From an uncultured Chloroflexia bacterium (GTDB lineage Bacteria; Chloroflexota; Limnocylindria; Limnocylindrales; CSP1-4), in assembly GCA_963760625.1 (NCBI GenBank), contig CAVXDU010000015.1, forward strand, positions 17,707 to 81,706: a stretch of 64,000 nt of DNA, in the 5' to 3' direction. Numbering within the stretch: the first letter of the stretch is position 1; each line of letters starts with the position of its first letter. Made by a program: the position numbers and the translations under genes. The notes below the pieces were generated by a model, which saw only the letters and a program-made list of their open reading frames with translations, was not told where the DNA came from and ran no database searches. Shown here piece by piece: positions 1 to 64,000 of this stretch.

Positions 1-1105
1 CCACCTTCCAGCCGCGGTCGATCTCCAGGTCGTCGTACAGCGGCCCGCAGTAGCGCGACTGCCTTGCCGATGGCGCGCGTAGGGACAGTCGGCCATCTCG
101 ATGAGGTACAGCACCGCCTCGCGGTTGCGCTCCGTCTCGCGCTCGATGATCTCGTCGGGTGGGTAGAACCGCGCGACCTTGCGCGGCCAGCCCGGGTACA
201 GCTCGAACGTGAAGGCGAAGATCCGCTGGCTGCCGTACAGCCAGTCGATCGCCGTGCCGGGCTTGCTGCCCAGGTCTCCCGACTGTCTCGGCGCGATAGC
301 CGTTGCGTCGCGGCCATGTGTCGGCCCATCGCGACCAGGGTCCGCTGGTCGAGGGATGGTCATGTCCGGCGGCAGGTCGCGGGAGTCGCGACTGTAGGGC
401 CACATCACGAGTTGGCCGGTGGTGTGGAACGTGATGTAGGTCCGGATGCGCTGGATGCCGCCCTGCCGCCGACTGCGGACGAAGTCACGGATGGCGCGCG
501 TCTCGGGCGCGGAGAAGGCGTGCGGGCCGGGGTAGGTGATGGCCCGTGGCTGCCGCCGCCAGTCCAGCCGTAGCCGTAGTTGCGGTTGAGGTCCGTGCCG
601 ACCTGGCTCGAACCGGGCGTCGGCTGACGGTTCTTGCGCCAGCCGCGGTATGCCCCGTCACCGAAGTGGCCACCGCCCAGGTCGTAGACCAGGCCATCGG
701 GGTTGACCATGGGGACGATCCAGATCCGTCGGCTGTCGACCAGGTCGGTCACCCGGCGCCCCAGGCGGCGTCGTCGCCGTACCGAGTCGGCGAGCAGGTG
801 CAGCGTGTACAGCGCCATCTCCGGGGTCAGGTGCTCGCGTGCGTGATGCAGGGCATCGAACATGCACCTCGGGCTCCCCCTCGTCGGTGCCCACGTGGTC
901 GCTGACTTCGACGACCCAGATGCGGTCGACCCTGGTAGCGATCGCCGATGGAGAAGATCCGGACGATATCGGGGTGAGCAGCCGCGACCTCGTGGATCTC
1001 GGCCACCATCTCCGGGTAGTCGTGGTACCCCGAGTCCCGTGCGGGGTATCGGCTCGCTGCCGGCAGCGGCAGTCCCGATGGCCAGAGGAGCAGCGCGACG
1101 ACCAT
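1..1105 (-). CDS. Zinc carboxypeptidase, peptidase M14 family, copy 1 (partial: 3' end lies beyond window start; frameshifted)
   Basis: Signal-like N-terminus [17 protein letters not shown] (ORF 827..1105). M14 motifs [20 protein letters not shown] (HxxE zinc site), VNPDG and DLNRNY are spread over three minus frames (ORFs 827..1105, 658..2127, 405..863). Paralog of 1135..2775. Confidence 0.8.
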
Positions 1106-1134
1106 GGCGGCCAGGGCGGCGGTCGGGGGGCGGT

Positions 1135-2775
1135 CACAGGCGTCCTGGTTGACTCACGGCGTCGGCGACCGTGATCCGGACGTCGTCGACGCCTGCCTCC
1201 ACGATCGCGTCGGCACCGTTGTCCGCAGCGTACAGCTCGATGGCGACGTCCTCGCCACGCAGCGCCTCGGGGATCGGCCAGCTGAGCGACCCCGCCAGGA
1301 CGGCCTGCGACGACCGTCGGACCCGTGACGGTCAGCGCGGTCGCCAGCGACATGCGCCGTCCGACGGATCGCACCAGTCGGACACGGAAGCGATCCTGTG
1401 CCGGTCGCGCTCGGTGGACATGCCCACCCAGTAGCGGAGCCGCAGCGTCGCGGCCGTTCCCGCCGGCAGGTGGACCGACCGCGACCGGACCGTGGTCCGG
1501 CCGCCGTCCACGTCCTCGCCGGCCTGCGCGGCCGGTCACCAGCACCGCACGCCCGGAGATCGCCGAGCCCAGCTGCCAGCGCGGACGCGATCGGGTCGCC
1601 CCGCTGCCAGGCGCCCGCAGTCGGCGGTGTCGGTGCCGTCGGGGTTCACGTCGCCAGCCTCGGGCGACCTCCAGGTCGTCATACAGCGGTCCGCAGTAGG
1701 ACGCGGCCTTGCCGGTCGACCCGATACGGGCAGTGCGGCCTGCTCCATGAGGTAGAGCACCGCCTCGCGGTTGCGCTGCGTCTCCCGGCCGATGAGCTCG
1801 TCCGGCGGGTAGTGGCGGTGCCGGACGTGTCCGCCGTGGTCGGATACATCTCGAAGGTGTAGCTGAAGATGCGCTGGGTGCCATACAGCCAGTCGATCTC
1901 GTCGCCGTAGGTGGGATACATGTCGCTCGACTGGCGTGCCCGGTAGCCGTTGGTGGCGGCCATGTGCCGGCCCAGCCGCTTGAAGGCGAGCTGGCATCGA
2001 GGGCGGTCATGTCCGGCGGCACGCGGCATGGGTGTAGCCGTACGGCCAGAGCACGAACTCGCCGGCGGTGTGGAACGAGATGTGGGCCCGGATGCGCTGG
2101 AGCCCGTCGACTGCGGCGGCTGAGCACGAAGTCACGGATGGCCCGGGTCTCGGGCGCCGAGAACGGCTGCTCGCCCGCGGTAGTTGATGGAGCTGCGGGT
2201 CGCTGGTGCCCCTGGACCAGGCGTAGTCGTAGTTGCGGTTGAGGTCGGTGCCCACGGCGCTCGAGCCCGCGGTTGGGCTGGCGGTTCTTGCGCCAGCTCG
2301 CGGTACGAATCGCCGCCCAGGTCGTACTGGAGCCCGTCCGGGTTGACCATGGGGATGATCCAGATCCGCCGGCTGTCCACGATGTGGGTCACCCGCTCGC
2401 CGAGCGGCGGTGTCCTTGCCGTAGTTGCCGGTCAGCAGCCGCAGGATGTACAGCGGCATCTCGCCCGAGAGGTGCTCCCGCGCGTGGTGCAGGCCATCGA
2501 ACATGACCTCCGGCTCGCCCTCGTCCGTGCCCACGTGGTCGCTCACCTCGGCGACCCAGATCTTGCGGCCCTGGTAGCTCTCGCCGATGGACGAACACCC
2601 GCACGATGTCGGGGTGCGCGGCCTCGGCGTCCTTGAGCGCCTGGACCATCTCGGGGTAGCTGTGGTAGCCGGAGTCCCTGGCTGGGTAGTCGTTCTGGGC
2701 CGCCGCCGCAGGCACGCTGGACGCAACGGCGCACCGCGAGCAGCGCGGCCATGAGCAAGCTGGCTGCCGGCGCAT
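1135..2775 (-). CDS. Zinc carboxypeptidase, peptidase M14 family, copy 2 (frameshifted)
   Basis: Start MRRQPACSW at 2775, preceded by AGGAGG. Motifs [58 protein letters not shown] and [10 protein letters not shown] occur in ORFs 2389..2994, 2007..2726, 1679..2029, 1536..1997 and 658..2127. The manually read C-terminus ...VDDVRITVADAVSQPGRL ends at TGA 1135. Confidence 0.85.
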
Positions 2776-2800
2776 CCGTCCTCCTATCTCCCGAGCTCCG

Positions 2801-4011
2801 ATGAGCATGGTAGGGGAGTCGATCCAGAAGGTCGACGTGGCCGCTCGGACGTACCGGAGCATGACCGCGTACGTCGGCCGGCCCGACGGTGCTATGCTGC
2901 GGCCCGCTTCGGTCGTCGCGAAGCTATGTGAGAGGGAATCAGCGTTGCCAGACGCTGCACGGGAGGCGTTCGTCGCTCCCCGCGTGGCAGTCATCGAGGA
3001 TGACTCGGTCGTTCGTCACGAGTTGACGCAGGTCCTTGCGGGGGCCGGGTATCTCGTCAACGCCGTCGCCGATGGCGAGAACGGCCTGCACGCGGTCCAC
3101 GAACACCAACCCGACCTCCTGATCCTGTCGCTCGCCGTGCCGCGTCTCGACGCGTTCGAGCTGCTGCGTCGACTGCGGGCCGATCACCGCACGGCGACGC
3201 TGCCCGTGCTCGCGCTGACGGAGCGGACCTCGTTCGACCACCGCATGCGCGCGTTCGATGCGGGCGCCGACGACGTCATCCTCAAGCCCTGTCACCCCCT
3301 GGAGCTGCTGGCCCGCATCCGGGGTCCGCTGCGCCGGCACCACGGTCCCCGGCGCACCGAGCAGGCGCATTCGCATCGTCGTCGCGCTGTCCAACGCCGT
3401 CGAGGCCAAGGACCGTGACCTCAAGGACCACTGCCGCCACATGACGTATCGGGCGGCCCGACTGGGCGCGTACGTGGGCCTCCGCGGCGCGCGAGCTGGA
3501 GAGCGTGGCCCACGGGGCGCTGCTCCACGACATCGGCAAGATCGCCATCCCGGTGCAGCTGCTGCACAAGGTCGGAGCCGCTGACCGACGAGGAGTGGCA
3601 GCGGCTGCGCCGGCACCCGGAGATCGGCGCCAACATCTGCGGTCCGCTCCACGTCGCTCGGGATATCGCGCCCATCATCCGCCACCACCACGAGCGCTGG
3701 GATGGCTCCGGCTATCCCGACGGGCTGGCCGGCGAGCGAGATCCCGCTCGGCGCGCGCATCGTCGCCCTCGCCGACGCCTACGACGTCATCGTGCGCGGC
3801 CGGCCGTACCAGGCCGCCAGGAGCCATCCGGAGGCGGTCACGGAGCTGCGCCGATGCGCCGGCTCCCAGTTCGACCCGGCGCTCGTGCCCGCTGTTCATC
3901 GAGGAGACCGAACGACTCGAGTCGGGCGCGCCACCGACCGTCGCGCTGCCGCCGGCGGCGCTGCTCGACCGCGACCTGCCCATCGTGCCCCGTGTCGGTG
4001 TCGCGGGCTGA
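2801..4011 (+). CDS. Response regulator with receiver domain and HD-GYP phosphodiesterase domain (RpfG-like; frameshifted; true start may be downstream of 2801)
   Basis: Receiver domain: VAVIEDDSVVRHELTQVL...DLLILSLAVPRLDAFELLRRLR...DDVILKP. HD-GYP part read across frames: GALLHDIGKIAIP and HHERWDGSGYPDGL (DNA 3688-3730), then ARIVALADAYDVIVRGRPYQ. The last frame ends at 4011. Confidence 0.85.
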
Positions 4012-4020
4012 GGCCGTCGA

Positions 4021-4838
4021 GTGACGGTGCGCGGCGCCGTGCGCGCGCTGCCGCAGTCGCACGGACCGGGCGGCTTCGTCGTATCACCCGTCCGGCTGGT
4101 GCTCAAGGGTGCTGTCGCGGCGTACGTCCGGGTGCGCGATCGAGGGCGCCGAGCGCCTGCCGGCGCGGGCGGCTACATCGTCTGCTTCAACCACCCGAGC
4201 TGGCTCGACCCCATCGTCATCGCCGGCATGGTGGCCGGACCAGCGAGCGGCTGCTGTACATCTTCGGTCCACGCGAGGAGGACATGTCGCGCGGGCATCC
4301 GGAACCGCGTCATCACGCTGGACTGGCCGCGGCGTCCCGTTCCAGCCGGGCGGCGCGGACGCGCTCGACGCGACTCGCCGGTCGCTGGCCGTGTTGCGCG
4401 CGGGCGGCGTGCTCGCCATCGCTGGGGAGGGGAGGCTGTCCGATCACGAGGGCACGCCACTGCCCTTCGAGCCCGGCGTGGGCCATTTCGCGCATGCTGG
4501 CCCGGGTGCCCGATCGTGCCGCTGTCCATCGACGGCACCCGATGGGTCCACTTCGGCAGCAAGGTCCGGCTGCGTCATCGGTGATCCGATCGACCCGCGC
4601 GCATTCGGTGGCGGACGAGCGCCGCGGCCGCGACTGAGCGACGGCGGCGCACGCGGCCGTGACGGCGGGCCTGCCGGGCGTCACCGACCGACCCAGGCCG
4701 GGTCCGTTCGGCGCCTGGCTCTCGGAGCTGTTCAACGACCGGCCGTGGCTGAATGACTCGTCGCCCGAGCCCGGGGCGCCACCCGAGCCCGGGGCGCCAC
4801 CCGAGTCCGGGGCGCCACCCGAGCCCGGCCCTGGCTAG
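4021..4838 (+). CDS. 1-acyl-sn-glycerol-3-phosphate acyltransferase-like protein (PlsC family; frameshifted) with PEPGAP-repeat tail
   Basis: Acyltransferase block I, FNHPSWLDP (NHxxxxD). Later blocks LAIAGEGRLS and PIVPLSIDG sit in other frames (ORFs 4021..4584, 3702..4637, 4109..4756). Manual read of the tail: ...ELFNDRPWLNDSSPEPGAPPEPGAPPESGAPPEPGPG, stop TAG 4836-4838. Confidence 0.75.
4764..4828 (+). repeat. 18-bp tandem repeat, about 3.6 units (cccgagcccggggcgcca), coding PEPGAP
   Basis: Units at 4764-4781, 4782-4799 and 4800-4817 (one substitution), plus a partial unit at 4818-4828. Confidence 0.9.
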
Positions 4839-5230
4839 GTCCTGCGCTCGCGGTCCAGCTCCTGGAGCCGTGCGTCGGAGATGCCGAGGTGGTGCGCGAC
4901 CTCATGGCGCAACGTCTCGCCGACAGCTGCCCGTAGTCGATCCGGTGAACGGTTGGCGCGCATCAGGGGACCGCGAAAGAGGGTGATCTTGCTGGGCACG
5001 GCTGCCGCCTCCGCTCCGTAGGCCGTGCGCGGCACGCCCTGGTACAGCCCGAACAGTCCCCACGCGTGGACCGACGCCAGTTGCGCCCGCGTCGGCTCGT
5101 CCTCGATGACGATGGCGACCGAGTCGAGCTGGCCCCGGAAGGGCTCGGGCAGCTCCGCGATGGCCTCGTCCAGGGCGACCTCGAACGGGTCGACGGGGTC
5201 GATGACCCGGGAGGGGCCGGTGTCGGGCAT
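4835..5230 (-). CDS. Small zinc metallopeptidase-family protein (zinicin-like, HExxH)
   Basis: Intact 131-aa ORF with LRHEVAHHLG (HExxH). Its stop overlaps the convergent PlsC-like stop in the sequence CTAG. Confidence 0.7.
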   Translation of the reverse strand: MPDTGPSRVIDPVDPFEVALDEAIAELPEPFRGQLDSVAIVIEDEPTRAQLASVHAWGLFGLYQGVPRTAYGAEAAAVPSKITLFRGPLMRANRSPDRLRAAVGETLRHEVAHHLGISDARLQELDRERRT

Positions 5231-5472
5231 GGGGCCATCGTCGCACGTGTTGGAGCAACATCGTGACCATCCCTAGCGCGACAGCCCCTGACGCTCCGGT
5301 GAGCGTCAGGGGCCCGCGCCGGACATTCCTGGGCATGGCCGGTGTGTCGGCGGTCGGCCTGCTTGGTGCCCAGTCAGTGCTGGCGGCACGCGGTTCGATG
5401 GTCGCAGGTGTCCCGCAGGGCCCTGACGCGATTGCTTCCTCGGCCATCGACGAGGTGGCGTTCGCTCCGCGG

Positions 5473-5775
5473 CTACGTGGCGTACGAGTCGCCACCCAGG
5501 ATGTGGAGCGACACGTAGGGTTCGTCACCCAGGACCTCGCTGTCGTGGCCCGCGGGGATGGCGAACAGGTCCCCGGGACCGACCTCGAGGGTCGTGCCGT
5601 CGTCCATGGTGATCCGATTGCGCCCGGACACGACCAGGCCGACGTGCTCCACGGGGCAGGTCGTCTGGCCCAGCCCCGGACCCACGTGCGTCGACCACTT
5701 CCAGCCGGGTTGGTAGCTGGCGCGTCCCACCGTCGTGCCACCCAGGCGCACCACCTCGAACCGTCCGAGCGCCAT
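5473..5775 (-). CDS. Stand-alone cupin domain protein
   Basis: Intact 100-aa ORF. It aligns with the N-terminal modules of the cyclases at 9445 and 41190 (PGWKWSTHVGP...C...H.G...G...DDG...GPGD...PAGHD..VLGDEP). Confidence 0.75.
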   Translation of the reverse strand: MALGRFEVVRLGGTTVGRASYQPGWKWSTHVGPGLGQTTCPVEHVGLVVSGRNRITMDDGTTLEVGPGDLFAIPAGHDSEVLGDEPYVSLHILGGDSYAT

Positions 5776-5938
5776 TGCGCGCTCCTCATCGGGTTCCTCG
5801 AACCGACGGACCGACAGAATCCACGTGACCCTCCAGCGGTGTGGCGCCGAGACCGCGCCTGCGATCCGTAAACGATAGGGGTGCCCGGCAAGTCACGTTG
5901 CGTCTTGCCACGGGCCGTGTAGGCCCGTCTCTGGCGAC

Positions 5939-7622
5939 CTAGCGTGCCACGTCTCGTCGCCCCATCCCCAGCGCTCCCAGCAGGACACCCCCAGCCGCCA
6001 TGGCTACGCAGACGACGACACCCAACGGGTCCCACCGGCCGACCATCGGTTGACCCAGGTGCGCCGTCAGGGCGAGCTGGTGGATCCAGTCGGGCAGCTT
6101 GAGCGGTGGGGCGATGAGATCGATGAGGTAGGTCGCGACCACGAGGAAGGCGGCGATCTCCGCCGCCAAGGCGGTTCGCCACAGGCCGCCGACAGCGAAG
6201 CCGACCCCGACGATCGCCGCGGCGTAGAGACCCAGCGCCAACGACCCCTGGAGGGCCTCGCCGGCGGCAAGACCCCCGGATGCCGCGCCGAGCCCGATCC
6301 CGGCGGCGAACAGCACGGTCATCGCGGCGGTAGCGGCGATCGCCCCGATGCCGCCGGCGATGACCCAGCGCGCCCGCGTCATGGGCGTCGCGAGGATCGA
6401 TCTCGAGGCGCCCCTCGATCTCATCCGAGGCCCATTTCGAGACGAACGTCGCTCCGGCGAATCCGGCCGCGATGAGGAATAACTGGGCGTACAGCTGAAG
6501 GAAGCCGCTGGCGGACCCCAGGTCGAAGTCCGGGAAGATGGAAGCGAAGATATTCCGTAGGTCCGGGCTGCCCTGGACCTGGTCGGCCATCGGTTTGACA
6601 AGCGACGCGAGCAGCGCCCCCATGATGAACAGGCCGATGCCCCAGCCGAGTGAGCGTGGCAACTGGTCGCCGAATGCCCGGCTGACCGGACCCCGGACGC
6701 CGAGCACCCACCGCGGGAGGCGGGGCAGCGAGAGACCAGCCGTGACACCCAGATCCCGGCGCTCGAACAGCTCCACCCCGATCGCGACCAGTACCCCGGC
6801 CACGATGCCCACCAGGGCCAGACCGTTCCAATCGTACTCGCCCACGAGCGCGATGTGAGCGGCGGTCCAGTGGAAGGGGCTGAGCGCCACGAGGGGACCA
6901 CCGAGGTCCATGCCGTTGGCGACCCACAGGACGATCATCGCGATGCCCGCGATGCCCGCGGCACCCGAGCGGCCCAGGAGCGGCGCCAGCGCGAACGCTA
7001 GCCCGCCGAAACAAAGAGCGATAAACCCGACCCAGAGGGCGAATCCCACCGACGACACGAGCGGGATCTGATCGCCGAGGGCGGCCACGCCGAACAGCGT
7101 CGAACTCACGGTCGTGGCGAGGGCGAGGATCGCCATGGCGAGCCACAACATCGTCAGGTGCGCGGAGAGTTTCTCGAGAGCGATCCGCCGCTTGCCGAAG
7201 GGAACCGCAGCCACGAGATCGAGGCTGCCCCGCCGAGCCTCGCCGGCCAGCGTGCCGGACAGGGCGAGGATCGACCACAGCGCCGTGCCCAGGGCGAATA
7301 CCGCCCCGTACTTCCAGCTCATATAGCCACCGAGCGTGCCCAGCTTCTCCGGTCTCCCGAACAGGTTGACCATCGAGCTGGGCATGCTGCCGATCAGCTT
7401 GTCCACCTCGAGACGCGCCGCGGGTGTCGGGAACACGCTTGAGAGCCCGACGCCCAACACCAGCGCCATGCCGCCCAGGAGGCCCGCGGCGATGATGAAG
7501 GCGAGCCTGGAATCGCGGACCGTCTTGCCGTAGATGCTGCCGAAGCCGTACAGGCGGCGCCGGAGCGGGATGGGAGGGAATGACGCCGCGGCGTCGCGCG
7601 GCGCACCGGCACTGATGGCCAT
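5939..7622 (-). CDS. ABC-2 type transporter permease (one frameshift near 6400)
   Basis: Polytopic hydrophobic protein: the first ~400 aa of ORF 4902..7622 continue in ORF 5939..6901. It lies directly downstream of the ABC ATPase (2-nt gap). Confidence 0.75.
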
Positions 7623-7624
7623 GG

Positions 7625-8530
7625 CTACCGCACCTGGGCGCCGTCGTGGCCGTACTGCGCGAGGAACGTCTCCTCGAGTGAGGGTTCACGGCTCACGAAG
7701 TCCAGCAGTTCGTGTCGGGCTGCAGCCTGGACAACGGGCGTGATGGCGCCGCTGACCCGGAGCCGGAGCACGTTGTGGTCGACCGTCACGTCGCTGACGC
7801 CGGGGAGTGCCTCGAACTCCGCGGCCGGCACCGAACCCGCGAAGCGCAGCTCGACCTGGTGGTGCGCGAGGTCGCGCAGGGCATCCACGGTGTCGACCTT
7901 GACCAGGCGCCCATCGCGGATGATGGCTACCCGGTCGCAGCTCTTCTCGACCTCGCTCAGGATATGGCTGGACAGGAAGGCCGTAGCGCCATCAGCGATG
8001 GCCTCCCGCATGATCTGGAAGAACGTCTGCTGGACGAGCGGATCGAGGCCCGAGGTGGGCTCGTCGAGCATGAGCAGGTCGGGTCGATGTTGGAGCGCCA
8101 CGACCAGCCCGACCTTCTGCTTGTTGCCCTTGGAGTACTCCCGGTACCGACGGCTCGGATCGAGGTCGAGCCGCTGGACGAGCGAGGCCTGATAGGCGCC
8201 GTCCACGCCGCCGCGCAGGTTGGCGAAATACTCCAGGGTCTGGGCTCCGGTCAGACGGTCGTAGAGCGTGAACTCGCCCGGCAGGTAGCCGATCCGCCGG
8301 TGGATCGCCACCGGGTCGGCCGAGGTCACGATGCCGAAGATCCGGGCGACGCCGGAGGTGGGCCGGATAAGGTCGAGCAGCGTCCGGATCGTCGTGCTCT
8401 TGCCGGCCCCGTTGGGGCCCAGGAACCCGAATACCTCGCCCTGGTCCACCGTGAGGTCCACCTCGATGATGCCGCGGTGCGCGCCATACGACTTGGTCAG
8501 CCGCTCGGTCTCGATGACGGTGGCCATCAC
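7625..8530 (-). CDS. ABC transporter ATP-binding protein
   Basis: Intact 301 aa. Walker A GPNGAGKSTT, signature-like YSKGNKQKV, Walker B LLMLDEPTSGLD. Confidence 0.9.
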   Translation of the reverse strand: MMATVIETERLTKSYGAHRGIIEVDLTVDQGEVFGFLGPNGAGKSTTIRTLLDLIRPTSGVARIFGIVTSADPVAIHRRIGYLPGEFTLYDRLTGAQTLEYFANLRGGVDGAYQASLVQRLDLDPSRRYREYSKGNKQKVGLVVALQHRPDLLMLDEPTSGLDPLVQQTFFQIMREAIADGATAFLSSHILSEVEKSCDRVAIIRDGRLVKVDTVDALRDLAHHQVELRFAGSVPAAEFEALPGVSDVTVDHNVLRLRVSGAITPVVQAAARHELLDFVSREPSLEETFLAQYGHDGAQVR

Positions 8531-8536
8531 GACTCC

Positions 8537-9223
8537 TTATGAAGTGAACCAGATGCGAAGAGTGGGGCCGTCGACGAGCACGAACGAGCCCGCTGGAAGT
8601 CCGAGGATCCGCTCGATCGCCTCGCCGTAAGCGGCCAGGTACCGCTCGAACTCGTCGATCGAGGCACGGCCATCCAGACAGTCCAGGGCGAGCCGGCCGA
8701 TGGCATCCGTGGACCCGGTGAACAGGGCCATCAGGATCGCCGCCACAAGGTCAGGCGGCCCGGCGGTGAACGAGCCTTCCGCTTTGCCCTGCTGGATGAT
8801 CCCGGCGAGCATCGGTGTGATTCGGGCATACGCGTCACGGGCCGCGCGCAGCCGGACGACGTCGTTGTCCGCGGAGTACCACGAACGCATGAGACCAAGC
8901 AACAGCTCGCTGCGCTCGGTCTTCCACCGGACCGCCATCGAGAAGAATGCCTGGAGCTTGTTCAGGGCGGGAAGAGCCGGGGTGGTCGTGATGGGCTCGA
9001 GGAATGCGAGGGCGGTGTCCGTCATCCGTGCGACGACTGCCGCGAGCAGCTCCTCCTTCGAACCGAAGTAGTGGTAGAACGCGCCCTTCGATGTGTCCAG
9101 CTCGTCCAGGACGTCCTGGACGGTCATCTGCTCGTAGCCTTTCATCCGTATGAGGCGCTCGGCTACATCCAGGAAGGCGTCCCGCTTGACCGCATGGGCG
9201 GCTCGGTCAATGGTCCTTGGCAT
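8537..9223 (-). CDS. TetR family transcriptional regulator
   Basis: Intact 228 aa. The N-terminal HTH region KRDAFLDVAERLIRMKGYEQMTVQDVLDELDTSKGAFYHYFGSKEELL is typical of TetR. First gene of the TetR-ABC operon. Confidence 0.85.
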   Translation of the reverse strand: MPRTIDRAAHAVKRDAFLDVAERLIRMKGYEQMTVQDVLDELDTSKGAFYHYFGSKEELLAAVVARMTDTALAFLEPITTTPALPALNKLQAFFSMAVRWKTERSELLLGLMRSWYSADNDVVRLRAARDAYARITPMLAGIIQQGKAEGSFTAGPPDLVAAILMALFTGSTDAIGRLALDCLDGRASIDEFERYLAAYGEAIERILGLPAGSFVLVDGPTLRIWFTS

Positions 9224-9238
9224 CCCGACCTCGATTAG

Positions 9239-9257
9239 CAGACCGACTGCCGGTCTG
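9239..9257. promoter_or_regulatory. Candidate TetR operator palindrome
   Basis: CAGACCG-actgc-CGGTCTG, a perfect 7-bp inverted repeat 16 bp upstream of the tetR start codon. Confidence 0.4.
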
Positions 9258-9311
9258 TGAATGCAGAGCGACTATACCCGATCGGCGGCGTCATGTCGAG
9301 GAAGGCCGCGA

Positions 9312-9385
9312 TCAGGGCGGCACAGTTTCCAGACCCAGTTCGGCCAGACCCTCGGCCAAGGGTGTGTCCTCGAGGTTGCCGTCAG
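9312..9385 (-). pseudogene. Remnant of the 3' end of an S1 protease paralog
   Basis: The tail of ORF 9312..9611 reads DTPLAEGLAELGLETVPP, against FTPLAEGLAQLGLELCTTP at the C-terminus of the protease at 10313..11143. The DNA is about 70% identical over about 65 nt by manual alignment. Confidence 0.5.
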
Positions 9386-9444
9386 GTCCGGAAGGCGCAT
9401 CATTCGGCCAACCCCTCATCCGTCCTCGCTGGAGGCCCAACGGC

Positions 9445-10308
9445 ATGCCCCGTTTGCGATCGAAGGACTTCGCGACCCCCGATGCCGTGCGCACGATGCC
9501 CGGCATGCGGGTCGAGATGGTCGGACTCGGCGACGCGACGATCGGCCACTGCAGCTTCGAGCCCGGATGGCGCTGGTCGACGGACATGGGCCCACTGGTC
9601 AGCATGCCCACCTGCCAGATACGGCATATGGGTTACACCATCTCGGGCACGGTGCGGGTCGTCATGGACGATGGCGACACGCTGGACATCGGCCCGGGAG
9701 CGGTATTCGAGATCCCACCCGGCCACGACAAGTGGGTGCTGGGCGATGACCCCTGGGTCTCCATCGAGTGGGGAGCCAGCGGCCGCGCGCTCGAGGCCGT
9801 GCTCCAGGACGTCGGTGAGCGCGCGCTTGTCACCGTGATGTTCACCGATATCGTGGACTCGACGGCCACCCTGGAACGGGTGGGGGACGAGGCTTGGCGC
9901 GCTCGCCTGGTCGCCCACGATGCGCGCCTCCGGGCAGACCTGAACGTGTGGCGCGGGCGGGAGGTCAAGACGACCGGCGATGGCTTTCTGGCCATCTTCG
10001 ACAGTGCCGTCAGGGCGGTGCGCTGTGCCGCTGCGATGGTCCGGTCGGCCCAGGTCGTCGACCTCCACATACGGGTGGGCATCCACACCGGCGAGGTGGA
10101 CCTATCCGGCGGCGATGCTCGCGGCATCGCCGTCCATACCGCCGCGCGCATCATGGCTGTCGCGGGTCCCGACGAGGTGCTCATGTCGTCGACGACGAGC
10201 GAGCTGCTCGAGGGCTCCGGGCTGGACGTCGAGGACGCAGGCACGCACCAGTTCAAGGGGGTCCCGGGTGCCCGTCGCGTGCTTCGACTTGCGAACCTGG
10301 CTGCGTGA
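9445..10308 (+). CDS. Cupin domain - class III adenylate/guanylate cyclase fusion protein
   Basis: Intact from ATG 9445. N-terminal cupin (EPGWRWSTDMGP...PPGHDKWVLGDDP). C-terminal cyclase (VTVMFTDIVDSTA...KTTGDGFLAIF...RVGIHTGEV...GIAVHTAARI). Confidence 0.85.
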   Translation: MPRLRSKDFATPDAVRTMPGMRVEMVGLGDATIGHCSFEPGWRWSTDMGPLVSMPTCQIRHMGYTISGTVRVVMDDGDTLDIGPGAVFEIPPGHDKWVLGDDPWVSIEWGASGRALEAVLQDVGERALVTVMFTDIVDSTATLERVGDEAWRARLVAHDARLRADLNVWRGREVKTTGDGFLAIFDSAVRAVRCAAAMVRSAQVVDLHIRVGIHTGEVDLSGGDARGIAVHTAARIMAVAGPDEVLMSSTTSELLEGSGLDVEDAGTHQFKGVPGARRVLRLANLAA

Positions 10309-10312
10309 CGGA

Positions 10313-11143
10313 TCAGGTTTGCGGGCGCGTCGGTGGAGGCGCGAGTCCACAGTCGGGTGTCGTGCACAGCTCGAGTCCCAGCTGGGCCAGGCCTTCGGCC
10401 AGGGGCGTGAACCCGAGCCTGCCGCCAAAGCTGCGACTCGTGACGCCGGCCGGGAGTCCGCGCACCAGGACCGCACCACCGGAGTCGCCGATGCCGACCG
10501 GGATGTCTGCCGCGATCATGCACGGGAAATAGGCCGCGTCCTCGGCATGGAGGTTGTCGCCCTTCTCGGCCGCCGTTCCGCTCCGGTAGATGCCCCGGCC
10601 GTCGATCTCGACCCTGTCGCCGATGCTGATGTCTGTGCAGGCGAGGGGCCGCGTGCCCGGCGCGATGATGCGGTAGCCGCCTGTACCCATGTCCACGACG
10701 TTGAGGTGGCCCCACGGGATCCGGTTCCTGTTCACCACGAGGTAGTTGATGTCCGATGCTGCGCATGTGTGCCCCGGATACGGGCACGTGGCGTCTCGTG
10801 CGACCGGGCCGAACACGCCACGTACCGTAGTGCCGTCCGGCTCGTACGCCACCGTCCCCTCGCTGGTGCAATGACCGGTGGACGTGAGCACGATCGTGTC
10901 GCCGTGGCGAGCGTAGAAGCCGCCGGTACACAGGGCCCACAGCGGTTGACCGGCAAGGACCGGCGGGTCGTACACGGGAGTGGTCCGACGCGACTGCATC
11001 GCTCCGGCGACGGCGAAGGCACCGGCGCCCAGGATCACCCCAATGAGCGCCGCGGCGGCGGCGTGAGTGCCGCGGACCCGCCATCCATCGCGACGGCCAC
11101 GGACGTGGTCGAGCGGCTCCGCGGGGAACGACGGTTGGGTCAA
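10313..11143 (-). CDS. Membrane-anchored S1 (chymotrypsin-like) serine protease
   Basis: Intact 276 aa. N-terminal TM helix AAAALIGVILGAGAFAVAGA, His region TSTGHCT, Ser motif GDSGGAV. Confidence 0.8.
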   Translation of the reverse strand: MTQPSFPAEPLDHVRGRRDGWRVRGTHAAAAALIGVILGAGAFAVAGAMQSRRTTPVYDPPVLAGQPLWALCTGGFYARHGDTIVLTSTGHCTSEGTVAYEPDGTTVRGVFGPVARDATCPYPGHTCAASDINYLVVNRNRIPWGHLNVVDMGTGGYRIIAPGTRPLACTDISIGDRVEIDGRGIYRSGTAAEKGDNLHAEDAAYFPCMIAADIPVGIGDSGGAVLVRGLPAGVTSRSFGGRLGFTPLAEGLAQLGLELCTTPDCGLAPPPTRPQT

Positions 11144-11223
11144 GATGCTCCTGGAGACTCCGACTCGGCTACGATCCTTCTTACCGTGACAAGGCTGTCG
11201 CGGCCATAGGTCGAAGGTCCATC

Positions 11224-14200
11224 GTGCCTGATCCCGTCGCCAGCAATGACTTCACCCACCTCCACGTCCACTCGGAGTTCAGCCTCCTCGACGGTCTCGG
11301 TCGCATCGATGACCTGACCGATCGGAGGCGGTCCGTCTGGGCTTCGATTCGCTGGCCATCACGGACCACGGCGCGCTGTACGGCGCGGTCGCCTTCTACC
11401 AGGCGTGCCAGCGAAGGGGCATCAAGCCCATCATCGGCGTGGAGACATACGTCGCGCGCCGGTCGATGACCGACCGGGAGGGCAGCAAGGACTCCCAGCC
11501 CTACCACCTCATCCTGCTGGCGAAGGACTGGACGGGCTACCAGAACCTCTGCCGCATCGTCACCGATGCCCATATCGATGGCTACTACTACAAGCCGCGC
11601 ATCGACCGGGACTATCCTCGCCCAGCACAGCGCCGGGCTCATCGGGCTGTCGGCATGCCTCAACGGCGAGGTCGCACGGGCGCTCGAGATCGGACGATTG
11701 GGAGTCGGCGCGAAGCGGATCGCCGGGTCCTACGCGGACATCCTGGGCCCCGACGACTTCTTCCTGGAGCTCCAGGACCACAAGATCCCCGAGCAGCGCC
11801 GGCTGAACGAGAAGCTGCTGCGCCTGGGACCCGAGATGGGCCTGCCGCTGGTCGCCACCAACGACCTCCACTACGTCCACCGGGAGCAGCGCGAGGCTCA
11901 CGACGCGTTGCTGTGCATCGGCACCGGGTCGATGGTCGAGCAGACCAACCGGATGCGCTTCGAGACGGACGACTTCTATCTCAAGTCGGCGGCCCAGATG
12001 GCGGCGCTGTTCCCGGACCATCCGGAGGCGATCACGCAACACGAGACGTATCGCCGACATGGTGGACATGCAGTTCGACTTCGAGCACGCTCCGACTGCC
12101 GGACTTCCCGGTGCCCGACGGACACACCGTCGAGAGCTGGCTCCGCGAGGAGTGCCAGCGAGGCCTGCACGAGCGCTACGGCACGGTCACCGACGAGCTC
12201 CAGGGGCGGCTCGACTACGAGCTGGGGATCATCATCCAGATGGGCTACGCGGGCTACTTCCTGATCGTGGCCGACTTCGTGCGGTTCGCCCGCGACCAGC
12301 GCATCGCGACCACCTGCCGAGGCAGCGCTCCCGGGTCGATCGTGACCTACACCCTGGGCATCACCCCCGTCGATCCCATCCACTACCAGCTGCCGTTCGA
12401 GCGGTTCCTCAACCCCGACCGGGTGACGATGCCCGATATCGACGTGGACTTCGAGGACAGCCGCCGCGACGAGGTCATCGCCTACGTCACCCGCAAGTAC
12501 GGCTCCGACCACGTGGCCCAGATCATCACCTTCGGCACCATGCTGGCGCGCGCCGCCATCCGGGACGTGGGGCGCGTGCTGGGCATGGGCTACGGCGAGG
12601 TCGACCGCATCGCCAAGGCGGTGCCCAACCAGCTGGGCATCAAGCTGGAGGAGGCGCTCCAGACCGAGCCGCTCGCAGGAGATGTACGCCAGCGACGCCA
12701 CGCGTCCACAAGCTGCTGGACCTGGCGCAGCAGGTGGAGGGCGTCGCGCGCAACGCGTCGACGCACGCGGCGGGCGTGGTCATCAGCCGGGAGCCGCTGA
12801 CGGAGCTGATGCCGCTCCAGAAGGCGACCAACTCCGACTCGCTCATGACCCAGTACGAGATGCACGGCGTGGAGGCGCTGGGCCTGCTCAAGTTCGACTT
12901 CCTGGGCCTGTCCAACCTGACCATCCTGCGCCAGGCGGTCGACCTCATCGCCCAGGAGCGGGGCGGCGAGCCCATCGACATCGACCGCATCCCGCTCGAC
13001 GACAGCAAGACGTTCGAGCTGCTGTCGTCGGGCGAGACGACGGGCGTGTTCCAGCTGGAGTCCGCGGGCATGCGCCGCTACATCCGGGAGCTGCGGCCGA
13101 CCTCCGTGTACGACCTCGCGGCGATGGTGGCGCTGTTCCGGCCGGGGCCCATGGACAACATCCCGGCCTACATCCGGCGCAAGCACGGCCAGGAGGCCGG
13201 TGACCTACCTCCACCCGCTGCTGGAGCCGTTCATGGAGAAGACCTACGGCATCTTCGTGTACCAGGAGGACATCATGGCCGCCGCCATCGCGCTGGGCGG
13301 CTTCACGGGTCCCGAGGCGGACACCCTGGGCTACGCCATCCGCAAGAAGAAGTCGGACGTGCTGCGGGCCCAGAAGGGCAAGTTCGTGTCCCAGGCCGCG
13401 GAGCGGGGCGTCGACCCCGGCGTCATCGACGCGGTGTTCAAGGCGTTCGAGCCCTTCGAGCGCTACGGCTTCAACAAGGCCCACGCCACCTGCTACGGGC
13501 TCATCGCGTACCAGACCGCGTATCTCAAGGCGAACTATCCGGTCGAGTACATGGCCAGCGTGCTCACCGCCTTCCGGGACAACACCGAACGGGTGGCCGG
13601 CGCGGTCGCCGAGTGCCGCCGCATGGGCATCGCGGTGCTGCCGCCGGACGTCCACAGGAGCGGCCTCCACTTCACGGTCGAGGGGCAGGCCATCCGGTTC
13701 GGGCTGCTGGCCGTCAAGAACGTGGGCCAGGGCGCCATCGAGTCGATCGTCGCGGCGCGCGAGGCGGGCGGCCACTTCCGGTCGCTGGCCGACCTGTGCG
13801 CCCGGGTCGACCTGCGCCTCGTCAACAAGCGGGTGCTGGAGTCGCTGGCCAAGGTCGGCGCGTTCTCGGCGTTCGGCCATCGCGGCCCAGGTGCTGCTCG
13901 GCCTCGACGACGCCATCGCCTACGGCCAGGCGGAGCAGCGCGACCGGGTCTCCGGGCCAGGGGTCGCTGTTCGACGACCTGGGCGACGACGGTGGCACGC
14001 CTGGAGCGGCCGCTCGGTCCGGCGACGGAGGCGCCGTCGCGGGAGCGGTCGCGCTGGGAGAAGGAGCTGCTGGGCCTGTACCTGTCGGACCACCCGCTGG
14101 GCGACCTGGCGACGGAGATGGGCCGGTACGTCAACGCCTGGTCGTCGGACATGACCGAGGAGCTGGACCAGCAGCGGATCGTGCTGGGCGGCGTCATCAC

Positions 14201-15442
14201 GGGCCTGCGGCGGGTCATCACCAAGAGCAAGTCGACGATGGGCGTGGCCACCCTCGAGGATCTCCAGGGCTCGACCGAGGTCGTCATCTTCCCCAAGACC
14301 TTCGAGGAGACCGCGGGCGTCTGGACCGACGACGCGGTCCTGCTGGTCGCCGGGCGGGTCGACCACAAGGGCGACGAGACGGTGCTGCTGGCCGATTCGG
14401 TCTGGACCTGGGAGCAGGTGCAGGCGCTCGGCCCGGACGGCTTCGGGCCCGCTGGTCGCGGCCGGGGAGCGCGGGCGCCGGGGCGGTCGACCGGGTGGCG
14501 ACCGCAACGGGTTCCCGGGGTCGGTCGGTGGCTTCCGAAATGGGAATGGCAACGGGTACCGCGGCGGCGGCCAGGATGATGGTGCCGATGGCGTGCCGGG
14601 GCGCGAGCCCGTGGCAGGCCGCGAGGGCGTGCCGAGTCACGAGGCAGTGGCAGGCCGCGAGGCAGTGGCAGGCCGCGAGGCAGTGGCAGGCCGCGAGCGT
14701 AGGCGGAGTGGCAGGCCGCGAGGCAGTGGCAGGCCGCGAGGCCGTCGTGCTGCCGGTCCGGGCGCAGCCGGTCGCGGTCCCGGTCGAGCCGCTGGTGCGG
14801 ACCGTCCCTCTCGTGTCGCCCTTGCGTGGGGGCGCCGTGACAGGCTCCATCGACGTCGTGGTTCGGTCCGGGCATGTCGTGGCGCCGGAACGTGCGGCGG
14901 CCTCGTCAGGCCAGCCGCAGCCGCCCACGTCGAGCCGGCCGCAGCCGCCCACGTCGAGCCGGCCGCAGCCGCCCGACCCTGGGCAGCGGTCTCCCGTGCC
15001 CAGGCCGCAACCGCCGGCACTGGGGCAGCGGCCTCCCGTTCCCAGGCCGCAACCGCCCGAACCCATCGGCGAGTTGCCGGGCCCCCCTTCGCTCGCGGGG
15101 TTGGCACCCGATGGTGGCGACGAACCACCATGGCCGGAAGAGGCCCGTGCGGTGGCGATGGCGGAGATAGCGGCGATCACGCCCCAGGTGTCGGCCAGTC
15201 CGGGTCAGGTACTGCACGTCCGGTTTGGTCATGCGCCCCAGGACCGCGTGGTTGACGCGTTCGGGACGCTCCGTGAGGTGTTCGCGGAGCATCCAGGTGA
15301 GACCGGCGTGGTGCTGCACGTGCCTGCCGGAGGTGGCCGCGACCAGGAGATGCAGCTGCGCGCCGGTGTCGCCTACGACGCCGGATTGCTGGCCGACGTC
15401 CACCGAAGACTCGGCTCGCTCGCGGACCTGCGACTCACCTGA
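11224..15442 (+). CDS. dnaE: DNA polymerase III alpha subunit (at least 9 frameshifts; long low-complexity insertion before the C-terminal domain)
   Basis: PHP N-terminus FTHLHVHSEFSLLDG. Later segments: GYFLIVADFVRFA, MPDIDVDF, STHAAGVVIS, GLLKFDFLGLSNL, FRPGPM, GIFVYQEDIM, FNKAHATCYGL, and the OB-fold region MGVATLEDLQGSTEVVIFP. These lie in ORFs 11224.., 11439.., 11566.., 12059.. and 13200... The terminal ...LADLRLT ends at 15442. Confidence 0.95.
14611..15060 (+). repeat. Composite tandem-repeat tract inside the dnaE 3' region (18-bp, 24-bp and about 45-bp units)
   Basis: gtggcaggccgcgaggca occurs about 7 times (14611-14743). gccgcagccgcccacgtcgagccg occurs about 2.5 times (14914-14975). 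A repeated gggcagcgg.ctcccgt.cccaggccgcaaccgcc follows (about 14980-15060). In the long ORF this reads RQWQAA.../PQPPTSSR... Confidence 0.85.
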
Positions 15443-15552
15443 TCGCGGACGGGCGACTCACCTGACCGCGGACCGACCGATGACCACGTGCCGATGGCCT
15501 GCAAACTGCCAACTGATATGTAGCATCGCGTCGCTCCCGGTCGGGCCGGTCT

Positions 15553-15745
15553 GTTCTGGACACATATGCATGCCCGGGTTCTTCGGCACGACGCGGGGTT
15601 CGTCGCGCCCGCGGAAGCGGCCGGATCTTGTCACGCATGCCCTGGGAGACTGGCTGGCATGAAACGGCGCCATCGGGGAGGGCGCAGGGGCAGGTTACCG
15701 CGTCAGGTGCTGCCCAATATCCCGCCCATGACTAACTGACCGAAC
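15553..15745 (+). repeat. Mosaic inverted-repeat element, type 1, copy A (193 bp)
   Basis: Left arm GTTCTGGACACATATGCATGCCCGGGTTCTTCGGCA, central block GGATCTTGTCACGCATGCCCTGGGAGACTG, right arm TGCCCAATATCCCGCCCATGACTAACTGACCGAAC (an imperfect inverse of the left arm). Related copies at 23001 and 33699. Sits between the convergent ends of dnaE and the TIM-barrel gene. Confidence 0.85.
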
Positions 15746-15777
15746 GAGCAGGCCGGGCAGCGCGCCAGCCGCGCCCG

Positions 15778-16711
15778 TCAGACGGTCAGTAGCGGTGTCA
15801 TGAAAGCGGCCGCCTCCTCGACCCCTTCCAGGGCGGCTGCGTGACGTCCTCGTTCTCGATGGACAGGACGTCGTCGTAGCCGACGACTCGGAGCGCATCG
15901 CACGAACGCCGCCCAGAACGCGCGGTCGTGGCCGCGCCCGATGGTCCGGAACATCCAGGCGCGTGCGCGGGATCGTCGAAGGACCGCTGGTCGAGCACAC
16001 CCGCCAGCGCGACCTGCTCGGGGACCAGCTGCGTGTCCTTGAGGTGGACGTGGTGCACGGCCGGTCCGAGGGCCGGATGACCGCGAGGGGGTCCATCTGC
16101 TGCCAGAACATGTGCGACGGGTCGACGTTGGCGCCGATGACCGGGCCGACGGCCTCACGCATCCGCAGCAGCGTGGGCACGTTGTACACGAGGTGGAGCG
16201 GGTGGAGCTCGAAGGCGATGCGCCGACACCCGTGGTCCACGCGCGAACGCGGCCATCTCGACCCAGAACGGGATGGCTACCTCCCACTGGCGATCAGCAG
16301 GGCGATGGTGTCGGCGGCCACGGGTACCAGACCCAGTTGATGGTGGTGGCATCGGGGCCATCGCCCGGGCAGCCCGGACATCGTCACGATCTTGTCGACA
16401 CCGAGCAAGCCGGCGAGCCGGATGGCGTCACGGATCAACGCCGGCGTGCTGCTCGCCCACGACCGGGATGGAGCGGCCAGGCGGAGCAGTTGAGGGCGGC
16501 GATGCGCAGGCCCCGCGCCGTCGAAGGCCGCCTGGAAGCGATGCCGTGCGCATCGGCGTCCTCGAGCAGCGTCGCGAGGCGCATGTGCGGCGCTGGGGAC
16601 TGCCCGCCCGGCGGCGATCTCGATGCCGGGCGCGCCGATGCGCGCGGCGAGGTCGAGCGCCGCCTCGAACGACAGGCTGCTCGACGGAGTCGGTGTACAG
16701 GCCAGGTCCAC
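15778..16711 (-). CDS. Sugar phosphate isomerase/epimerase (xylose isomerase-like TIM barrel; frameshifted)
   Basis: GTG start at 16711 preceded by AAGGAGG. Fragments SLSFEAALDLAARIGAPGIEI, AFELHPLHLVYNVPTLLRMREAVGPVIGANVDPSHMFWQQMDP, HHVHLKDT, GYDDVLSIENED and LEGVEEAAAFMTPLLTV lie across ORFs 16277..16984, 15695..16240, 15798..16058 and 15778..16287. Confidence 0.75.
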
Positions 16712-16736
16712 GGATCCCTCCTTCGCGTTGGATGGT

Positions 16737-17920
16737 TCAGGTGAGCCCGAACAACCCGACGGCGCCGGACGGGGCTCCAGCGTCGGCAGGTCGAAGTCGC
16801 GCCAGCCCGGCGACGCCCTCGAGGGCCACCGGATGATCGGGCGGGCAGCGGCAGGCCGACGCTCTCGCCGATAGCCGCGGAAGGTAGACCGCGAGCGTCG
16901 CCTCGAGGATGTGGAGACCCTGCTCACCGGGGGCGATGGGGTCGCGACCCGCGGCCACGGCGTCGGCGAAGTCGAGCACGGCACTCGTCGGATGCCGAGG
17001 CCGTGGGTAGGTCGCGCTCGACGCGCGTGTCCGCTCGCGGCCGTGGACCTCCAGGCGCTCGAACGGGCGCGAACGCGCCCGGAGCCCCCGTCCTGGTAGG
17101 TGACCTCGATGCGGCCTCTCGGACCCGCTCACCGCGAACCCGCCTGGGCCCATTGCCCCAGCCCACATTCACCAGAGCCGCGGCGCCCTGCGGTCTCGAA
17201 CCGGGCAAGGGCGATGTCCTCGACCGGCGCACTCCAGCTCGCGGCATGTGACCCAGCCGGAGACGCGCTCGATGGATGCGCCGAGCAAGGCCTCGGCGAG
17301 GTACACGATGTGGAGCATGTCCATGAGCACGCCGCCGCCGGCTGACCCGAGGGTCGTGGCGCCAGCGAGGCGGGTAGGCGGCGGCCCCTGGGTGGTCATC
17401 GCAGCCCAGCCAGTCCAGGAACGCGACCTCGACCGGGCCGATCTCGCCGCGCCCGATGAGCTCCAGCGTCCGCACGCACCTCAGCGAAGAACAGGTAGTT
17501 GTGCACGATGCCGAAGCGCGACACCGGCGGCGCGGGCCGCGTGCCACGATCATCAGCCGTCGCGTCGGCCGGCGTCGTGGCGATCGGCTTCTCGGACAGC
17601 AGGTGTCGGCCGGACTCGACCGTAGCGATGGCCAGGTCACGCCGGACGTGCTGGGGCGTGCACAGGTCGACCATGTCCAGGTCATCGCGTGCGAGAAGTG
17701 CGAGTGGGTCGAGATGCGCACGAGTCCCGTCCAGGCCGGCCGCATCGCGGCCCACCTCCAGGCGTTCGGCTATGGAATCCGCGATAGCGACCAGCTCGAA
17801 GCGATCAGGCATCGCCAGATACGCCGGCAGGTGGTGGTTGAGTGCCACGTTGCCACACCCGATGAGCCCGACCCTCAATGGCCGATGCCCGCGACCGACT
17901 GACGTGGCGGTCGCTGCCAT
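16737..17920 (-). CDS. Gfo/Idh/MocA family oxidoreductase (frameshifted)
   Basis: Rossmann N-terminus LRVGLIGCGNVALNHHLPAY, then HLLSEKP, then GGGVLMDMLHIVYLAEALLG. C-terminus in ORF 16737..17168. Confidence 0.75.
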
Positions 17921-18670
17921 CACATGCCGGTGGGCGTTGCCCGGCGTTGGCGCGCGAGACGACCTGGCCCGATGCCGCGTCCCTCGAAGTACAAACGGGT
18001 CCGCGTCGCGATGGGGAGCGGCACGTCCGGTTCGCACGGGTAGATCCTGCTCGACGATCGCGAATAGATCGCGACCGAGCTCGGCGAGTGCGGCGAGGAT
18101 TGGTGGCATGGCCGGAATGCCGAGAGGTGGCTCGCACATCGACCCGAGGCGCACGGCCTGCGCGAAGGACAGACGCATCCGCTGTCACCTGGTCCATGAT
18201 CGCCGGAGCGACCTGCTTCAGATGGACGTAGTGGATACGTTCCGGATACTTGCGAATGATGGCGAGGTTATCGCCACCGCAGTACGAGATGTGACCGGTG
18301 TCCAGGCACAACTGGACGGCGGTCGGGTCGGTGCCCTCGAGGAAGCGCCCCACATGTTCCTGGGTCGCCACGTGGCTGTCGGCGTGCGGATGGAATGCCA
18401 GTATCAGGCCGAACTCGTCGCGGATGATCCGCCCTAGCCTCGAGGTCGCGGACAGGAGTTCGTCCCACTCCGCCACCGTGAGTTCCGCGGGTCCGAGCCA
18501 CGTCCCCGCGTCGTCGATGTCGCGATACATCTGGGGCAGGAAGACAAGGTAACCCGCGCCGACATCCGAGAGCGTCTTGGCCACCCGCCGACCACGCTCC
18601 AGGATGTCATCGACCGCCCCCGGTCTCTGCAGCGCGCCATCCAGGGTGCCGCCCGAGAGCGCCCGACCGC
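17920..18670 (-). pseudogene. IolE-like sugar phosphate isomerase/epimerase, lacking about 60 N-terminal codons (also frameshifted)
   Basis: LSGGTLDGALQRPGAVDDILERGRRVAKTLSDVGAGYLVFLPQMYRD...ILAFHPHADSHVATQE...CLDTGHISYCGGDN...IHYVHLKQV...FAQAVRLGSMCEPPLG...FAIVEQD. No start or N-terminal strand precedes LSGG. The reading frame runs into the opposing gene at about 18660. Confidence 0.6.
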
Positions 18671-19612
18671 GCCCGGCAGCCCTGGCAGCCCGGGCGGTCG
18701 TGGTGTACGACGTGGAACCCGGGCGTGCGCGTGCGTTCGCAGACCAGATTGGCGGTACTGTCGCCAAATCGCCCACGCATGCGTTGGACGCTGCCGATGC
18801 CGTGGTGGTGGCGGCGTCTACCGACGCGCACGCGGACCTGGTGCGGCAGGCGGTCGATCGCGGCCTCCCGGCCTTCTGTGAGAAGCCACTGGCATTCGAC
18901 CTCCCCGAAACCGTGGACCTGGTGGAGCACATCGAGCGCACTGGGGTCCCGGTTCAGGTCGGATTCCAACGTCGCTTCGATCCGGATACCTCGAGGCACA
19001 TCGCCTGCTGGAGTCGGGCGAGCTGGGCACCGTGTACTTGGTGCGTCTGGTCGCCCATGATCACGAGCCGCCGCCGGATGCGTACATCCCCATCTCCGGT
19101 GGACTGTTCCGGGACTCCTCGATCCATGACCTGGACTCGCTCCGCTGGGTGACAGGGATGGAGGTCGAGGAGGTGTATGCGACCGGGTCCGTCCGCGGCT
19201 TCCCGATCTTCGCGCGGTTCGATGATGTGGACACGGGAGCGGCCATCCTGCGCCTGACCGATGGCACACTCGGCATCCTGGGCCAGACACGCCACGACCC
19301 GCGCGGCTACGACATCCGGATGGAGATCGATCGGATCGAGGGACAGCATCGCGGTTGGGTTGACGGCGCGGACCCCGCTGCGATCCGTCGAGGCCAGCGG
19401 CCTCAGCACTGACGGGTCCACCGTGGGCGACATTCCTGACCCGCTTCGAAGACAGCCTACACGGCCGAACTGTATCGCATTCCTCGCGCGTCGCGCGGCG
19501 GGAGGCGCCCAGTCCGTGCACGGCACTGGACGCACTACAGGCCATGCGTATCGCCGTGGCCGCCGGCCGTTCACTCAAGGAGCATCGGCCGGTGCGGATG
19601 ACCGAGATCTAG
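18660..19612 (+). pseudogene. Inositol 2-dehydrogenase-like Gfo/Idh/MocA oxidoreductase lacking its Rossmann N-terminus (frameshifted)
   Basis: Begins at about ...[50 protein letters not shown]. This aligns with residues after about 25 of the paralog at 27480..28521 ([12 protein letters not shown]...). No GxGxxG segment is present upstream. The manually read end ...SLKEHRPVRMTEI stops at TAG 19610-19612. Confidence 0.6.
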
Positions 19613-19733
19613 GGCACGCGCCAAGCCCGAGCGTGCGCGCCGGGAGTCGACGAATGGAGGTGAGGCGAGCGGTATCAGGAAGGGGACGATTCACTGTCCC
19701 AAGCACCGATCGACAACGATTCGAGGAGACGAG

Positions 19734-21053
19734 ATGAAGAACCGTAGATGGGTCATCGTGCCAGCGCTGGCGGCGCTGCTCATGCCAGCAGTTCCGGCGG
19801 CTGCCCAGGACACCACGCTCACGATCGCAGCCGTGCAAGGCGGCGAGGACGCAGGCCTCAAGGCCCTAGCGCCGATGTACGAGGCGGCCAGATCCGGGCG
19901 TCAAGATCGAGATCGTCGAGAACCCGTACGACGACGCTCTACAACAAGCTGATCGCCGGCTTCGGGGCGAGCGACGCGACCTTCGACCTGGTGATGCTGG
20001 ACGACCCCTGGATGCCGCAAGTTCGGGACCATCGGCGCGCTGAGCGACCTGGGCGCGCTGGGCATCACCCAGGACCCGGACATCGCCCAGATCGTGTGGG
20101 ACGTCGGCACGTGGCCGCCGCCTCAGCGGTCCGGTACCGCCGACCGAGGTGGGCAAGCCATCACAGCTCCTGGGCGTGACCATCGTGGGCAACGTCCAGA
20201 TGTTCATGTACCGCTGCGACAAGACCGCCGACGGCACCCGCGTCGTATGACGACGTGCTAACCAACGCGACGGCCCAGAACGCCGCGGACTTCGCGGCTA
20301 CTTCATCCGCGGCAAGGCGACGAACCCGGTGCTCGGCAGACTTCGCTGCCGATCCTCTGGTCGTTCGGCGGCGACGTCTTCGACGAGGATTGGAACGTCG
20401 TGCTTCGACAGCGATGCCTCGAATCGCTGGCAGCCGTGAAGTTCCTGGTGGACAAGCTCAAGCGCTGTGGCCCAGGCGGACTCCAAGGCGAGCTCCGACG
20501 CGTCCGACCGCGACACGCGCCACCGCGATCGGGTCAGGTCTACCAATCGTCCGTGTGGCCCGGCGAGATCGGCGGGGGCGTGCTCGGCGCAGGGCACGAC
20601 GCTCAAGACCCAGGAAGCTCTGCTTCATCCCCATCCCGAAGGGTCCGAGCGGCAAGGGCGTCGGCATGATGGGCAACTGGATGCTCGGCGTGCCGAAGGC
20701 CTCCGAAGAACCAGCAGGCGGCCGCCGACTTCATCAAGTGGATGCTGCAGGCTGACACACAGATGACCTACGCGCAGAACAACGGCATCCCGTCGCGGAC
20801 GAGCGTGCTCAAGGACGCCGACGCTGGCGGCGGCCAACCCGTACTTCCCGGTCCTGCGCCGATGCGCTCCAAGCGCCCTCCGGCACTGGCGGCCGCGCAC
20901 CGACCAGTGGAACGCGGTGGAGAGCGATCCTACGGCACCGAGCTCAACGCGGCGCTCGTCCGGCCAGAAGTCGGCTCGAGGATGCGGCCAAGAAGCGCGT
21001 CAAGCCAGGTCCGGGCGCTCATGGCCGGAGCCGGATACCCCACCAAGCAGTAG
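19734..21053 (+). CDS. ABC sugar transporter substrate-binding protein (family 1 / CUT1; heavily frameshifted)
   Basis: Signal peptide MKNRRWVIVPALAALLMPAVPAAAQ. Fragments KIEIVENPYD..LYNKLIAGFGASDATFDLVMLDDPWMP, FIKWML and the tail ...LMAGAGYPTKQ (ORF 20742..21053). Confidence 0.65.
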
Positions 21054-21078
21054 GCGTGGCGGAGAGGTCAGGAGTTCC

Positions 21079-22035
21079 GTGACGGCACAGCGCCTATCGC
21101 TGATCAGTCGGCGGTGGAGCGTTGACCTCCACACGCAAGCGTGCGGACCAACTGGTCCGCACGCAGCCGGCAGGAGCGCCTCGGACTGAAGTCTGCTCCT
21201 GCCGGTCCTTCGTCACGGTCGTCGTCATCGCGACCATCCCCTTCATCCTTGCGGTTATCCGCGCGCTGACCGCCGACGATGGGCAGCTTCATCGGGCTTC
21301 GGCAACTTCGAGCGCGCCATCACCAACCCACTCCTGCTCGGACTCCGCTCAAGCAGACGGCGATCTACGCGGCGATCGTGCTGCCAACGGAGATCATCGC
21401 TCGGGCTCGGGCTCGCGGTCCTCGTCCACCGGACCGATGCCAAGGTCGCGCCTCGGTCAGTGCCGCCGTGTACCTAGCGGCCATCATCCCCATCGTGATC
21501 CCCCAGGTGGTCGTTGGCGGTCGTGTTCCGCCTCGTGTATCGGCCCCGACTACGGCGTCATCAACGCGGTGCTCGGGCTCCAGGGGCCACGACCAGATCC
21601 TGTGGTTGTCGCAACCTACCCTCGCGATGCTCTCCGTCGCCAGCGCCGACATCTGGCAGTGGACGCCATTCGTCTATCTAGTCATGTTCGCCGGCTCTGC
21701 AAACCGTGCCCACAGAATTGGTCGAGGCTGCACAGGTGGACGGCGCCGATGCCTGGGCGCAATTCCGGCGCATCGAGATGCCGTACCTGCGCCCGTTGCT
21801 GCTACTGGTGATCTTCTTCCGCATCGCCGATGTGCTGCGGGTTTCGATCACGTGTACATCCTGACCGGCGGTGGGCCGGGCGCCACGACCCAGTTTCTCA
21901 GCCTGTACATGTACCGGATCGCCTTCCCGTTCTCCGATCTGGGGCAGGCCTCCGCGCTGGCCGTGATCGTCATGGCGGCGATGACCGTGTTCTACACGGT
22001 GGTCAGCCGCTTCCTGCCCGCGGATTCGAAACTGA
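21079..22035 (+). CDS. ABC sugar transporter permease 1 (CUT1; frameshifted)
   Basis: GTG 21079 follows GGAGAGG. Fragments TIPFILAVIRALT, LSVASADIWQWTPFVYLVMFAG, VDGADAWAQFRRIEMPYLRPLL and ILTGGGPGATTQFLSLYMY. A TGA at 22033-22035 overlaps the next start. Confidence 0.7.
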
Positions 22036-22867
22036 TGCGGCACAGGCTCGCGCGCATCGTCACCGTCCTCATCCTGGTCGTGGCGCTCATCGCATTCATA
22101 TTCCCGTTGTACTACCTGATCATCACGTCACTGAAGACGAAAGCGGAGCTGTATTCCGTCGTTCCCACGTTGATCCGCGTGATCCGACGTTCCAGGCGTA
22201 CTACGAGGTCCTCGTCGACCGCAAGATGGCCGGCACTGCTCGTGAACAGTGCCATCGCCTGCATGTCCGCGACGATCCTGGGTCTGATCGTGGCGCTCCT
22301 GCTCTGTTATCCCATCACGCGGCTGCCGGTATCGCGGCGTATCCGCGGTTTCGTGCTCGATTGGTCTCTGTCCCTGCGGTTCCTGGCGCCGATCGCTGTG
22401 GTCATCCCGTACTTCCTGATCGTCCGGTCGGTGGGTCTCTACAACCAGTTGTCCGCCCTAGTCCTGGTCTACGCCATCTTCAATCTCCCGCTCTCCATCT
22501 GGATGCTCAAAGGCTTCCTGGAGGAGATCCCGATGGAGATCGAGGAGGCCGCTTTCGTCGACGGAGCGAGCCGCCTGCGCGCGTTCTGGACCATCCTGCT
22601 GCCACTGGCTCGACCCGGCATCCTGGCAGCAGGGATCGTCGTCTTTGCCTTCGATTGGGCCGAGTTCCTGTTCGCCTTCATCCTGACGGCGACACCCAAG
22701 GCGATGACGTTCCCGGTCGGCGTGCAGAGTCTGGTCACGCAGTTCGAGATCATCTGGAACGAGATGGCGGCGGGTGGGTATTGATCGTGTTGCCGCTGGC
22801 GTTGCTGTTCGTCGCTCGGCGCCACGTGATCACGGGCCTGACGTTCGGCGTGATTCGCGACAAGTAG
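22035..22867 (+). CDS. ABC sugar transporter permease 2 (CUT1; frameshifted)
   Basis: MRHRLARIVTVLILVVALIAFIFPLYYLIITSLKT, the EAA-loop region EIEEAAFVDGASRLRAFWTILLPLARPG, and the tail ...GLTFGVIRDK (ORF 21830..22867). Confidence 0.75.
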
Positions 22868-23000
22868 GCTTCTCCGCTCCCTTGGTGTCCGCGTCCACCG
22901 ACGACCTGGCTCGCTCGCAGACCTGCAACCGGTCCGAGCCGTGACGCTGCCAGCGTGCTGGTCGACCAGGGCGGGGCCCGTCACAGCGGGAGCAGAGCGC

Positions 23001-23167
23001 GTTCTGGACACATATGCATGCCCGGGTTCTTCGGCACGGCGGGTTGTCGTCGCGCCCGCGGAAGGCGTCAGGTCTTGTCACGCATGCACGGGAGACTGGC
23101 GGCGATCGGCGCCATCGACGGGCGCAAGCCAGGCGCCGGTTCGGTGACGCGCCCAATATCCCGCGCC
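23001..23167 (+). repeat. Mosaic inverted-repeat element, type 1, copy B (3' arm truncated)
   Basis: GTTCTGGACACATATGCATGCCCGGGTTCTTCGGCA ... GGTCTTGTCACGCATGCACGGGAGACTG ... GCGCCCAATATCCCGC. After CCCGC the sequence no longer matches copies A and C and runs into a 12-bp tandem array. Confidence 0.8.
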
Positions 23168-23257
23168 CGACGGCAGCCCCGACCGCGCCCCGACGGCGCC
23201 CCACGGCGCCCCGACAGCGCCCCGACAGCGCCCCGACAGCGCCCCGACCGCGCCCTG
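23162..23257 (+). repeat. 12-bp tandem repeat, about 8 units (gcgccccgacag-like)
   Basis: cgcgcccgacgg cagccccgaccg cgccccgacggc gccccacggcgc cccgacagcgcc (x3) gaccgcgccctg. Intergenic, between the permease and lacI ends. Confidence 0.85.
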
Positions 23258-23263
23258 CACGCA

Positions 23264-24387
23264 TCACGTGTGATGGACGACTGGCGCGGTGTTCGTTGTC
23301 GCACGTATCACAAGGTGGACCGGCAAGCGGATCGTCTCGAACGGCGGAGCAGGTGCGGCAGCGCCCGATCCGGCCAGCGATCCCAGCAATCGGTCCACGC
23401 CCCAGCTTCCGAGCGCGACGATGTCCTGCGCCACGGTGGTCAGGACAGGCTCCGCGAACCCGGCGAGGTCGATGTCATCGAAGCCGACGACGCTCACATC
23501 GTCTGGGCACGGTGCGGCCGCCGGCCCGGATGGCTCGCAGTGCGCCGAACGCCACGACGTCGTTGTAGCACAGGATCCCGGTCACATCCGGATGCCGCAG
23601 GAGCAGGGGCTCGGTCGCCGATGCGCCGCTCGCCACGTTGCTGTCGCAGCGCTCGATGGCCAGGCGTCGCGCCCCCGAGCGGCGCCGATGGCGGAGCGCC
23701 TGTCGCACGCCCGCCAGGCGCTCGGCCGCCGCCGGGTCGTCGAGCGAGACAGTGACCATGGCCCAGGCGCCGATGGCCGAGGGCCAGGAGGTGCTCCGCG
23801 GCGATACGGCCGCCGGCCTGGTTGTCGCTCATCGCTGCGGGCGTGCGTTCCGTCGTGCGTCTCGCTGTTCACGAGCACCGTGCGGCAGGTGAGCGCGACC
23901 CAGCCACTGCGCATGACGACGCCGAAGGCCGCTCGTCGCGACCACTACCCCATCCACGCGTCGGGATGCCAGCAGCTCCAGGAACGCGCCTTCGCGCTCC
24001 GGATCGTTGGCGCCGTTGCCCAGCAGGACCACGTAGCCCCGGTCCCGTGCGCGATCCTCGATGGCTCGCACCAGCTCAGGGAAGAATGGGTTCTGGATGT
24101 CGGTGATGAGCAGGCCAAGGGTGTGGGTCGTGCGCAGCTTGAGGGAGCGGGCCACGCCAGACGGCCGGTAGTCGAGTCTCCGTGCGGCCGATAGCACCCG
24201 CTCCCGGCTGTCGCCGCGCCCCCGGCTCCGGCCCGAGAGGACCCGGCTGACGGTCGCCGTCGAGACTCCTGCGAGAGATGGCCACGTCGGCGATGGTCAC
24301 GGGCGCCCGGCCGTGGGAGGCCGGGCGAGCCGGCTCGCTCATCCCGGGCCGACGGGTCACCGTCCCGTCCTGTCGGACGCGGCTCAT
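23264..24387 (-). CDS. LacI family transcriptional regulator (frameshifted; alternative start 24342)
   Basis: HTH VTIADVA..., then [47 protein letters not shown], then the C-terminus [26 protein letters not shown] 24387 overlaps a TGATGA that would end the upstream ATPase in another frame. Confidence 0.8.
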
Positions 24388-25272
24388 CAGCTCGTCGAGC
24401 TCGCGTGCCAGCTCCTGGAGCTCCTCGCCGCCACCCATGAGCCGCAGCAGCTCGTCCTGGCCTACCTCGCCCCGTCGGAACTCACCCGCCAGGCGCCCGT
24501 GGGACAGGATGGTGAACCGGTCACCGACCGGCAGCGCGTGCTGCACGTTGTGGGTGATGAAGATGACTGCCAGGCCGCGGGACCGGGCACGGATGACGTG
24601 GCGCAGCACGATGGCCGCTTCCTTGACGCCCAGCGCCGAGGTGGGCTCGTCGAGGATGAGCACCCGCGCACCGAAGTACTCGGCGCGGGCGATGGCCAGC
24701 GTCTGTCGCTCGCCACCCGAGAGCGTGCCCACCAGCTGGCCCGGGTCGCGGATGGCGATGCCGATCTCGGCCATCTGGGCCATCGCGATGCGGCCCGCCT
24801 CGCTGACATCGAATCTGCTGGAACGGGCCCCAACCCCTGGTCGGTTCCGAGCCCACGAAGAAGTTGCGGCTGACGCTCATGAGCGGCAGCACGGCCAGGT
24901 CCTGGTAGACGGTCGCGATGCCCCGGTCGAGGGCGTCACGGGGTGACGAGAACCGGACCGGCGCGCCGTCGATGAGCATCTCGCCCCGGTCGGGCTGGTA
25001 GACCCCAGACAGCATCTTGATGAGCGTGGACTTGCCTGCGCCGTTGTCGCCCAGGAGGCAGTTGACCTCGCCCGACCGGACGGACAGGGAGACCTTGTCG
25101 AGCGCGATGACGCGGCCGAAGTCCTTGGACACCTCGCGTGCCTCGAGCACGGGCACGGCAGTCGGACACGGGCTGGGCACCCTGGTTGCCGTACGCGGCG
25201 ATCTTCGCGGCCGTGTCCTGCGGGCAGGGTGATGGGTGCGTCGTCGTGGGCGGAGAAGGGCGGCTGGTCCAT
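24387..25272 (-). CDS. Sugar ABC transporter ATP-binding protein, single-domain FrcA-like (frameshifted)
   Basis: [79 protein letters not shown]. In the current frame it reads through into lacI without a stop. Confidence 0.8.
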
Positions 25273-26323
25273 CAGCGGGTCCCCGAAGCGCGGCGCAGGA
25301 CATAGGTGTTGACGAGGACCGCCGCCAGCAGCAGCAGCCCCAGGACGGCCTGGTACCAGTCGGTATTGATGCCCGCGTACAGGATGCCCAGGGCCGTGGC
25401 ATGCCCAGGATCAGGGCGCCGAAGGCGGAGCCGATGACGGAGCCGTAGCCGCCGGTGAGCAGCGTGCCGCCCGACGACGGCGGTGATGATGGCCTGGAAC
25501 TCCTTGCCGGTGCCGTCGTTGACGTTGGCGCTGCCCACCTGCGGGCACCACGATGCAGGAGTAGAGGGCGGCCGCAGCGGCCGTGGTCATGAACAGGATG
25601 ATCTTGACGCGCGACACCGGCACGCCCACGTAGCGTGACGCCTGGGCCGACCCACCGACCGCGAAGATCCAGTTGCCGAAGCGCGTCCGGAGCAGGACCC
25701 ACGAGGCGACGACGACGACGGCGAGCCACCACAGCAGCTCGACCCGGAAGACCGCCCGGTCGATGGTGAACAGGGGTGCCGAGAACAGGCGCAGCGCGGG
25801 GCTGTCGGCCGCCCCGGCAGGCAGCCGCACGATCGTCTGGTTGGTGATCTCGCGGGTCATGGCGATGGTCACGCCGCGCAGGATCGAGCATCGAGGCCAG
25901 CGTGATGAGGAATGAGGGCAGCCGTGTCCGGACGACGAGCCAGCCATTGATGGCGCCGAGGATGAGCGCCAGCGCGAACGTGAGCACCACGGCGACGCGC
26001 GGGGTCCAGCCTGGTACTGGCGTGATCATGAGGGCCAGGAAGATGCTGGTGATGCCGATCATGGAGCCCAGCGACAGGTCGAACTCGCCGGCGATCATGA
26101 GCAGCGCCACCGGTGCGCCCAGGATGCCCACCTGGGCCGCGATCTGGAGCCAGCCGGCGACGCCGATGGGACCCAGGAAGCCGTTCTTGCCGGCCAGGAT
26201 GGCGAAGATGATGAAGACCAGGACAGCGCCGATGAGCGCTCCGATCTCGGGCCTGGCGAACAGGCGTCGAAGCGGCCCCTCGGAGCGGAGACGACTGGGT
26301 GCGGCGCCCGTGGCGTGAGTCAT
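25272..26323 (-). CDS. Sugar ABC transporter permease (CUT2, RbsC/AraH-like; frameshifted)
   Basis: The N-terminal 140 aa of ORF 24521..26323 are polytopic ([19 protein letters not shown]...[15 protein letters not shown]). The C-terminus [23 protein letters not shown]...[15 protein letters not shown] ends at 25272, overlapping the ATPase ATG. Confidence 0.75.
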
Positions 26324-26391
26324 CGTCGGCGGTCCTCCATGGCGGACGAGGCCGGTCGCGACTCGACGACCGGCCTCGGGTCACTCGACCT

Positions 26392-27378
26392 CTAGCGGGT
26401 GGTACCCGCGTTGGCGATGACCAGGTCGACGTTGTCCTTGGTGACGAAGCCGGGACCCGTGTAGATCGGGGCGCCGCCGCCGGGGAGCAGGCCGTACAGG
26501 TTGTAGTAGGTCAGGATCTCGATCGGCAGGTAGCCCTGGAGGAACTGCTGCTGATCGATGGCGAAGTCGACGGTGCCGGCCTTGATACCGGCGAGCATGT
26601 CCGGGCGACAGGTCGAAGGTGGCGATGTGGATCTTGCCGGTCAATGCCCAGCTGGTCGACCGCCTTCAGGGCCGGGGCGGCGCCGGTCGGGCCGAGGGCC
26701 ATGACGGCGTCGATGGTCGTGTCGGCCTGGAGGGCGGCCACGATCTTGCTCGCGGCACCGGTCTGGTCGTTCAGGTCGACCTGGACGACGGTGGACTTGG
26801 CACCCGTGCCGAGGCCTTCGGCGAAGCCTTCGCAGCGGGCATCGAGGGCGGCGTTGCCGACCTCCTGGTTGATGCAGAGGGCGTTCTTGACGCCTGCGGC
26901 GGCCATCTTCTCGCCGGCGCCCTTGCCGGCCGGGAACTCGTCCTGGCCGACGTGGGTCAGGATGCCCAGGCTCTTGTACACGTCAGAGCCGGAGTTGGCG
27001 GAGATGACCGGGATGCCCGCATCGACGGCGCTCTTGATGGCGGGCCCGAGCGCCGTGGCATCCGGGATCGAGACCACCAGGCCCTGTGGGGTTCTTGCCC
27101 ACGGCCGCGGTGATGAGCTGGGCCATCGCGTTGATGTCGAACGTCGTCCCGCGGGCGCGGAGTAGTTGACCGTGACGCCGTGCGGTGCCATGTCCTTGGC
27201 GGCCTGGTTGACGCCGTTGACGAAGATCGACCAGAACGGGTCGGACGCCTGGCCGTGGGTCACGACCTCGATGGGGATGGGGCGCCGGCTCCTGCGCCGA
27301 GGCCATGCCCGGGGCGAGTGCCGCGCCGACCAGCAGGCCGGTGCCCAGGGTCAGGCTGACTGCCTTGCGAACCTTCAT
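26392..27378 (-). CDS. Sugar ABC transporter periplasmic binding protein (CUT2; frameshifted)
   Basis: Signal [55 protein letters not shown] and [30 protein letters not shown] are typical of ribose/inositol-type binding proteins. Confidence 0.8.
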
Positions 27379-27479
27379 GTGCGTGATGCTCCTCCTCGCG
27401 CGACGGCGAGGCCGTCGGCGTGTGTCGTGGGCCCGGCCACAAGCCGGCCTCAGGCGATCGACTGTTCGCTGGCGACCTA

Positions 27480-28521
27480 CCTCCTTCTGCTGTGCGCCCT
27501 GCTGTGCCGTGTCCCGGACCGGCAGGCCGGCGATCTCGCTGAGGGCCACTGGTCGGTGCTCATGCATCGACCTGGTGGCGGCCTCCGCGACGCGCAACGA
27601 CTCGACCCCGTCACGGGCCGTGCACGGGAGATGGCGCCTCGCCGCGTGCGACCGCGAGGAACGCGATCAGCTCGGCGCGGTAGGCACCCGGGAAGCGGGC
27701 GAAGAAGTCCGGCCAGGCGGGACCGGCGGGCGGTGGCACGCCGGGCTCCACCGACCGCATCGGCGTGTGCGGGCCGAGACCCACGCTGATGCTGTCCCGC
27801 GATCCGAACAGCTCCGCCCGGATGTCGTAGCCGAGTGGATCGTGGCGGGCGCTGGTGAGCACGGCCAGCGTGCCGTCCTCCATGCGCAGCGTGGCCACGC
27901 CGGTGTCCACGTCGCCGTACTTGGCGAAGACAGGGAAGCCCCGGACGCCGCCGTCGCGTAGACCTCGGCGACCTCGGAGCCCAGCAGCCAGCGGATGACA
28001 TCGAAGTCGTGGACCGAGAAGTCCCGGAACAGCCCACCCGACGCCGGGATGTACGACTCATGGGGCGGGGCCGGATCGTGGCCGGCCAGCCGGACCACGT
28101 AGACCGTGCCCAGCTCGCCGCTCTCCACCATCCGGCGCGCCTCGCGGTAGCCCGCGTCGAATCGGCGCTGGAAGCCGAGCTGGAATGGCACGCCGGACGC
28201 CTCGATCAGCTGCGCGACCGCGATGGTCTCGTCGAGCGTCCCCGCCAGGGGCTTCTCGCAGTAGGTCGGGATGCGACGGGCGATGGCCGCCCGGACCAGG
28301 TCGGCGTGGGCGTCCGTGGCCGCCGCGATGACGATGGCATCGGCGGTATCCATGAGCGCCTCGACCGACGGGAACGCACGGGCGCCGACCTGCGGCCGCC
28401 ACGGCGGCCGCTCGCTCCGTGTCGCGTCGGCGATCAGCAGCTCGTCGACACCCTCGAGCCCGGCGAGCAGTCGGGCATGCATGGCACCGATCCGTCCCGC
28501 ACCGATCAGACCGATCCTCAT
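27480..28521 (-). CDS. iolG: Inositol 2-dehydrogenase-like Gfo/Idh/MocA oxidoreductase (frameshifted; 3' end uncertain within about 27450-27540)
   Basis: [79 protein letters not shown]. Divergent from iolD. Confidence 0.7.
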
Positions 28522-28681
28522 CCGCTGGCATCTCCCCGACGGCATCGGGCATGTCACCGAACCGCGACCGATCCCGGTCCGCGACGTGCAATGTGTAATC
28601 GATTGCGTATCATTGGCGCGTCGGGGGAGCCTGTCAACCCGGTTGCCTGCGGATGTGCCATCGACCGAAGGAGGCGATCTC

Positions 28682-30588
28682 ATGGGCGGTACTCGCCGAC
28701 TGACGACCGCGCAGGCCGTGGTGGCGTTCCTTCGCCAGCAGCACGTCGAGCGCGACGGCGAGCGGGCGCGGTTCATCGCTGGGGTGTTCGGCATCTTCGG
28801 GCACGGCAACGTGGCCGGGCTGGGTGAGGCGCTGGAGGCGGAGGCCGCCGCGCACGGCCAGGACGCGCTGCGCTACCACCAGGCGCGCAACGAGCAGGGG
28901 ATGGTCCACATCGCAGTCGGCCTACGCCAAGCAGCTGCGACGGCTGCGCGCGTTCGCCTGCACCAGCTCCATCGGTCCCGGCGCCACCAACATGGTCACG
29001 GGCGCCGCGACGGCGACGCGTGAACCGGCTGCCGGTGCTGCTGCTGCCGGGTGACCTCTTCGGCACCCGTCGGGTGACCCCGGTGCTCCAGCAGCTGGAG
29101 CGGCCGGAGAGCCAGGACGTGAGCGTCAACGACGCGTTCCGGCCCGTGTCGCGCTACTGGGACCGCATCGACCGGCCGGAGCAGCTGGTGACCGCGCTGC
29201 CCGCCGCGTTCCGGGTGCTCACCTCGCCCGTCCGAGACGGGTGCGGTCACGCTCTGCCTGCCCCAGGACGTCCAGGCGGAGGCGTGGGACTTCCCCGAGG
29301 AGCTGTTCGAGGAACGCACCTGGGTCGTGCCCCGACCGAGGCCGGACGTGACGCTGCTGGCCCGGGCCGCGGACGCCATCGCGGCCGCCCGCCGACCGAT
29401 GATCGTGGCCGGCGGCGGTGTGCTGCTACTCCGCCGCGGAGGCGGCGCTCGACGCCTTCGCGACCCGCTTCGGCATCCCGGTCACCGAGACCCAGGCCGG
29501 CAAGGGTGCGCTCGCCTGGGACCACCCGCTCCAGATGGGGCCCGTGGGCGCGACCGGCGGCTCCGCCGGCAACGCGGTCGCGCGGACCGCCGACCTGGTC
29601 ATCGCCATCGGGACGCGCCTGTCCGATTTCCCGACCGCGTCGTGGACGGCCTGGCAGGACCCCGACGTCGCGGTTCGTGGCCATCAACGTCGCGGAGCTG
29701 GACGCCGCCAAGGCGCGCGCCGATCCCGCTGGTCGCCGACGCCCGGGCGTGCCTCGAGGAGCTGACGGCGGCGCTCGACGCCCGCGGCTACGCCGGGGTC
29801 GAGCACCGAGCGGCGGGCCGCCAACGAGCGCGCTGCGCGCCGACTGGAACGCGGAGGTCGACCGGGTCCGCGCACTGTCCAGCGCCGCAGCACACCTCGC
29901 AGCCGGAGGCGATCCGGCTGGTCAACGAGGCGGCCGGCAGGGACGGCATCGTGGTGTGCGCCGCCGGCGGCCTGCCGGGTGACCTGCACAAGCTGTGGCG
30001 GACCTCGCGACCGGGCGGCTATCACCTGGAGTACGGCTACTCCACGATGGGCTACGAGGTCGCCGGCGGCATCGGCGTCGCGATGGCGGAGCCCGACCGG
30101 CGGGTGTACGTGATGGTCGGTGACGGCTCCTGGCTGATGCTGTCCGCGGAGATCGCGACCGCCGTCCAGGAGGGCATCGGGCTCACCGTCGTGCTCCTCG
30201 ACAACCACGGCTTCCGGTGCATCCGCAACCTGTCGAGCGCGTGCGGCGGCGAGGGCACGTTCCAGGACTTCCGGTTCCGCGATCCGGCCACCGGGCAGCT
30301 GACGGGCGATGTCCTGCCCATCGACTTCGCGGCCAACGCCGCGAGCCTGGGCGCGCACGTCCTGACCGCCCACGATCCGGCGGAGCTGGCCAGCGCGCTG
30401 GAGGCCAGCAAGGCGATCACGGACCGACCGGTCGTCATCGTGACCGAGGTCGACCCGTCCGTCGGCGTGCCCGGCTACGACAGCTGGTGGGACGTGCCGG
30501 TCGCGGAGGTCTCGGACAACCCGCTGGTCCGCCAGGCCTACGCGGACTACCGTGGCGCACCTCGCCACTGGAGCGCAACCTGCCATGA
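28682..30588 (+). CDS. iolD: 3D-(3,5/4)-trihydroxycyclohexane-1,2-dione acylhydrolase (TPP enzyme, IolD; frameshifted)
   Basis: [48 protein letters not shown], later [24 protein letters not shown]...[10 protein letters not shown]...[12 protein letters not shown] and [11 protein letters not shown] stop at 30586-30588 overlaps the next ATG in the sequence ATGA. Confidence 0.85.
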
Positions 30589-31551
30589 CGGTGGCACGGC
30601 GTCGGAGCGCCATGTCATGACCGCCCGCGCTGCCCATCGCGAGCGCGCCCTGCTCCTTCGGGGTGGACGAGGTGGTCACCGACGACGCCTGGATGCCGGG
30701 TCCCGACGAGATGCTGGACTGGATGCTGGGCATCGGCTATGCGGGCACGGAGCTCGGGCCACCCGGCTACCTGGGCGCCGGGACGCGCGGCACGTGAGCG
30801 ACTGGACCGGCGCGGCCTGCAGCTCGTCGGTGCGTTCCTGCCCGGTCACTTCAGCCGCGCCGACCGCGCGCCCGCGGACCGTGACTGGCTGCGCGACCAG
30901 CTGCCGCTCCTGCGCGACGGCGACGCCCGAGGGATCGACGCCGTTCGCGGTCCTGTGCGAGGCGATCGACGAGCCGGACCGACTGCGCTACTCCGGACGC
31001 ATCGACCTGCACCCCGAGGCCCAGCTCGACGAGGTCGCGCGTGCGCACGCTGCTGGACAACCTCCATCGGGCAGGGGAGCTGTGCCAGGAGCTGGGGTTC
31101 CGGGCGGTCGATCCACCCCCACGCCGGCACCTACATCGAGACCGACGCGGAGATCGAGCGAGTGGTGGAGGGGCTCGATGCGCTCGCTGGTGGGGCTGTG
31201 CCTCGACAGCGGGCACTTCCGGTATGGCGGGGCCGACCCCGCGCAGCGCGTCCGGGACTACCGCAGCGTCCTCCAGCACGTGCATCTCAAGGACTGCCAC
31301 ACCCAGGTCCTGCGCGATGTCCGCCGCGATGACCAGGGCCTGGCGGAGGCCCTGGCGCGCGGTGTGTTCACGGAGCTGGGCACCGGCGACTCGGGCATCG
31401 ATCGCGGTGGTCGCGGCGCTCCGCGGAGGTCGGCTACGACGGCTGGGTGGTCGTGGAGCAGGACCGGAAGCTGGACGAGCGCGTGACGCGCCACGAGCTG
31501 GTCGCCTCCCAGCGCCGCAACCTCGCCTATCTGCGCACCCTGGGCCTGTGA
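30585..31551 (+). CDS. iolE: Inosose dehydratase-like sugar phosphate isomerase/epimerase (TIM barrel; frameshifted)
   Basis: Manual read: PIASAPCSFGVDEVV...MLDWMLGIGYAGTELGPPGYLG, then GLCLDSGHFRYGGADP..DYRSVLQHVHLKDC and GYDGWVVVEQD. Ends at TGA 31549-31551. Confidence 0.65.
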
Positions 31552-32402
31552 TGCGACGGCCTGACCCGACCAGCGATCCCTGCTGCGGCGCGCCACGCGC
31601 GCCCGACGCCCGCGACGGCGCCACCCAGCGCCTGACACCGGCGGATGCAGGCTGGGAGTGGATCAGCTTCAGCTGCCCACCGGCTGGATGCGGGCCAGGC
31701 CGTGGAGCGACCGGGTGACGGCCAGGAGGTCGCCGTCGTCGTCCTCGAGGGATCGGCCGACGTCGCGCGCGGGTTCCCGTCGGTTCGGGTCGGTCGGCAG
31801 CCGGGTCGAGCGTGTTCGACGGACCACCGCCGCCGGTCGTGCTGGTCGCCGCCGGGCGAGCCGGTCACGGTCCGCACGGACGCGGCCGCGACCGTGCTCA
31901 TCGCGAGCGCCCGCATCGGGCGACCCGGTGCCGACCCGCCTCATCGACCCCGCCACGATGCGGGTGGAGGACCGGGGCAGCGGCCAGACCGCGCGCCGGG
32001 TCCATCACCTGCTGCCGCCCGATGCAGCCGCCTCGCGGCTCATCCTGGTGGAGGTGTTCACGCCCGGTGGCAACTGGTCCAGCTATCCGCCCCACAAGCA
32101 CGACACGGAGGACCAGCCGCGGGAGTCGCTGCTGGAGGAGCTGTACTACTACCGGTTCGCGCGGCCGCAGGGCTTCGCGTTCGCGCGGGTCTACACCGCC
32201 GACCGGAGCCTGGACCAGGCGCTCACGCCCATGGATGGCGACGTGGTGCTGGTGCCCACGGGGGTTCCATCCGGTGGGCATGCCGGCCGGATACGATGGC
32301 TACTACCTGAACGTGATGGCCGGTCCCACCCGGCTCTGGAACTTCACCCTCGACCCGGACCACGCCTGGCTGATGGACTGGTCTCCCGCTGCGTCACGCT
32401 GA
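31551..32402 (+). CDS. iolB: 5-deoxy-glucuronate isomerase (IolB; frameshifted)
   Basis: GWEWISFS..RLDAGQAVERPGDGQEVAVVVLEG, then LILVEVFTPGGNWSSYPPHKHD...EELYYYRF..PQGFAF.RVYT, then the tail ...HAWLMDWSPAASR. Confidence 0.8.
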
Positions 32403-32433
32403 TCAGGAGGAGCCTCCATGGCGACCGCATCCC

Positions 32434-33547
32434 ATGGCGACCCACCCGCCCGGTGCGAACAGGCGGGTCCCATCGTCCCGGACCGTCCGGGACTACCCGA
32501 CCGACTACTGGAACGACTCCTGCGCCGCCGCGGAGCTGTCCTGGGCGATCGAGCATGGCGCGCACCGGCGCGACCACCAACCCGACCATCGTGGGCGACG
32601 TGCTCAAGAAGGAGATGGACATCTGGGCGCCGCGGATCCGGGCGATCCAGGCGGAGCGACCCGAGGCCACCGACCAGGAGGTGACGTGGCAGGTCATCGA
32701 GGAGATGGCCATCCGTGGCTGGAAGATGCTCGAACCCGTGTTCGAGCGGGAGCACGGCCGCAAGGGACGACTGTCGATCCAGACCAACCCCACGTACCAC
32801 GTGTCGACCGAGCGGATGCTCGACCAGGCGCGACATTTCGCCACCCTCGCTCCCAACGTCCAGGTCAAGTTCCCGGTGACCGCCGCGGGTCTCGCGGCCA
32901 TCGAGCAGGCGACCTACGAGGGCATCTCCATCAATGCCACGGTCAGCTTCACGGTGTCCCAGGCACTCGCGGTCGGCGAGGCGGTGGAGCGGGCGCTCCG
33001 GCGTCGCGAGGCCGAGGGTCTGGACGTGTCGCGCATGTCGCCCGGTGTGCACGCTCATGATCGGTCGGCTCGACGACTGGGTGAAGGCGGTCTGCGAGCG
33101 GGACGACATCATCGTCGACCCGGCGGCGCCCAACTGGGCGGGCATCGCGGTGTTCAAGAAGGCCGCGGCGGTCTACCGCGAGCGCGGGTATCGCTGCCGG
33201 CCGCTGGCCGCGGCGTACCGGCACCATCTCCACTGGTCGGAGCTCATCGGCGGGGATGTGGTGCTGACGATGCCGTACCAGTGGGCGCGTCGCTTCGATG
33301 CCTCGACGGTCGAGGTGCGGGCCCGCTTCGACGACCCGGTGCCCGCGGAGTACGTGGCGCAGCTCCTCGATCGCGTGCCGGACATTCCGGCAGGCCTGGG
33401 AGGCCGACGGACTCACGCCCGCCGAGTTCGACACCTATGGGGCGACCGTGCGGACGCTGCGGTCCTTCATCGCCAGCTACTGGTCGCTCGTCGGCACCGT
33501 GGACGAGCTTGCTGCTGCCGAATCCGGACGTCCGACCGAAGGGCTGA
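32434..33547 (+). CDS. Transaldolase-family protein (frameshifted; alternative start 32418)
   Basis: DYPTDYWNDSCAAAELSWAIEHGA, GATTNPTIVGDVLKKE, RLSIQTNP, VQVKFPVTAAGLAAIEQATYEGISINATVSFTVSQAL, LMIGRLDDW. Confidence 0.75.
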
Positions 33548-33698
33548 TCGGATCGGGCCGGGGTCGCTGCTGGGTTCGGGCGCGGTCCAGCGTCGGGGCG
33601 CCGGGTCGGCTCGGGTCTCGGCCGCGTCGAGCTGCCGCGCCGAGCGCGTCGGCGCCGGTCGGCTCGGTCAGGGCGCAGCCAAGCTCCGCGCATGCTCG

Positions 33699-33890
33699 GT
33701 TCCGGTCACATATGCATGCCCGGGTTCTTCGGCAGGACCACGCGGCCTTCGCCCCAACGGAATGGGCCGGATCTTGTCAGGCATGCCCAGGGAGACTGAC
33801 TGTCCCGAAAAGGAGCCATCTGGGAGGGCGCATCCGCGGATCGACACGTCCGTTCCCGCCCAATATCCCGCCCATGACTAGCTGACCGTT
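33699..33890 (+). repeat. Mosaic inverted-repeat element, type 1, copy C (192 bp)
   Basis: GTTCCGGTCACATATGCATGCCCGGGTTCTTCGGCA ... GGATCTTGTCAGGCATGCCCAGGGAGACTG ... GCCATCTGGGAGGGCGCA ... CGCCCAATATCCCGCCCATGACTAGCTGACCG. Sits between the convergent ends of the transaldolase and DUF1269 genes. Confidence 0.85.
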
Positions 33891-34037
33891 TCGCAACCGG
33901 CCTGGCGGCGCCAACCGGCCCTGGCATCGCAGCCGACCCGAGGCATCTCGCCCGGCCTGAGTAAGCCTGGACGCCCAGCCCCCCATGCCCCCACGTCGCA
34001 TCGCCGGATCCCGACGTCGTCGGCGATACGCATCACA

Positions 34038-34523
34038 TCAGCCGGGGTTCTTGAGGGCCTCCTCCAGCTGGCTCTCCACCTCCTCATTCAGGGTGCTCTG
34101 GTAGACCTTGCCCTGGTATTGGCGCACGGCCCCGACCAGCGCCGCGGGGTTGGCGTCGACCAGCGCGAACACGGCGGAGGTGCCGGGCGTCAGGTCGTTG
34201 GTGACATCGGTGATCATCTGCTTGTCGACATTGTGGTGGAGGCTCTTGCCGATGAGGGCGCCGACCGAGGCACCGATGATCAGGCCACCGATCGGGAAGA
34301 AGACCGCACCCAGCAGCAATCCGACTATGCCACCGCCGACGCCACCCGCGATGGTCGTGGAGTCGGTCTCGTTGTGGGTTCTGATCTTGCCCGATGCATC
34401 CTTGACGACCACCGCCACGTCACGCAGGTTCAGGCCGGAGTTCTTCTGGGCGTCGCGCAGCGACGCGAGGGCAGCCGGGCCGTCGGTCTCGTTGGGGAAG
34501 GTGATGACTACCAGGTCGCTCAT
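34038..34523 (-). CDS. DUF1269-type membrane protein
   Basis: Intact 161 aa. MSDLVVITFPNE...LRDVAVVVKDASGKIRTH, a glycine-zipper TM segment GGVGGGIVGLLLGAVFFPIGGLIIGASVGALIG, and LTPGTSAVFALV. Confidence 0.7.
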   Translation of the reverse strand: MSDLVVITFPNETDGPAALASLRDAQKNSGLNLRDVAVVVKDASGKIRTHNETDSTTIAGGVGGGIVGLLLGAVFFPIGGLIIGASVGALIGKSLHHNVDKQMITDVTNDLTPGTSAVFALVDANPAALVGAVRQYQGKVYQSTLNEEVESQLEEALKNPG

Positions 34524-34599
34524 CTGATGTGCTCCTCGCTCGATGGGTCCGCGCTACCCGCTGGACCGGCAATGAGATGGTAGCGACCGTTGGGCGACC

Positions 34600-34686
34600 T
34601 GCGCGGACATGCCGCGCGACTGCGCGGACATGCCGCGCGACGTGCGCGGACCTGCCGCGCGACGTGCGCGGACCTGCCGCGCGACG
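34600..34686. repeat. Four tandem 21/22-bp units, each an internal hairpin (TGCGCGGAC(A/C)TGCCGCGCGAC(G))
   Basis: Units at 34600-34620, 34621-34642, 34643-34664 and 34665-34686. Each contains GCGCGG-nnnnn-CCGCGC. Located in the 337-bp divergent intergenic region between 34523 and 34860. Confidence 0.9.
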
Positions 34687-34859
34687 CCGGGCCTCCGGAC
34701 GCCAACGCGAACGCGCGGAGGCAGCCACAAGCTCCATCAAGGGTACGTCCGCGGATGGGTGGCGTCCGGCGACCCATGACATTCGTCCTAGAGTCCATCG
34801 GGGCGCCGCTGCACGAAAGTTGACGGACCTGGGGCCAGGTCGCGGGGAGATATCGGTCA

Positions 34860-35357
34860 ATGATGGTCACGAATGCTCGGACCAACGGCATGCAGGAGAC
34901 GCTTCGGTCTCTGGGTGCCGTTCTCGACGCTCACCGGGCACGCAAGGTGTGCATCCTGGAAGTGCCGGATGGCTTGCTGGTGCGCGCGGCAGTCGCGGAG
35001 AGCCTCGACGACCGCATCGTGGGTACGTGGCAACCTCTCGAGCGCCTGTACGAGGCGGCCGCGCTCGTCGAGCAGCATCTGGCAGCGGTCGCCCGCAGGG
35101 GCAGCGGGTATGTCGCAGGTCCCATCGAGCGAAGCCTGCGGATCATCGGTTGTCAGGCCGACCAGCAGCACCTGTCACGCCTGACCCTCATCCAGCACCA
35201 CACGGACGATGGCTGGATGGTCTGGCACGATGGACCACAGGGCCCACAGTCCCATCTGCTGGCGTTGTCCAACACCGAGTTGTGGAAGATCGACGCCGAC
35301 ATCCGTGCCCGTGCCCGGCCCGGACGTCACAGGCAGCTCGCTTTCAGCGAGACCTGA
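34860..35357 (+). CDS. Hypothetical protein (165 aa, no recognisable domain)
   Basis: Intact ORF with a plausible amino-acid composition. No family recognised. Confidence 0.45.
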   Translation: MMVTNARTNGMQETLRSLGAVLDAHRARKVCILEVPDGLLVRAAVAESLDDRIVGTWQPLERLYEAAALVEQHLAAVARRGSGYVAGPIERSLRIIGCQADQQHLSRLTLIQHHTDDGWMVWHDGPQGPQSHLLALSNTELWKIDADIRARARPGRHRQLAFSET

Positions 35358-35455
35358 CCCCTCGGCAACACGCAAAGACAGAGGACCCGCTCCCAGTGGC
35401 GGGTCCTCTGTCGCGGCGCCGGCCCGACCCCGCTGCGGGGGCCCAGCGTGCGGGT

Positions 35456-35925
35456 CAGCCGAGGACGTACTTCAGGGCCGGCGTGCGCCGAACCATCTCG
35501 GTCTGCTCGACCTTCCGATCAAGTCCGTAGATCTCGCCGGCTGCCGTGTAGCCAAGGATGGCGGTCGCGATCGCGAGGATCGAGCTGCTCGTTGACGATG
35601 CCGTTCCCGAAGTCCCAGTTGGCCACCCAGAAGCCCAGCATCATCAGGACGCCCATGAGGCTCGCGAAGCGGGTGAAGAGTCCCAGCATGAGGGCCGCGT
35701 CGATGGCGACCTCGCCGAACGGGACGATGAAGTTGATCACGGTCATGGCGCCGGGGTCAGCTGCCAAGCCTGCCCAGAAACCCTGGAATGGGTTGGAGAC
35801 GACGCCATCGGCCAATCCCAGCCATGTGCCGGCAGTACCGAACTTGAGGAAGCCCGACGCATCGAAGACTCCGTGGCCGCCGAGCTGCAGCAGCTTCTCG
35901 ATACCCGCGAACAGCAACACCCAAC
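35456..35925 (-). CDS. DoxX-like membrane protein (short/possibly 5'-truncated; one frameshift)
   Basis: FAGIEKLLQLGG...FIVPFGEVAIDAALMLGLFTRFASLMGVLMMLGFWVANW resembles the C-terminal half of 38691..39440. The manually read tail ...GEIYGLDRKVEQTEMVRRTPALKYVLG ends at 35456. Confidence 0.5.
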
Positions 35926-35936
35926 GGAGCCTTGGA

Positions 35937-36635
35937 TCAGGTTCCGAGGATCGCCGCCAGATGTTGCCCAGCTTCCCAATGGGATGGGTCGTCGCGACGA
36001 AGTTGCGCTGCCTCTGCACGCAGCATCGGCCAGTCGTCGGCGTCGAGGTCCACTCCTGGCAGGCTCGGTCGGTGCTTGATCTGGTGGGCGATGAACGCTG
36101 CGTATCGCGCGACCGGGTCCGCCCGACCCACCGCGATCTCAAGCTGTCGGTCGCGGCCCGCACAGGCCGCGAGGCGGCCGAAGAACGCGCCAACGGATTG
36201 GGCGCTGAGGTCCCATCCCTGTGAGTGGCCGCCTCGACGCAGCAACGGCGCCGGTGACACGAACGCGATCACGGTCGTGCCATCCTCCCGGCCGGCGGTG
36301 ACGGCGCCGCCGAATGTCAGGTATTCATTGGACACGTGCAGCCGGTCCTTGACACGGATCTCACCCCAGGCCAGCTGGGCCTCGAACGGCATCGTGCTCT
36401 GCCGGTCGAGCGTAACTCGCTCACCCCTGCCATCGCGCGACGTCCAGAAATCGACCAATTCAGGGTCGAAATGGGTGAACGTAGGCTGGCGACGGATCGC
36501 GACGAGCAGATACCCAGGTCCCCGATGACCGGGCTGACCTGGCTCGGCCAGAAAGCCCCAGTCAGCCAAGGCATCAGCTGCCTGGTCAAGCGTCAGGTTG
36601 CGGGGCGGCTGGGTCGTGGGCACGTCGCTGTTCAC
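35937..36635 (-). CDS. Hypothetical protein (232 aa)
   Basis: Intact ORF whose start overlaps the stop of the upstream hydrolase gene in the sequence ATGA. No family recognised. Confidence 0.5.
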   Translation of the reverse strand: MNSDVPTTQPPRNLTLDQAADALADWGFLAEPGQPGHRGPGYLLVAIRRQPTFTHFDPELVDFWTSRDGRGERVTLDRQSTMPFEAQLAWGEIRVKDRLHVSNEYLTFGGAVTAGREDGTTVIAFVSPAPLLRRGGHSQGWDLSAQSVGAFFGRLAACAGRDRQLEIAVGRADPVARYAAFIAHQIKHRPSLPGVDLDADDWPMLRAEAAQLRRDDPSHWEAGQHLAAILGT

Positions 36636-37574
36636 TGGGACACCGCTGGCTTCATCGTGTGGGATTGACTCCCGGCACCAACCAGCACCGGGGTGTCAGG
36701 CGACTGCGGCAGAGCGGCCAGGAATTCCAGGATGCGTTGATCGACCACGTCGGGCCGCTGCATCCCAAGCAGGTGACCCACCCCAGGGACTATCTCGGCC
36801 TGCACGCCCGGAATCAGCCTGCGCGCTCGAGCGATCGCCTGCTCCGCGTCGTAGATCATCTCCCGGTCGCCCACGAGGATCAGGGCTGGGCAGCCGATCC
36901 GTGCCAGTTCGTCGTCGGGGATCTCGGACGGGTAGATGCCCGCCCGGTCGTAGCGGAAGCCGGCGACGCCGGCCTCCATCTGGCGCACGATCCTCTCGTC
37001 GGGCAGGGCGCCCTGCATCATCGCTCGCAGGCCGGGCTTCACGGTGCCGGGCAAGGGGATGATGCTCCCGGTCCGGATCATCACGTTGGCGAGGAGCTTG
37101 AAGGGCTTGATCGTGGCGGCCGGTGCGAGCAGCACCATCGAGCCCACCCGGTCGGGGTGGTGCACCGCGAGGTTGGCCGACAGGAACCCACCGAATGATG
37201 AGCCGATGAACACGGGGTGATCCAGGTCGAGCGCGTCGAGCACACTGGCCAGCCAGGCGGCGGCTTCCGCCCGTGTATGGATCTGTCGGGTCTGCGTCGA
37301 CAACCCGATATCGCCCATGATGTCGATGGCGAAGAGCCGATGGCCCGATCCAAGATCGGCAGCCTGGGATACCACTGCGTTGCCGTGAGCGAGCTCGCAT
37401 GGAGGAGCACGATGGGTTCGCCATCCTCGTGCCACTCACGACGACATGGGTCGAGCCGAACGGGGTGGCGACCTCACGCGACTCATAGGGGACCGGCCAC
37501 AACCCGAGCGCGGCCTGATATGCGTCCCGATACGCGGTCCGCGCCCGGTCATCCTTCCAGTGCGACATCGTCAT
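36632..37574 (-). CDS. Alpha/beta hydrolase (frameshifted)
   Basis: Nucleophile elbow FIGSSFGGFLS (GxSxG), HPDRVGSMVLLAPA, and the late His region VPGVGHLLGMQRPDVV. N-terminus in ORF 36696..37574. Confidence 0.75.
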
Positions 37575-37584
37575 GTCTATCTCC

Positions 37585-38541
37585 TCATCGAGATAGCTCA
37601 GGGACGAGCAGCACGCTGGCCGTGGAGCTCAGGACAACGTCGCGAGCGACGGCCCCAAGATGGGTCGCATGGCCGGCTGTGCCACGGCCCATCACGACGA
37701 GGTCGGCGTCCATCTCATCCGCGGCCGTCAGGATCTCGGTGGCTGGCGACCCCATGCGAGTCGAGATCGTGACCCGGCGACCAGCACCATCGAGACGCTC
37801 ACGTGCCGCTTCCAGCCAACCCTGGTGGCCGGCTCGTTGTCGTTCGATGTGTTCTCGTGCGCCGGGCAGCGCCGCCCATGCAGCCGCACGATATGGAATA
37901 TCTCGCAACGTCCGTGGCAGCTTGATGACGCTGATCACGTGGACGACTGCGAACGCGGACAGCGGCAGCGCCGCGACAAGCGAGGAGACTGCTGCGCCTC
38001 GGCGTGTCCGCCCGCGACCACGAGGATGGATCGCACGCAGTCGCGGCGCACGACGAGTACCGCCTCACGGGTGCGCTCGACGACACACGCCGAGACCGGT
38101 CCCAGGCCAGGACCGTGGGGTGCCGTGCTCCGGCTACCCACGACCAGGATGTCGGGATGCACCCTGGCAGCCTCCTGCACCAGTGCCGCTCCTGCCCAGC
38201 CATGCAGCACGACATCGCTGCATCGGAGGCCGCTCTCCGCCAATTCCGTCGCGGTCGCCCGCATGTGATCCCGCACCACGTCCTCGACATCGTCGGTCGA
38301 AGTCGGTGTGGAGGTCAGGGACTCACCTGACGCCAGGGTTTCGATTCCCAGAGGCCGCGGCGGGCTTGTTCGTCTGAGCGAAGCCCTCCATGGCCGCTGC
38401 GCGTCGGAGCCAGGTGCCTTCGGGCCACCGGGTCGCAGACAGGAGGCGGAGCGCCATGAGGCCCGATGGTGATCCATCGTCCCCAAGCAGCAGGCCCAAG
38501 GGGGGACGATCCGTGTGTGCCGGGTCGGCGGCAGCGGGCAT
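37585..38541 (-). CDS. Tandem universal stress protein (UspA family; frameshifted)
   Basis: C-terminal Usp domain DADLVVMGRGTAGHATHLGAVARDVVLSSTASVLLVP. Upstream Usp domain PDILVVGSRS...GPVSACVVERTREAVLVVR. N-terminus LLLGDDGSPSGLMALRLL in ORF 38323..38541. Confidence 0.7.
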
Positions 38542-38654
38542 CGTGGCACCTCCTGGGCCTACCTTCTACCCAGCCTTGCCCAATGGTGATGTCCATAGGT
38601 CACGCCGATACAGTGCCGTTACGCCCGAACGGGGACGAGCCCCGCTAGGTCCTC

Positions 38655-38675
38655 GCGCCGCGAGGCTCGCGGCGC
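38655..38675 (-). terminator. Candidate terminator hairpin (perfect 10-bp stem palindrome)
   Basis: GCGCCGCGAG-g-CTCGCGGCGC, 16 nt downstream of the stop at 38691 and flanked by direct repeats GGTCCTCGCGCCGC. No U-tract, so function is uncertain. Confidence 0.3.
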
Positions 38676-38690
38676 TTGGTCCTCGCGCCG

Positions 38691-39440
38691 CTAGGTCCCC
38701 GCGCCGACCGCCTCGCTCCCACCGAGCGCAGGGCCTCGCTCCCAGGGAGTCCCGACCGCGGGTAGCAGCCATCGGTCGATGCCGTAGTAGCCCGCGACCC
38801 GCCAGGCCAGGATAAGGCCGATGCCCAGCGTGAACAGCACCGGGTTGGTCGAGGCGGAGCCGGCCAGCAGGAACGACATGTTCATGAGTGCGCCGAAGAA
38901 TGCGGCGATGCCAGTGAGACAGCCGAAGATGAGGCCAAGGCCGACGGCCATCTCGCCGAACACGATGAGCGGCGCGAACCAGGACTCCGCGTGCCCGTTG
39001 ATGAGCATGTTGATGAAGTCGCGGTACCACTCGAAGGCGATCGGGGGTGACCCGGTCTCGGGGATGGTCGCCGCCCGGCCCCAGTAGGCCGCCAGCGACG
39101 ATCCGCCGTCGAGCCAGCCCGTACCAGTGAACTTGTGGAGCCCGGCCTCCAGGAAGGCGAATCCCACGAAGATTCGGATGGGCAGCCAGATCAGGCCCGC
39201 CCGTGAGTCGTGGAACAGGAACTGGGTGAACGCGGGGCCCGTGATCGAGACGTCGTACTTGCCGGTCTCCTCACGGGAGAGATAGAGCACCACGACGAGC
39301 GCGATGGCGAGCACCCAGAACGCGATGGTGACCAGGCTGCGGAGCGTGCCATCGACCTCGAACCACGGATTGACCAGCAGGATCAGGAGGAGTGTCGCCA
39401 CCCCGCCGATGCCCACCGCCATCTGTCGACGCGAACTCAT
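38691..39440 (-). CDS. DoxX-family-like integral membrane protein
   Basis: ATG 39440 is preceded by GGAGG. GLIWLPIRIFVGFAFLEAGLHKF plus four further hydrophobic helices. Intact. Confidence 0.6.
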   Translation of the reverse strand: MSSRRQMAVGIGGVATLLLILLVNPWFEVDGTLRSLVTIAFWVLAIALVVVLYLSREETGKYDVSITGPAFTQFLFHDSRAGLIWLPIRIFVGFAFLEAGLHKFTGTGWLDGGSSLAAYWGRAATIPETGSPPIAFEWYRDFINMLINGHAESWFAPLIVFGEMAVGLGLIFGCLTGIAAFFGALMNMSFLLAGSASTNPVLFTLGIGLILAWRVAGYYGIDRWLLPAVGTPWERGPALGGSEAVGAGT

Positions 39441-39525
39441 CACGGACCTCCTTCCAGGTAGTGCCCTTGCCGGTTGTGCCCTGTGTTTGGCCGACACGGT
39501 ACTCCTCGCCGTCCACCTGGCAGCG

Positions 39526-40446
39526 TCAGATCGCAGCAAGCACCTCACTGGCGAGCCGTTCGAGGTGATGGACCTCCCGGGTCAGCGGCCAGAAGACGAT
39601 GCGGTCTGCACCGGCCGCCACGTAGCTTCGTATCAGCCCGCGGCAATGATCCGGGGAACCGATGGGCAGGACCGGTGCCAGCTGGGCCGGCTCGCGTCGG
39701 AGGAGTGCGCCAAGCCGTTCCAGGACAGCCTGCTGCTCGGTGGGGTCGTCGGTGATCCACAGCCACATCGTTGCGAGGGTGTTGGGGAACGTGGCCGCGT
39801 CGCGGCCCTCCGTGGCAAGGAGCCCCGCGAGCCGTAGGCGGGCGATCGCGAAGTCGTCCGGTGTCGTGTTGTAGGCCGACGCGAGCCATCCATCGGCCAG
39901 CCGGGCCACACGCCGGAGACCGGCCGTGGAACCCCAGCTGCCGATGTAGATCGGCGGACCCTCGAGCTGGGCTGGGCCGGGCGAGAGGGTGACACCCGTC
40001 GTGTCGTAGAACCGTCCGACGAACGCTGGCGCTCCGGTCCACAAGCCACGCACCGCCTGCACCGCCTCATCGAAACGGCCCCATCGCTCATCGAACGGCA
40101 CACCGGCCGCCTCGTAGTCAGCAGCCGCCGATCCAGGCCCAAGGCCCGCGACCACCCGGCCTCCCGAGAGCAGGTCGATGGCTGCCAGCGACTTCGCGAG
40201 GGCCACCGGACCCCGGACGACGGGGAGTGCGACGCTGGTCATGAGCGTGACGCTCGGAGCGGTGGTCAGTACGGTGGCCAGCGCGGTCGGACCGTCCAGC
40301 CACGGCATTCGGTACACGAGATGGTCGTTCGCGGCGACCGTATCAAAGCCATGTTCTTCGGCCGCCCGCGCGACTGCGACCAGGCGCTCCAGGGTGATCG
40401 GTAGCCCGTCGAATGACAACACCGGCAGATGGACGCCGAACCGCAT
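39526..40446 (-). CDS. LLM-class (luciferase-like) F420-dependent oxidoreductase
   Basis: Intact 306 aa. MRFGVHLP...AEEHGFDTVAANDHLVYR...LAAIDLLSGGRVVAGLGPGS...ERWGRFDEAV is typical of the family. Confidence 0.75.
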   Translation of the reverse strand: MRFGVHLPVLSFDGLPITLERLVAVARAAEEHGFDTVAANDHLVYRMPWLDGPTALATVLTTAPSVTLMTSVALPVVRGPVALAKSLAAIDLLSGGRVVAGLGPGSAAADYEAAGVPFDERWGRFDEAVQAVRGLWTGAPAFVGRFYDTTGVTLSPGPAQLEGPPIYIGSWGSTAGLRRVARLADGWLASAYNTTPDDFAIARLRLAGLLATEGRDAATFPNTLATMWLWITDDPTEQQAVLERLGALLRREPAQLAPVLPIGSPDHCRGLIRSYVAAGADRIVFWPLTREVHHLERLASEVLAAI

Positions 40447-40494
40447 GCGAGGCTCCTATGTCAGGCGGCCAGCCTAACGGTTACTGGGTTGCGT

Positions 40495-41037
40495 CTACCG
40501 CTCGGGCGGCAGATCACCCGGGAAGATCATGCCGTCGACGGAGTCGGGCAACTGACGAGCAAGCGGGTCGCTGGTCCAGTACAGGATCGCCGACGATCCC
40601 TCGTATCCTCCGGTGCCGGTCAGTTGCATGACCTTCTGGACGAACACCCTGTCCCGGGCCTGGCCATCCGCCGCCACGTGGGTTCCCACCCACGCGCCCC
40701 CATCGTTCTCGATGCGCACGTCGCCCCAGAACAGGGCCACGTCGCCCTCCGCGACCTGGTCGCTCGCCCAACGGTCGATGCTGTAGGTCATCGTGATGTC
40801 GCCACTCATCCGCTCGTCACTCATCACGAGCCGACCGGTGTCGTCCCAGTCCCGCGACCGTTGCAGCATCCCGCTGAGCGGAAGGTCCAAATCGTGCGAG
40901 GTCAGTGAACGTTCCACGAAGTGGCCCCTCACCACGGCCACCCCGGGGTCCTGGTCCCGGCCGGCGACCCCGACCGCCGACCCAGTCAGGAGGCCCACGG
41001 TGATCACGGCCACGACGGTGGACCTCAGTCGCTTCAC
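40495..41037 (-). CDS. Secreted protein of unknown function (paralog family with 47620..48097)
   Basis: GTG 41037 follows AAGGAGGG. Signal/anchor RLRSTVVAVITVGLLTGSAVGVAG. Shares RIENDGGAWVG, GTGGYEG and IFPGDLPP with the 47.6-kb fragment. Confidence 0.55.
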   Translation of the reverse strand: MKRLRSTVVAVITVGLLTGSAVGVAGRDQDPGVAVVRGHFVERSLTSHDLDLPLSGMLQRSRDWDDTGRLVMSDERMSGDITMTYSIDRWASDQVAEGDVALFWGDVRIENDGGAWVGTHVAADGQARDRVFVQKVMQLTGTGGYEGSSAILYWTSDPLARQLPDSVDGMIFPGDLPPER

Positions 41038-41189
41038 TCTGGTGCCCTCCTTGGGCGGTCGCCACCGCGGTCGGTCGCCGCCGAGCGCCACCGCGCCGTC
41101 GCGACGATGCCCCTCACCCGCGCACGATGTCAATGTCGGTGCGGCGATGGTCACGTGCCCACTTCCGTATCCGCGCGAGACGGCGCACG

Positions 41190-42066
41190 ATGGATGTCAT
41201 GGACCGTACGCGTCCCAGCGCCAAGAGCCTCGATGAGCCCGACGAGCGTCGCCAGCTCCCGGGCATCCTCGTCGAGTCGGTGCGGGTCGGTGACCTGTTC
41301 GCGGCGCGCTACACCACCGCGCCGGGCTGGCGGTGGTCGACGGACGTGGGCCCGATCGCGGGCACGGGCAGCTGTCAGATCGCCCACCGAGGCGTCGTGA
41401 TATCGGGCCACATGCGCATCGAGATGGACGATGGCGAGATCTTCGACATGGTGGCTGGGCATGTCGTCGTCGTGCCCGCCGGCCACGACGCCGTCGTCAT
41501 CGGGGACGAGCCGGTGGTCATGATCGACGTCTCCGGCGGGGCACCCGAGTTCGGTCAGCCGACCGCAGGTGAGCGGGTGCTGTCGACCCTGCTGTTCACC
41601 GACATCGTCGGGTCCACGATGGTCGCGGAGCAAATCGGCGACCTGCGTTGGAAGGCGGTCCTCGCGGACCACGACCGCATCCTCGCCGACGCGGTCGAGC
41701 GATACCACGGCCGCGTCGTCCAGACGACCGGCGATGGGCTCTTTGCCCGTTTCGACGGTGCGGCGCGAGCGCTGCATGCGGCGCTGGCCATGCGCGCCGA
41801 CGTGTCCGCCCTGGACCTGGCCATCCGGATCGGCATCCACACGGGCGAGATCGAGCTACGTGGTGATAGCACCACAGGTCTGGCCGTCCATGAGGCTGCC
41901 CGGATCATGGCCCTCGCGGACGCCGGCGAGATCCTCGTGTCCGACCTGACCCGCCAGCTCGCGACCGGGGCGGACCTGAGGTTCGAGGATCGGGGCGTCG
42001 TCAGCTCTGCGTGGTGTCGCCGAACCGCGTCACGTCTACCTCGTCGAGCCGCCCACCGTCACCTGA
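41190..42066 (+). CDS. Cupin domain - class III adenylate/guanylate cyclase fusion protein, second paralog (one frameshift near 42005)
   Basis: Cupin APGWRWSTDVGP...VPAGHDAVVIGDEP. Cyclase LSTLLFTDIVGSTM...QTTGDGLFARF...RIGIHTGEIE...GLAVHEAARI. The manually read tail LRGVAEPRHVYLVEPPTVT stops at 42064-42066. Confidence 0.85.
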
Positions 42067-42083
42067 CTGTGCAGTCGGACCGG

Positions 42084-42749
42084 TCAGGCCGCCACTGGCT
42101 CGACGCCGAGCTCTGCCATCAGGCCGCGAACGCGTCGTTCGATGTCATCCCGGATGGGCCGGACCTGCTCGAGGGTCTTGCCCGAGGGGTCCTCCAGCTC
42201 CCAGTCGAGATACCGCTTGCCCGGAAAGAACGGGCAGGCATCACCGCAGCCCATCGTGACCACGACATCGGAGGCGCGCACGATGTCGTCCGCCCACGGC
42301 TGGGGGAGCTCGCGGCTGATGTCGATACCCTTCTCCGCCATCGCTGCCACCGCGGCGGCGTTGAGGCTTGCGACGGGCTCCGAGCCACCCGAAAACACCT
42401 CGACCTGGTCGCCCGCGAGGTGGCGCATGAAGCCGGCGGCCATCTGCGAGCGTCCCGCGTTGTGGACGCACAGGAACAGCACGCTGGGGTTGAGGTCGGC
42501 GTGGTCCGACTCGAGCCGGACGAGGGCACGCAGGCGGTCGTTCGCCAGCCGCTCGGCGACCACCGGCAGCCAGTTGGTCACCTTGGCGTTGGGCAGCAGC
42601 TGGTAGTAGGACTCGGCGAGGAAGCGCTCGATGGTCTCGATGTTCATGCGTCCCTCCCACCGTCGCTGGAGGGCCGCGGCGGACTGCTTGATGCGCAGCC
42701 GCTGCTCGGTGCTCATGGCGGCCTGTGCCGGGTTCGTCTGCAGGGTCAT
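42084..42749 (-). CDS. arsC: Arsenate reductase, LMW-PTP type, with N-terminal helical extension
   Basis: ATG 42749 is preceded by AAGGAGG. P-loop LFLCVHNAGRS (CX5R) and TMGCGDACP. It is the 3' part of the uninterrupted 456-aa ORF 42084..43454. Confidence 0.8.
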   Translation of the reverse strand: MTLQTNPAQAAMSTEQRLRIKQSAAALQRRWEGRMNIETIERFLAESYYQLLPNAKVTNWLPVVAERLANDRLRALVRLESDHADLNPSVLFLCVHNAGRSQMAAGFMRHLAGDQVEVFSGGSEPVASLNAAAVAAMAEKGIDISRELPQPWADDIVRASDVVVTMGCGDACPFFPGKRYLDWELEDPSGKTLEQVRPIRDDIERRVRGLMAELGVEPVAA

Positions 42750-43454
42750 GAGAGCCTCCTTGGTGCGGGCGCGCGCTCGGGATCGATGGATCGCGGGTCG
42801 GTCGGATGCGAGAGCGAGGCGGTCGATGCGTGTGGCGATCGACGCGAATGAGTCACGGAAGGCGGCCACGTCCCCGGCGGCGACCGGATCGGGCACGGAC
42901 CAGTGCAACGCGTACCCGGGGGATGGGGGACGAGACTCGCGGGCGCGATCGCACACCGACACGACCAGGTCGGGCAGGTGGGTGAGAGCGTCGTAGCCCT
43001 TGGGCACAGCCTCATGGATGTCGAGGCCCCATTCGCCGGCCACCTCGACCGCGGTGGGATGCACCCGAGCCGCAGGGTCGGTTCCCGCGCTGTCCGCGTC
43101 GCCGCCCGTCCGGAGCCGCCACAGCGCGGCAGCGAACTGCGACCGCGCCGAGTTGTGGGTACACACGAACAACACCGACCCGGGCGTTAGGGCTGGCAGG
43201 GGCAGGAGCCCATCGAGCCGCCCGGGACGCAGCGATATGTAGCGCCGACGATGGTCACCATCGGAGACCCGCCGCTCGATGATCCCTGCGCCCTCCAACA
43301 CGCCGAGGTGGTGGGCCGCGAGGTTCCCGGGCAGACCGCCCACCTCCATCAGCTCCTGGAAGGTCCGGTCACTGAGCGCCAGGGCGTCAACCATCGCGAG
43401 CCGGTTCCGGTCACCGAGGGCGGCAAATACGCTCGCCCGATCGTCGAGGTTCAT
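42746..43454 (-). CDS. ArsR-family HTH fused to an LMW phosphatase/arsenate reductase domain (probable frameshift near 42800)
   Basis: ArsR HTH FAALGDRNRLAMVDAL...LAAHHLGVLEGAGIIERR, then FVCTHNSARS (CX5R). The alternative frame (ORF 42746..43015) ends in a TGA that overlaps the arsC ATG in the sequence ATGA. Confidence 0.7.
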
Positions 43455-43463
43455 GACTCACAT

Positions 43464-43493
43464 GATATTGACTCAATATCTATCGAGTCAATA
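43464..43493. promoter_or_regulatory. AT-rich nested palindromes, candidate ArsR/SmtB-type operator
   Basis: GATATTGA-c-TCAATATC (43464-43480) overlaps TATTGACTC-n10-GAGTCAATA (43466-43493). Located in the 110-bp divergent region between the arsR-fusion gene and the CDF gene. Confidence 0.55.
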
Positions 43494-43564
43494 GTGGCCA
43501 GCCCTCTGGATCGCTGGCGATACCAGGGGGCGTCGCGATCGGACTGGGCTGGCACCATGACGCG

Positions 43565-44474
43565 GTGATCGACCATCACTCGCACAGCGCGGCGCACCGG
43601 GATCGGCGGTCGCTCGCCATCGTGCTCGTCATCAGCCTCGCGATCCTGGTGTTCGAGCTGGTCGGCGGCATCGCTCGCGAACAGCCTCGCCCTGCTCGCC
43701 GATGCGGGCCACGTGTTCACCGACGTGGCAGGCATCGCGCTCGCCCTGGGCGCCATCTGGGTCGCGGCGCGCCCGGCGTCCGACGCCCGCACCTTCGGCT
43801 GGTACCGGGCGGAGATCCTGGTCGCCGCCATCAACGCGGTGCTCCTGTTCGGGGTCGCGCTGTTCGTGCTGTGGGAGGCCTGGCAGCGCTGGAACGATCC
43901 GCCCGATGGTCGCCAGCGGGCTGATGCTGGTGGTCGCGATCGTCGGCGGGGTCGCCAACCTGGTGTCGCTGTCGCTCCTGCGCGGTCCGGGCGGGCGCAG
44001 CCTCAACATGCGCGGCGCCTACCTCGAGGTGCTGGGCGACCTGCTGGGCTCGGTGGCCGTCGTCGTCGCCGCGGTGGTCATCGCCCTGACCGGCTTCACG
44101 CGGGCGGATGCGCTCGCATCGGCGGCCATCGGGCTGATCGATCCTGCCGCGCACCTGGAGCCTGCTGCGCGACGCGGTCGACGTGCTGCTGGAGGCGACG
44201 CCGAAGGGCGTCGACCTCGACGAGGTCCGCCGGCACATCCTCGAGGCCCCGGGCGTCGTCGGCCGTCCACGACCTCCACGCCTGGACCATCACCAGCGGC
44301 ATGAACGTCATCTCCGCGCATGTCGTGATGGGGCCCGATGGGAACCCCGGTGGCCTGCTCGACCATCTGAGCGACTGCCTCTCGGGCGACTTCGACATCG
44401 ACCACTCGACCTTCCAGCTCGAGACTCCCGAGCACGTGATCTGGGAGGGCCGGGCTGATCGGGTGCAGCTCTGA
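43565..44474 (+). CDS. Cation diffusion facilitator family metal efflux transporter (CzcD/ZitB-like; frameshifted)
   Basis: RRSLAIVLVISLAILVFELVGG, HVFTDVAGIALALGAIWVAARPA...TFGWYRAEIL, NMRGAYLEVLGDLLGSVAVV, VHDLHAWTITSG. Confidence 0.8.
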
Positions 44475-44560
44475 CGGGGGTCGGTGGTCCAAGGCGGCCA
44501 GTTTCACCAGCAGCCGTGTCGCAAGCCCGGGCGGCTTCCGGCGCGTCCATTCAGCAGCAG

Positions 44561-45362
44561 CCGCTGTCACCGCAGCATCCACCGGCGATATCGTCGGGGT
44601 CACGCGCCGCGATCAGGTCGAGCACCGGGGTCGCGGACGTGGGCTTCGTGGCGCTGATGATGGCGCTGTGCATCCCATCGGCGACCGAGTGGGTGGACGT
44701 CACGGATACGTCCGACAGGCCGACGGCGAGCAGGCCCGCCTCGAACTCCGAGAACGACAGCGCGCCCGCGATGCAGCCGACATACGACCCCCGCTCCGCC
44801 CGCTGCTCCGGCGGTCAGGCTGTCCTCGGCCACGATGTCGCTGATGCCGATACGGCCGCCGGGCCGCAGCACACGCGCGATCTCCCGGAACACGGCCGGC
44901 TTGTCCGCCGCGAGGTTGACCACGCAGTTGCTGATGACCACGTCGACCGAGTCCGCGGGCATCGGGATGGCCTCGATGTGACCCTTCAGGAACTCGACGT
45001 TCGTCGCACCGGCTTCCGCGGCGTTCCGCTGGGCGAGCGCGAGCATCTCATCGGTCATGTCGAGGCCGAACGCGCGGCCGGTCGGGCCGACCCGCTTCGC
45101 CGACAGCAGCACGTCGATGCCGCCACCCGAGCCGAGGTCGAGCACGCGGTCGCCCTCGCGGAGGTCAGCCACGGCGGTCGGGTTGCCACAGCCGAGCGAG
45201 GCGAGGACCGCGGCGTCCGGCAGCGTGTCGCGCTGCAGGGTCGAGTACAGCTCGGCGCCGATGCCGGCCTCGTCGGTGCAGCATGGCCGTGCCGGTCGAC
45301 ATGACCGCGATCGCGGAACTGGCGTAGCGGTCGCGGACGGCCTCGTGGATCTGGTCGGTCAT
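44561..45362 (-). CDS. arsM: Arsenite S-adenosylmethionine methyltransferase (frameshifted)
   Basis: [17 protein letters not shown] motif [37 protein letters not shown], and a Cys-rich tail read manually as [10 protein letters not shown] ending at 44561. RBS GAGGAG. Confidence 0.8.
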
Positions 45363-45386
45363 GGCTTCGTCTCCTCGGCGGGCGTT

Positions 45387-45421
45387 GTATCGAGACTTGA
45401 CTATATAGGCACTGTCAATAC
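45387..45421. promoter_or_regulatory. AT-rich imperfect inverted repeat, candidate ArsR operator
   Basis: GTATcgagacTTGACtatataggcactGTCAAtAC, between the divergent arsM and arsR genes. It shares TATCGAG..TCAATA with the site at 43481-43493. Confidence 0.35.
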
Positions 45422-45433
45422 CATGTCCAGCGA

Positions 45434-45763
45434 GTGCAGCGACAGACCGATCCCGACGTGCTGCTGCTGCAGGCCGCAGCGGACCCGACCCGGCTTGCCA
45501 TCCTCCGCCAGCTGAGCGACCTGGGTGAGGTGTGCGCCTGCGACCTGGGTCATCCGGGCATCAGGCAGCCCACGCTGTCGCATCATCTCAAGGTGCTACG
45601 CGATGCGGGCTGGATCACGGGTGACCGTCGCGGGACCTGGATCTGGTACTCGCTCCGGCCCGAGGCCGTCGTGCGGTTCCGGGATCTTGCCGGGGCCCTC
45701 GGGGTAGCGCGGACGATGCCCGGTCACGCCGGTCGCCGGCTGCCCGTGGTCCAGCCCGCTTGA
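45434..45763 (+). CDS. arsR: ArsR/SmtB family transcriptional regulator
   Basis: Intact 109 aa. [16 protein letters not shown]...VCACDL...[17 protein letters not shown]. Confidence 0.85.
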
Positions 45764-45933
45764 AGTCGACGACGGGGCCTGAACGTATCGACCGGTAGCG
45801 TGTGGCAGCCGCTTCGACTGGTCTCGTTCGCGTTGCGGGGCAGCGGCCTGGCCGGAGTCCCACCCCGACAGTTTCGCGGTTCCGCCGGCGAGTATCATCC
45901 TCGTCCGCGCGTCCGTACCGCGACGGGGAGGCG

Positions 45934-46815
45934 ATGGTGAAGACTGTCAAGGCTTCGCTGGCTGGCATGGTGGCTATCGCCCTGCTCGCCTGCATGCCCG
46001 CCACCGTGGCAGGGCAGTCCGGCAGCCCGCCTAGCGGTCATCCCCGGCCTGGTGACCGAGCCGGTGGAATCCGGGGTGCTGCGCGTCCTCCGCGACGACG
46101 CGGGCCACGACCTGACCGAGCGCCATCCAGCCTATCCACGGGACATGGACCGCATCGCGGTCGGGCCGGACGGGACGGTTTGGATCGCCAGTACTGCACA
46201 CGGCTCCGATAACTCCCTGCTGAATGGTTTTCAGGTCTGGGCGCTCGGCCGGCCGGGCATCTTCGGGACGGAGGACGGCGTCCCGGAATTCATTCAGACC
46301 CTATCGATCGATGCCGAGGGCCGGCTGCTCGCGGTAGGCAGCAGGCTGGCCACGCTCGACGGCGGGCAGTGGTCATCCGACGGATCGGCATTCCACACCG
46401 TGGCACCCGATGGCACCCTCTGGCTCATTCACCCTGATGGCGGCCTCGAGGCCTGGGATGGGACCACCTTCACGCGGTACCTGCAGGGGGTCAGGTCCAC
46501 GCGGTCGGGGTGACACCCGCCGGCACGGTCTGGGCCGCCGCGGAGGACGGACTGACCACGTTCGACGGGCGCAGCTGGGCGGCGGCGGTCCCCTCGCCGC
46601 GACGGGCGGTGGCCCAGGACGGCACCGTCTGGATAGTGCATCCGGACACTGGCGTGGAGGCCATCGACGGCACGACCACCACGCGCTATCTCAGAGGCTC
46701 CAACATCAATCAGATTGCTATCGCGCCCGACGGCGCCGTCTGGGCCGTCGGCAGCGTCGGCGACAGGCCCGGCGGCCTGTACGTAATCCGGCCGCCGGCC
46801 GGGGCCGGCAAGTAG
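45934..46815 (+). CDS. Secreted beta-propeller-repeat protein (frameshifted)
   Basis: Signal MVKTVKASLAGMVAIALLACMPATVAG. Repeated DGTVW / DGTLWL / DGAVWAVG motifs across ORFs 46052..46513 and 46510..46815. Confidence 0.6.
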
Positions 46816-46986
46816 GACCTCCCCCGGTCGTAAGCCGGGCGGACGGGCCGGGTCAGGATGGAGTGATTGCTGCGCCCCCGGTGAAGGGGGCGTCGAGGCC
46901 ATCGCCGACGCGCATACTGGGCCCGAGTCGGCACCGCCGTGCGCCGGTCAGAATGCGCCCGGAGCAGGTGGAGGAAGGACTACGAG

Positions 46987-47595
46987 ATGCGACGTCTCCG
47001 GTGGGTTCTCGTCTCCAGCAGCCTGATCGTCCTGCTTCTGCCTGGGGTCGTCTCGGCGAGGCCAAGGACCGCCACGGTGCTGGACAGCCTGGGGGATGCG
47101 ACGCCGGCAACGGCCTTCAGCGTCTTCGGAAGTGGGGGCGCGGTGATCTCGCCACTCCAGTTGGCGGGCGCAGAGTTCGTTCTGAGGAAGCGCACCGTCG
47201 TCACCGAGATCGGTGGCTTTCTCAACAACTGCAAGACGATCATCAGCGGGGTCGCTCAGTGTCCGGACACGCGCCCGTTCGTCGTGCAAGTGCGACCCAG
47301 CAGGAACGGCCTGCCTGACCCCGTGAAGGTACTAGCGACATTCGAGTTGTCGCACGACAACGACCCGACCCTCGTCTCGTACGAGTCCGCCCGAATGAGG
47401 TTGAGATTGCCGGCGGGACGGTACTTTGCGTTGTTCGCAGCTCAGGGCAGCGACGTTGGATTCCTCCTGAGTTCCGCGTCGTCTCCATTCAGCTACCTTG
47501 CCGGTTCCCTTAGGGAGGCCATCGTGACCTTGGCGGACGGCGCGGCGTACGTGCGGCAGAACAACTCGGCTATGCGAGTCCTCGCCAGGAAGTGA
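46987..47595 (+). CDS. Secreted hypothetical protein
   Basis: ATG 46987 follows GGAGGA. Signal MRRLRWVLVSSSLIVLLLPGVVSA. Intact, and visibly lower in GC than its neighbours. Confidence 0.55.
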   Translation: MRRLRWVLVSSSLIVLLLPGVVSARPRTATVLDSLGDATPATAFSVFGSGGAVISPLQLAGAEFVLRKRTVVTEIGGFLNNCKTIISGVAQCPDTRPFVVQVRPSRNGLPDPVKVLATFELSHDNDPTLVSYESARMRLRLPAGRYFALFAAQGSDVGFLLSSASSPFSYLAGSLREAIVTLADGAAYVRQNNSAMRVLARK

Positions 47596-47619
47596 TCGTC
47601 GGTTCTCGCCCGGAGCGGG

Positions 47620-48097
47620 CTACTTGCCGGTGAACGGCTCCGGGGCTGCCGGTACGTCGCCCTCGATGATCAGGCCCCAGACCTCCCAGTCACACGCGAC
47701 CGGGTCGTAGGCGGACTCCCAGACCGCGGTAAGGCCCTCGTAGGCGCCTTCGCCCACGAGTGGCGCGGTCACGACCGAGGAGCGGTCCCCGATGCCGAGG
47801 ACGGTATACGAGCCCTGCCACGCGCCCTCCTCGTTCTCGATACGCCAGGTCCCCGTGCCCATGCAGGCCCATCAGGACAGGAAGACCTCGCGCCTTAGGG
47901 CCCTCAGCTCCTGGTGAGATCCAGTCGGACGGCCGCGTCTGGGCCCGACCTCCCCCGAGGACACGGCCGTAGCGGAAGAGGATAATCTCCCCCGAGTCGA
48001 GGTCCCAATACCTACGGATGCGGTTGCCAACATGGACGCGCGCTACTGAAGCCGGCCTCCGGGTCTCCTGTCCATCACATCGAAGCGCGAGCCGGAC
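47620..48097 (-). pseudogene. Frameshifted/truncated paralog of the 40495..41037 secreted protein
   Basis: ORF 47620..47862 reads GTGTWRIENEEGAWQG...GEGAYEG...LIIEGDVPAAPEP. The upstream part is readable only in another frame (ORF 47690..48157) and lacks a signal peptide. Confidence 0.4.
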
Positions 48098-48111
48098 GCG
48101 TCCTGTCATCC

Positions 48112-49209
48112 TTGTTCGGCGAGGCCCTGTGGCCATACCTCGCGACCCGGCTGCCACTCCTGCTGGCGGGCGTGCTGTCTGTGGCGCAGGTGCCCACCAG
48201 CCGGTGGATACCTGCCTACTGGATCATCCCAGGCCTCGACCGGGCCATCGATGCGTTCAGTCGATGGGATGCCTGGCACTACACGCGTATCGCCCTCAAC
48301 GGCTACCCCGAGGGCGATATCTCCCGGACGGCGTTCTTCCCACTGTTCCCGGCGTTGATACGGACCCTGGCGGAGGTCCAGGGCCGTACGGACAGGCCCG
48401 GCCTCTTCCTGGCATCCGTCGTCGTGGCAAACGTGTGTGCCGTCCTTGCAACGATGGCGCTCATCGCGCTCGTGCGTCTCGAACTGGGACCCGACCACGC
48501 CCGACGGAGCGCCTGGTACCTGCTCGCATTCCCGACGACCCTGTTCCTGAGCGCAGGCTACTCCGAGGCGCTGTTCCTGCTGCTCACGGTCTGGGCCATC
48601 CTGGCTGCGCGAACGGACCGATGGCTGTGGGCCGCAGCCCTGGGACTGCTTGCGGCCTGGACTCGACCGGTAGGCGTGATCATCTGCTTGCCGCTTGCCA
48701 TCGAGGCAGGGCTCATCTGGTGGGCAGACCGTCGGTGGCGGTGGCGGCCAGCCGCGGCGATAGTCGCGCCACTCGCGGGTCTGACTACCTGGATGGCATA
48801 CCTCCAAGTCAGGTTCCACGACCCGATGGCGTTTCTACACGCCCAGGCCGGTTGGGACCGCTCGCTTGTCCCGCCTTGGGAAGCGTTCCTGCCGTTCTTG
48901 GACGGGCGCGTCACGCTGACGGAGATCGTCGAGCTGGCATTCACCATCTTCGGTGTCATCATCACGCTACTGGCATGGCGATGGCTGCGTCCTGCCTACG
49001 CCCTGTACATGAGCGCCCTGCTGATCGTCCCCCTCGCCACCGGGTCGCTGCTGTCGATGCCCCGTTTCCTGCTGGTCGTATTCCCGATGTACCTGGTGCT
49101 TGCCATCCTGGGTAGACGGGCTGTCGTTCACGACGCCCTGATTGCGGTTGGCATGGGCACCGCGGGGTTGTACATGGTGCTGTATGCACAGTGGTACTGG
49201 GTCGCGTGA
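48112..49209 (+). CDS. Mannosyltransferase-family integral membrane protein (PIG-V / GT76-like)
   Basis: Intact 365 aa, polytopic. FSRWDAWHYTRIALNGYPEGD..RTAFFPLFPALIR is characteristic of the family. Confidence 0.65.
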   Translation: MFGEALWPYLATRLPLLLAGVLSVAQVPTSRWIPAYWIIPGLDRAIDAFSRWDAWHYTRIALNGYPEGDISRTAFFPLFPALIRTLAEVQGRTDRPGLFLASVVVANVCAVLATMALIALVRLELGPDHARRSAWYLLAFPTTLFLSAGYSEALFLLLTVWAILAARTDRWLWAAALGLLAAWTRPVGVIICLPLAIEAGLIWWADRRWRWRPAAAIVAPLAGLTTWMAYLQVRFHDPMAFLHAQAGWDRSLVPPWEAFLPFLDGRVTLTEIVELAFTIFGVIITLLAWRWLRPAYALYMSALLIVPLATGSLLSMPRFLLVVFPMYLVLAILGRRAVVHDALIAVGMGTAGLYMVLYAQWYWVA

Positions 49210-49655
49210 CCGAACTCAGGACGCACCGGTGGCGAGCATCCGGGCTCGCTGCTGCACTTGCCCAGGCTGCCACCGGTCAGCCCGCAACCCCAAGCGCCGC
49301 GAGGGAGTCCCTCAGGAGGGCAGGACCTACCTGCAGCCAACGCGGTATCGGGCGCCCAGCCTAGAAGATCGCGTGCGACCGCGCGAACCAACCATCAGCA
49401 CTCGACGGTCATCGGCTCCCGATGCACCACGACGTCGATGGCCACGGACCTGCCCGCGGATGGCTCGGGCGCGAGGGGGGATGGTGCTAGGTTCTTCGTT
49501 CGTCGCGCCGGGTGGCACGCTCGGTATTTAACGACGCGTTATCGACCCGTTCTCGATCTCGGCAGAGCATCAGCGCACCTCGGAAAAGGCGGATGTCGAT
49601 CCATCGGCGAGCAGGTCCACAGGCCGTTGTCGGACCGACGAAGACGGGAGCTTTG

Positions 49656-49814
49656 ATGGCCACACCAACAGCGGATGCCGAGCGGATGCGGCTCGACGAA
49701 GCGCGTGATGACGACATCCCGTGGCGCAGATGGGGCCCGTACCTCTCGGAGCGCCAATGGGGAACCGTACGCGAGGACTACAGCGCCGACGGCGTGGGTG
49801 CTAGAGCAGCATGA
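49656..49814 (+). pseudogene. 5' stub (about 50 codons) of a GH63-like glucosidase gene
   Basis: [46 protein letters not shown] matches the conserved N-terminus of MGH1/GH63-like glucosidases. The frame then stops where a minus-strand gene begins. Confidence 0.5.
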
Positions 49815-50130
49815 GGAAGACCGGAGCGGCAGCAGCGACCCACGCGGCAACCTGCAGCGCGAGCACCAGGCCGGCTTGCCGCGGGCGGCGCGGGAGCCAT
49901 GTCATCGCGAAGAACAGGATGACCGGTACCTGTCCGGCCATGAGTAGCTGCCAGAGGTGCGCAGCTGTCCCCTCGTCGGCCTCACGGGCGACGCCGGCGG
50001 TGGCGATGTGGCCAAGGACCAAGGCCAGGGCCGCGAGCGACATCGCCAGTGGGATGAATGCGCTCGGGTGCTTGAGCGTCGCAGACGTGTTCTCGGGTGG
50101 CGTGATGGGCAGGTGGGACATCCGGGTCAC
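49801..50130 (-). CDS. Small membrane protein (109 aa)
   Basis: Intact ORF with three hydrophobic helices ([52 protein letters not shown]). Confidence 0.5.
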
Positions 50131-50396
50131 CTCGTGCTCCTGGTGCCGCGCATCCTACGCCGGACACAGGATCACTCGAGGGGGATCGAGACCGGCCAAT
50201 ACGGCCCTACACCGGCTAGCGGACGGTACGCGCGCGCACGAACTCCGCGGCCAGTTCGCCGCCCCTGCCGAACTCGGCGTGGGATCACGGTCCGCACGAT
50301 GATCATGTCGACCTCCCGCCCGCTGGACCGGCACCGATGGGCGACCGGCGCTCCTGCCTTCGTTGCTGCCATTGCCGCTTCCGAACCTTGATTGTG

Positions 50397-50482
50397 TGGT
50401 ACCGGGAGAGGGATTCGAACCCTCACGAGGTTGCCCTCGCCTGATTTTGAGTCAGGTGCGTCTGCCATTCCGCCACCCCGGC
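50397..50482 (-). tRNA. tRNA-Leu (anticodon CAA), CCA encoded
   Basis: Reverse complement: GCCGGGGTGGCGGAATGGCAGACGCACCTGACTCAAAATCAGGCGAGGGCAACCTCGTGAGGGTTCGAATCCCTCTCCCGGTACCA. It has an acceptor stem (two G-U pairs), anticodon loop CTCAAAA, a long variable arm, and T-loop GGTTCGAATCC. Confidence 0.9.
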
Positions 50483-50749
50483 ACGCAGGCTGATTCTCGC
50501 ATGCCGCTGCCATGGCGCAGCGGATCCGGCGCCCGCAGATGGCCAAACGCACCCAGCTCGCGGTCCGCGACCGCGGCATCGGGTGAACGTATGACCATGG
50601 ACCTCAGGCGTCATCATCGTGGTGATGTGCTGGGAGGTCGAATGCTGCTCGAGATCGACACACTGACCCGGACGTTTCGTCGCGGGATGCGTGACAGGAC
50701 GGTCATCCGGGCGACCGATGGTACGGCGCGCACTGACCCGTCGCGGTTG

Positions 50750-51416
50750 ATGGGTCAGCCAGGAGACCCTTCGCCGGTCAGCGACGCCGCGCCCACGGGG
50801 AACGAGGTGGCGGCCGCGCGGGTCCAGGCGGAACGTGTCGCGGCCGACCGCGCGCGGGACCGGGCACTCGTGGAGACCGCGCTCGGCGGCGAGCTGGACG
50901 CGTTCAACCGACTGGTCGAGCTGTACCAGGACTACCTGTTCAGCGTCACCGTGCGCGTCGTGGGTGACCGGGAGGCCGCCGCGGACGCCGTCCAGGAGGC
51001 GTTCCTGAGCGCGTATCGCAACCTGTCCCGGTTCCGGGGCGACTCGTTCCGGAGCTGGCTGACGCGCATCGCGCTCAACGCCGCGACGGACGTGCTGCGC
51101 GGCCGCAAGCGTCGACCGGCCGACCCGTACCCGGAGTGGGAGGACGACTCCTGGCAGCCGCCGACCGACGAGTCGGAGGGTCCCGAGCAGACCGCCATCG
51201 CCCGCAGCCGGAGCCGGACCATCGCCGCGGCGCTCGGCCCAGATCACCGACGACCAGCGTGCCGCCATCGTGCTGTACGACGTCGAGGGCTACGACTACC
51301 ACGAGATCGCCGAGATGCAGGGCGTCTCGCTGGGCACGGTCAAGTCGCGCATCCACCGCGGGCGGCTCGCGCTGCGGGACCTGCTGGCCGACCAGATGGA
51401 GCAGCTCCGTGGCTGA
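50750..51416 (+). CDS. ECF-subfamily RNA polymerase sigma-70 factor (one frameshift near 51240; start uncertain)
   Basis: Region 2: [63 protein letters not shown]. Region 4 read manually: [42 protein letters not shown]. Confidence 0.8.
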
Positions 51417-51454
51417 CCGGGAACCGACCGGCACGCGACGGGCGTCTGAGCCCG

Positions 51455-52321
51455 GTGACCCCCGGAACCTGCCGCCTCGATGACCATGCCCAGCACGATC
51501 GCTGGCTGGTCGTCCGTGCCGCCATCCACGACGACGACCTGACGCCCGCGGAGACGGCCGACGCGCGCGCGCTGCTGGCGCGGCTGCGCCGAGTGCGCCG
51601 CGCTCGCCGCGGACATCACCACCATCACGCCACGCGACCGCGGTGTCGCTCGCGCCCGCGCGGCCGCGCGACTTCCGGCTGACGCCGGCACAGGCGCGAG
51701 CGGCCCGCGGGCGGCATCCTCGGATCGACTCGGTCGCTGGCTCGTCGTCGCCCCGCGGGACGCTCGTCCGTCCGCTCGCCGGCGCGAGCCTCGCCATCGG
51801 CATCGTGCTGGTCGCGGTCGGGCCCGTCCGTCCAGGGCCCGCTGCAGGCACAGGACCCGCGCCGCCCGAACGCCGCAGGTCGCGGCCGGTCGCAGCGCGG
51901 CGGCGCCGAGGCGCCGGCGAGCCGACGCGGCCAGGACTGCCGGCGCGCCGAGGCACGCCGCGGCCGACCGAGGTGCAGACCCGGACGCGCCCGACGCCGC
52001 AGGGCGGCACTGCCGCAGATGCTGACCAGCCGGCTCCGTCGGACCCGGCGACGCATGACGCGCACCGGCCAGGCCATCGCCCGACGGGCCGTCCGTCGCG
52101 CATGGCCAAGGCATCGCCCGACCCCGAGGTGGCCGACGTCCAGGCCGTCGCCGGCGGCCACGCCCGACGCGGACGCCGCGCGACCAGGACGCCGATCGCC
52201 GCTGCGCCCGCTCAGCGACCAGCGACGACACCGTCGACTGGCGCTCGCGCTGCTGGGCATCGTGCTGGCCGGTACCGGGCTCCTCGTGCTGGTGCTGACG
52301 TGGCTGGCCGCGCCGGCATGA
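51455..52321 (+). CDS. Putative anti-sigma factor (zf-HC2-like N-terminus, Arg/Pro/Ala-rich linker, C-terminal TM; frameshifted)
   Basis: TCRLDDHAQHDRWLVVRAAIHDDDLTPAETADARALLA, then (manual frame) GCAECAALAADI. Terminal TM LALALLGIVLAGTGLLVLVLTWLAAPA (ORF 52019..52321). Lies immediately downstream of the sigma gene. Confidence 0.5.
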
Positions 52322-52426
52322 CGCTAGGCGATCGAGCCGCTGCCGTAGCCGCCGATCCGGACGCGCATCGGACGCCGCGCGGAACCTGACAAGGTCCGGC
52401 GCATCCGGCCGGGTACACTCGGCCAC

Positions 52427-55344
52427 GTGCCCCGGCTCATGCTGCTCGACGCGCACAGCCTCATCTATCGCGCGTACTTCGCGCTCATCGAGACGCCGCT
52501 GTCGACCAGCAAGGGTCAGCTGGTCAATGCCGCGTTCGGGTTCTGGAGCATCGTGCTGCGCGGCTTCCAGGACGCCCAGCCCGACCACGTCATCTGCTGC
52601 TTCGATGTCGGTCGGCCGAAGCGGGCCGACATGTACGGCGCCTACAAGGGCACCCGCCGACCGACCCCGGACGACCTGCGGGAGCAGTTCCCCATCGTGC
52701 GCGAGACCCTCGCCGCGTTCCGGATCCCCGATCTTCGACCTGGACGGCTACGAGGCGGACGACCTCATCGGCACGCTCAGCCTCCAGGCGCAGGACCAGG
52801 GCATCGAGACGGTCATCGTGTCGGGCGACCTGGACATGCTCCAGCTGGTGTCGGACCACACCCAGCTGATGTTCACGCGCATGGGCGCGGGCGGCACGAT
52901 CATGTACGACCCGGCGCGCATCCACGAGCGGTACGGCCTGACGCCCCGCCAGATGATCGACTTCAAGGCGCTCAAGGGCGACACGACCGACAACATCCCG
53001 GGGCTTGCCGGGCGTCGGCGACAAGACCGCGGCCAAGCTGCTCGAGGACTACGGCTCGCTCGATGGCGTGTTCGAGCACGTGGACGAGGTCAAGCCGGAC
53101 AAGCTGCGCGACAAGCTCGTCGCGAACAGGGACGACGTGCTGCTGTGGCGCGACCTGGTGACCATCGACCGGCACGCGCCCGGTCGAGCTGGACATGGAG
53201 GCCGCGAAGCTCGGCCAGTACGACCGCGCCGAGGTCATCCGGCTGTTCCGGGAGTACGAGTTCCGGACGCTCGTGGAGCGGCTGCCGGCGATGGACGGCG
53301 AGGAGGCGCGTGGCGCCGGGCGACCTGCTGCGGGAGGCGGACCGGCTCGGGCCGGTGCCGGCGGCGCAGGTCGCCGGACGGGCGCCGTCGGACCGGGGCG
53401 GCCGTCGCGGGTGAGGGGAGCGGGCTGCAGCTGAGCCTCGACTTCGATGCGCGCCGGTGGGCGGCGCCACCCAGCGCGGTCGCCGCGGCCGAGCCGCGTC
53501 CGAGCGGCCGGCCGCATCGACGGTCGACCTCGAGCGACCCGGTGGAGCTGCTGCGGGCCGTGCTCGCCGATCCGGGCATCGTGGCCGCGTGGGCGCCCGG
53601 CGACGACCTCGCGGCGTGGCTCGCGGCCCAGTCGGAGCTGACCGTCGGCGCGGCGTTCGACGACGTGCGACCGCGCCGGGGCACGCTGCTCGGCCTCGCG
53701 GTCCGGGGCACGGACGGCCGGGTCGTCGCGGCCGGCACGGAGGACGCGCCGGCGCTCGCGGAGGCCGTGATGGCCGCCGGCAAGCCGCTGTCCGGCCACG
53801 ACGTCAAGCCGTTGCTGGTGTGGGAGCTGTCGCGCCGCGACCCGACCGCCGCCACGAGCCTGAGCCGGAGCGGCGGCTCGCTGCCGCGGGTGGTCTTCGA
53901 CACCCAGATCGCGGCCTACATCCTGAACGCGGCCCTGCGCTCCCAGTCGCTCGCGGACATCAGCGCCGAGCGCCTGGACATCGAGCTGCCGCGCGCCGGG
54001 CGAGCTGCGCGGCCCGGAGCAGGCGGCCGTGACCGTGCTCGCCGCCGCGGCCGCGCGCGAGTCGCTCGGCCGCGATCGCTGGCCGACGAGCCTGGGCTCC
54101 AGCGCGTGCTGGACGAGCTGGAGCTGCCGCTCATCCCGGTGCTCGCGGACATGGAGGCGACCGGGCGTCGCCATCGATGTGCCCGGCCTGGGCGAGCTCG
54201 CCCGGACGTTCACGCTCGGAGATCGCCCGGCTCCAGGAGACGATCTTCGAGTCGGTCGGCCACCAGTTCAACCTGGGCAGCCCCAAGCAGCTGGAGCAGG
54301 TGCTGTTCTACGAGCTGGACCTGCCCCGCGGCAAGCGGACCAAGACCGGCTACTCCACCGATGCGTCGGTGCTGGAGGAGCTGCGCGCCGCGCACCCGAT
54401 GATCCCGGCGCTGCTCGACTGGCGGCTGTACACCAAGCTCAAGTCGACCTACATCGATGCGCTGCCGCTGCTGCTCGACCCGAGCCACGCATCGGCTGCA
54501 CACCACCTTCCAGCAGGCGGTGGCGGCGACCGGGCGGCTGTCGTCGGTCGACCCGAACCTCCAGAACATCCCCATCCGGACCGAGCTGGGCCGCAAGATC
54601 CGGCACGCGTTCGTGTCCGGTGACCCCGACCGCGTGCTGCTGGCCGCGGACTACAGCCAGATCGAGCTGCGCATCCTGGCCCACGTGTCGGGCGACGTGC
54701 ATCTCAAGGAGGCGTTCGAGCGACGCGCCGACATCCATCGCGAGACCGCGGCCCGGGTGCTCAAGAAGGACCCGGCGGACGTGACCGGGCGACGAGCGCT
54801 CGATGGCCAAGATGGTCAACTTCGGGCTGGCCTACGGCATGAGCGACTTCGGCCTGGCCAGCCGGGCGGGCATCCCGCGGGGCGAGGCGCAGGACTTCAT
54901 CGCGAGCTACTTCGCGGCCTACAGCGGCATCAGCTACTACATGCTGCACATCCGCGAGACCGCCAAGCAGAAGGGCTACGTCGAGACGCTGCTGGGTCGC
55001 CGCCGCTGGATCCCGGAGCTGGAGGCACGCAACGCGTCGCTGCGCGGGGCGGGGGAGCGGATGGCCATCAACATGCCCATCCAGGGGACCGCGGCGGACA
55101 TCATGAAGATCGCCATGATCCGGCTCCACGAGCGTCTGCGGCAGCGAGGGTTCGCCGGCGCGGATGCTGCTGTCGGTGCACGACGAGGTGGTCCTGGAGG
55201 TGCCCCGCGTCGCTGGTCGCGGACCTCGCGCCGGTCGTGCGCGAGACGATGGAGACGGCGCTCAAGCTGGACGTGCCGCTGGACGTCGACGTCAAGGTCG
55301 GCGACGACTGGGAGTCGATGACGGTGCTGCCCCGGACGGGCTGA
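52427..55344 (+). CDS. polA: DNA polymerase I (multiple frameshifts)
   Basis: 5' nuclease LMLLDAHSLIYRAYFAL...YKGTR, GDLDMLQLV, DNIPG.PGVGDKTAAKLL. Polymerase domain LELPLIPVLADME, DPNLQNIPIRTELGRKIR, ADYSQIELRILAH, DIHRETA, AKMVNFGLAYGMS, INMPIQGTAADIMK, SVHDEVVLE. Confidence 0.95.
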
Positions 55345-55476
55345 CGCGACGGGCTGAGGCCGCGTCCACGGTGGCGCGAGTCGGCACGGATCTGCCGGCA
55401 TGGCTCGGATGGCACACTTCCGGGCGCGCGACCCGGGACGGACGTCGGGGCGCAGCACAAGGGGGTTCGCGGTCGC

Positions 55477-55985
55477 ATGTCGGGCCAGGTCAGGGCGTGC
55501 TTCGTCGTGCTTGTCGGTGCGATGGTCCTGGGTTGCGCGAGCCCCAGATCGGCGGCGACCCCGGCACCGCACCGGCACCCGCGGCGCCGACTGCGACCCC
55601 GGCACCGACCGCGACCCCGGCACCCACCGTGAGCGCGGTGCCGAGCCGAGGCAACCGACAGCCCCGAGCCCGGTTCCCAGCGCAGCCGCAAGCGCCGGCG
55701 CCACTCGGCGCCGTGGCAGTCGTCTCCGTCGAGGCGCGTGACCTGTCGTTCACGCCGAAGCAGCTGGAGGCGCCAGCGGGCCAGCCGTTCGAGCTCAGGA
55801 TGCACAACGCCGGCGTCATCGTGCACAACGTGACCATCGATTCGCTCGGGGTCCAGCTCGTGGTCTCGCCGGGGCAGACGGGCTCCACGCTCGTCGAGGG
55901 ACTGGCGCCCGGTACCTATCCCTTCTACTGCTCCGTCTCGGGGCATCGCACCGCGGGCATGTCTGGCGACCTCACCGTGCGATAG
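55477..55985 (+). CDS. Cupredoxin (plastocyanin/azurin-like) copper-binding lipoprotein (one frameshift)
   Basis: Lipobox VLVGAMVLGCAS, a TATPAP linker, then type-1 Cu ligands VHNVTI ... YPFYCSVSGHRTAGMSG. Confidence 0.75.
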
Positions 55986-56046
55986 CGGAAGGGCCGGGCG
56001 TTCCCGCCCGGCCCTCCAGGTCGACCGATGACCGCGCCCGGCGATG

Positions 56047-57282
56047 TCACGATCGCCGGGCGCCGAGCTCAGCTCGCCGGGCGTGTAGCTCGCGATGCCG
56101 CCACCACCCTGGCAGACCGCGCAGGTGCTGACGTAGACGGTGCCGTCCGCGCCCACCGCGACGCCACCAGGCATCGGCAGACGCGTCCGTGATGAGCTCC
56201 GGCGGTGCCGCCGCCAGCCGGGACCTTCCACAGGCCGCCCATGGGCAGGCCCTCGGCGCCCGAGGCGAGGCCCTCGTGGCTGATCTCCGCCACGTAGAGC
56301 GTGCCGTCGGGCGCGAACGCCACGCCGATGACGTTGGTGAAGCCCGTCGCGTAGACCGTCGGGTCCTGGACCCGGCACGACCTTGAACACCGCTGGCCTC
56401 ACCCTTGGGGAACGGGAAGCCGGTGAGCTGGCCCACGTAGTAGGCGCCGTCCTGGCCGATAGCCACCGAGGTCGGCACCGGATCCATGTTGATCATGGGC
56501 GGCGCGGCGTTGGGGTCCACCGATGCCCCGGGAGCCGGGGACGGGATCATCTGTGGCGGCAGGGGATAGGGCTCGACGAGGAACACGGCCACGACGCTGA
56601 TCGTGCCGTCGCTGTCCACGCTCAGCAGGTCGTTGCCACCGCATCGGCCACGAGCGATCGCGCCGTCCTTGGTGATGGCCAGCCCGTTGATGTTCGAGTC
56701 CGGCGTCGCGTTGTCGGGCTGGTCCTTGTCGGGGTTGTTGGCGACCTCCCAGGCCGCCAGGTCGGCGACGCTCGTGGCCGTGCCGTCGGCGCCCGCCTTG
56801 TAGAGCTGGCCGATGCCTTCCCCACCCGTGATCGTGGCGCGCAGGTCGGCCGCGCCCACCCCGGGCCCGCCGACCGTGATCCAGATCGTGCCGTCGGAGG
56901 CCAGCGCCACACCCGAGGGACCGAGTGTCTCGCCGGTGTCGGTGATGCCCGAGGCCAACCCTTCGACGACCCGTGTCGCGACACCACCCTCGACCTTGCT
57001 GATGGCACCGCTCGGGCCGAAGCACATGTGGCCCAACTCTGGCTGCACGATGCATCCCGCGTCGCCGCCCGAGCCCGACTCGGCGACGTAGATGGTGCCG
57101 TCCGCGGTCACGGTCAGTCCGCGGGGTCCGTTGAGCCCCGCCGTGACCTGCGTCCAGCCTTCCGGCAGCGGGGGCAGCTGCGGCGCTCCGCCCGACGGCC
57201 CCGGTGACTGCGCGGCGGCGGGCGTCGTTGCCGCCGCGAGGGCTGTGATCGCCACGGCCACCATTCGGGCACTCGTTCTCAT
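56047..57282 (-). CDS. Secreted beta-propeller protein (ScyD/ScyE-like / NHL-type repeats; frameshifted, 3' end uncertain)
   Basis: ATG 57282 follows GGAGG. Signal MRTSARMVAVAITALAAATTPAAAQ. GPRGLTVTADGTIYVAESGSGG, GPSGVALASDGTIWITVGG, VAIGQDGAYYVGQLTGFPFP, AFAPDGTLYVAEI, GVAVGADGTVYVST. Confidence 0.65.
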   Translation of the reverse strand: MRTSARMVAVAITALAAATTPAAAQSPGPSGGAPQLPPLPEGWTQVTAGLNGPRGLTVTADGTIYVAESGSGGDAGCIVQPELGHMCFGPSGAISKVEGGVATRVVEGLASGITDTGETLGPSGVALASDGTIWITVGGPGVGAADLRATITGGEGIGQLYKAGADGTATSVADLAAWEVANNPDKDQPDNATPDSNINGLAITKDGAIARGRCGGNDLLSVDSDGTISVVAVFLVEPYPLPPQMIPSPAPGASVDPNAAPPMINMDPVPTSVAIGQDGAYYVGQLTGFPFPKGEASGVQGRAGSRTRRSTRRASPTSSAWRSRPTARSTWRRSATRASPRAPRACPWAACGRSRLAAAPPELITDASADAWWRRGGRGRHRLRQHLRGLPGWWRHRELHARRAELGARRS

Positions 57283-57451
57283 GTGATCCTCCACCTCCGA
57301 TGGTTCGACGCGTCGGTCCACAGCCGACGACGTACGGTGCATCCTATCCCTCGGGGTGACTCCTGAACAGTCATCCAGCCGACACCGGCGCGAGATCGCA
57401 AGGATCCGGCCGCTCCGCGGCTTGTAGTCAGTGAAAGGAGGCACCCACCGA

Positions 57452-57946
57452 GTGCAGATCGCTGACACAGCCCGACGGCGTGCCAACCGCTCGACTTCGA
57501 ACAGGTGCTCGGGGGCCTGTACCCCGCACTGGTCCGTCGCCTCGCCCTCGTCGTCGGTGACGCCGAGGAGGCAAAGGACCTGGCGCAGACGACGTATCTG
57601 CGCGCATTCCAGAGCTGGCACCAGTTCGACGGTCGGGATGCTCGCGCGTGGCTGTACACGATCGGCCTGCGGCTCGCCTTCCGGGAACGCACCGCGGCGG
57701 CAACGATGGCGGACGTTCATCCGGTCGGGTCCCGGACCCGAGCCGTGGCAGCCGGCGCACGACCCGGCGCTCTGGGAGGCGCTCCGGGGGCTGCGCCGGC
57801 AGGAGCGGGCAGCGCTGCTCCTGAACGCGGTCGACGGCTACACGCTCGCCGAGATCGGCGAGATGCTGGGTGTCCCGCCAGGGACCGTCGGGAGCTGGGT
57901 GTCACGAGCACGGGCACGGCTGCGCGAGCAGCTCGGGAAGGAGTAG
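57452..57946 (+). CDS. ECF-subfamily sigma-70 factor (two frameshifts)
   Basis: AAAGGAGG lies 11 nt upstream of GTG 57452. LYPALVRRLALVVGDAEEAKDLAQTTYLRAFQSW..FDGRDARAWLYTIGLRLAF, then ERAALLLNAVDGYTLAEIGEMLGVPPGTVGSWVSRARARLRE. Confidence 0.8.
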   Translation: MQIADTARRRANRSTSNRCSGACTPHWSVASPSSSVTPRRQRTWRRRRICAHSRAGTSSTVGMLARGCTRSACGSPSGNAPRRQRWRTFIRSGPGPEPWQPAHDPALWEALRGLRRQERAALLLNAVDGYTLAEIGEMLGVPPGTVGSWVSRARARLREQLGKE

Positions 57947-57949
57947 GTC

Positions 57950-58420
57950 ATGGACGACCAGGCACTCAACGACAGGCTCCAGGCATTCGAGGCGTCGTGC
58001 CCGTCACGGGCGGTCCGCCGGAGTCTCGACGCCCACGGGTGTCGCGCGAGCACGGACGGCGCTGGTGGCGATCGCGGCGGTCGTGGTGCTGGCGCGGTGG
58101 CGCCACCGCCAGCGGCGTGTTCCAGGCGCAGGGACATGAGGGCGCGTTCAACCCCGGTCAGCCACTCCATTGCAAGGGCGTCGCCGACATGACGCCGCGC
58201 GAGGCCGCCGCATGGCTCGCCGACCATGGCTACGACGACGTGACCTGGCAGATCGAGGACAAGACACCGGGCGTGCCCAAGGGGCAGCAGCGTTCCGAGC
58301 AGTCGACGGTGGCGCCCGCGAAGGGCAAGATCGCGGGCGCGGTGTTCATCACCCGGCACGGAGCTCATCGTGATCGTGGAGACGGGTCAGGGCGCCATCC
58401 GCGCCGACGACTGCCCGTGA
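57950..58420 (+). CDS. Putative membrane-anchored anti-sigma/accessory protein (frameshifted)
   Basis: Starts 4 nt after the sigma gene stop. A TM-like segment ALVAIAAVVVLA appears in an alternate frame. C-terminus ...DMTPREAAAWLADHGYDDVTWQIEDK. No family recognised. Confidence 0.4.
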
Positions 58421-58531
58421 TCGATTCCCGCCAATGAAGCCCCCATGCGCCGGCTAGTGGTTCCCGAACCGGCGACATGGGCCACCTCTGGTGCCTGTCA
58501 GGGCGTTCGGGCGGTCCGTACACTGCTTCAC

Positions 58532-59513
58532 ATGCCCGAGTTGCCCGAAGTCGAGACCATCGCCCGCGAGCTGCGACCACTGGTGCTGGGCGCGACCATC
58601 ACCGGCTTCGAGACCGACTGGCCGAAGGCCATCAAGCATCCCGATCCGGACGCGTTCGCGGCGGGGGTCGCCGGTCGCGAGATCACGGAGGTCTCGCGTC
58701 GGGCCAAGTGGCTGGTGTTCGAGCTGTCGGGCGGCATGGTGCTCGCGGTCCAGGTCAAGATGACCGGGCAGGTGTTCGTACTGCCCTCGGGCACGCCGCG
58801 CGATCGCCACGTGCACCTGGTGTTCACGCTCGACCGATGACCGGGAGCTGCTCATCCGGGACGTGCGCAAGTTCGCCCGGGTGGCGCTGTATCGACGGGA
58901 CGAGGCCGGCCGGGCGCTGGGTGTCGACGACGAGGTCGACGTGTTCGACCAGCTCGGGCCGGAGCCGCTCGATCCGTCGTTCACGCTGCCGGCGTTCCGC
59001 AAGCTCATCCGCGGCCGGCGGGCCAGGTTGAAGCCACTGCTCGTCGACCAGGCGTTCCTGGCCGGGGTTGGCAACATCTACGCGGACGAATCGTTGTGGG
59101 CGTCCAAGCTCCACCCGTTGCGGAGCGCCGCTGGCCTGCGGCCCTCCGACGAGCGCGCGCTGTACACGGAGCTGCGGGCGGTGCTGGCGGAGGGCATCGA
59201 GCGTCGGGGGTCATCCATCGACGACTACACCGCGCCCGAGGGTGACGGGGAGATGCAGGACCACCTCCAGGTCTACCAGCGGACCGGCCAGCCCTGCCTG
59301 CGGTGCGGTCGACCCATCAAGCGCTTCGTGCTCGGCATCCGGGCCACGCATTTCTGCTCCTGGTGCCAGCGATTGCCCAAGGATGAGCAGACGCCCGGTA
59401 ACCTCGCCCTGCTCAAGACGGCACGATCGACGACCGGCCGCCGCGGTACTCGGTGGAGCGAGCTGCCGACGGGCAAGGGCGCCGTCGGGGCGCGGCCGAA
59501 GCCGAAGTCGTAG
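58532..59513 (+). CDS. mutM: Formamidopyrimidine-DNA glycosylase (one inserted base near 58835; C-terminal extension of about 45 aa)
   Basis: MPELPEVETIAREL, RRAKWLVFEL, DVRKF, LLVDQAFLAGVGNIYADESLW, and the zinc finger CLRCGRPIKRFVLGIRATHFCSWCQ. Deleting one c at about 58836 restores LDDDRELLIRDVRKF. Confidence 0.9.
59417..59463 (+). repeat. Direct repeat, left copy (47 bp), inside the mutM 3' tail
   Basis: gacggcacgatcgacgaccggccgccgcggtactcggtggagcgagc. About 42 of 47 positions are identical to 60905-60952 by manual alignment. Confidence 0.8.
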
Positions 59514-59583
59514 TCGAGGCGGGCCGGCACGCTCTCTGGGCAGCGGGCCAGCTCTGCGCTTGGGTCGGCACGCTCCTTGGGCA

Positions 59584-59787
59584 GATCCTGCCGATCATGC
59601 ACCGGTGGGTTCTTCGGCAGGGCAAGCCGGCCGGATGGTCGTGCTGAGGCCGGCTGCGCGACGAGATCCTTGCCAGTCATCCACCGCATGCATGCCAGGC
59701 ACGAAATAGCCGGTGAGTGAGCACCCGGACGTGGGCGAGGTCGCCCGCCTCCTGCCGAATATCCCGGGCATGCATGATCGTCACGAT
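59584..59787 (+). repeat. Mosaic inverted-repeat element, type 2, copy D (204 bp)
   Basis: Left arm GATCCTGCCGATCATGCACCGGTGGGTTCTTCGGCAG. Centre GAGATCCTTGCCAGTCATCCACCGCATGCATGCCAGGCACGAAATAGCCGG. Right arm CTGCCGAATATCCCGGGCATGCATGATCGTCACGATT, an imperfect inverse of the left arm with a perfect terminal GATCATGCA/TGCATGATC. Shares GGGTTCTTCGGCA and AATATCCCG with type 1. Confidence 0.85.
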
Positions 59788-59818
59788 TCGCGCACCAGGG
59801 GTAGCTGGTGTCGCCCTC

Positions 59819-60247
59819 TCAGCGGAGCGGGTCGGTCCAGCGCAGACCCGGGAACCGGCCGAAGTCGGCGTCGTTGGAATACAACTCCGCTTGATGCTCG
59901 ATGGCCAGGGCAGCGATGTGGACATCGGTCGTGTGCTGGCCCGTGGCGCGGCCGTCACGCATCAGTTCATCGAGCAGGTCCAGGTGACGGCTGCCCGGTT
60001 CCAGCACCATCACCTGGGGTCGCGCCAGCCACGAGCGGAGATGCCCGATGGCTTCCGCCGGCGAGAACGGATCCACCACGACCGAGCGACTCGTCATCAA
60101 CCGGACATAGCCAAGCATGACCGCCCACGGCAGGCCGACCGACCGGGATCCCGACAGCACCGATTCGAGCCACGTTCGCGCTCGTACGTGATGGTGCGCG
60201 TCGGTGTTGTAGGCGTAGACCAGGAGGTTGATGTCCGGGACGATCAC
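59819..60247 (-). CDS. vapC: Type II toxin VapC (PIN-domain ribonuclease)
   Basis: Intact 142 aa. MIVPDINLLVYAYN...TTDVHIAALAIEHQAELYSNDADFGRF is typical of PIN domains. It overlaps the vapB stop by 4 nt. Confidence 0.85.
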   Translation of the reverse strand: MIVPDINLLVYAYNTDAHHHVRARTWLESVLSGSRSVGLPWAVMLGYVRLMTSRSVVVDPFSPAEAIGHLRSWLARPQVMVLEPGSRHLDLLDELMRDGRATGQHTTDVHIAALAIEHQAELYSNDADFGRFPGLRWTDPLR

Positions 60248-60531
60248 CGCCGGGTCGACCCGCGCTCCATCTTTCGTTCGAAGGCGTCACTGTCGAGCTC
60301 GTCGTTCAGCTGGTTGAGCCGGAGCACGTCGACGCCGCTCCGAAATCCCGCGGCCTTCGGGGTTACCCGGAACGGGGGCAGGGTGGCGACCGGCTGCTTG
60401 CCGGTCTGCAGTCCCGCGCGGATCGCGTCGTTCACGAGCTGCTTGAAGGGAGCACCGGTCAGCCGAGCTCGTTCGCGAAGCTGGTGTGCGACGTCATCGT
60501 CCAGCGTGAGCGTGGTGCGCATGTGAGGCAT
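60244..60531 (-). CDS. vapB: Type II antitoxin VapB (RHH-type)
   Basis: MPHMRTTLTLDDDVAHQLRERARLTGAPFKQLVNDAIRAGL. It sits directly upstream of, and overlapping, vapC. Confidence 0.75.
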   Translation of the reverse strand: MPHMRTTLTLDDDVAHQLRERARLTGAPFKQLVNDAIRAGLQTGKQPVATLPPFRVTPKAAGFRSGVDVLRLNQLNDELDSDAFERKMERGSTRR

Positions 60532-60532
60532 C

Positions 60533-60565
60533 GTGATGTCTAAGATGGGTGATGTCAAGATGTGT
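60533..60565 (-). promoter_or_regulatory. Candidate vapBC promoter/operator (direct repeats GACATCAC; TTGACA)
   Basis: Minus strand: TTGACATCACccatcttaGACATCACgATG. Two GACATCAC repeats with a 16-bp period abut the start codon. Locally AT-rich. Confidence 0.3.
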
Positions 60566-60647
60566 CGGGCCGCCGGGGAGTGGCGCCGAGCCTGGGGAGC
60601 GGTGCGCGAGCCGGCAGTGCCTTCGGCCCGGCGCGACATCGCAGCGG

Positions 60648-60853
60648 GATCTTGCCGATTATGCACCGGTGGGTTCTTCGGCAGGGCCACCCGTCGGGGT
60701 GGTCGGGGTCGGCGCCGGCTTCGCGACGAGATACTTGCCAGTCAGCCACCTCATGTATGCCTGACACGAAATAGCTGGTTAGAGAGCGCCTGGGCGCGGG
60801 CGCGGTGGCGCGCCTGCTGCCGAATATCCCGGGCATGCATGATCGTCATGATT
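60648..60853 (+). repeat. Mosaic inverted-repeat element, type 2, copy E (206 bp)
   Basis: GATCTTGCCGATTATGCACCGGTGGGTTCTTCGGCAGGGC ... GCGACGAGATACTTGCCAGTCAGCCACCTCATGTATGCCTGACACGAAATAGCTGGT ... CTGCCGAATATCCCGGGCATGCATGATCGTCATGATT. The conserved blocks match copy D; the two internal segments differ. Confidence 0.85.
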
Positions 60854-60904
60854 GCGGAGCCGGCGGTCAGATCCGCGCGCCGACGGCCCGTTTGACGACC
60901 GTCT

Positions 60905-60952
60905 GACGGCCCGATCGACCGACCGGCCGCCGCGGCACTCGCTGGAGTGAGC
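60905..60952 (+). repeat. Direct repeat, right copy (48 bp)
   Basis: gacggcccgatcgaccgaccggccgccgcggcactcgctggagtgagc. Partner of 59417-59463, with one extra c and four substitutions. Confidence 0.8.
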
Positions 60953-61196
60953 CACCCCAGGGTCCAGGCGGGGTCCGCGGCCGCGGCGCCAGGAAGCGCG
61001 TCCGCGCGATCCTCGCAATTCCCTGACATTCCGACGCCTGGGGAGCAGCTAGCCGGTCCACCGCTTGTCGCCCTCGTGGCGGCGACTGCGATCACGCTCG
61101 GTCTCGTCCTCGCGACCTGGCATACCGCCACCCAGGCTCCGGATCGTCCAGCACCCGATTCCCTGGTCCGGCTAAGGCTCACGACGGCGTCGGATC

Positions 61197-61372
61197 GTCA
61201 AAGCTGGGCCCGTTGGGCGGCTCGTTGGGCGGCTCTGGCCCGTTGGGCGGCTCTGGCCCGTTGGGCGGCTCTGGCCCGTTGGGCGGCTCTGGCCCGTTGG
61301 GTGGCTCTGGCCCAGGGGGCGGCTCTGGCCCGTTGGGTGGCTCTGGCCCAGGGGGCGGCTCTGGACCACCGG
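61197..61372. repeat. 18-bp tandem repeat, about 9.5 units (ggcggctctggcccgttg and variants)
   Basis: Reads as GGSGPL or WAALAR on the plus strand and PNGPEP on the minus strand. All three frames are open across the array, so coding status is unresolved. Confidence 0.9.
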
Positions 61373-61473
61373 CCGCCCGGCCGTGCGGGCCGCGCCAGCC
61401 AGGCCGGCCGCACGGGCTCCGGCTACTCCCGCCGCAGGGAAGCCGGGCAACCCGATGTGTCACAATGTGACGC

Positions 61474-61758
61474 ATGACACAGGTGAGCGCGCGGGAGCTG
61501 CGGCACAAGCTGAGTGAGTATCTTGCTCGGGTCGATGCGGGCGAGCGGTTCGAGGTGACATTGCGTGGTCGCCCCGTGGGTCAGTTGGGTCCCGTCGACG
61601 CGTCCGAAGGGACCATCGCCCGTCTGATTCGGGAGGGCAAGGTCACGCCCGCCAAGGTTCCGAACACGACCCCGCTGCCCGAGCCCTATCCCTCGATACC
61701 TGGGCGACCGACCGCGACCGAAGAGTTGCTCGCGGAGCGCCGGAGCGACCCCCGCTGA
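61474..61758 (+). CDS. Type II antitoxin, Phd/YefM family
   Basis: Intact 94 aa. MTQVSARELRHKLSEYLARVDAGERFEVTLRGRPVGQLGP is a typical Phd/YefM N-terminus. Confidence 0.8.
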   Translation: MTQVSARELRHKLSEYLARVDAGERFEVTLRGRPVGQLGPVDASEGTIARLIREGKVTPAKVPNTTPLPEPYPSIPGRPTATEELLAERRSDPR

Positions 61759-62155
61759 AAGCCCTGTACCTGGACTCGTCCGCCTTGGTGAAGTTCGTGC
61801 TTCGCGAGGCGGAAAGCATCGCGCTCGCCGCGGCAGCGACCGACCGCGACGTGTACTCCAGCCGCGTCGCGATGGTGGAGGTAGCCAAGGCCGTCGCACG
61901 ACACGATCATGGGGCAGATCCGGCGGGAGTCCTGGGGCGCGTCTCATGGGTCGAACTCGACGAGGACATCGCGGGCGTCGCGGCCGCAACCGGCGGCCCG
62001 CTCTTCGCGCCCTTGATGCTATCCACGTCGCGTCGGCCCTCCGTGTCGCGCCCGAGATCGAGGCCTTCGTGACATACGACACCCGGCAGGCGGCTGCTGC
62101 GGCGGCCGCGGGCCTGCGCGTCCTGACACCCGACGCCGACGATTCGACGCCGTGA
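61755..62155 (+). CDS. PIN-domain toxin (VapC-like; one frameshift near 62000; unusual CTG at the expected start)
   Basis: (L)KALYLDSSALVKFVLREAES...VAMVEV, then in the next frame LRALDAIHVASAL...FVTYDTRQAAAA. The expected ATGA overlap with the antitoxin stop reads CTGA here. Confidence 0.7.
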
Positions 62156-62292
62156 GCATCCTGCGCCTGGACGCGGTGCGCCGGGAGATCGGCGACTTCG
62201 TCATCCTTGATTCGGTCAGTGGGTCGAGGTAGGTGGCTGAGACAACGAACAGACACACTGCATAGTATGACGCTAGCGGTATACTTCGTAGT

Positions 62293-62971
62293 ATGTCGTA
62301 TCCGATTCTCCGGTTCCGCGACCAGTCTGAGGGTCAATGGGGCCTCATCACGCTGCAGCAGGTCAGGGCCGCCGGGGTCGCGTGGCGATACCCTGACCCG
62401 GCTTGTCGATGCCGGGCTGCTCGAGCGGGTGGCGCATGGCGTCTACCGGATGCGAGGTACCCCGGAACCCGACCACCTTGATCTGCGGGCTGCCTGGCTG
62501 CAGCTGGATCCGACCCGGTCGGCCTGGCAGCGCCTGGATGACCCAAACGTCGCCGTCGTCTCGCACGCGTCCGCCGCCGCCATGTTCGGAGTCGGTGACC
62601 TGCGCGCCGATGTACACGAGTTCATCCTGCCGCATCGACGCCAGACCCGACGACCCGACGTCCGACTCCACCGGGGCAAGGTGCCATCGGCGGGTCGCGT
62701 CCTCCTCGGAGGCCTGCCGACGGCTCGACCGTCCGTGATGATCAGCCAACTGCTGGCCGATCACGTCGACCCGGAAGCGGTCGCCGAGATCACCACCGAG
62801 GTCCTCGACCGCGTCCTCGAGTACCCACGGGGCATCGCAGACGCTCTCGTGCCGTATGCCCATCGCTTCGGCCACCAACGGGGCGACGGGGTCGCTCTTC
62901 TCGACGAGTTCCTGCAGCGGGCCGGCTCGCGGGATCACGAAGCGCTCCTCGCGGCGGCTCGGCGCGCATGA
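62293..62971 (+). CDS. abiEi: Type IV TA / abortive-infection antitoxin AbiEi (one frameshift near 62380)
   Basis: MSYPILRFRDQSEGQWGLITLQQVRAAGV, then LTRLVDAGLLERVAHGVYRMRG...AAWLQLDP...VVSHASAAAMFGVGDL. The stop overlaps the abiEii ATG in the sequence ATGA. Confidence 0.75.
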
Positions 62972-63879
62972 CCGACAGCGGCTACCCCGATCCTGCGGCC
63001 CTCCGCCAAGCCATCACGGATCGCCTCCGCCAACTTGCGCGTGAGCGGCCCGGAGCGCAACTCGCCGACCTGCAGCGCCAGTTCGCCTATGACCGCCTGC
63101 TCGTCCGGCTGTTCACGTCCGAGCCCGATGCATGGGTGTTGAAGGGCGCGACAGCCCTGCTCGCACGTATGCACGGCTCGGCCCGACACACCGTTGATAT
63201 CGACCTGTACCGACAGCATGGATCACTCGACGCCGCTGAGGCGGCCCTACAGACCGCTGCGGCGACCGATCTCGGCGACTTCTTTCGGTTCACGCTTGCA
63301 CCTGGGCGGTATGTGGCCGCGGGACGAACGACGCTCCGGATCCCGGTCAGGACCTACCTTGGGGCCACCGACTTCGCTCGCTTCCACGTCGACCTGGTCA
63401 CCGCCCTCGAAATGACCGGTCAACCCGAGGACGCGGGGTCGCTTGTCCCTATCGAGTTGTCTGGGATCCGTGGCGTCCGATATCGCGTGTACCCGATCGC
63501 CGACCATGTGGCGGACAAGGTCTGTGCGCTGCTCGAACGGCATCCGAGAGCTTCCGGACCCGCGCAGGCCAGCACCCGCTACCGTGACCTTGCCGACCTC
63601 GCCCTGATGGCTCACACCCAGTTCGTCACGGCTGGGCAGTTGCAGCACTCGATCGACTCCGAGGCGCGGCGACGAGGATTCGAGTTGCCCTCGACGTTGC
63701 CGGCCCTCGATGCTCCCGGCTGGCGAGCCGGATACGCGCGGGTGGCGCGGGACGCACTGGGCGTGCTGGAACACGACCTGGCGGATGCGCTGGCGACGGT
63801 GCGACGGTTCATCGATCCCGTCCTCGATGGGACTGCGACGGGGCCATGGGATCGATTGGAGCTGCAGTGGGCCACGTGA
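62968..63879 (+). CDS. abiEii: AbiEii/AbiGii-family nucleotidyltransferase toxin (DUF1814)
   Basis: Intact 303 aa. FAYDRLLVRLF...WVLKGATALLARM...RHTVDIDL...DFFRF...FHVDL..., with the canonical pairing to AbiEi. Confidence 0.8.
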   Translation: MTDSGYPDPAALRQAITDRLRQLARERPGAQLADLQRQFAYDRLLVRLFTSEPDAWVLKGATALLARMHGSARHTVDIDLYRQHGSLDAAEAALQTAAATDLGDFFRFTLAPGRYVAAGRTTLRIPVRTYLGATDFARFHVDLVTALEMTGQPEDAGSLVPIELSGIRGVRYRVYPIADHVADKVCALLERHPRASGPAQASTRYRDLADLALMAHTQFVTAGQLQHSIDSEARRRGFELPSTLPALDAPGWRAGYARVARDALGVLEHDLADALATVRRFIDPVLDGTATGPWDRLELQWAT

Positions 63880-63883
63880 CCCG

Positions 63884-64000
63884 GATGGAGTCCGCGAGCG
63901 GGCACCCGTGACCGGTCCTGGTCGACGCGGATGGAGTCCGCGAGCGGGCACCCGTGACCGGTCCTGGTCGACGCGGATGGAGTCCGCGAGCGGGCACCCG
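63884..64000. repeat. 46-bp perfect tandem repeat, at least 2.5 units, running off the window end
   Basis: The unit gatggagtccgcgagcgggcacccgtgaccggtcctggtcgacgcg starts at 63884, 63930 and 63976. The unit junction forms the hairpin CGCGGA-tggag-TCCGCG. Confidence 0.9.

Follow-up and report, generated by a model that had tools for sequence, protein, structure and literature searches.

The 64,000-nucleotide stretch of DNA analysed here (the window; 69.5% GC), from an uncultured Chloroflexia bacterium, contains a family of related intergenic sequences of 167-206 bp, and the question that they raise is whether they are small mobile elements, host repeats, recombination sites or the genes of a structured RNA. 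The initial annotation had described five such elements in the same orientation and had offered two readings, namely a MITE/BIME-like element and a structured RNA. All five were recovered on the plus strand, and their coordinates held overall, with refined ends at 59788 for D and 60853 for E:

15553-15745, plus strand: element A (subfamily 1), delimited by conserved blocks, self-BLAST and inverted-repeat score; left arm GTTCTGGACACATATGCATGCCCGGGTTCTTCGGCA at 15553-15588, central block GGATCTTGTCACGCATGCC at approximately 15622-15642, right arm starting with GCCCAATATCCCG (15712) and ending with GAAC (15745)
23001-23167, plus strand: element B (subfamily 1), with the distal right arm absent and an 11-nt tandem array (23166-23255) abutting it
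33699-33890, plus strand: element C (subfamily 1), flanked by a KduI/transaldolase-family ORF (plus strand, end at 33547) and a DUF1269 gene (minus strand, stop at 34038)
59584-59788, plus strand: element D (subfamily 2), between fpg/nei (plus strand) and vapC (minus strand)
60648-60853, plus strand: element E (subfamily 2), approximately 120 nt upstream of vapB (minus strand)

Self-BLAST of the window divided the copies into two subfamilies, A/B/C and D/E, with identities of 80% over 193 nt between A and C, 80% over 176 nt between A and B and 85% over 206 nt between D and E. The homology between copies ends abruptly at the element edges, and the limits of the D/E homology are exactly GATC...GATT. 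Two blocks, GGGTTCTTCGGCA and GCCSAATATCCCG, have five exact matches each in the window, one per element. With up to two mismatches, 11 matches to GGGTTCTTCGGCA were found against 1.2 expected, and a 23-nt arm pattern gave five matches against none expected. These invariant blocks are not explained by chance. Members of a subfamily are locally clustered (A, B and C within 18 kb, D and E within 1.3 kb), and the spacings between successive elements are 7.3, 10.5, 25.7 and 0.9 kb. Profiles of five and seven copies were searched using nhmmer in the window (five-copy profile) and in approximately 190 kb of related loci; no sixth copy was found in the 64-kb window with the five-copy profile.

Homologues of VapC, a protein encoded next to the elements, were used to reach short metagenome contigs (designated L with a number) carrying related copies:

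L009, 1194-1341: copy L009c
L010, approximately 893-1098: copy L010c, full-length
L018: copy L018c, left-truncated
L026, 1958-2167: copy L026c; L027: partial copy L027c

Relatives were found only on these few contigs and only beside orthologous vapBC loci. No copies were detected in approximately 100 kb of the contigs L004, L007, L008, L025 and L020; the dnaE genes of the first four have 80-93% DNA identity to that of the window. The distribution is thus patchy, as for mobile DNA. An exact two-block pattern search gave three matches in GTDB representative genomes, two in JGI metagenomes and seven in viral contigs (two patterns). Alignment or profile scoring showed that these matches were confined to the pattern itself, and they were rejected as chance. 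A BLASTN search of the PLSDB plasmids with A and D gave no matches. The family is most likely restricted to one group of uncultured Chloroflexota.

In a full copy of approximately 190-205 bp, the left arm (approximately 36-44 nt) and the inverted right arm enclose two variable segments, which are separated by a semi-conserved central block. The elements start with G(T/A)TC. The formula GATC(C)TTG.CA, which had been proposed for the central block, holds only loosely, with GGTC... in B and GATA... in E. It had also been proposed that the right arm is an inverse of the left one, and this was borne out for A, C, D and E: their inverted-repeat scores of 14, 15, 20 and 16, respectively, lie above all 500 shuffles, the shuffle maxima being 12-14 (12 for A). 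The same does not hold for B, which lacks the distal right arm. The arms of D are approximately 44 nt long and 73% complementary. The perfect terminal pair GATCATGCA/TGCATGATC that had been attributed to both D and E is present in D only, and E reads GATTATGCA on the left. Three copies (B, L009c and L010c) have truncated or degenerate inverted repeats.

The arms also reveal a mosaic build. The sequence ATGCATGCCCGGG(TTC/ATA)TTCGGCA forms the left arm of A-C and is the reverse complement of the right arm of D and E, and the distal left arm of D and E resembles the central block of A-C. In L026c, a left arm of the D/E type is combined with a right-hand arm of the A-C type; its arms are symmetric, both having the ATATT form. 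Copies have exchanged arms and modules. Because L026c carries ATATT on both arms, the left/right asymmetry (TTCTTC vs. ATATT), which had suggested strand-specific function, is not an invariant of the family. A resemblance of the central block to a third, direct copy of the arm was weak: only D showed it at a significant level (5 of 500 shuffles).

As an alternative, the true element could be only the inner portion (GGGTTCTTCGGCA...AATATCCC), placed within a palindromic REP-like target. This candidate was rejected, since no solo arm-type palindromes were found in the window and the homology between copies includes the outer arms. The inner block may resemble ISL3-type ends (GGCTCTTCG...).

No conserved reading frame was found in the elements: from D to E, the ORFs across the element shift frame, and those across A-C meet stop codons. 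A pseudo-protein search with the minus-strand ORF across E found no protein relatives.

Orthologous sites were then compared between the window and the related contigs. All contigs compared at the junction of fpg and vapC encode VapC proteins of one 90% cluster. This junction comprises 10 bp (tcgcgccacc) in L009, L010, L018 and L019 and 305 bp, including D, in the window, while in L026 and L027 the site is occupied by a divergent copy (L026c and L027c, respectively). Insertion polymorphism, which had been proposed as a check of mobility, was therefore observed at this junction, with three occupied sites and four relatives with the short form. The site upstream of vapB, where E is located, shows another pattern: a full copy is present in the window and in L010, the left arm is deleted in L018, and only a right-arm-like remnant is left in L009 and L019. 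What is missing at the E site was lost by deletion and does not mark an empty target site, and such erosion upstream of vapB is as expected for unconstrained DNA. The site of L009c is empty in the window; the indel there comprises approximately 600 bp and is not clean. In relatives, the absences at the sites of A, B and C fall in rearranged DNA. The 85% identity between D and E is higher than the identity of either to the L010 copy at the E position, which argues for recent spread or conversion within the genome.

No consistent target-site duplication was seen at the ends of the elements. The 5' flanks vary among the copies (tct, cgc, tcg, gca and cgg). TCG is a candidate duplication at D and C, as is GCGG at E, and A has no candidate; the element ends are uncertain by a few nucleotides. 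Approximately 50 ORFs of the window were compared with Pfam and turned out to be housekeeping, sugar-catabolic or toxin-antitoxin genes; neither a transposase or integrase domain in general nor a Y1 transposase was found among them.

The elements are best described as a lineage-restricted, non-coding, MITE-like repeat with terminal inverted repeats, and we assign to this reading a probability of approximately 0.6. Points against it are the inconsistent target-site duplications, the uniform orientation and the fact that neither a transposase nor an integrase was found among the approximately 50 ORFs compared. The elements are non-coding and shorter than approximately 500 bp, they possess terminal inverted repeats and occur as dispersed copies with sharp edges, and insertion polymorphism was found at the fpg/vapC junction, the losses at the E site being deletions. 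The MITE/BIME-like alternative of the initial annotation is thus supported by discrete units, significant inverted repeats, mosaic arms, the lack of a reading frame, and polymorphism together with decay by deletion. The family is most likely undescribed but of a familiar kind (MITE). On balance, it is probable that the elements were mobilised in trans by a transposase, or that each unit at any rate spread as a whole, with erosion following. A transposase encoded elsewhere in the genome would bind the arms and would carry the element into intergenic DNA near gene 3' ends. Inserted copies could persist there as neutral or mildly useful DNA, and the persisting copies might act as substrates or markers of local rearrangement.

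Among known systems, the Correia/NEMIS elements of Neisseria are MITEs of approximately 100-200 bp that are non-coding, have terminal inverted repeats of 25-45 nt and are located in intergenic regions near gene ends. They are present or absent depending on the strain, have internal deletion variants, duplicate a TA target and occur in hundreds of near-identical copies. As these elements are generally described, the family studied here resembles them in size, non-coding nature, terminal inverted repeats, position near gene ends, presence/absence and deletion variants. In contrast to Correia elements, no consistent duplication was seen, the copies are diverged by 15-40% and frequently truncated, they have one orientation, and the host belongs to the Chloroflexota.

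The genomic setting of the copies is relevant to a second explanation. The initial annotation had placed four copies between convergent genes and the fifth upstream of vapB. The latter position was confirmed for E. A convergent setting was established for C (a plus-strand TAL-family gene and the minus-strand DUF1269 gene), for D (fpg on the plus strand and vapC on the minus strand) and, by orthology with L004, for B; at A, the minus-strand gene downstream is only an unannotated ORF. Such positions between convergent gene ends are also consistent with a host repeat similar to REP/BIME or ERIC, which would have no transposase, would be spread or homogenised by recombination, segmental duplication and gene conversion, and would be kept between genes as a protein-binding or transcript-end element. 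The modular, mosaic build of the family, the uniform orientation, the local clustering of the subfamilies and the outcome of the searches for a target-site duplication and for a transposase (in approximately 50 window ORFs) fit this explanation. We nevertheless consider both the origin and the retained function that it proposes unlikely: decay by deletion at orthologous sites implies weak constraint, approximately 100 kb of close relatives contain no copies, and consensus scans found no promoter or terminator within the elements, so that a promoter or terminator function is not supported.

ERIC/IRU elements of enterobacteria are imperfect palindromes of approximately 127 bp, and BOX elements of Streptococcus pneumoniae are boxA-boxB-boxC mosaics; both are located in transcribed intergenic regions, have size variants that arose from internal insertion or deletion and are thought to fold as RNA. 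To our knowledge, no dedicated transposase is associated with either of them. Judged by these descriptions, the family shares with ERIC and BOX an imperfectly palindromic or modular mosaic intergenic build but has no sequence similarity to them and no conserved fold. In the high-GC genome of Deinococcus radiodurans, the small non-coding repeats (SNRs) are intergenic and mosaic, measure 60-215 bp and have inverted termini; we know of no transposase identified for them. The present elements are like SNRs in their mosaic intergenic build and inverted termini; this likeness is one of description, and the host phyla are unrelated. With BIMEs and with REP elements that have RAYT transposases, the family shares a mosaic of conserved motifs between convergent genes. 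REP units are palindromes of 20-40 bp with GTAG or CGTC heads (PMC3733652). The unit found here is different, being approximately 200 bp long with 40-nt arms, and neither solo arm palindromes in the window nor a Y1 transposase among the tested ORFs accompanies it.

In addition to the elements themselves, the ends of neighbouring genes were found to be duplicated:

15386-15434, plus strand: 3' coding end of dnaE (...VHRRLGSLADL...), of which a second copy lies upstream of B
22882-22929, plus strand: dnaE 3'-end remnant, 72 nt upstream of B; 84% identity over 49 nt by self-BLAST
60905-61009, plus strand: fpg 3'-end remnant of approximately 100 nt, 52 nt downstream of E; matches 59417-59463 and the 3' end of fpg in L010

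The dnaE remnant near B indicates that the A/B pair arose with segmental duplication or recombination and not by transposition of the element alone. The D/E pair likewise has a duplicated gene 3' end on either side. D and E bracket the vapBC cassette. In the outgroup contigs L020-L024, this cassette and fpg are arranged head to head, with vapBC on the opposite flank of fpg, which points to an earlier duplication or translocation of either of the two. From the duplicated gene ends and the position of vapBC in the outgroups, it follows that segmental duplication and recombination contributed to the present arrangement, at least for A and B. Some copies of A/B and D/E therefore spread by this route and not by clean transposition, which counts against the MITE-like reading, and the duplication of flanking gene ends along with the copies speaks for the host-repeat explanation. 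The stop codon of dnaE is located within a 23-nt tandem repeat of 2.4 copies (15420-15475).

Then, the gene order around the elements was compared. In the window, the layout is dnaE, A, a 7.3-kb segment with sugar genes, B, the iol cluster, C and DUF1269. Relative to L004, the region 15405-23295, comprising A, the 7.3-kb segment and B, is extra in the window. In L007 and L025, DUF1269 directly follows dnaE, and in the window it lies beyond C. These comparisons place A, B and C at all three synteny breakpoints. L004, L007 and L025, none of which carries the element, each have their own arrangement or set of DUF1269, the iol/sugar cluster and an Asn-synthase-like gene. In comparison with these three contigs, the part of the window that follows dnaE (15405-34056) is a rearrangement hot spot. 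Since the element-free contigs are rearranged too, the hot spot is independent of the elements.

The association with breakpoints raises the question of whether the elements mark the borders of movable gene modules as sites of recombination, in the manner of tandem att sites, plasmid dif modules or integron attC sites, with a site-specific recombinase acting on the arms and shuffling the segments between them. The location of A, B and C exactly at the three breakpoints, the bracketing of the vapBC cassette by D and E, the arrangement of all copies as direct repeats and the duplication of gene 3' ends near the boundaries, as at attL/attR, would be in line with this. We regard such a role as very unlikely, given that the window ORFs compared with Pfam included neither a recombinase nor an integrase, that the region after dnaE is rearranged in L004, L007 and L025 as well, that vapBC of L009 and L010 adjoins fpg with no element on the fpg side, and that the copies are 15-40% diverged and often truncated. 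Integron attC sites are regularly spaced after cassette ORFs near intI and have the R''/R' core GTTRRRY. The elements differ from an attC array in their irregular spacing, in that no integrase was found, and in the start G(T/A)TC and the end GAAC (of A), which do not have attC polarity.

The uniform orientation was evaluated separately. All elements of the window are on the plus strand, and A, B, C, D and the related copy L009c share the direction of the gene that precedes them. The uniformity rests on approximately six independent sites, which corresponds roughly to p = 0.03, and the same orientation at all six is not predicted by random insertion. The GC skew of the window is too flat to tie this orientation to the direction of replication. 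PATEs, which are derived from IS200/IS605, are small non-coding elements with a strong orientation bias along the replichore; they have subterminal hairpins instead of terminal inverted repeats and insert 3' of a fixed target of 4-5 nt. The present family is likewise small, non-coding and biased in orientation, but its inverted repeats are significant and its 5' flanks differ between copies. It is improbable, in our estimate, that co-orientation, breakpoint positions and the bracketing of vapBC together reflect an orientation-dependent assembly or shuffling of modules at putative recombinase sites, or a replication-coupled, strand-specific transposition. If the elements did prove to be active and orientation-dependent in this way, they would represent a new type of module-boundary element in Chloroflexota; no new mechanism is implied unless the orientation lock and the association with breakpoints prove causal.

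Orientation could also reflect transcription, with the elements acting as a structured RNA, either a cis-acting 3'-UTR element or a small RNA from the plus strand. The agreement with the orientation of the upstream gene would fit this, and RNAalifold analysis of the five window copies gave 16 pairs with changes on both sides, which exceeds the shuffle controls. In addition, the helix GGCA:TGYC uses G-U pairs on the plus strand only. The structure predicted from the five copies has only 79.8% of cells paired, although it was derived from the same sequences, and the copies form only two clades. When eight copies were used, the consensus fold was reduced to 13 pairs and -3.99 kcal/mol. Element A folds no better than its shuffles (z = +1.2 on the plus and -0.3 on the minus strand). 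The z-scores of D, -2.3 and -2.9, are similar on both strands and are accounted for by its inverted arms. Mismatches between the arms are of the transversion type (A.A, C.C, T.T) and are not wobble pairs, and whole halves of the element are deleted in orthologous copies. A search of Rfam 15 at gathering thresholds returned only a tRNA-Leu (CAA; 50397-50482, minus strand) in the window, which was the sole RNA gene found, and nothing within the elements even at E values up to 10; the Rfam check that had been suggested at the outset was accordingly negative. Taken together, these results make the RNA explanation highly improbable.

The initial annotation had also noted that the variable segments can form their own GC hairpins. 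Compared with dinucleotide shuffles, these segments have z values of approximately 0 to +1 in A, B and C and mildly negative values in D and L009c. The hairpins were rejected as a conserved feature, since they show no excess stability over shuffles; they are a chance product of a sequence with 70% GC.

Catalogues of small mobile repeats are poor for uncultured high-GC Chloroflexota, and a MITE-like family would add to them one with unusually mosaic arms. The elements could be used as a marker of strain variation, as a flag for assembly or annotation problems in these metagenome-assembled genomes and as a pointer to the rearrangement hot spot downstream of dnaE and to rearrangement around fpg-vapBC.

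With regard to assembly quality, many essential genes of the window are split over two or three frames, for example dnaE (11313-15442) and fpg (58421-59513), and the frame drifts out and back within one ORF. The nearest relatives come from ENA and have names of the form "contig_N"; the gene calls of L004, L007 and L025 are likewise fragmented. The split genes are most likely indel errors of long-read metagenome assemblies and not true pseudogenes. The contig L020 (GCA_019637815.1, labelled as a Chloroflexi bacterium) is syntenic and contains a 20-kb locus with dnaE, DUF1269, a sigma factor, polA, vapBC, fpg and a Phd/PIN pair, which makes a Chloroflexota host most likely.

Several other features were found in the window. 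A second toxin-antitoxin pair (61474-62132), located 0.6 kb from vapBC, consists of a Phd/YefM-like antitoxin and, by synteny, a PIN toxin; the pair is kept in L009, L026 and L020. Between vapB and this pair, a 164-aa gene with no Pfam domain is present in L009 (2676-3170), L010 (394-888) and L018 (165-659) and is missing from the window and L026. Two segments of approximately 1 kb with 75% identity (8-1048 and 1654-2688) form a direct repeat that probably reflects a pair of paralogous genes; the ORF compared with Pfam there gave no domain. An inverted pair with 71% identity (18785-19564 and 27577-28352) corresponds to paralogous oxidoreductase genes of the GFO/IDH/MocA type, one of which is located in the 7.3-kb segment between A and B and the other in the iol cluster. 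Intergenic tandem arrays with periods of 11, 18, 22, 36 and 46 nt were found at 23166-23255, 61219-61364, 34594-34686, 14586-14745 and 63878-64000, and also in L009 at approximately 1480-1680; L026c has terminal duplications of approximately 20 nt at both ends. Several of these arrays abut copies of the element; directly after B, an 11-mer is repeated eight times.

Follow-up and report, generated by a model that had tools for sequence, protein, structure and literature searches.

An uncultured bacterium of the Chloroflexota has a 47-nt segment of its mutM gene, from near the 3' end, in two copies, one in frame (DR-L) and one, 1488 nt further on from start to start, as DR-R. The ~1.4-kb insert (1441 nt between the repeats) contains a pair of toxin-antitoxin (TA) genes, a local palindromic repeat in duplicate and foreign-type last codons of mutM (Table 1). 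We tentatively explain this arrangement by an insertion-duplication through a homologous (RecA-type) single crossover within the 47-nt segment, a reading to which we give somewhat less than an even chance, and we place host homologous recombination slightly above the activity of an integrase supplied in trans. Such an event is of a known kind, clean and small, and its mechanism is not new; its value lies in a well-documented example and in a lead on a repeat family, and current ideas are not overturned by it. It would illustrate at base-pair resolution how a TA module passed from one strain to another in an uncultured Chloroflexota lineage of soil and freshwater. All positions refer to the window, i.e., the whole 64,000-nt stretch that was analyzed, which is part of a metagenome assembled from long reads with many indel errors in the assembly; junctions are described as assembled.

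Table 1. Features at the mutM 3' end and towards the ABC-F gene (window coordinates).
Feature	Position	Strand	Remarks
mutM (fpg)	58534..59513	+	Pfam H2TH, zf-FPG; 1-nt frameshift near 58836-58840
DR-L (X1)	59417..59463	+	47-nt piece of the mutM tail, left copy; encodes TARSTTGRRGTRWSE
Surrogate mutM end, putatively imported	59464..59513	+	LPTGKGAVGARPKPKS, then stop; tail type of more distant relatives (PTGEGAVGAR)
Element D	59584..59797		210-230-bp family; terminal inverted repeats GATCYTGCCGATCATGCA..TGCATGATCGTCAYGATT
vapBC block	59812..60568	-	includes operator-like direct repeats 60533-60562
vapC	59819..60247	-	PIN-domain toxin, 142 aa; Pfam PF01850, E 7.8e-9
vapB	60244..60525	-	RHH-type antitoxin, 93 aa; Pfam RHH_1, E 1e-3, just short of the Pfam cut-off
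Element E	60648..60862		second family copy, co-oriented with D
Partial third copy	60882..60904	+	matches the initial 23 nt of the repeat at 19/23 positions; in tandem with, and directly upstream of, DR-R; read from the sequence
DR-R (X2)	60905..60952	+	right copy; one extra C at 60919/60920
Relic of the native mutM 3' end, displaced	60905..61037 (~130 nt)	+	extra C removed: reads TARSTTGRRGTRWSEPPQGPGGVRGRGARKRVRAILAIP, then stop
18-bp tandem repeat, 8 copies	61219..61364		in the 0.4-kb spacer between tail relic and phd
Older phd/yefM-PIN module	61452..62155	+	Pfam PhdYeFM; common to L083, L090 and L091; abuts the ABC-F start codon
ABC-F ATPase gene, first ~24 codons	62151..62225	+	directly follows mutM in relatives

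The Duplicated Segment and the Two mutM Tails

DR-L and DR-R are direct repeats with 43 of 47 positions identical and a 1-nt indel. Their local alignment score of 70 compares with a maximum of 44 among 2909 random windows, and the right half of the repeat (32 nt, allowing up to three mismatches) occurs at only these two sites in the window (0 expected, 100 shuffles); elsewhere, in 92 related loci, the site is present only as the single mutM copy. A preliminary description of this DNA had read the repeats as part of the 3' end of mutM duplicated on either side of inserted DNA, with about 42 of 47 matching positions and a unit of about 1.44 kb; the duplication is real and the repeat pair is unique. 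The four substitutions between the copies are all synonymous and lie at third-codon positions of the mutM frame. Random substitutions in these codons would be silent in about 30% of cases, so that four out of four has a chance of ~0.01, which argues that both copies evolved as coding mutM tails.

The two copies run into tails of different lineage types. At the nucleotide level mutM is 78-87% identical to its counterparts in L001, L083, L081 and L090-L092, and up to ~59440 it is closest to L090 and L081 (84-94% in sliding 90-nt windows), but its last ~50 nt are not: in the last windows the identity to L090 falls to 61% and 40%, while L083 keeps 74/57% and L092 71/66%. The PTGKGAVGAR encoded in frame matches the PTG[ED]GAVGAR of nearly all relatives that are 86% identical or less, its PKxK ending (before the stop) resembles that of L092, and positions 58508-59507 align to 9977-10975 of this locus. 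The displaced copy, read without its extra C as TARSTTGRRGTRWSEPPQGPGGVRGRGARKRVRA.., has a tail of the P[QT]GPGGVGAR type, like the closest relatives of Fpg; this type is found in 6/6 full-length Fpg proteins at an identity of at least 87%. This split between tail types is imperfect, as P0160 (89% over 76% of the query) is of the EGAVG type and P0127 (86%) of the GPGGV type. In blastn comparisons, relic positions 60905-61003 match the tail of L090 (80.8%, E 7e-19) and positions 60922-60993 that of L091 (87.5%, E 1e-18); at 81-87% the relic is about as similar to these tails as the gene body is to its counterparts, which indicates little decay. Judged by these alignments, the data suggest that mutM is a mosaic with a body near L090/L081 and an in-frame end of foreign type.

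Fpg has 47 residues after its CSWCQ motif, and DR-L lies within them. An extension of about 45 aa spanning DR-L had been pointed out before, correctly as to its length and position, and it turns out to be conserved across the Limnocylindria lineage, i.e., it is lineage-typical and was not created by the insertion. Similarly, the earlier reading of DR-R as terminating after ..SLE applies to the sequence as written (TARSTDRPPRHSLE, then stop), but the stop is due to the 1-nt indel and DR-R begins the ~130-nt relic. The frameshift in the mutM body is probably a long-read sequencing or assembly error, since many such frameshifts are found in conserved genes of the window.

Relatives' Loci and the mutM/ABC-F Junction

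In the two closest loci, L090 and L091, a single uninterrupted tail takes both copies of the window. In L091, window mutM up to 59467 aligns to 10000-10935 and the sequence from 60922 onwards to 10901-10972, and in L090 the corresponding regions are 6440-7425 and 7347-7444. Both loci thus represent empty sites, i.e., the uninterrupted single-copy state of mutM which the preliminary description had proposed to look for. Neither has vapBC adjoining mutM, and the synteny of polA, sigma factor, mutM ... phd-PIN and ABC-F is continuous with both of them on both sides of the insertion. In 17 further Limnocylindria the mutM stop codon abuts ABC-F, and neither a TA module nor a second tail is present. 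A second tail copy was found neither beside vapBC in L081, L082 and L084 (short contigs, with at most 834 nt past vapB) nor in L083 and L085-L092. The relatives of class I (L083, L085-L089) have vapC and vapB, both pointing leftwards, followed by mutM pointing rightwards.

Compared to most relatives, the interval between mutM and ABC-F contains an insert of 2.65 kb with two TA modules, and the ABC-F gene is itself interrupted here by an AbiEi/AbiEii module (62207-63879). No homology to relatives was found for the 0.4-kb spacer, nor for positions 60953-61453 to the subtilase-like gene of L083. The mutM/ABC-F junction is a hotspot specific to this clade, at which vapBC, phd-PIN, AbiE and other blocks have accumulated.

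The vapBC Module

The order DR-L, D, vapC, vapB, E, DR-R and the absence of a recombinase gene among the ORFs between the repeats, both noted in the preliminary description, were confirmed. The genes vapB and vapC overlap by 4 nt, and a PIN toxin encoded after a small overlapping gene for a putative DNA-binding antitoxin (with a weak RHH match) classes the pair by sequence as a type II TA system of the VapBC family; the vapB orthologue of L083 has a faint match to VapB_antitoxin. For vapC 2151 homologues were retrieved, many of them annotated as VapC, and the VapC of P0001 is 100% identical to that of the window. The vapBC block is a discrete unit, with the same ends within 3-7 nt in every comparison with L081, L082, L084 and L083/L087. 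No decayed second vapBC follows the tail relic.

Elements D and E

Elements D and E share 84% identity in a global alignment (86-88% in ungapped blocks) and belong to a family of ten copies in three genomes, of which the window has five and L090 and L092 together the other five; the center of D aligns to copies A-C on the minus strand. Its members have terminal inverted repeats and are small, non-coding and multi-copy, and are in this sense MITE-like. By profile search (nhmmer) the family is restricted to the clade of the window, L090 and L092, with no match in 89 related loci (1.33 Mb); of two pattern scans of metagenomes the first gave 0 matches and the second 14, all of them in coding DNA and due to chance. 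The ends of the ten copies show no target-site duplication and no transposase for the family was seen; the sole candidate pair of an occupied and an empty site, L090 vs L091, cannot be aligned in its intergenic regions. Rfam 15 recovered only a tRNA in the window and nothing better than E 4 in 59300-61100. A consensus fold keeps the long terminal stem, with one compensatory pair, whereas inner helices are weakly supported and two subfamilies fold differently; z-scores of single-sequence folds range from -2.5 to +1.4.

One element copy follows the mutM stop codon in each of L090 and L092, at 51 nt and ~105 nt (after ..GARPKSKR and stop), respectively, compared to 71 nt for D in the window, and both loci are without vapBC. 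Conversely, vapBC adjoins mutM without an element in L081, L082, L084, L083 and L085-L089. As elements and vapBC each occur beside mutM without the other, a role of D and E in mobilizing the cassette, as put forward in the preliminary description, does not follow from their position.

Element copies bracket all variable blocks seen, namely D-vapBC-E and A..B..C around 18.6 kb in the window, a DHO_dh gene between two copies in L090 and three ORFs between two copies in L092. A palindromic repeat family marking the edges of variable blocks in this way is previously undescribed. One may speculate, with little probability in our view, that the elements are recombination sites of an undescribed module-exchange system of this Limnocylindria clade that works with an integrase in trans; the duplication of the mutM tail would then be one footprint of element-based exchange at the mutM/ABC-F hotspot.

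Origin of the Duplication

According to the homologous crossover model, the resident mutM would have ended in a tail of the type ..TARSTTGRRGTRWSELPQGPGGVGARGAGKRAP.., as in the closest relatives. The incoming DNA was most likely, we infer, a circularized piece of DNA from downstream of mutM in a related strain of the Limnocylindria, in which mutM-..PTGKGAVGARPKPKS (stop)-D-vapBC-E would be the sole tail. It would have carried a homeologous mutM end (X-LPTGKGAVGARPKPKS, stop), element D, presumably the palindromic element found 3' of mutM in the donor clade, the vapBC module and element E. A single reciprocal crossover inside the 47-nt X, the best-matching stretch, would have inserted the whole molecule and joined the left copy of X to the imported tail, keeping Fpg in frame, and the right copy to the displaced native tail, now a non-coding relic. 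Thanks to the replacement end that came in with the new DNA, the gene would have escaped destruction. The vapBC module may stabilize the insertion or ride along with it, and D and E may be passengers or local repeats. We place the crossover in or beside DR-L, where homology to L091 stops at 59467.

This model is preferred because the putatively imported left end keeps the order of mutM tail, then element, that is seen in L090 and L092, and because neither an integrase nor a second copy of the site was found. The left copy running into a foreign-type and the right copy into a native-type tail is what reciprocal hybrids would look like, and it lends the model moderate support, since the segments are short. 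On the other hand, the differences are few (4 between DR-L and DR-R, 7-9 between either copy and relatives), a 47-nt match of 91% identity, nowhere perfect over more than 16 nt, is short for a RecA-dependent crossover, site-specific integrases classically leave sharp direct repeats taken from the 3' end of a gene, a simple single crossover would not produce the tandem partial repeat copy, and no circular form, donor genome or second case of the same insertion was found. A simple tandem duplication was rejected in view of the two tails of different lineage types.

The same topology would arise if the crossover had been made by a site-specific recombinase and the unit were a decayed integrative element, i.e., a cis-mobilizable element (CIME), with DR-L and DR-R as attL and attR, an attP that held the mutM 3' end and an integrase that was lost or always borrowed from elsewhere. 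This we consider only slightly less likely. CIMEs are by definition elements that kept attL and attR and lost their integration and transfer genes (PMC5704250). The target gene's 3' end indeed supplies the direct repeats, these begin abruptly on the left at 59417/60905, and the pattern resembles the attL/attR arrangement suggested in the preliminary description, with a foreign-type surrogate end in frame on the attL side and the native-type end displaced to attR; in addition, a short motif, GACGGCCCG, occurs twice at a spacing of 23 nt at the right junction and might be a recombinase-binding pair. However, no recombinase, intI or other integrase was found in the unit or among the 26 window ORFs scanned (16 of them in 34.5-50.4 kb, a region absent from relatives), and in the 92 related loci the site occurs only as the single mutM copy. 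The putatively imported end also keeps the synteny of a related strain, unlike element-specific DNA, and vapBC is a long-standing neighbor of mutM in the clade, on either side of the gene and without repeats. Nothing indicates that the 1.44-kb unit, earlier described as cassette-like, is itself a mobile cassette, and no second instance of it was found; a literature search returned nothing relevant on mutM as an integration site.

A local rearrangement appears improbable to us. It would start from an ancestor with leftward vapC and vapB followed by mutM, in which mutM or vapBC-mutM was duplicated and the right copy decayed to DR-R, with D and E filling the new junctions. The mutM of class I relatives does sit where the relic sits, right of vapB and upstream of phd-PIN-ABC-F, and a local shuffle is economical given that vapBC and mutM are adjacent in both arrangements. 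Yet paralogues of the same genome should share a tail type, and here the intact gene has the foreign and the relic the native one; moreover, the relic is decayed no more than an orthologue, no relic of the mutM body was detected between vapB and DR-R above the shuffled background, nor any of vapC after the tail, and L090 and L091, lacking vapBC, already suggest an empty mutM with a PQGPGGV tail as the immediate ancestral state. Even less credit is due to an assembly artefact, in which a chimeric contig would join a strain with mutM-tail1-D-vapBC-E to one with mutM-tail2 at the 47-mer. Two tails of different strain types in a metagenome assembly with many frameshift errors invite this suspicion, but the shared 47 nt are too short for a mis-join of long reads, no shared sequence is left of DR-R at the join, where the flank of E is unrelated to mutM, and the flanking synteny with L090 and L091 is unbroken on both sides. 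Finally, D and E could be active termini that moved vapBC into mutM as a composite cassette, transposon-like or attC-like, the 47-nt repeat being its target duplication. The two elements are co-oriented, 84% identical and bracket the module, as other copies do with variable gene blocks in L090, L092 and the window (A..C), but a 47-nt duplication that continues differently on each side is not a footprint of transposition. The ends of the vapBC block, 15 nt from D and ~80 nt from the core of E, are equally sharp with or without elements, D is syntenic with the copies after mutM in genomes without vapBC, and target-site duplications are visible at no copy, so that we regard this as the most far-fetched of the explanations.

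Comparison with Known Systems

With CIMEs and integrase-less islands the locus shares repeats from the 3' end of a target gene that flank a small accessory block, a target gene kept intact by a surrogate end, no integration gene inside the unit and an uninterrupted single-copy target in relatives. It differs from CIMEs in that the same element or att pair was not found in the relatives examined, in that no cognate integrase, related ICE or IME, excision evidence or second genome with the att pair was found, and in that the DNA of the unit looks like plain chromosomal sequence from a sister strain. Another small island that reportedly depends on flanking repeats without having an integrase of its own is that of microcin H47 in E. 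coli.

Elements D and E resemble MITEs and REPINs in size (210-230 bp), in being non-coding and multi-copy with inverted repeats of ~30-45 nt at their ends, and in their intergenic location, mostly between convergent genes. Unlike these, they show no target-site duplication, autonomous partner or RAYT-type gene, and their copies are divergent (60-84%) and confined to a narrow clade. By analogy, small modules, often TA pairs, between repeated palindromic sites in a variable array also recall integron cassettes and pdif modules. An integron-cassette reading was rejected, as the elements are 2-4 times the size of attC (taken as about 57-141 bp), far longer than the 28-bp dif, and the vapBC block ends outside them; unlike integron cassettes, vapBC occurs also without the elements.

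In a Campbell-type insertion a circle that shares one stretch of homology with the chromosome inserts as a whole, and this stretch is duplicated on both sides. Such insertions have been described in nature mostly for plasmids, and for laboratory constructs, with longer homology, whereas here the homeologous sequence would span ~47-100 nt and the circle is hypothetical. The match lies in the junctions themselves, as each copy runs into the sequence of a different parent, and this is the arrangement X1-Y1 / X2-Y2 seen at the mutM 3' end.

A Duplicated Segment of the mutM Tail

The order mutM, DR-L, element D, vapC, vapB, element E, DR-R given in the preliminary description was confirmed in the sequence, DR-L and DR-R being the left and right copies of a 47-nt segment of the mutM tail, and D and E two of five window copies (A-E) of one inverted-repeat element family. 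The two segment copies are identical at 43 of 47 positions and align locally with a score of 70, against a maximum of 44 among 2909 random windows; the right 32 nt (≤3 mismatches) occur at only two sites in the window, shuffled sequence giving an expectation of 0. In the mutM frame, each of the four substitutions falls on a third codon position and is synonymous (GCA/GCC, GGT/GGC, CGG/CGC, AGC/AGT), and with ~30% of random substitutions in those codons being synonymous, the chance of 4/4 is ~0.01. A third, partial copy (GACGGCCCGTTTGACGACCGTCT, 60882-60904), 19/23 identical to the first 23 nt, lies in tandem with DR-R and is accounted for by none of the models discussed below.

Like mutM (58836-58840), dnaE and several other conserved window genes, among them ABC-transporter permease genes, are broken by frameshifts (12059-15442, 21100-22900). 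Because conserved genes are broken likewise, the most probable cause is indel error in the long reads; the break in mutM was treated as such, and little weight should therefore be placed on one-base indels like the additional C of DR-R. In L091, a related locus, polA and uvrB are interrupted in like manner.

Features of the mutM region and copies of the inverted-repeat element (window coordinates unless a related locus is named)
Feature	Position	Strand	Remark
mutM (fpg)	58534-59513	+	1-nt frameshift near 58836
DR-L	59417-59463		
Element D	59584-59797		co-oriented with E
vapC	59819-60247	-	PIN domain, E 7.8e-9
vapB	60244-60525	-	weak RHH match
Element E	60648-60862		co-oriented with D
DR-R	60905-60952		one extra C
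phd-PIN module	61452-62155		
ABC-F remnant	62151-62225		first ~24 codons
AbiEi/AbiEii module	62207-63879		
46-bp tandem repeat	63878-64000		after AbiEii; continues past window edge
tRNA gene	50400-50482	-	
Element A	15553-15745		
Element B	23001-23165		
Element C	33699-33891		
L090 element copies	7521-7743, 7843-8051, 9462-9683		
L092 element copies	11083-11293, 15694-15917		

Two Types of Fpg Tail

Scanning of the repaired Fpg, the mutM product, against species-representative genomes placed the window in Chloroflexota, class Limnocylindria. Since the tail past the zinc finger (40-100 residues, conserved GRRxxRWSEL) is found in 17 relatives and likewise in 34 closer database proteins, the extension holding DR-L is native to the lineage and does not stem from the insertion. 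This Limnocylindria tail (window 59378-59513; L001-L016, L022) is basic and lineage-specific, GRRxxRWSEL often being followed by ERTKRAAATRRAAARA; at three related loci (L081, L082, L084) its end differs by the copy number of a GAGKRAPA repeat.

The six full-length Fpg proteins 87-94% identical to that of the window all have ..WSELP[QT]GPGGVGAR.., followed by GAG[KR]RA in four of them, while nearly all relatives at ≤86% identity carry ..WSELPTG[ED]GAVGAR... The in-frame window tail after DR-L (LPTGKGAVGARPKPKS, then stop) is of the PTG[ED]GAVGAR type and ends similarly to that of L092 (..GARPKSKR, then stop). Downstream, 60905-61037 minus the extra C translates to TARSTTGRRGTRWSEPPQGPGGVRGRGARKRVRAILAIP and a stop; 60905-61003 aligns to the mutM tail of L090 (80.8%, E 7e-19) and 60922-60993 to that of L091 (87.5%, E 1e-18), both alignments running well past the 47 nt. 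DR-R thus opens a relic of the native mutM tail. Over the length of mutM the window matches L090 and L081 best, and in the last sliding windows L090 drops to 61% and 40% (L083, 74/57%; L092, 71/66%). Together with the tail types, this switch suggests that the mutM body and the displaced relic belong together and that the 50 nt after DR-L are of outside origin.

The mutM/ABC-F Junction in Relatives

In 17/17 representative Limnocylindria the mutM stop adjoins an ABC-F ATPase gene (Walker A motif 101-158 nt past the stop), and none of them has a second mutM-tail copy. In the window, the ABC-F remnant lies 2.65 kb downstream of mutM, cut by the AbiEi/AbiEii module. Among closer relatives, reached via VapC and Fpg homologues, mutM is followed by a subtilase-like gene and phd-PIN in L083, by DHO_dh and phd-PIN in L091, by element, element, DHO_dh, element and phd-PIN in L090, and by element, three ORFs and element in L092, which makes the junction a clade-specific hotspot. 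The phd-PIN module, common to L083, L090 and L091, is on that account taken to be older than the vapBC insertion. L091 also carries (13250-13563) the same ELQWAT-stop end as the window, with one 46-bp repeat unit, fused to the PIN gene end upstream of an ABC-F start, which suggests that AbiE has come and gone at the hotspot.

The uninterrupted single-copy site that the preliminary description proposed to look for is found in L091 and L090, the closest loci by mutM. Window mutM through 59467 corresponds to L091 10000-10935 and window 60922-60993 to 10901-10972, so that both copies fall on a single unbroken tail; in L090 both copies likewise fall on one tail (6440-7425 and 7347-7444). These are empty sites, favouring insertion with target duplication.

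Compared with L001, the window has ~35 kb extra between dnaE and the tRNA gene (15443-50395), with no recombinase among 16 ORFs scanned in 34.5-50.4 kb, and 3.2 kb extra between polA and mutM (55338-58532; NHL-repeat protein and ECF sigma factor), the latter common to L090-L092.

vapBC and the Inverted-Repeat Elements

The limits of the vapBC block are equally sharp in every pairwise comparison (59812/59819 to 60565/60568). In L081, L082 and L084 (VapC 86-89% identical), vapBC lies 10 nt past a complete native-type mutM tail; D is missing there, as is E within the stretch upstream of vapB, at most 834 nt, that these short contigs include. In L083 and L085-L089 (80-81%) it lies upstream of mutM, divergently transcribed, and in L090 and L091 it is absent at mutM. 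In L090 and L092 the mutM stop is followed, 51 nt and ~105 nt on respectively, by an element copy without vapBC, window D starting 71 nt past the stop. On the strength of these two loci the imported left end, with a mutM tail and next to it an element, resembles normal chromosomal DNA from a sister strain. With vapBC occurring without elements and elements without vapBC, the comparisons lend no support to the suggestion that D and E help to move the cassette, a role they may nonetheless have.

Besides its five window copies, the family has three members in L090 and another two in L092; nhmmer found none in 89 loci (1.33 Mb) of a set predating L090-L092, and JGI metagenomes and Rfam gave no match. 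Copies are 165-225 bp long, bounded by inverted repeats of ~30-45 nt, and share a central motif (..CAGGCAT..ACTGGCA..). Neighbouring copies are most similar (D/E 84%, A/C 80%, the L090 pair El1/El2 79%), all other pairs being 55-74% identical. One compensatory pair is seen in the terminal stem, support for inner helices is poor, folding z-scores are unremarkable, and no target-site duplication is visible. We file the family as MITE/REPIN-like; it is undescribed and restricted to a narrow clade. Copies do lie at the margins of variable gene blocks, A and C on either side of 18.6 kb (15443-34037) where L083 has a single 586-aa gene; we regard this as a lead rather than a finding. Short tandem repeats often adjoin the copies: arrays of 18-bp units (61219-61364, 14586-14754) and, past element B, of 11-nt CGCCCCGACAG-type units (23160-23260) lie in intergenic or gene-end DNA near elements.

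Origin of the Insertion

One segment is duplicated, its left copy running into foreign and its right copy into native sequence. If a circular molecule with its own homeologous version of the segment entered and underwent a single reciprocal crossover with the chromosome, exactly this pattern would result. A purely local duplication is disfavoured by the two tails being of different lineage types and by the lack of other relics, and a chimeric assembly is unlikely.

The crossover might have been made by host homologous recombination, as a Campbell-type insertion-duplication, or by a site-specific recombinase acting in trans on an island resembling a CIME (defined in PMC5704250). The latter would fit the short crossover homology, the sharp left edge of the repeat and the tandem partial copy at 60882-60904; we lean slightly towards homologous recombination because chromosomal synteny is retained at the imported end, neither the DNA between the repeats nor the window ORFs scanned yielded an integrase, and the site is unique. 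Of the att-like insertion first proposed, the core stands on the unique duplication, the empty sites and the surrogate and displaced tails, and the mobilising role of D and E lacks support from the comparisons. The structure is an integrase-less insertion in the mutM 3' end that gave the gene a surrogate tail and displaced the native one, and such an insertion belongs to an already known kind of event.
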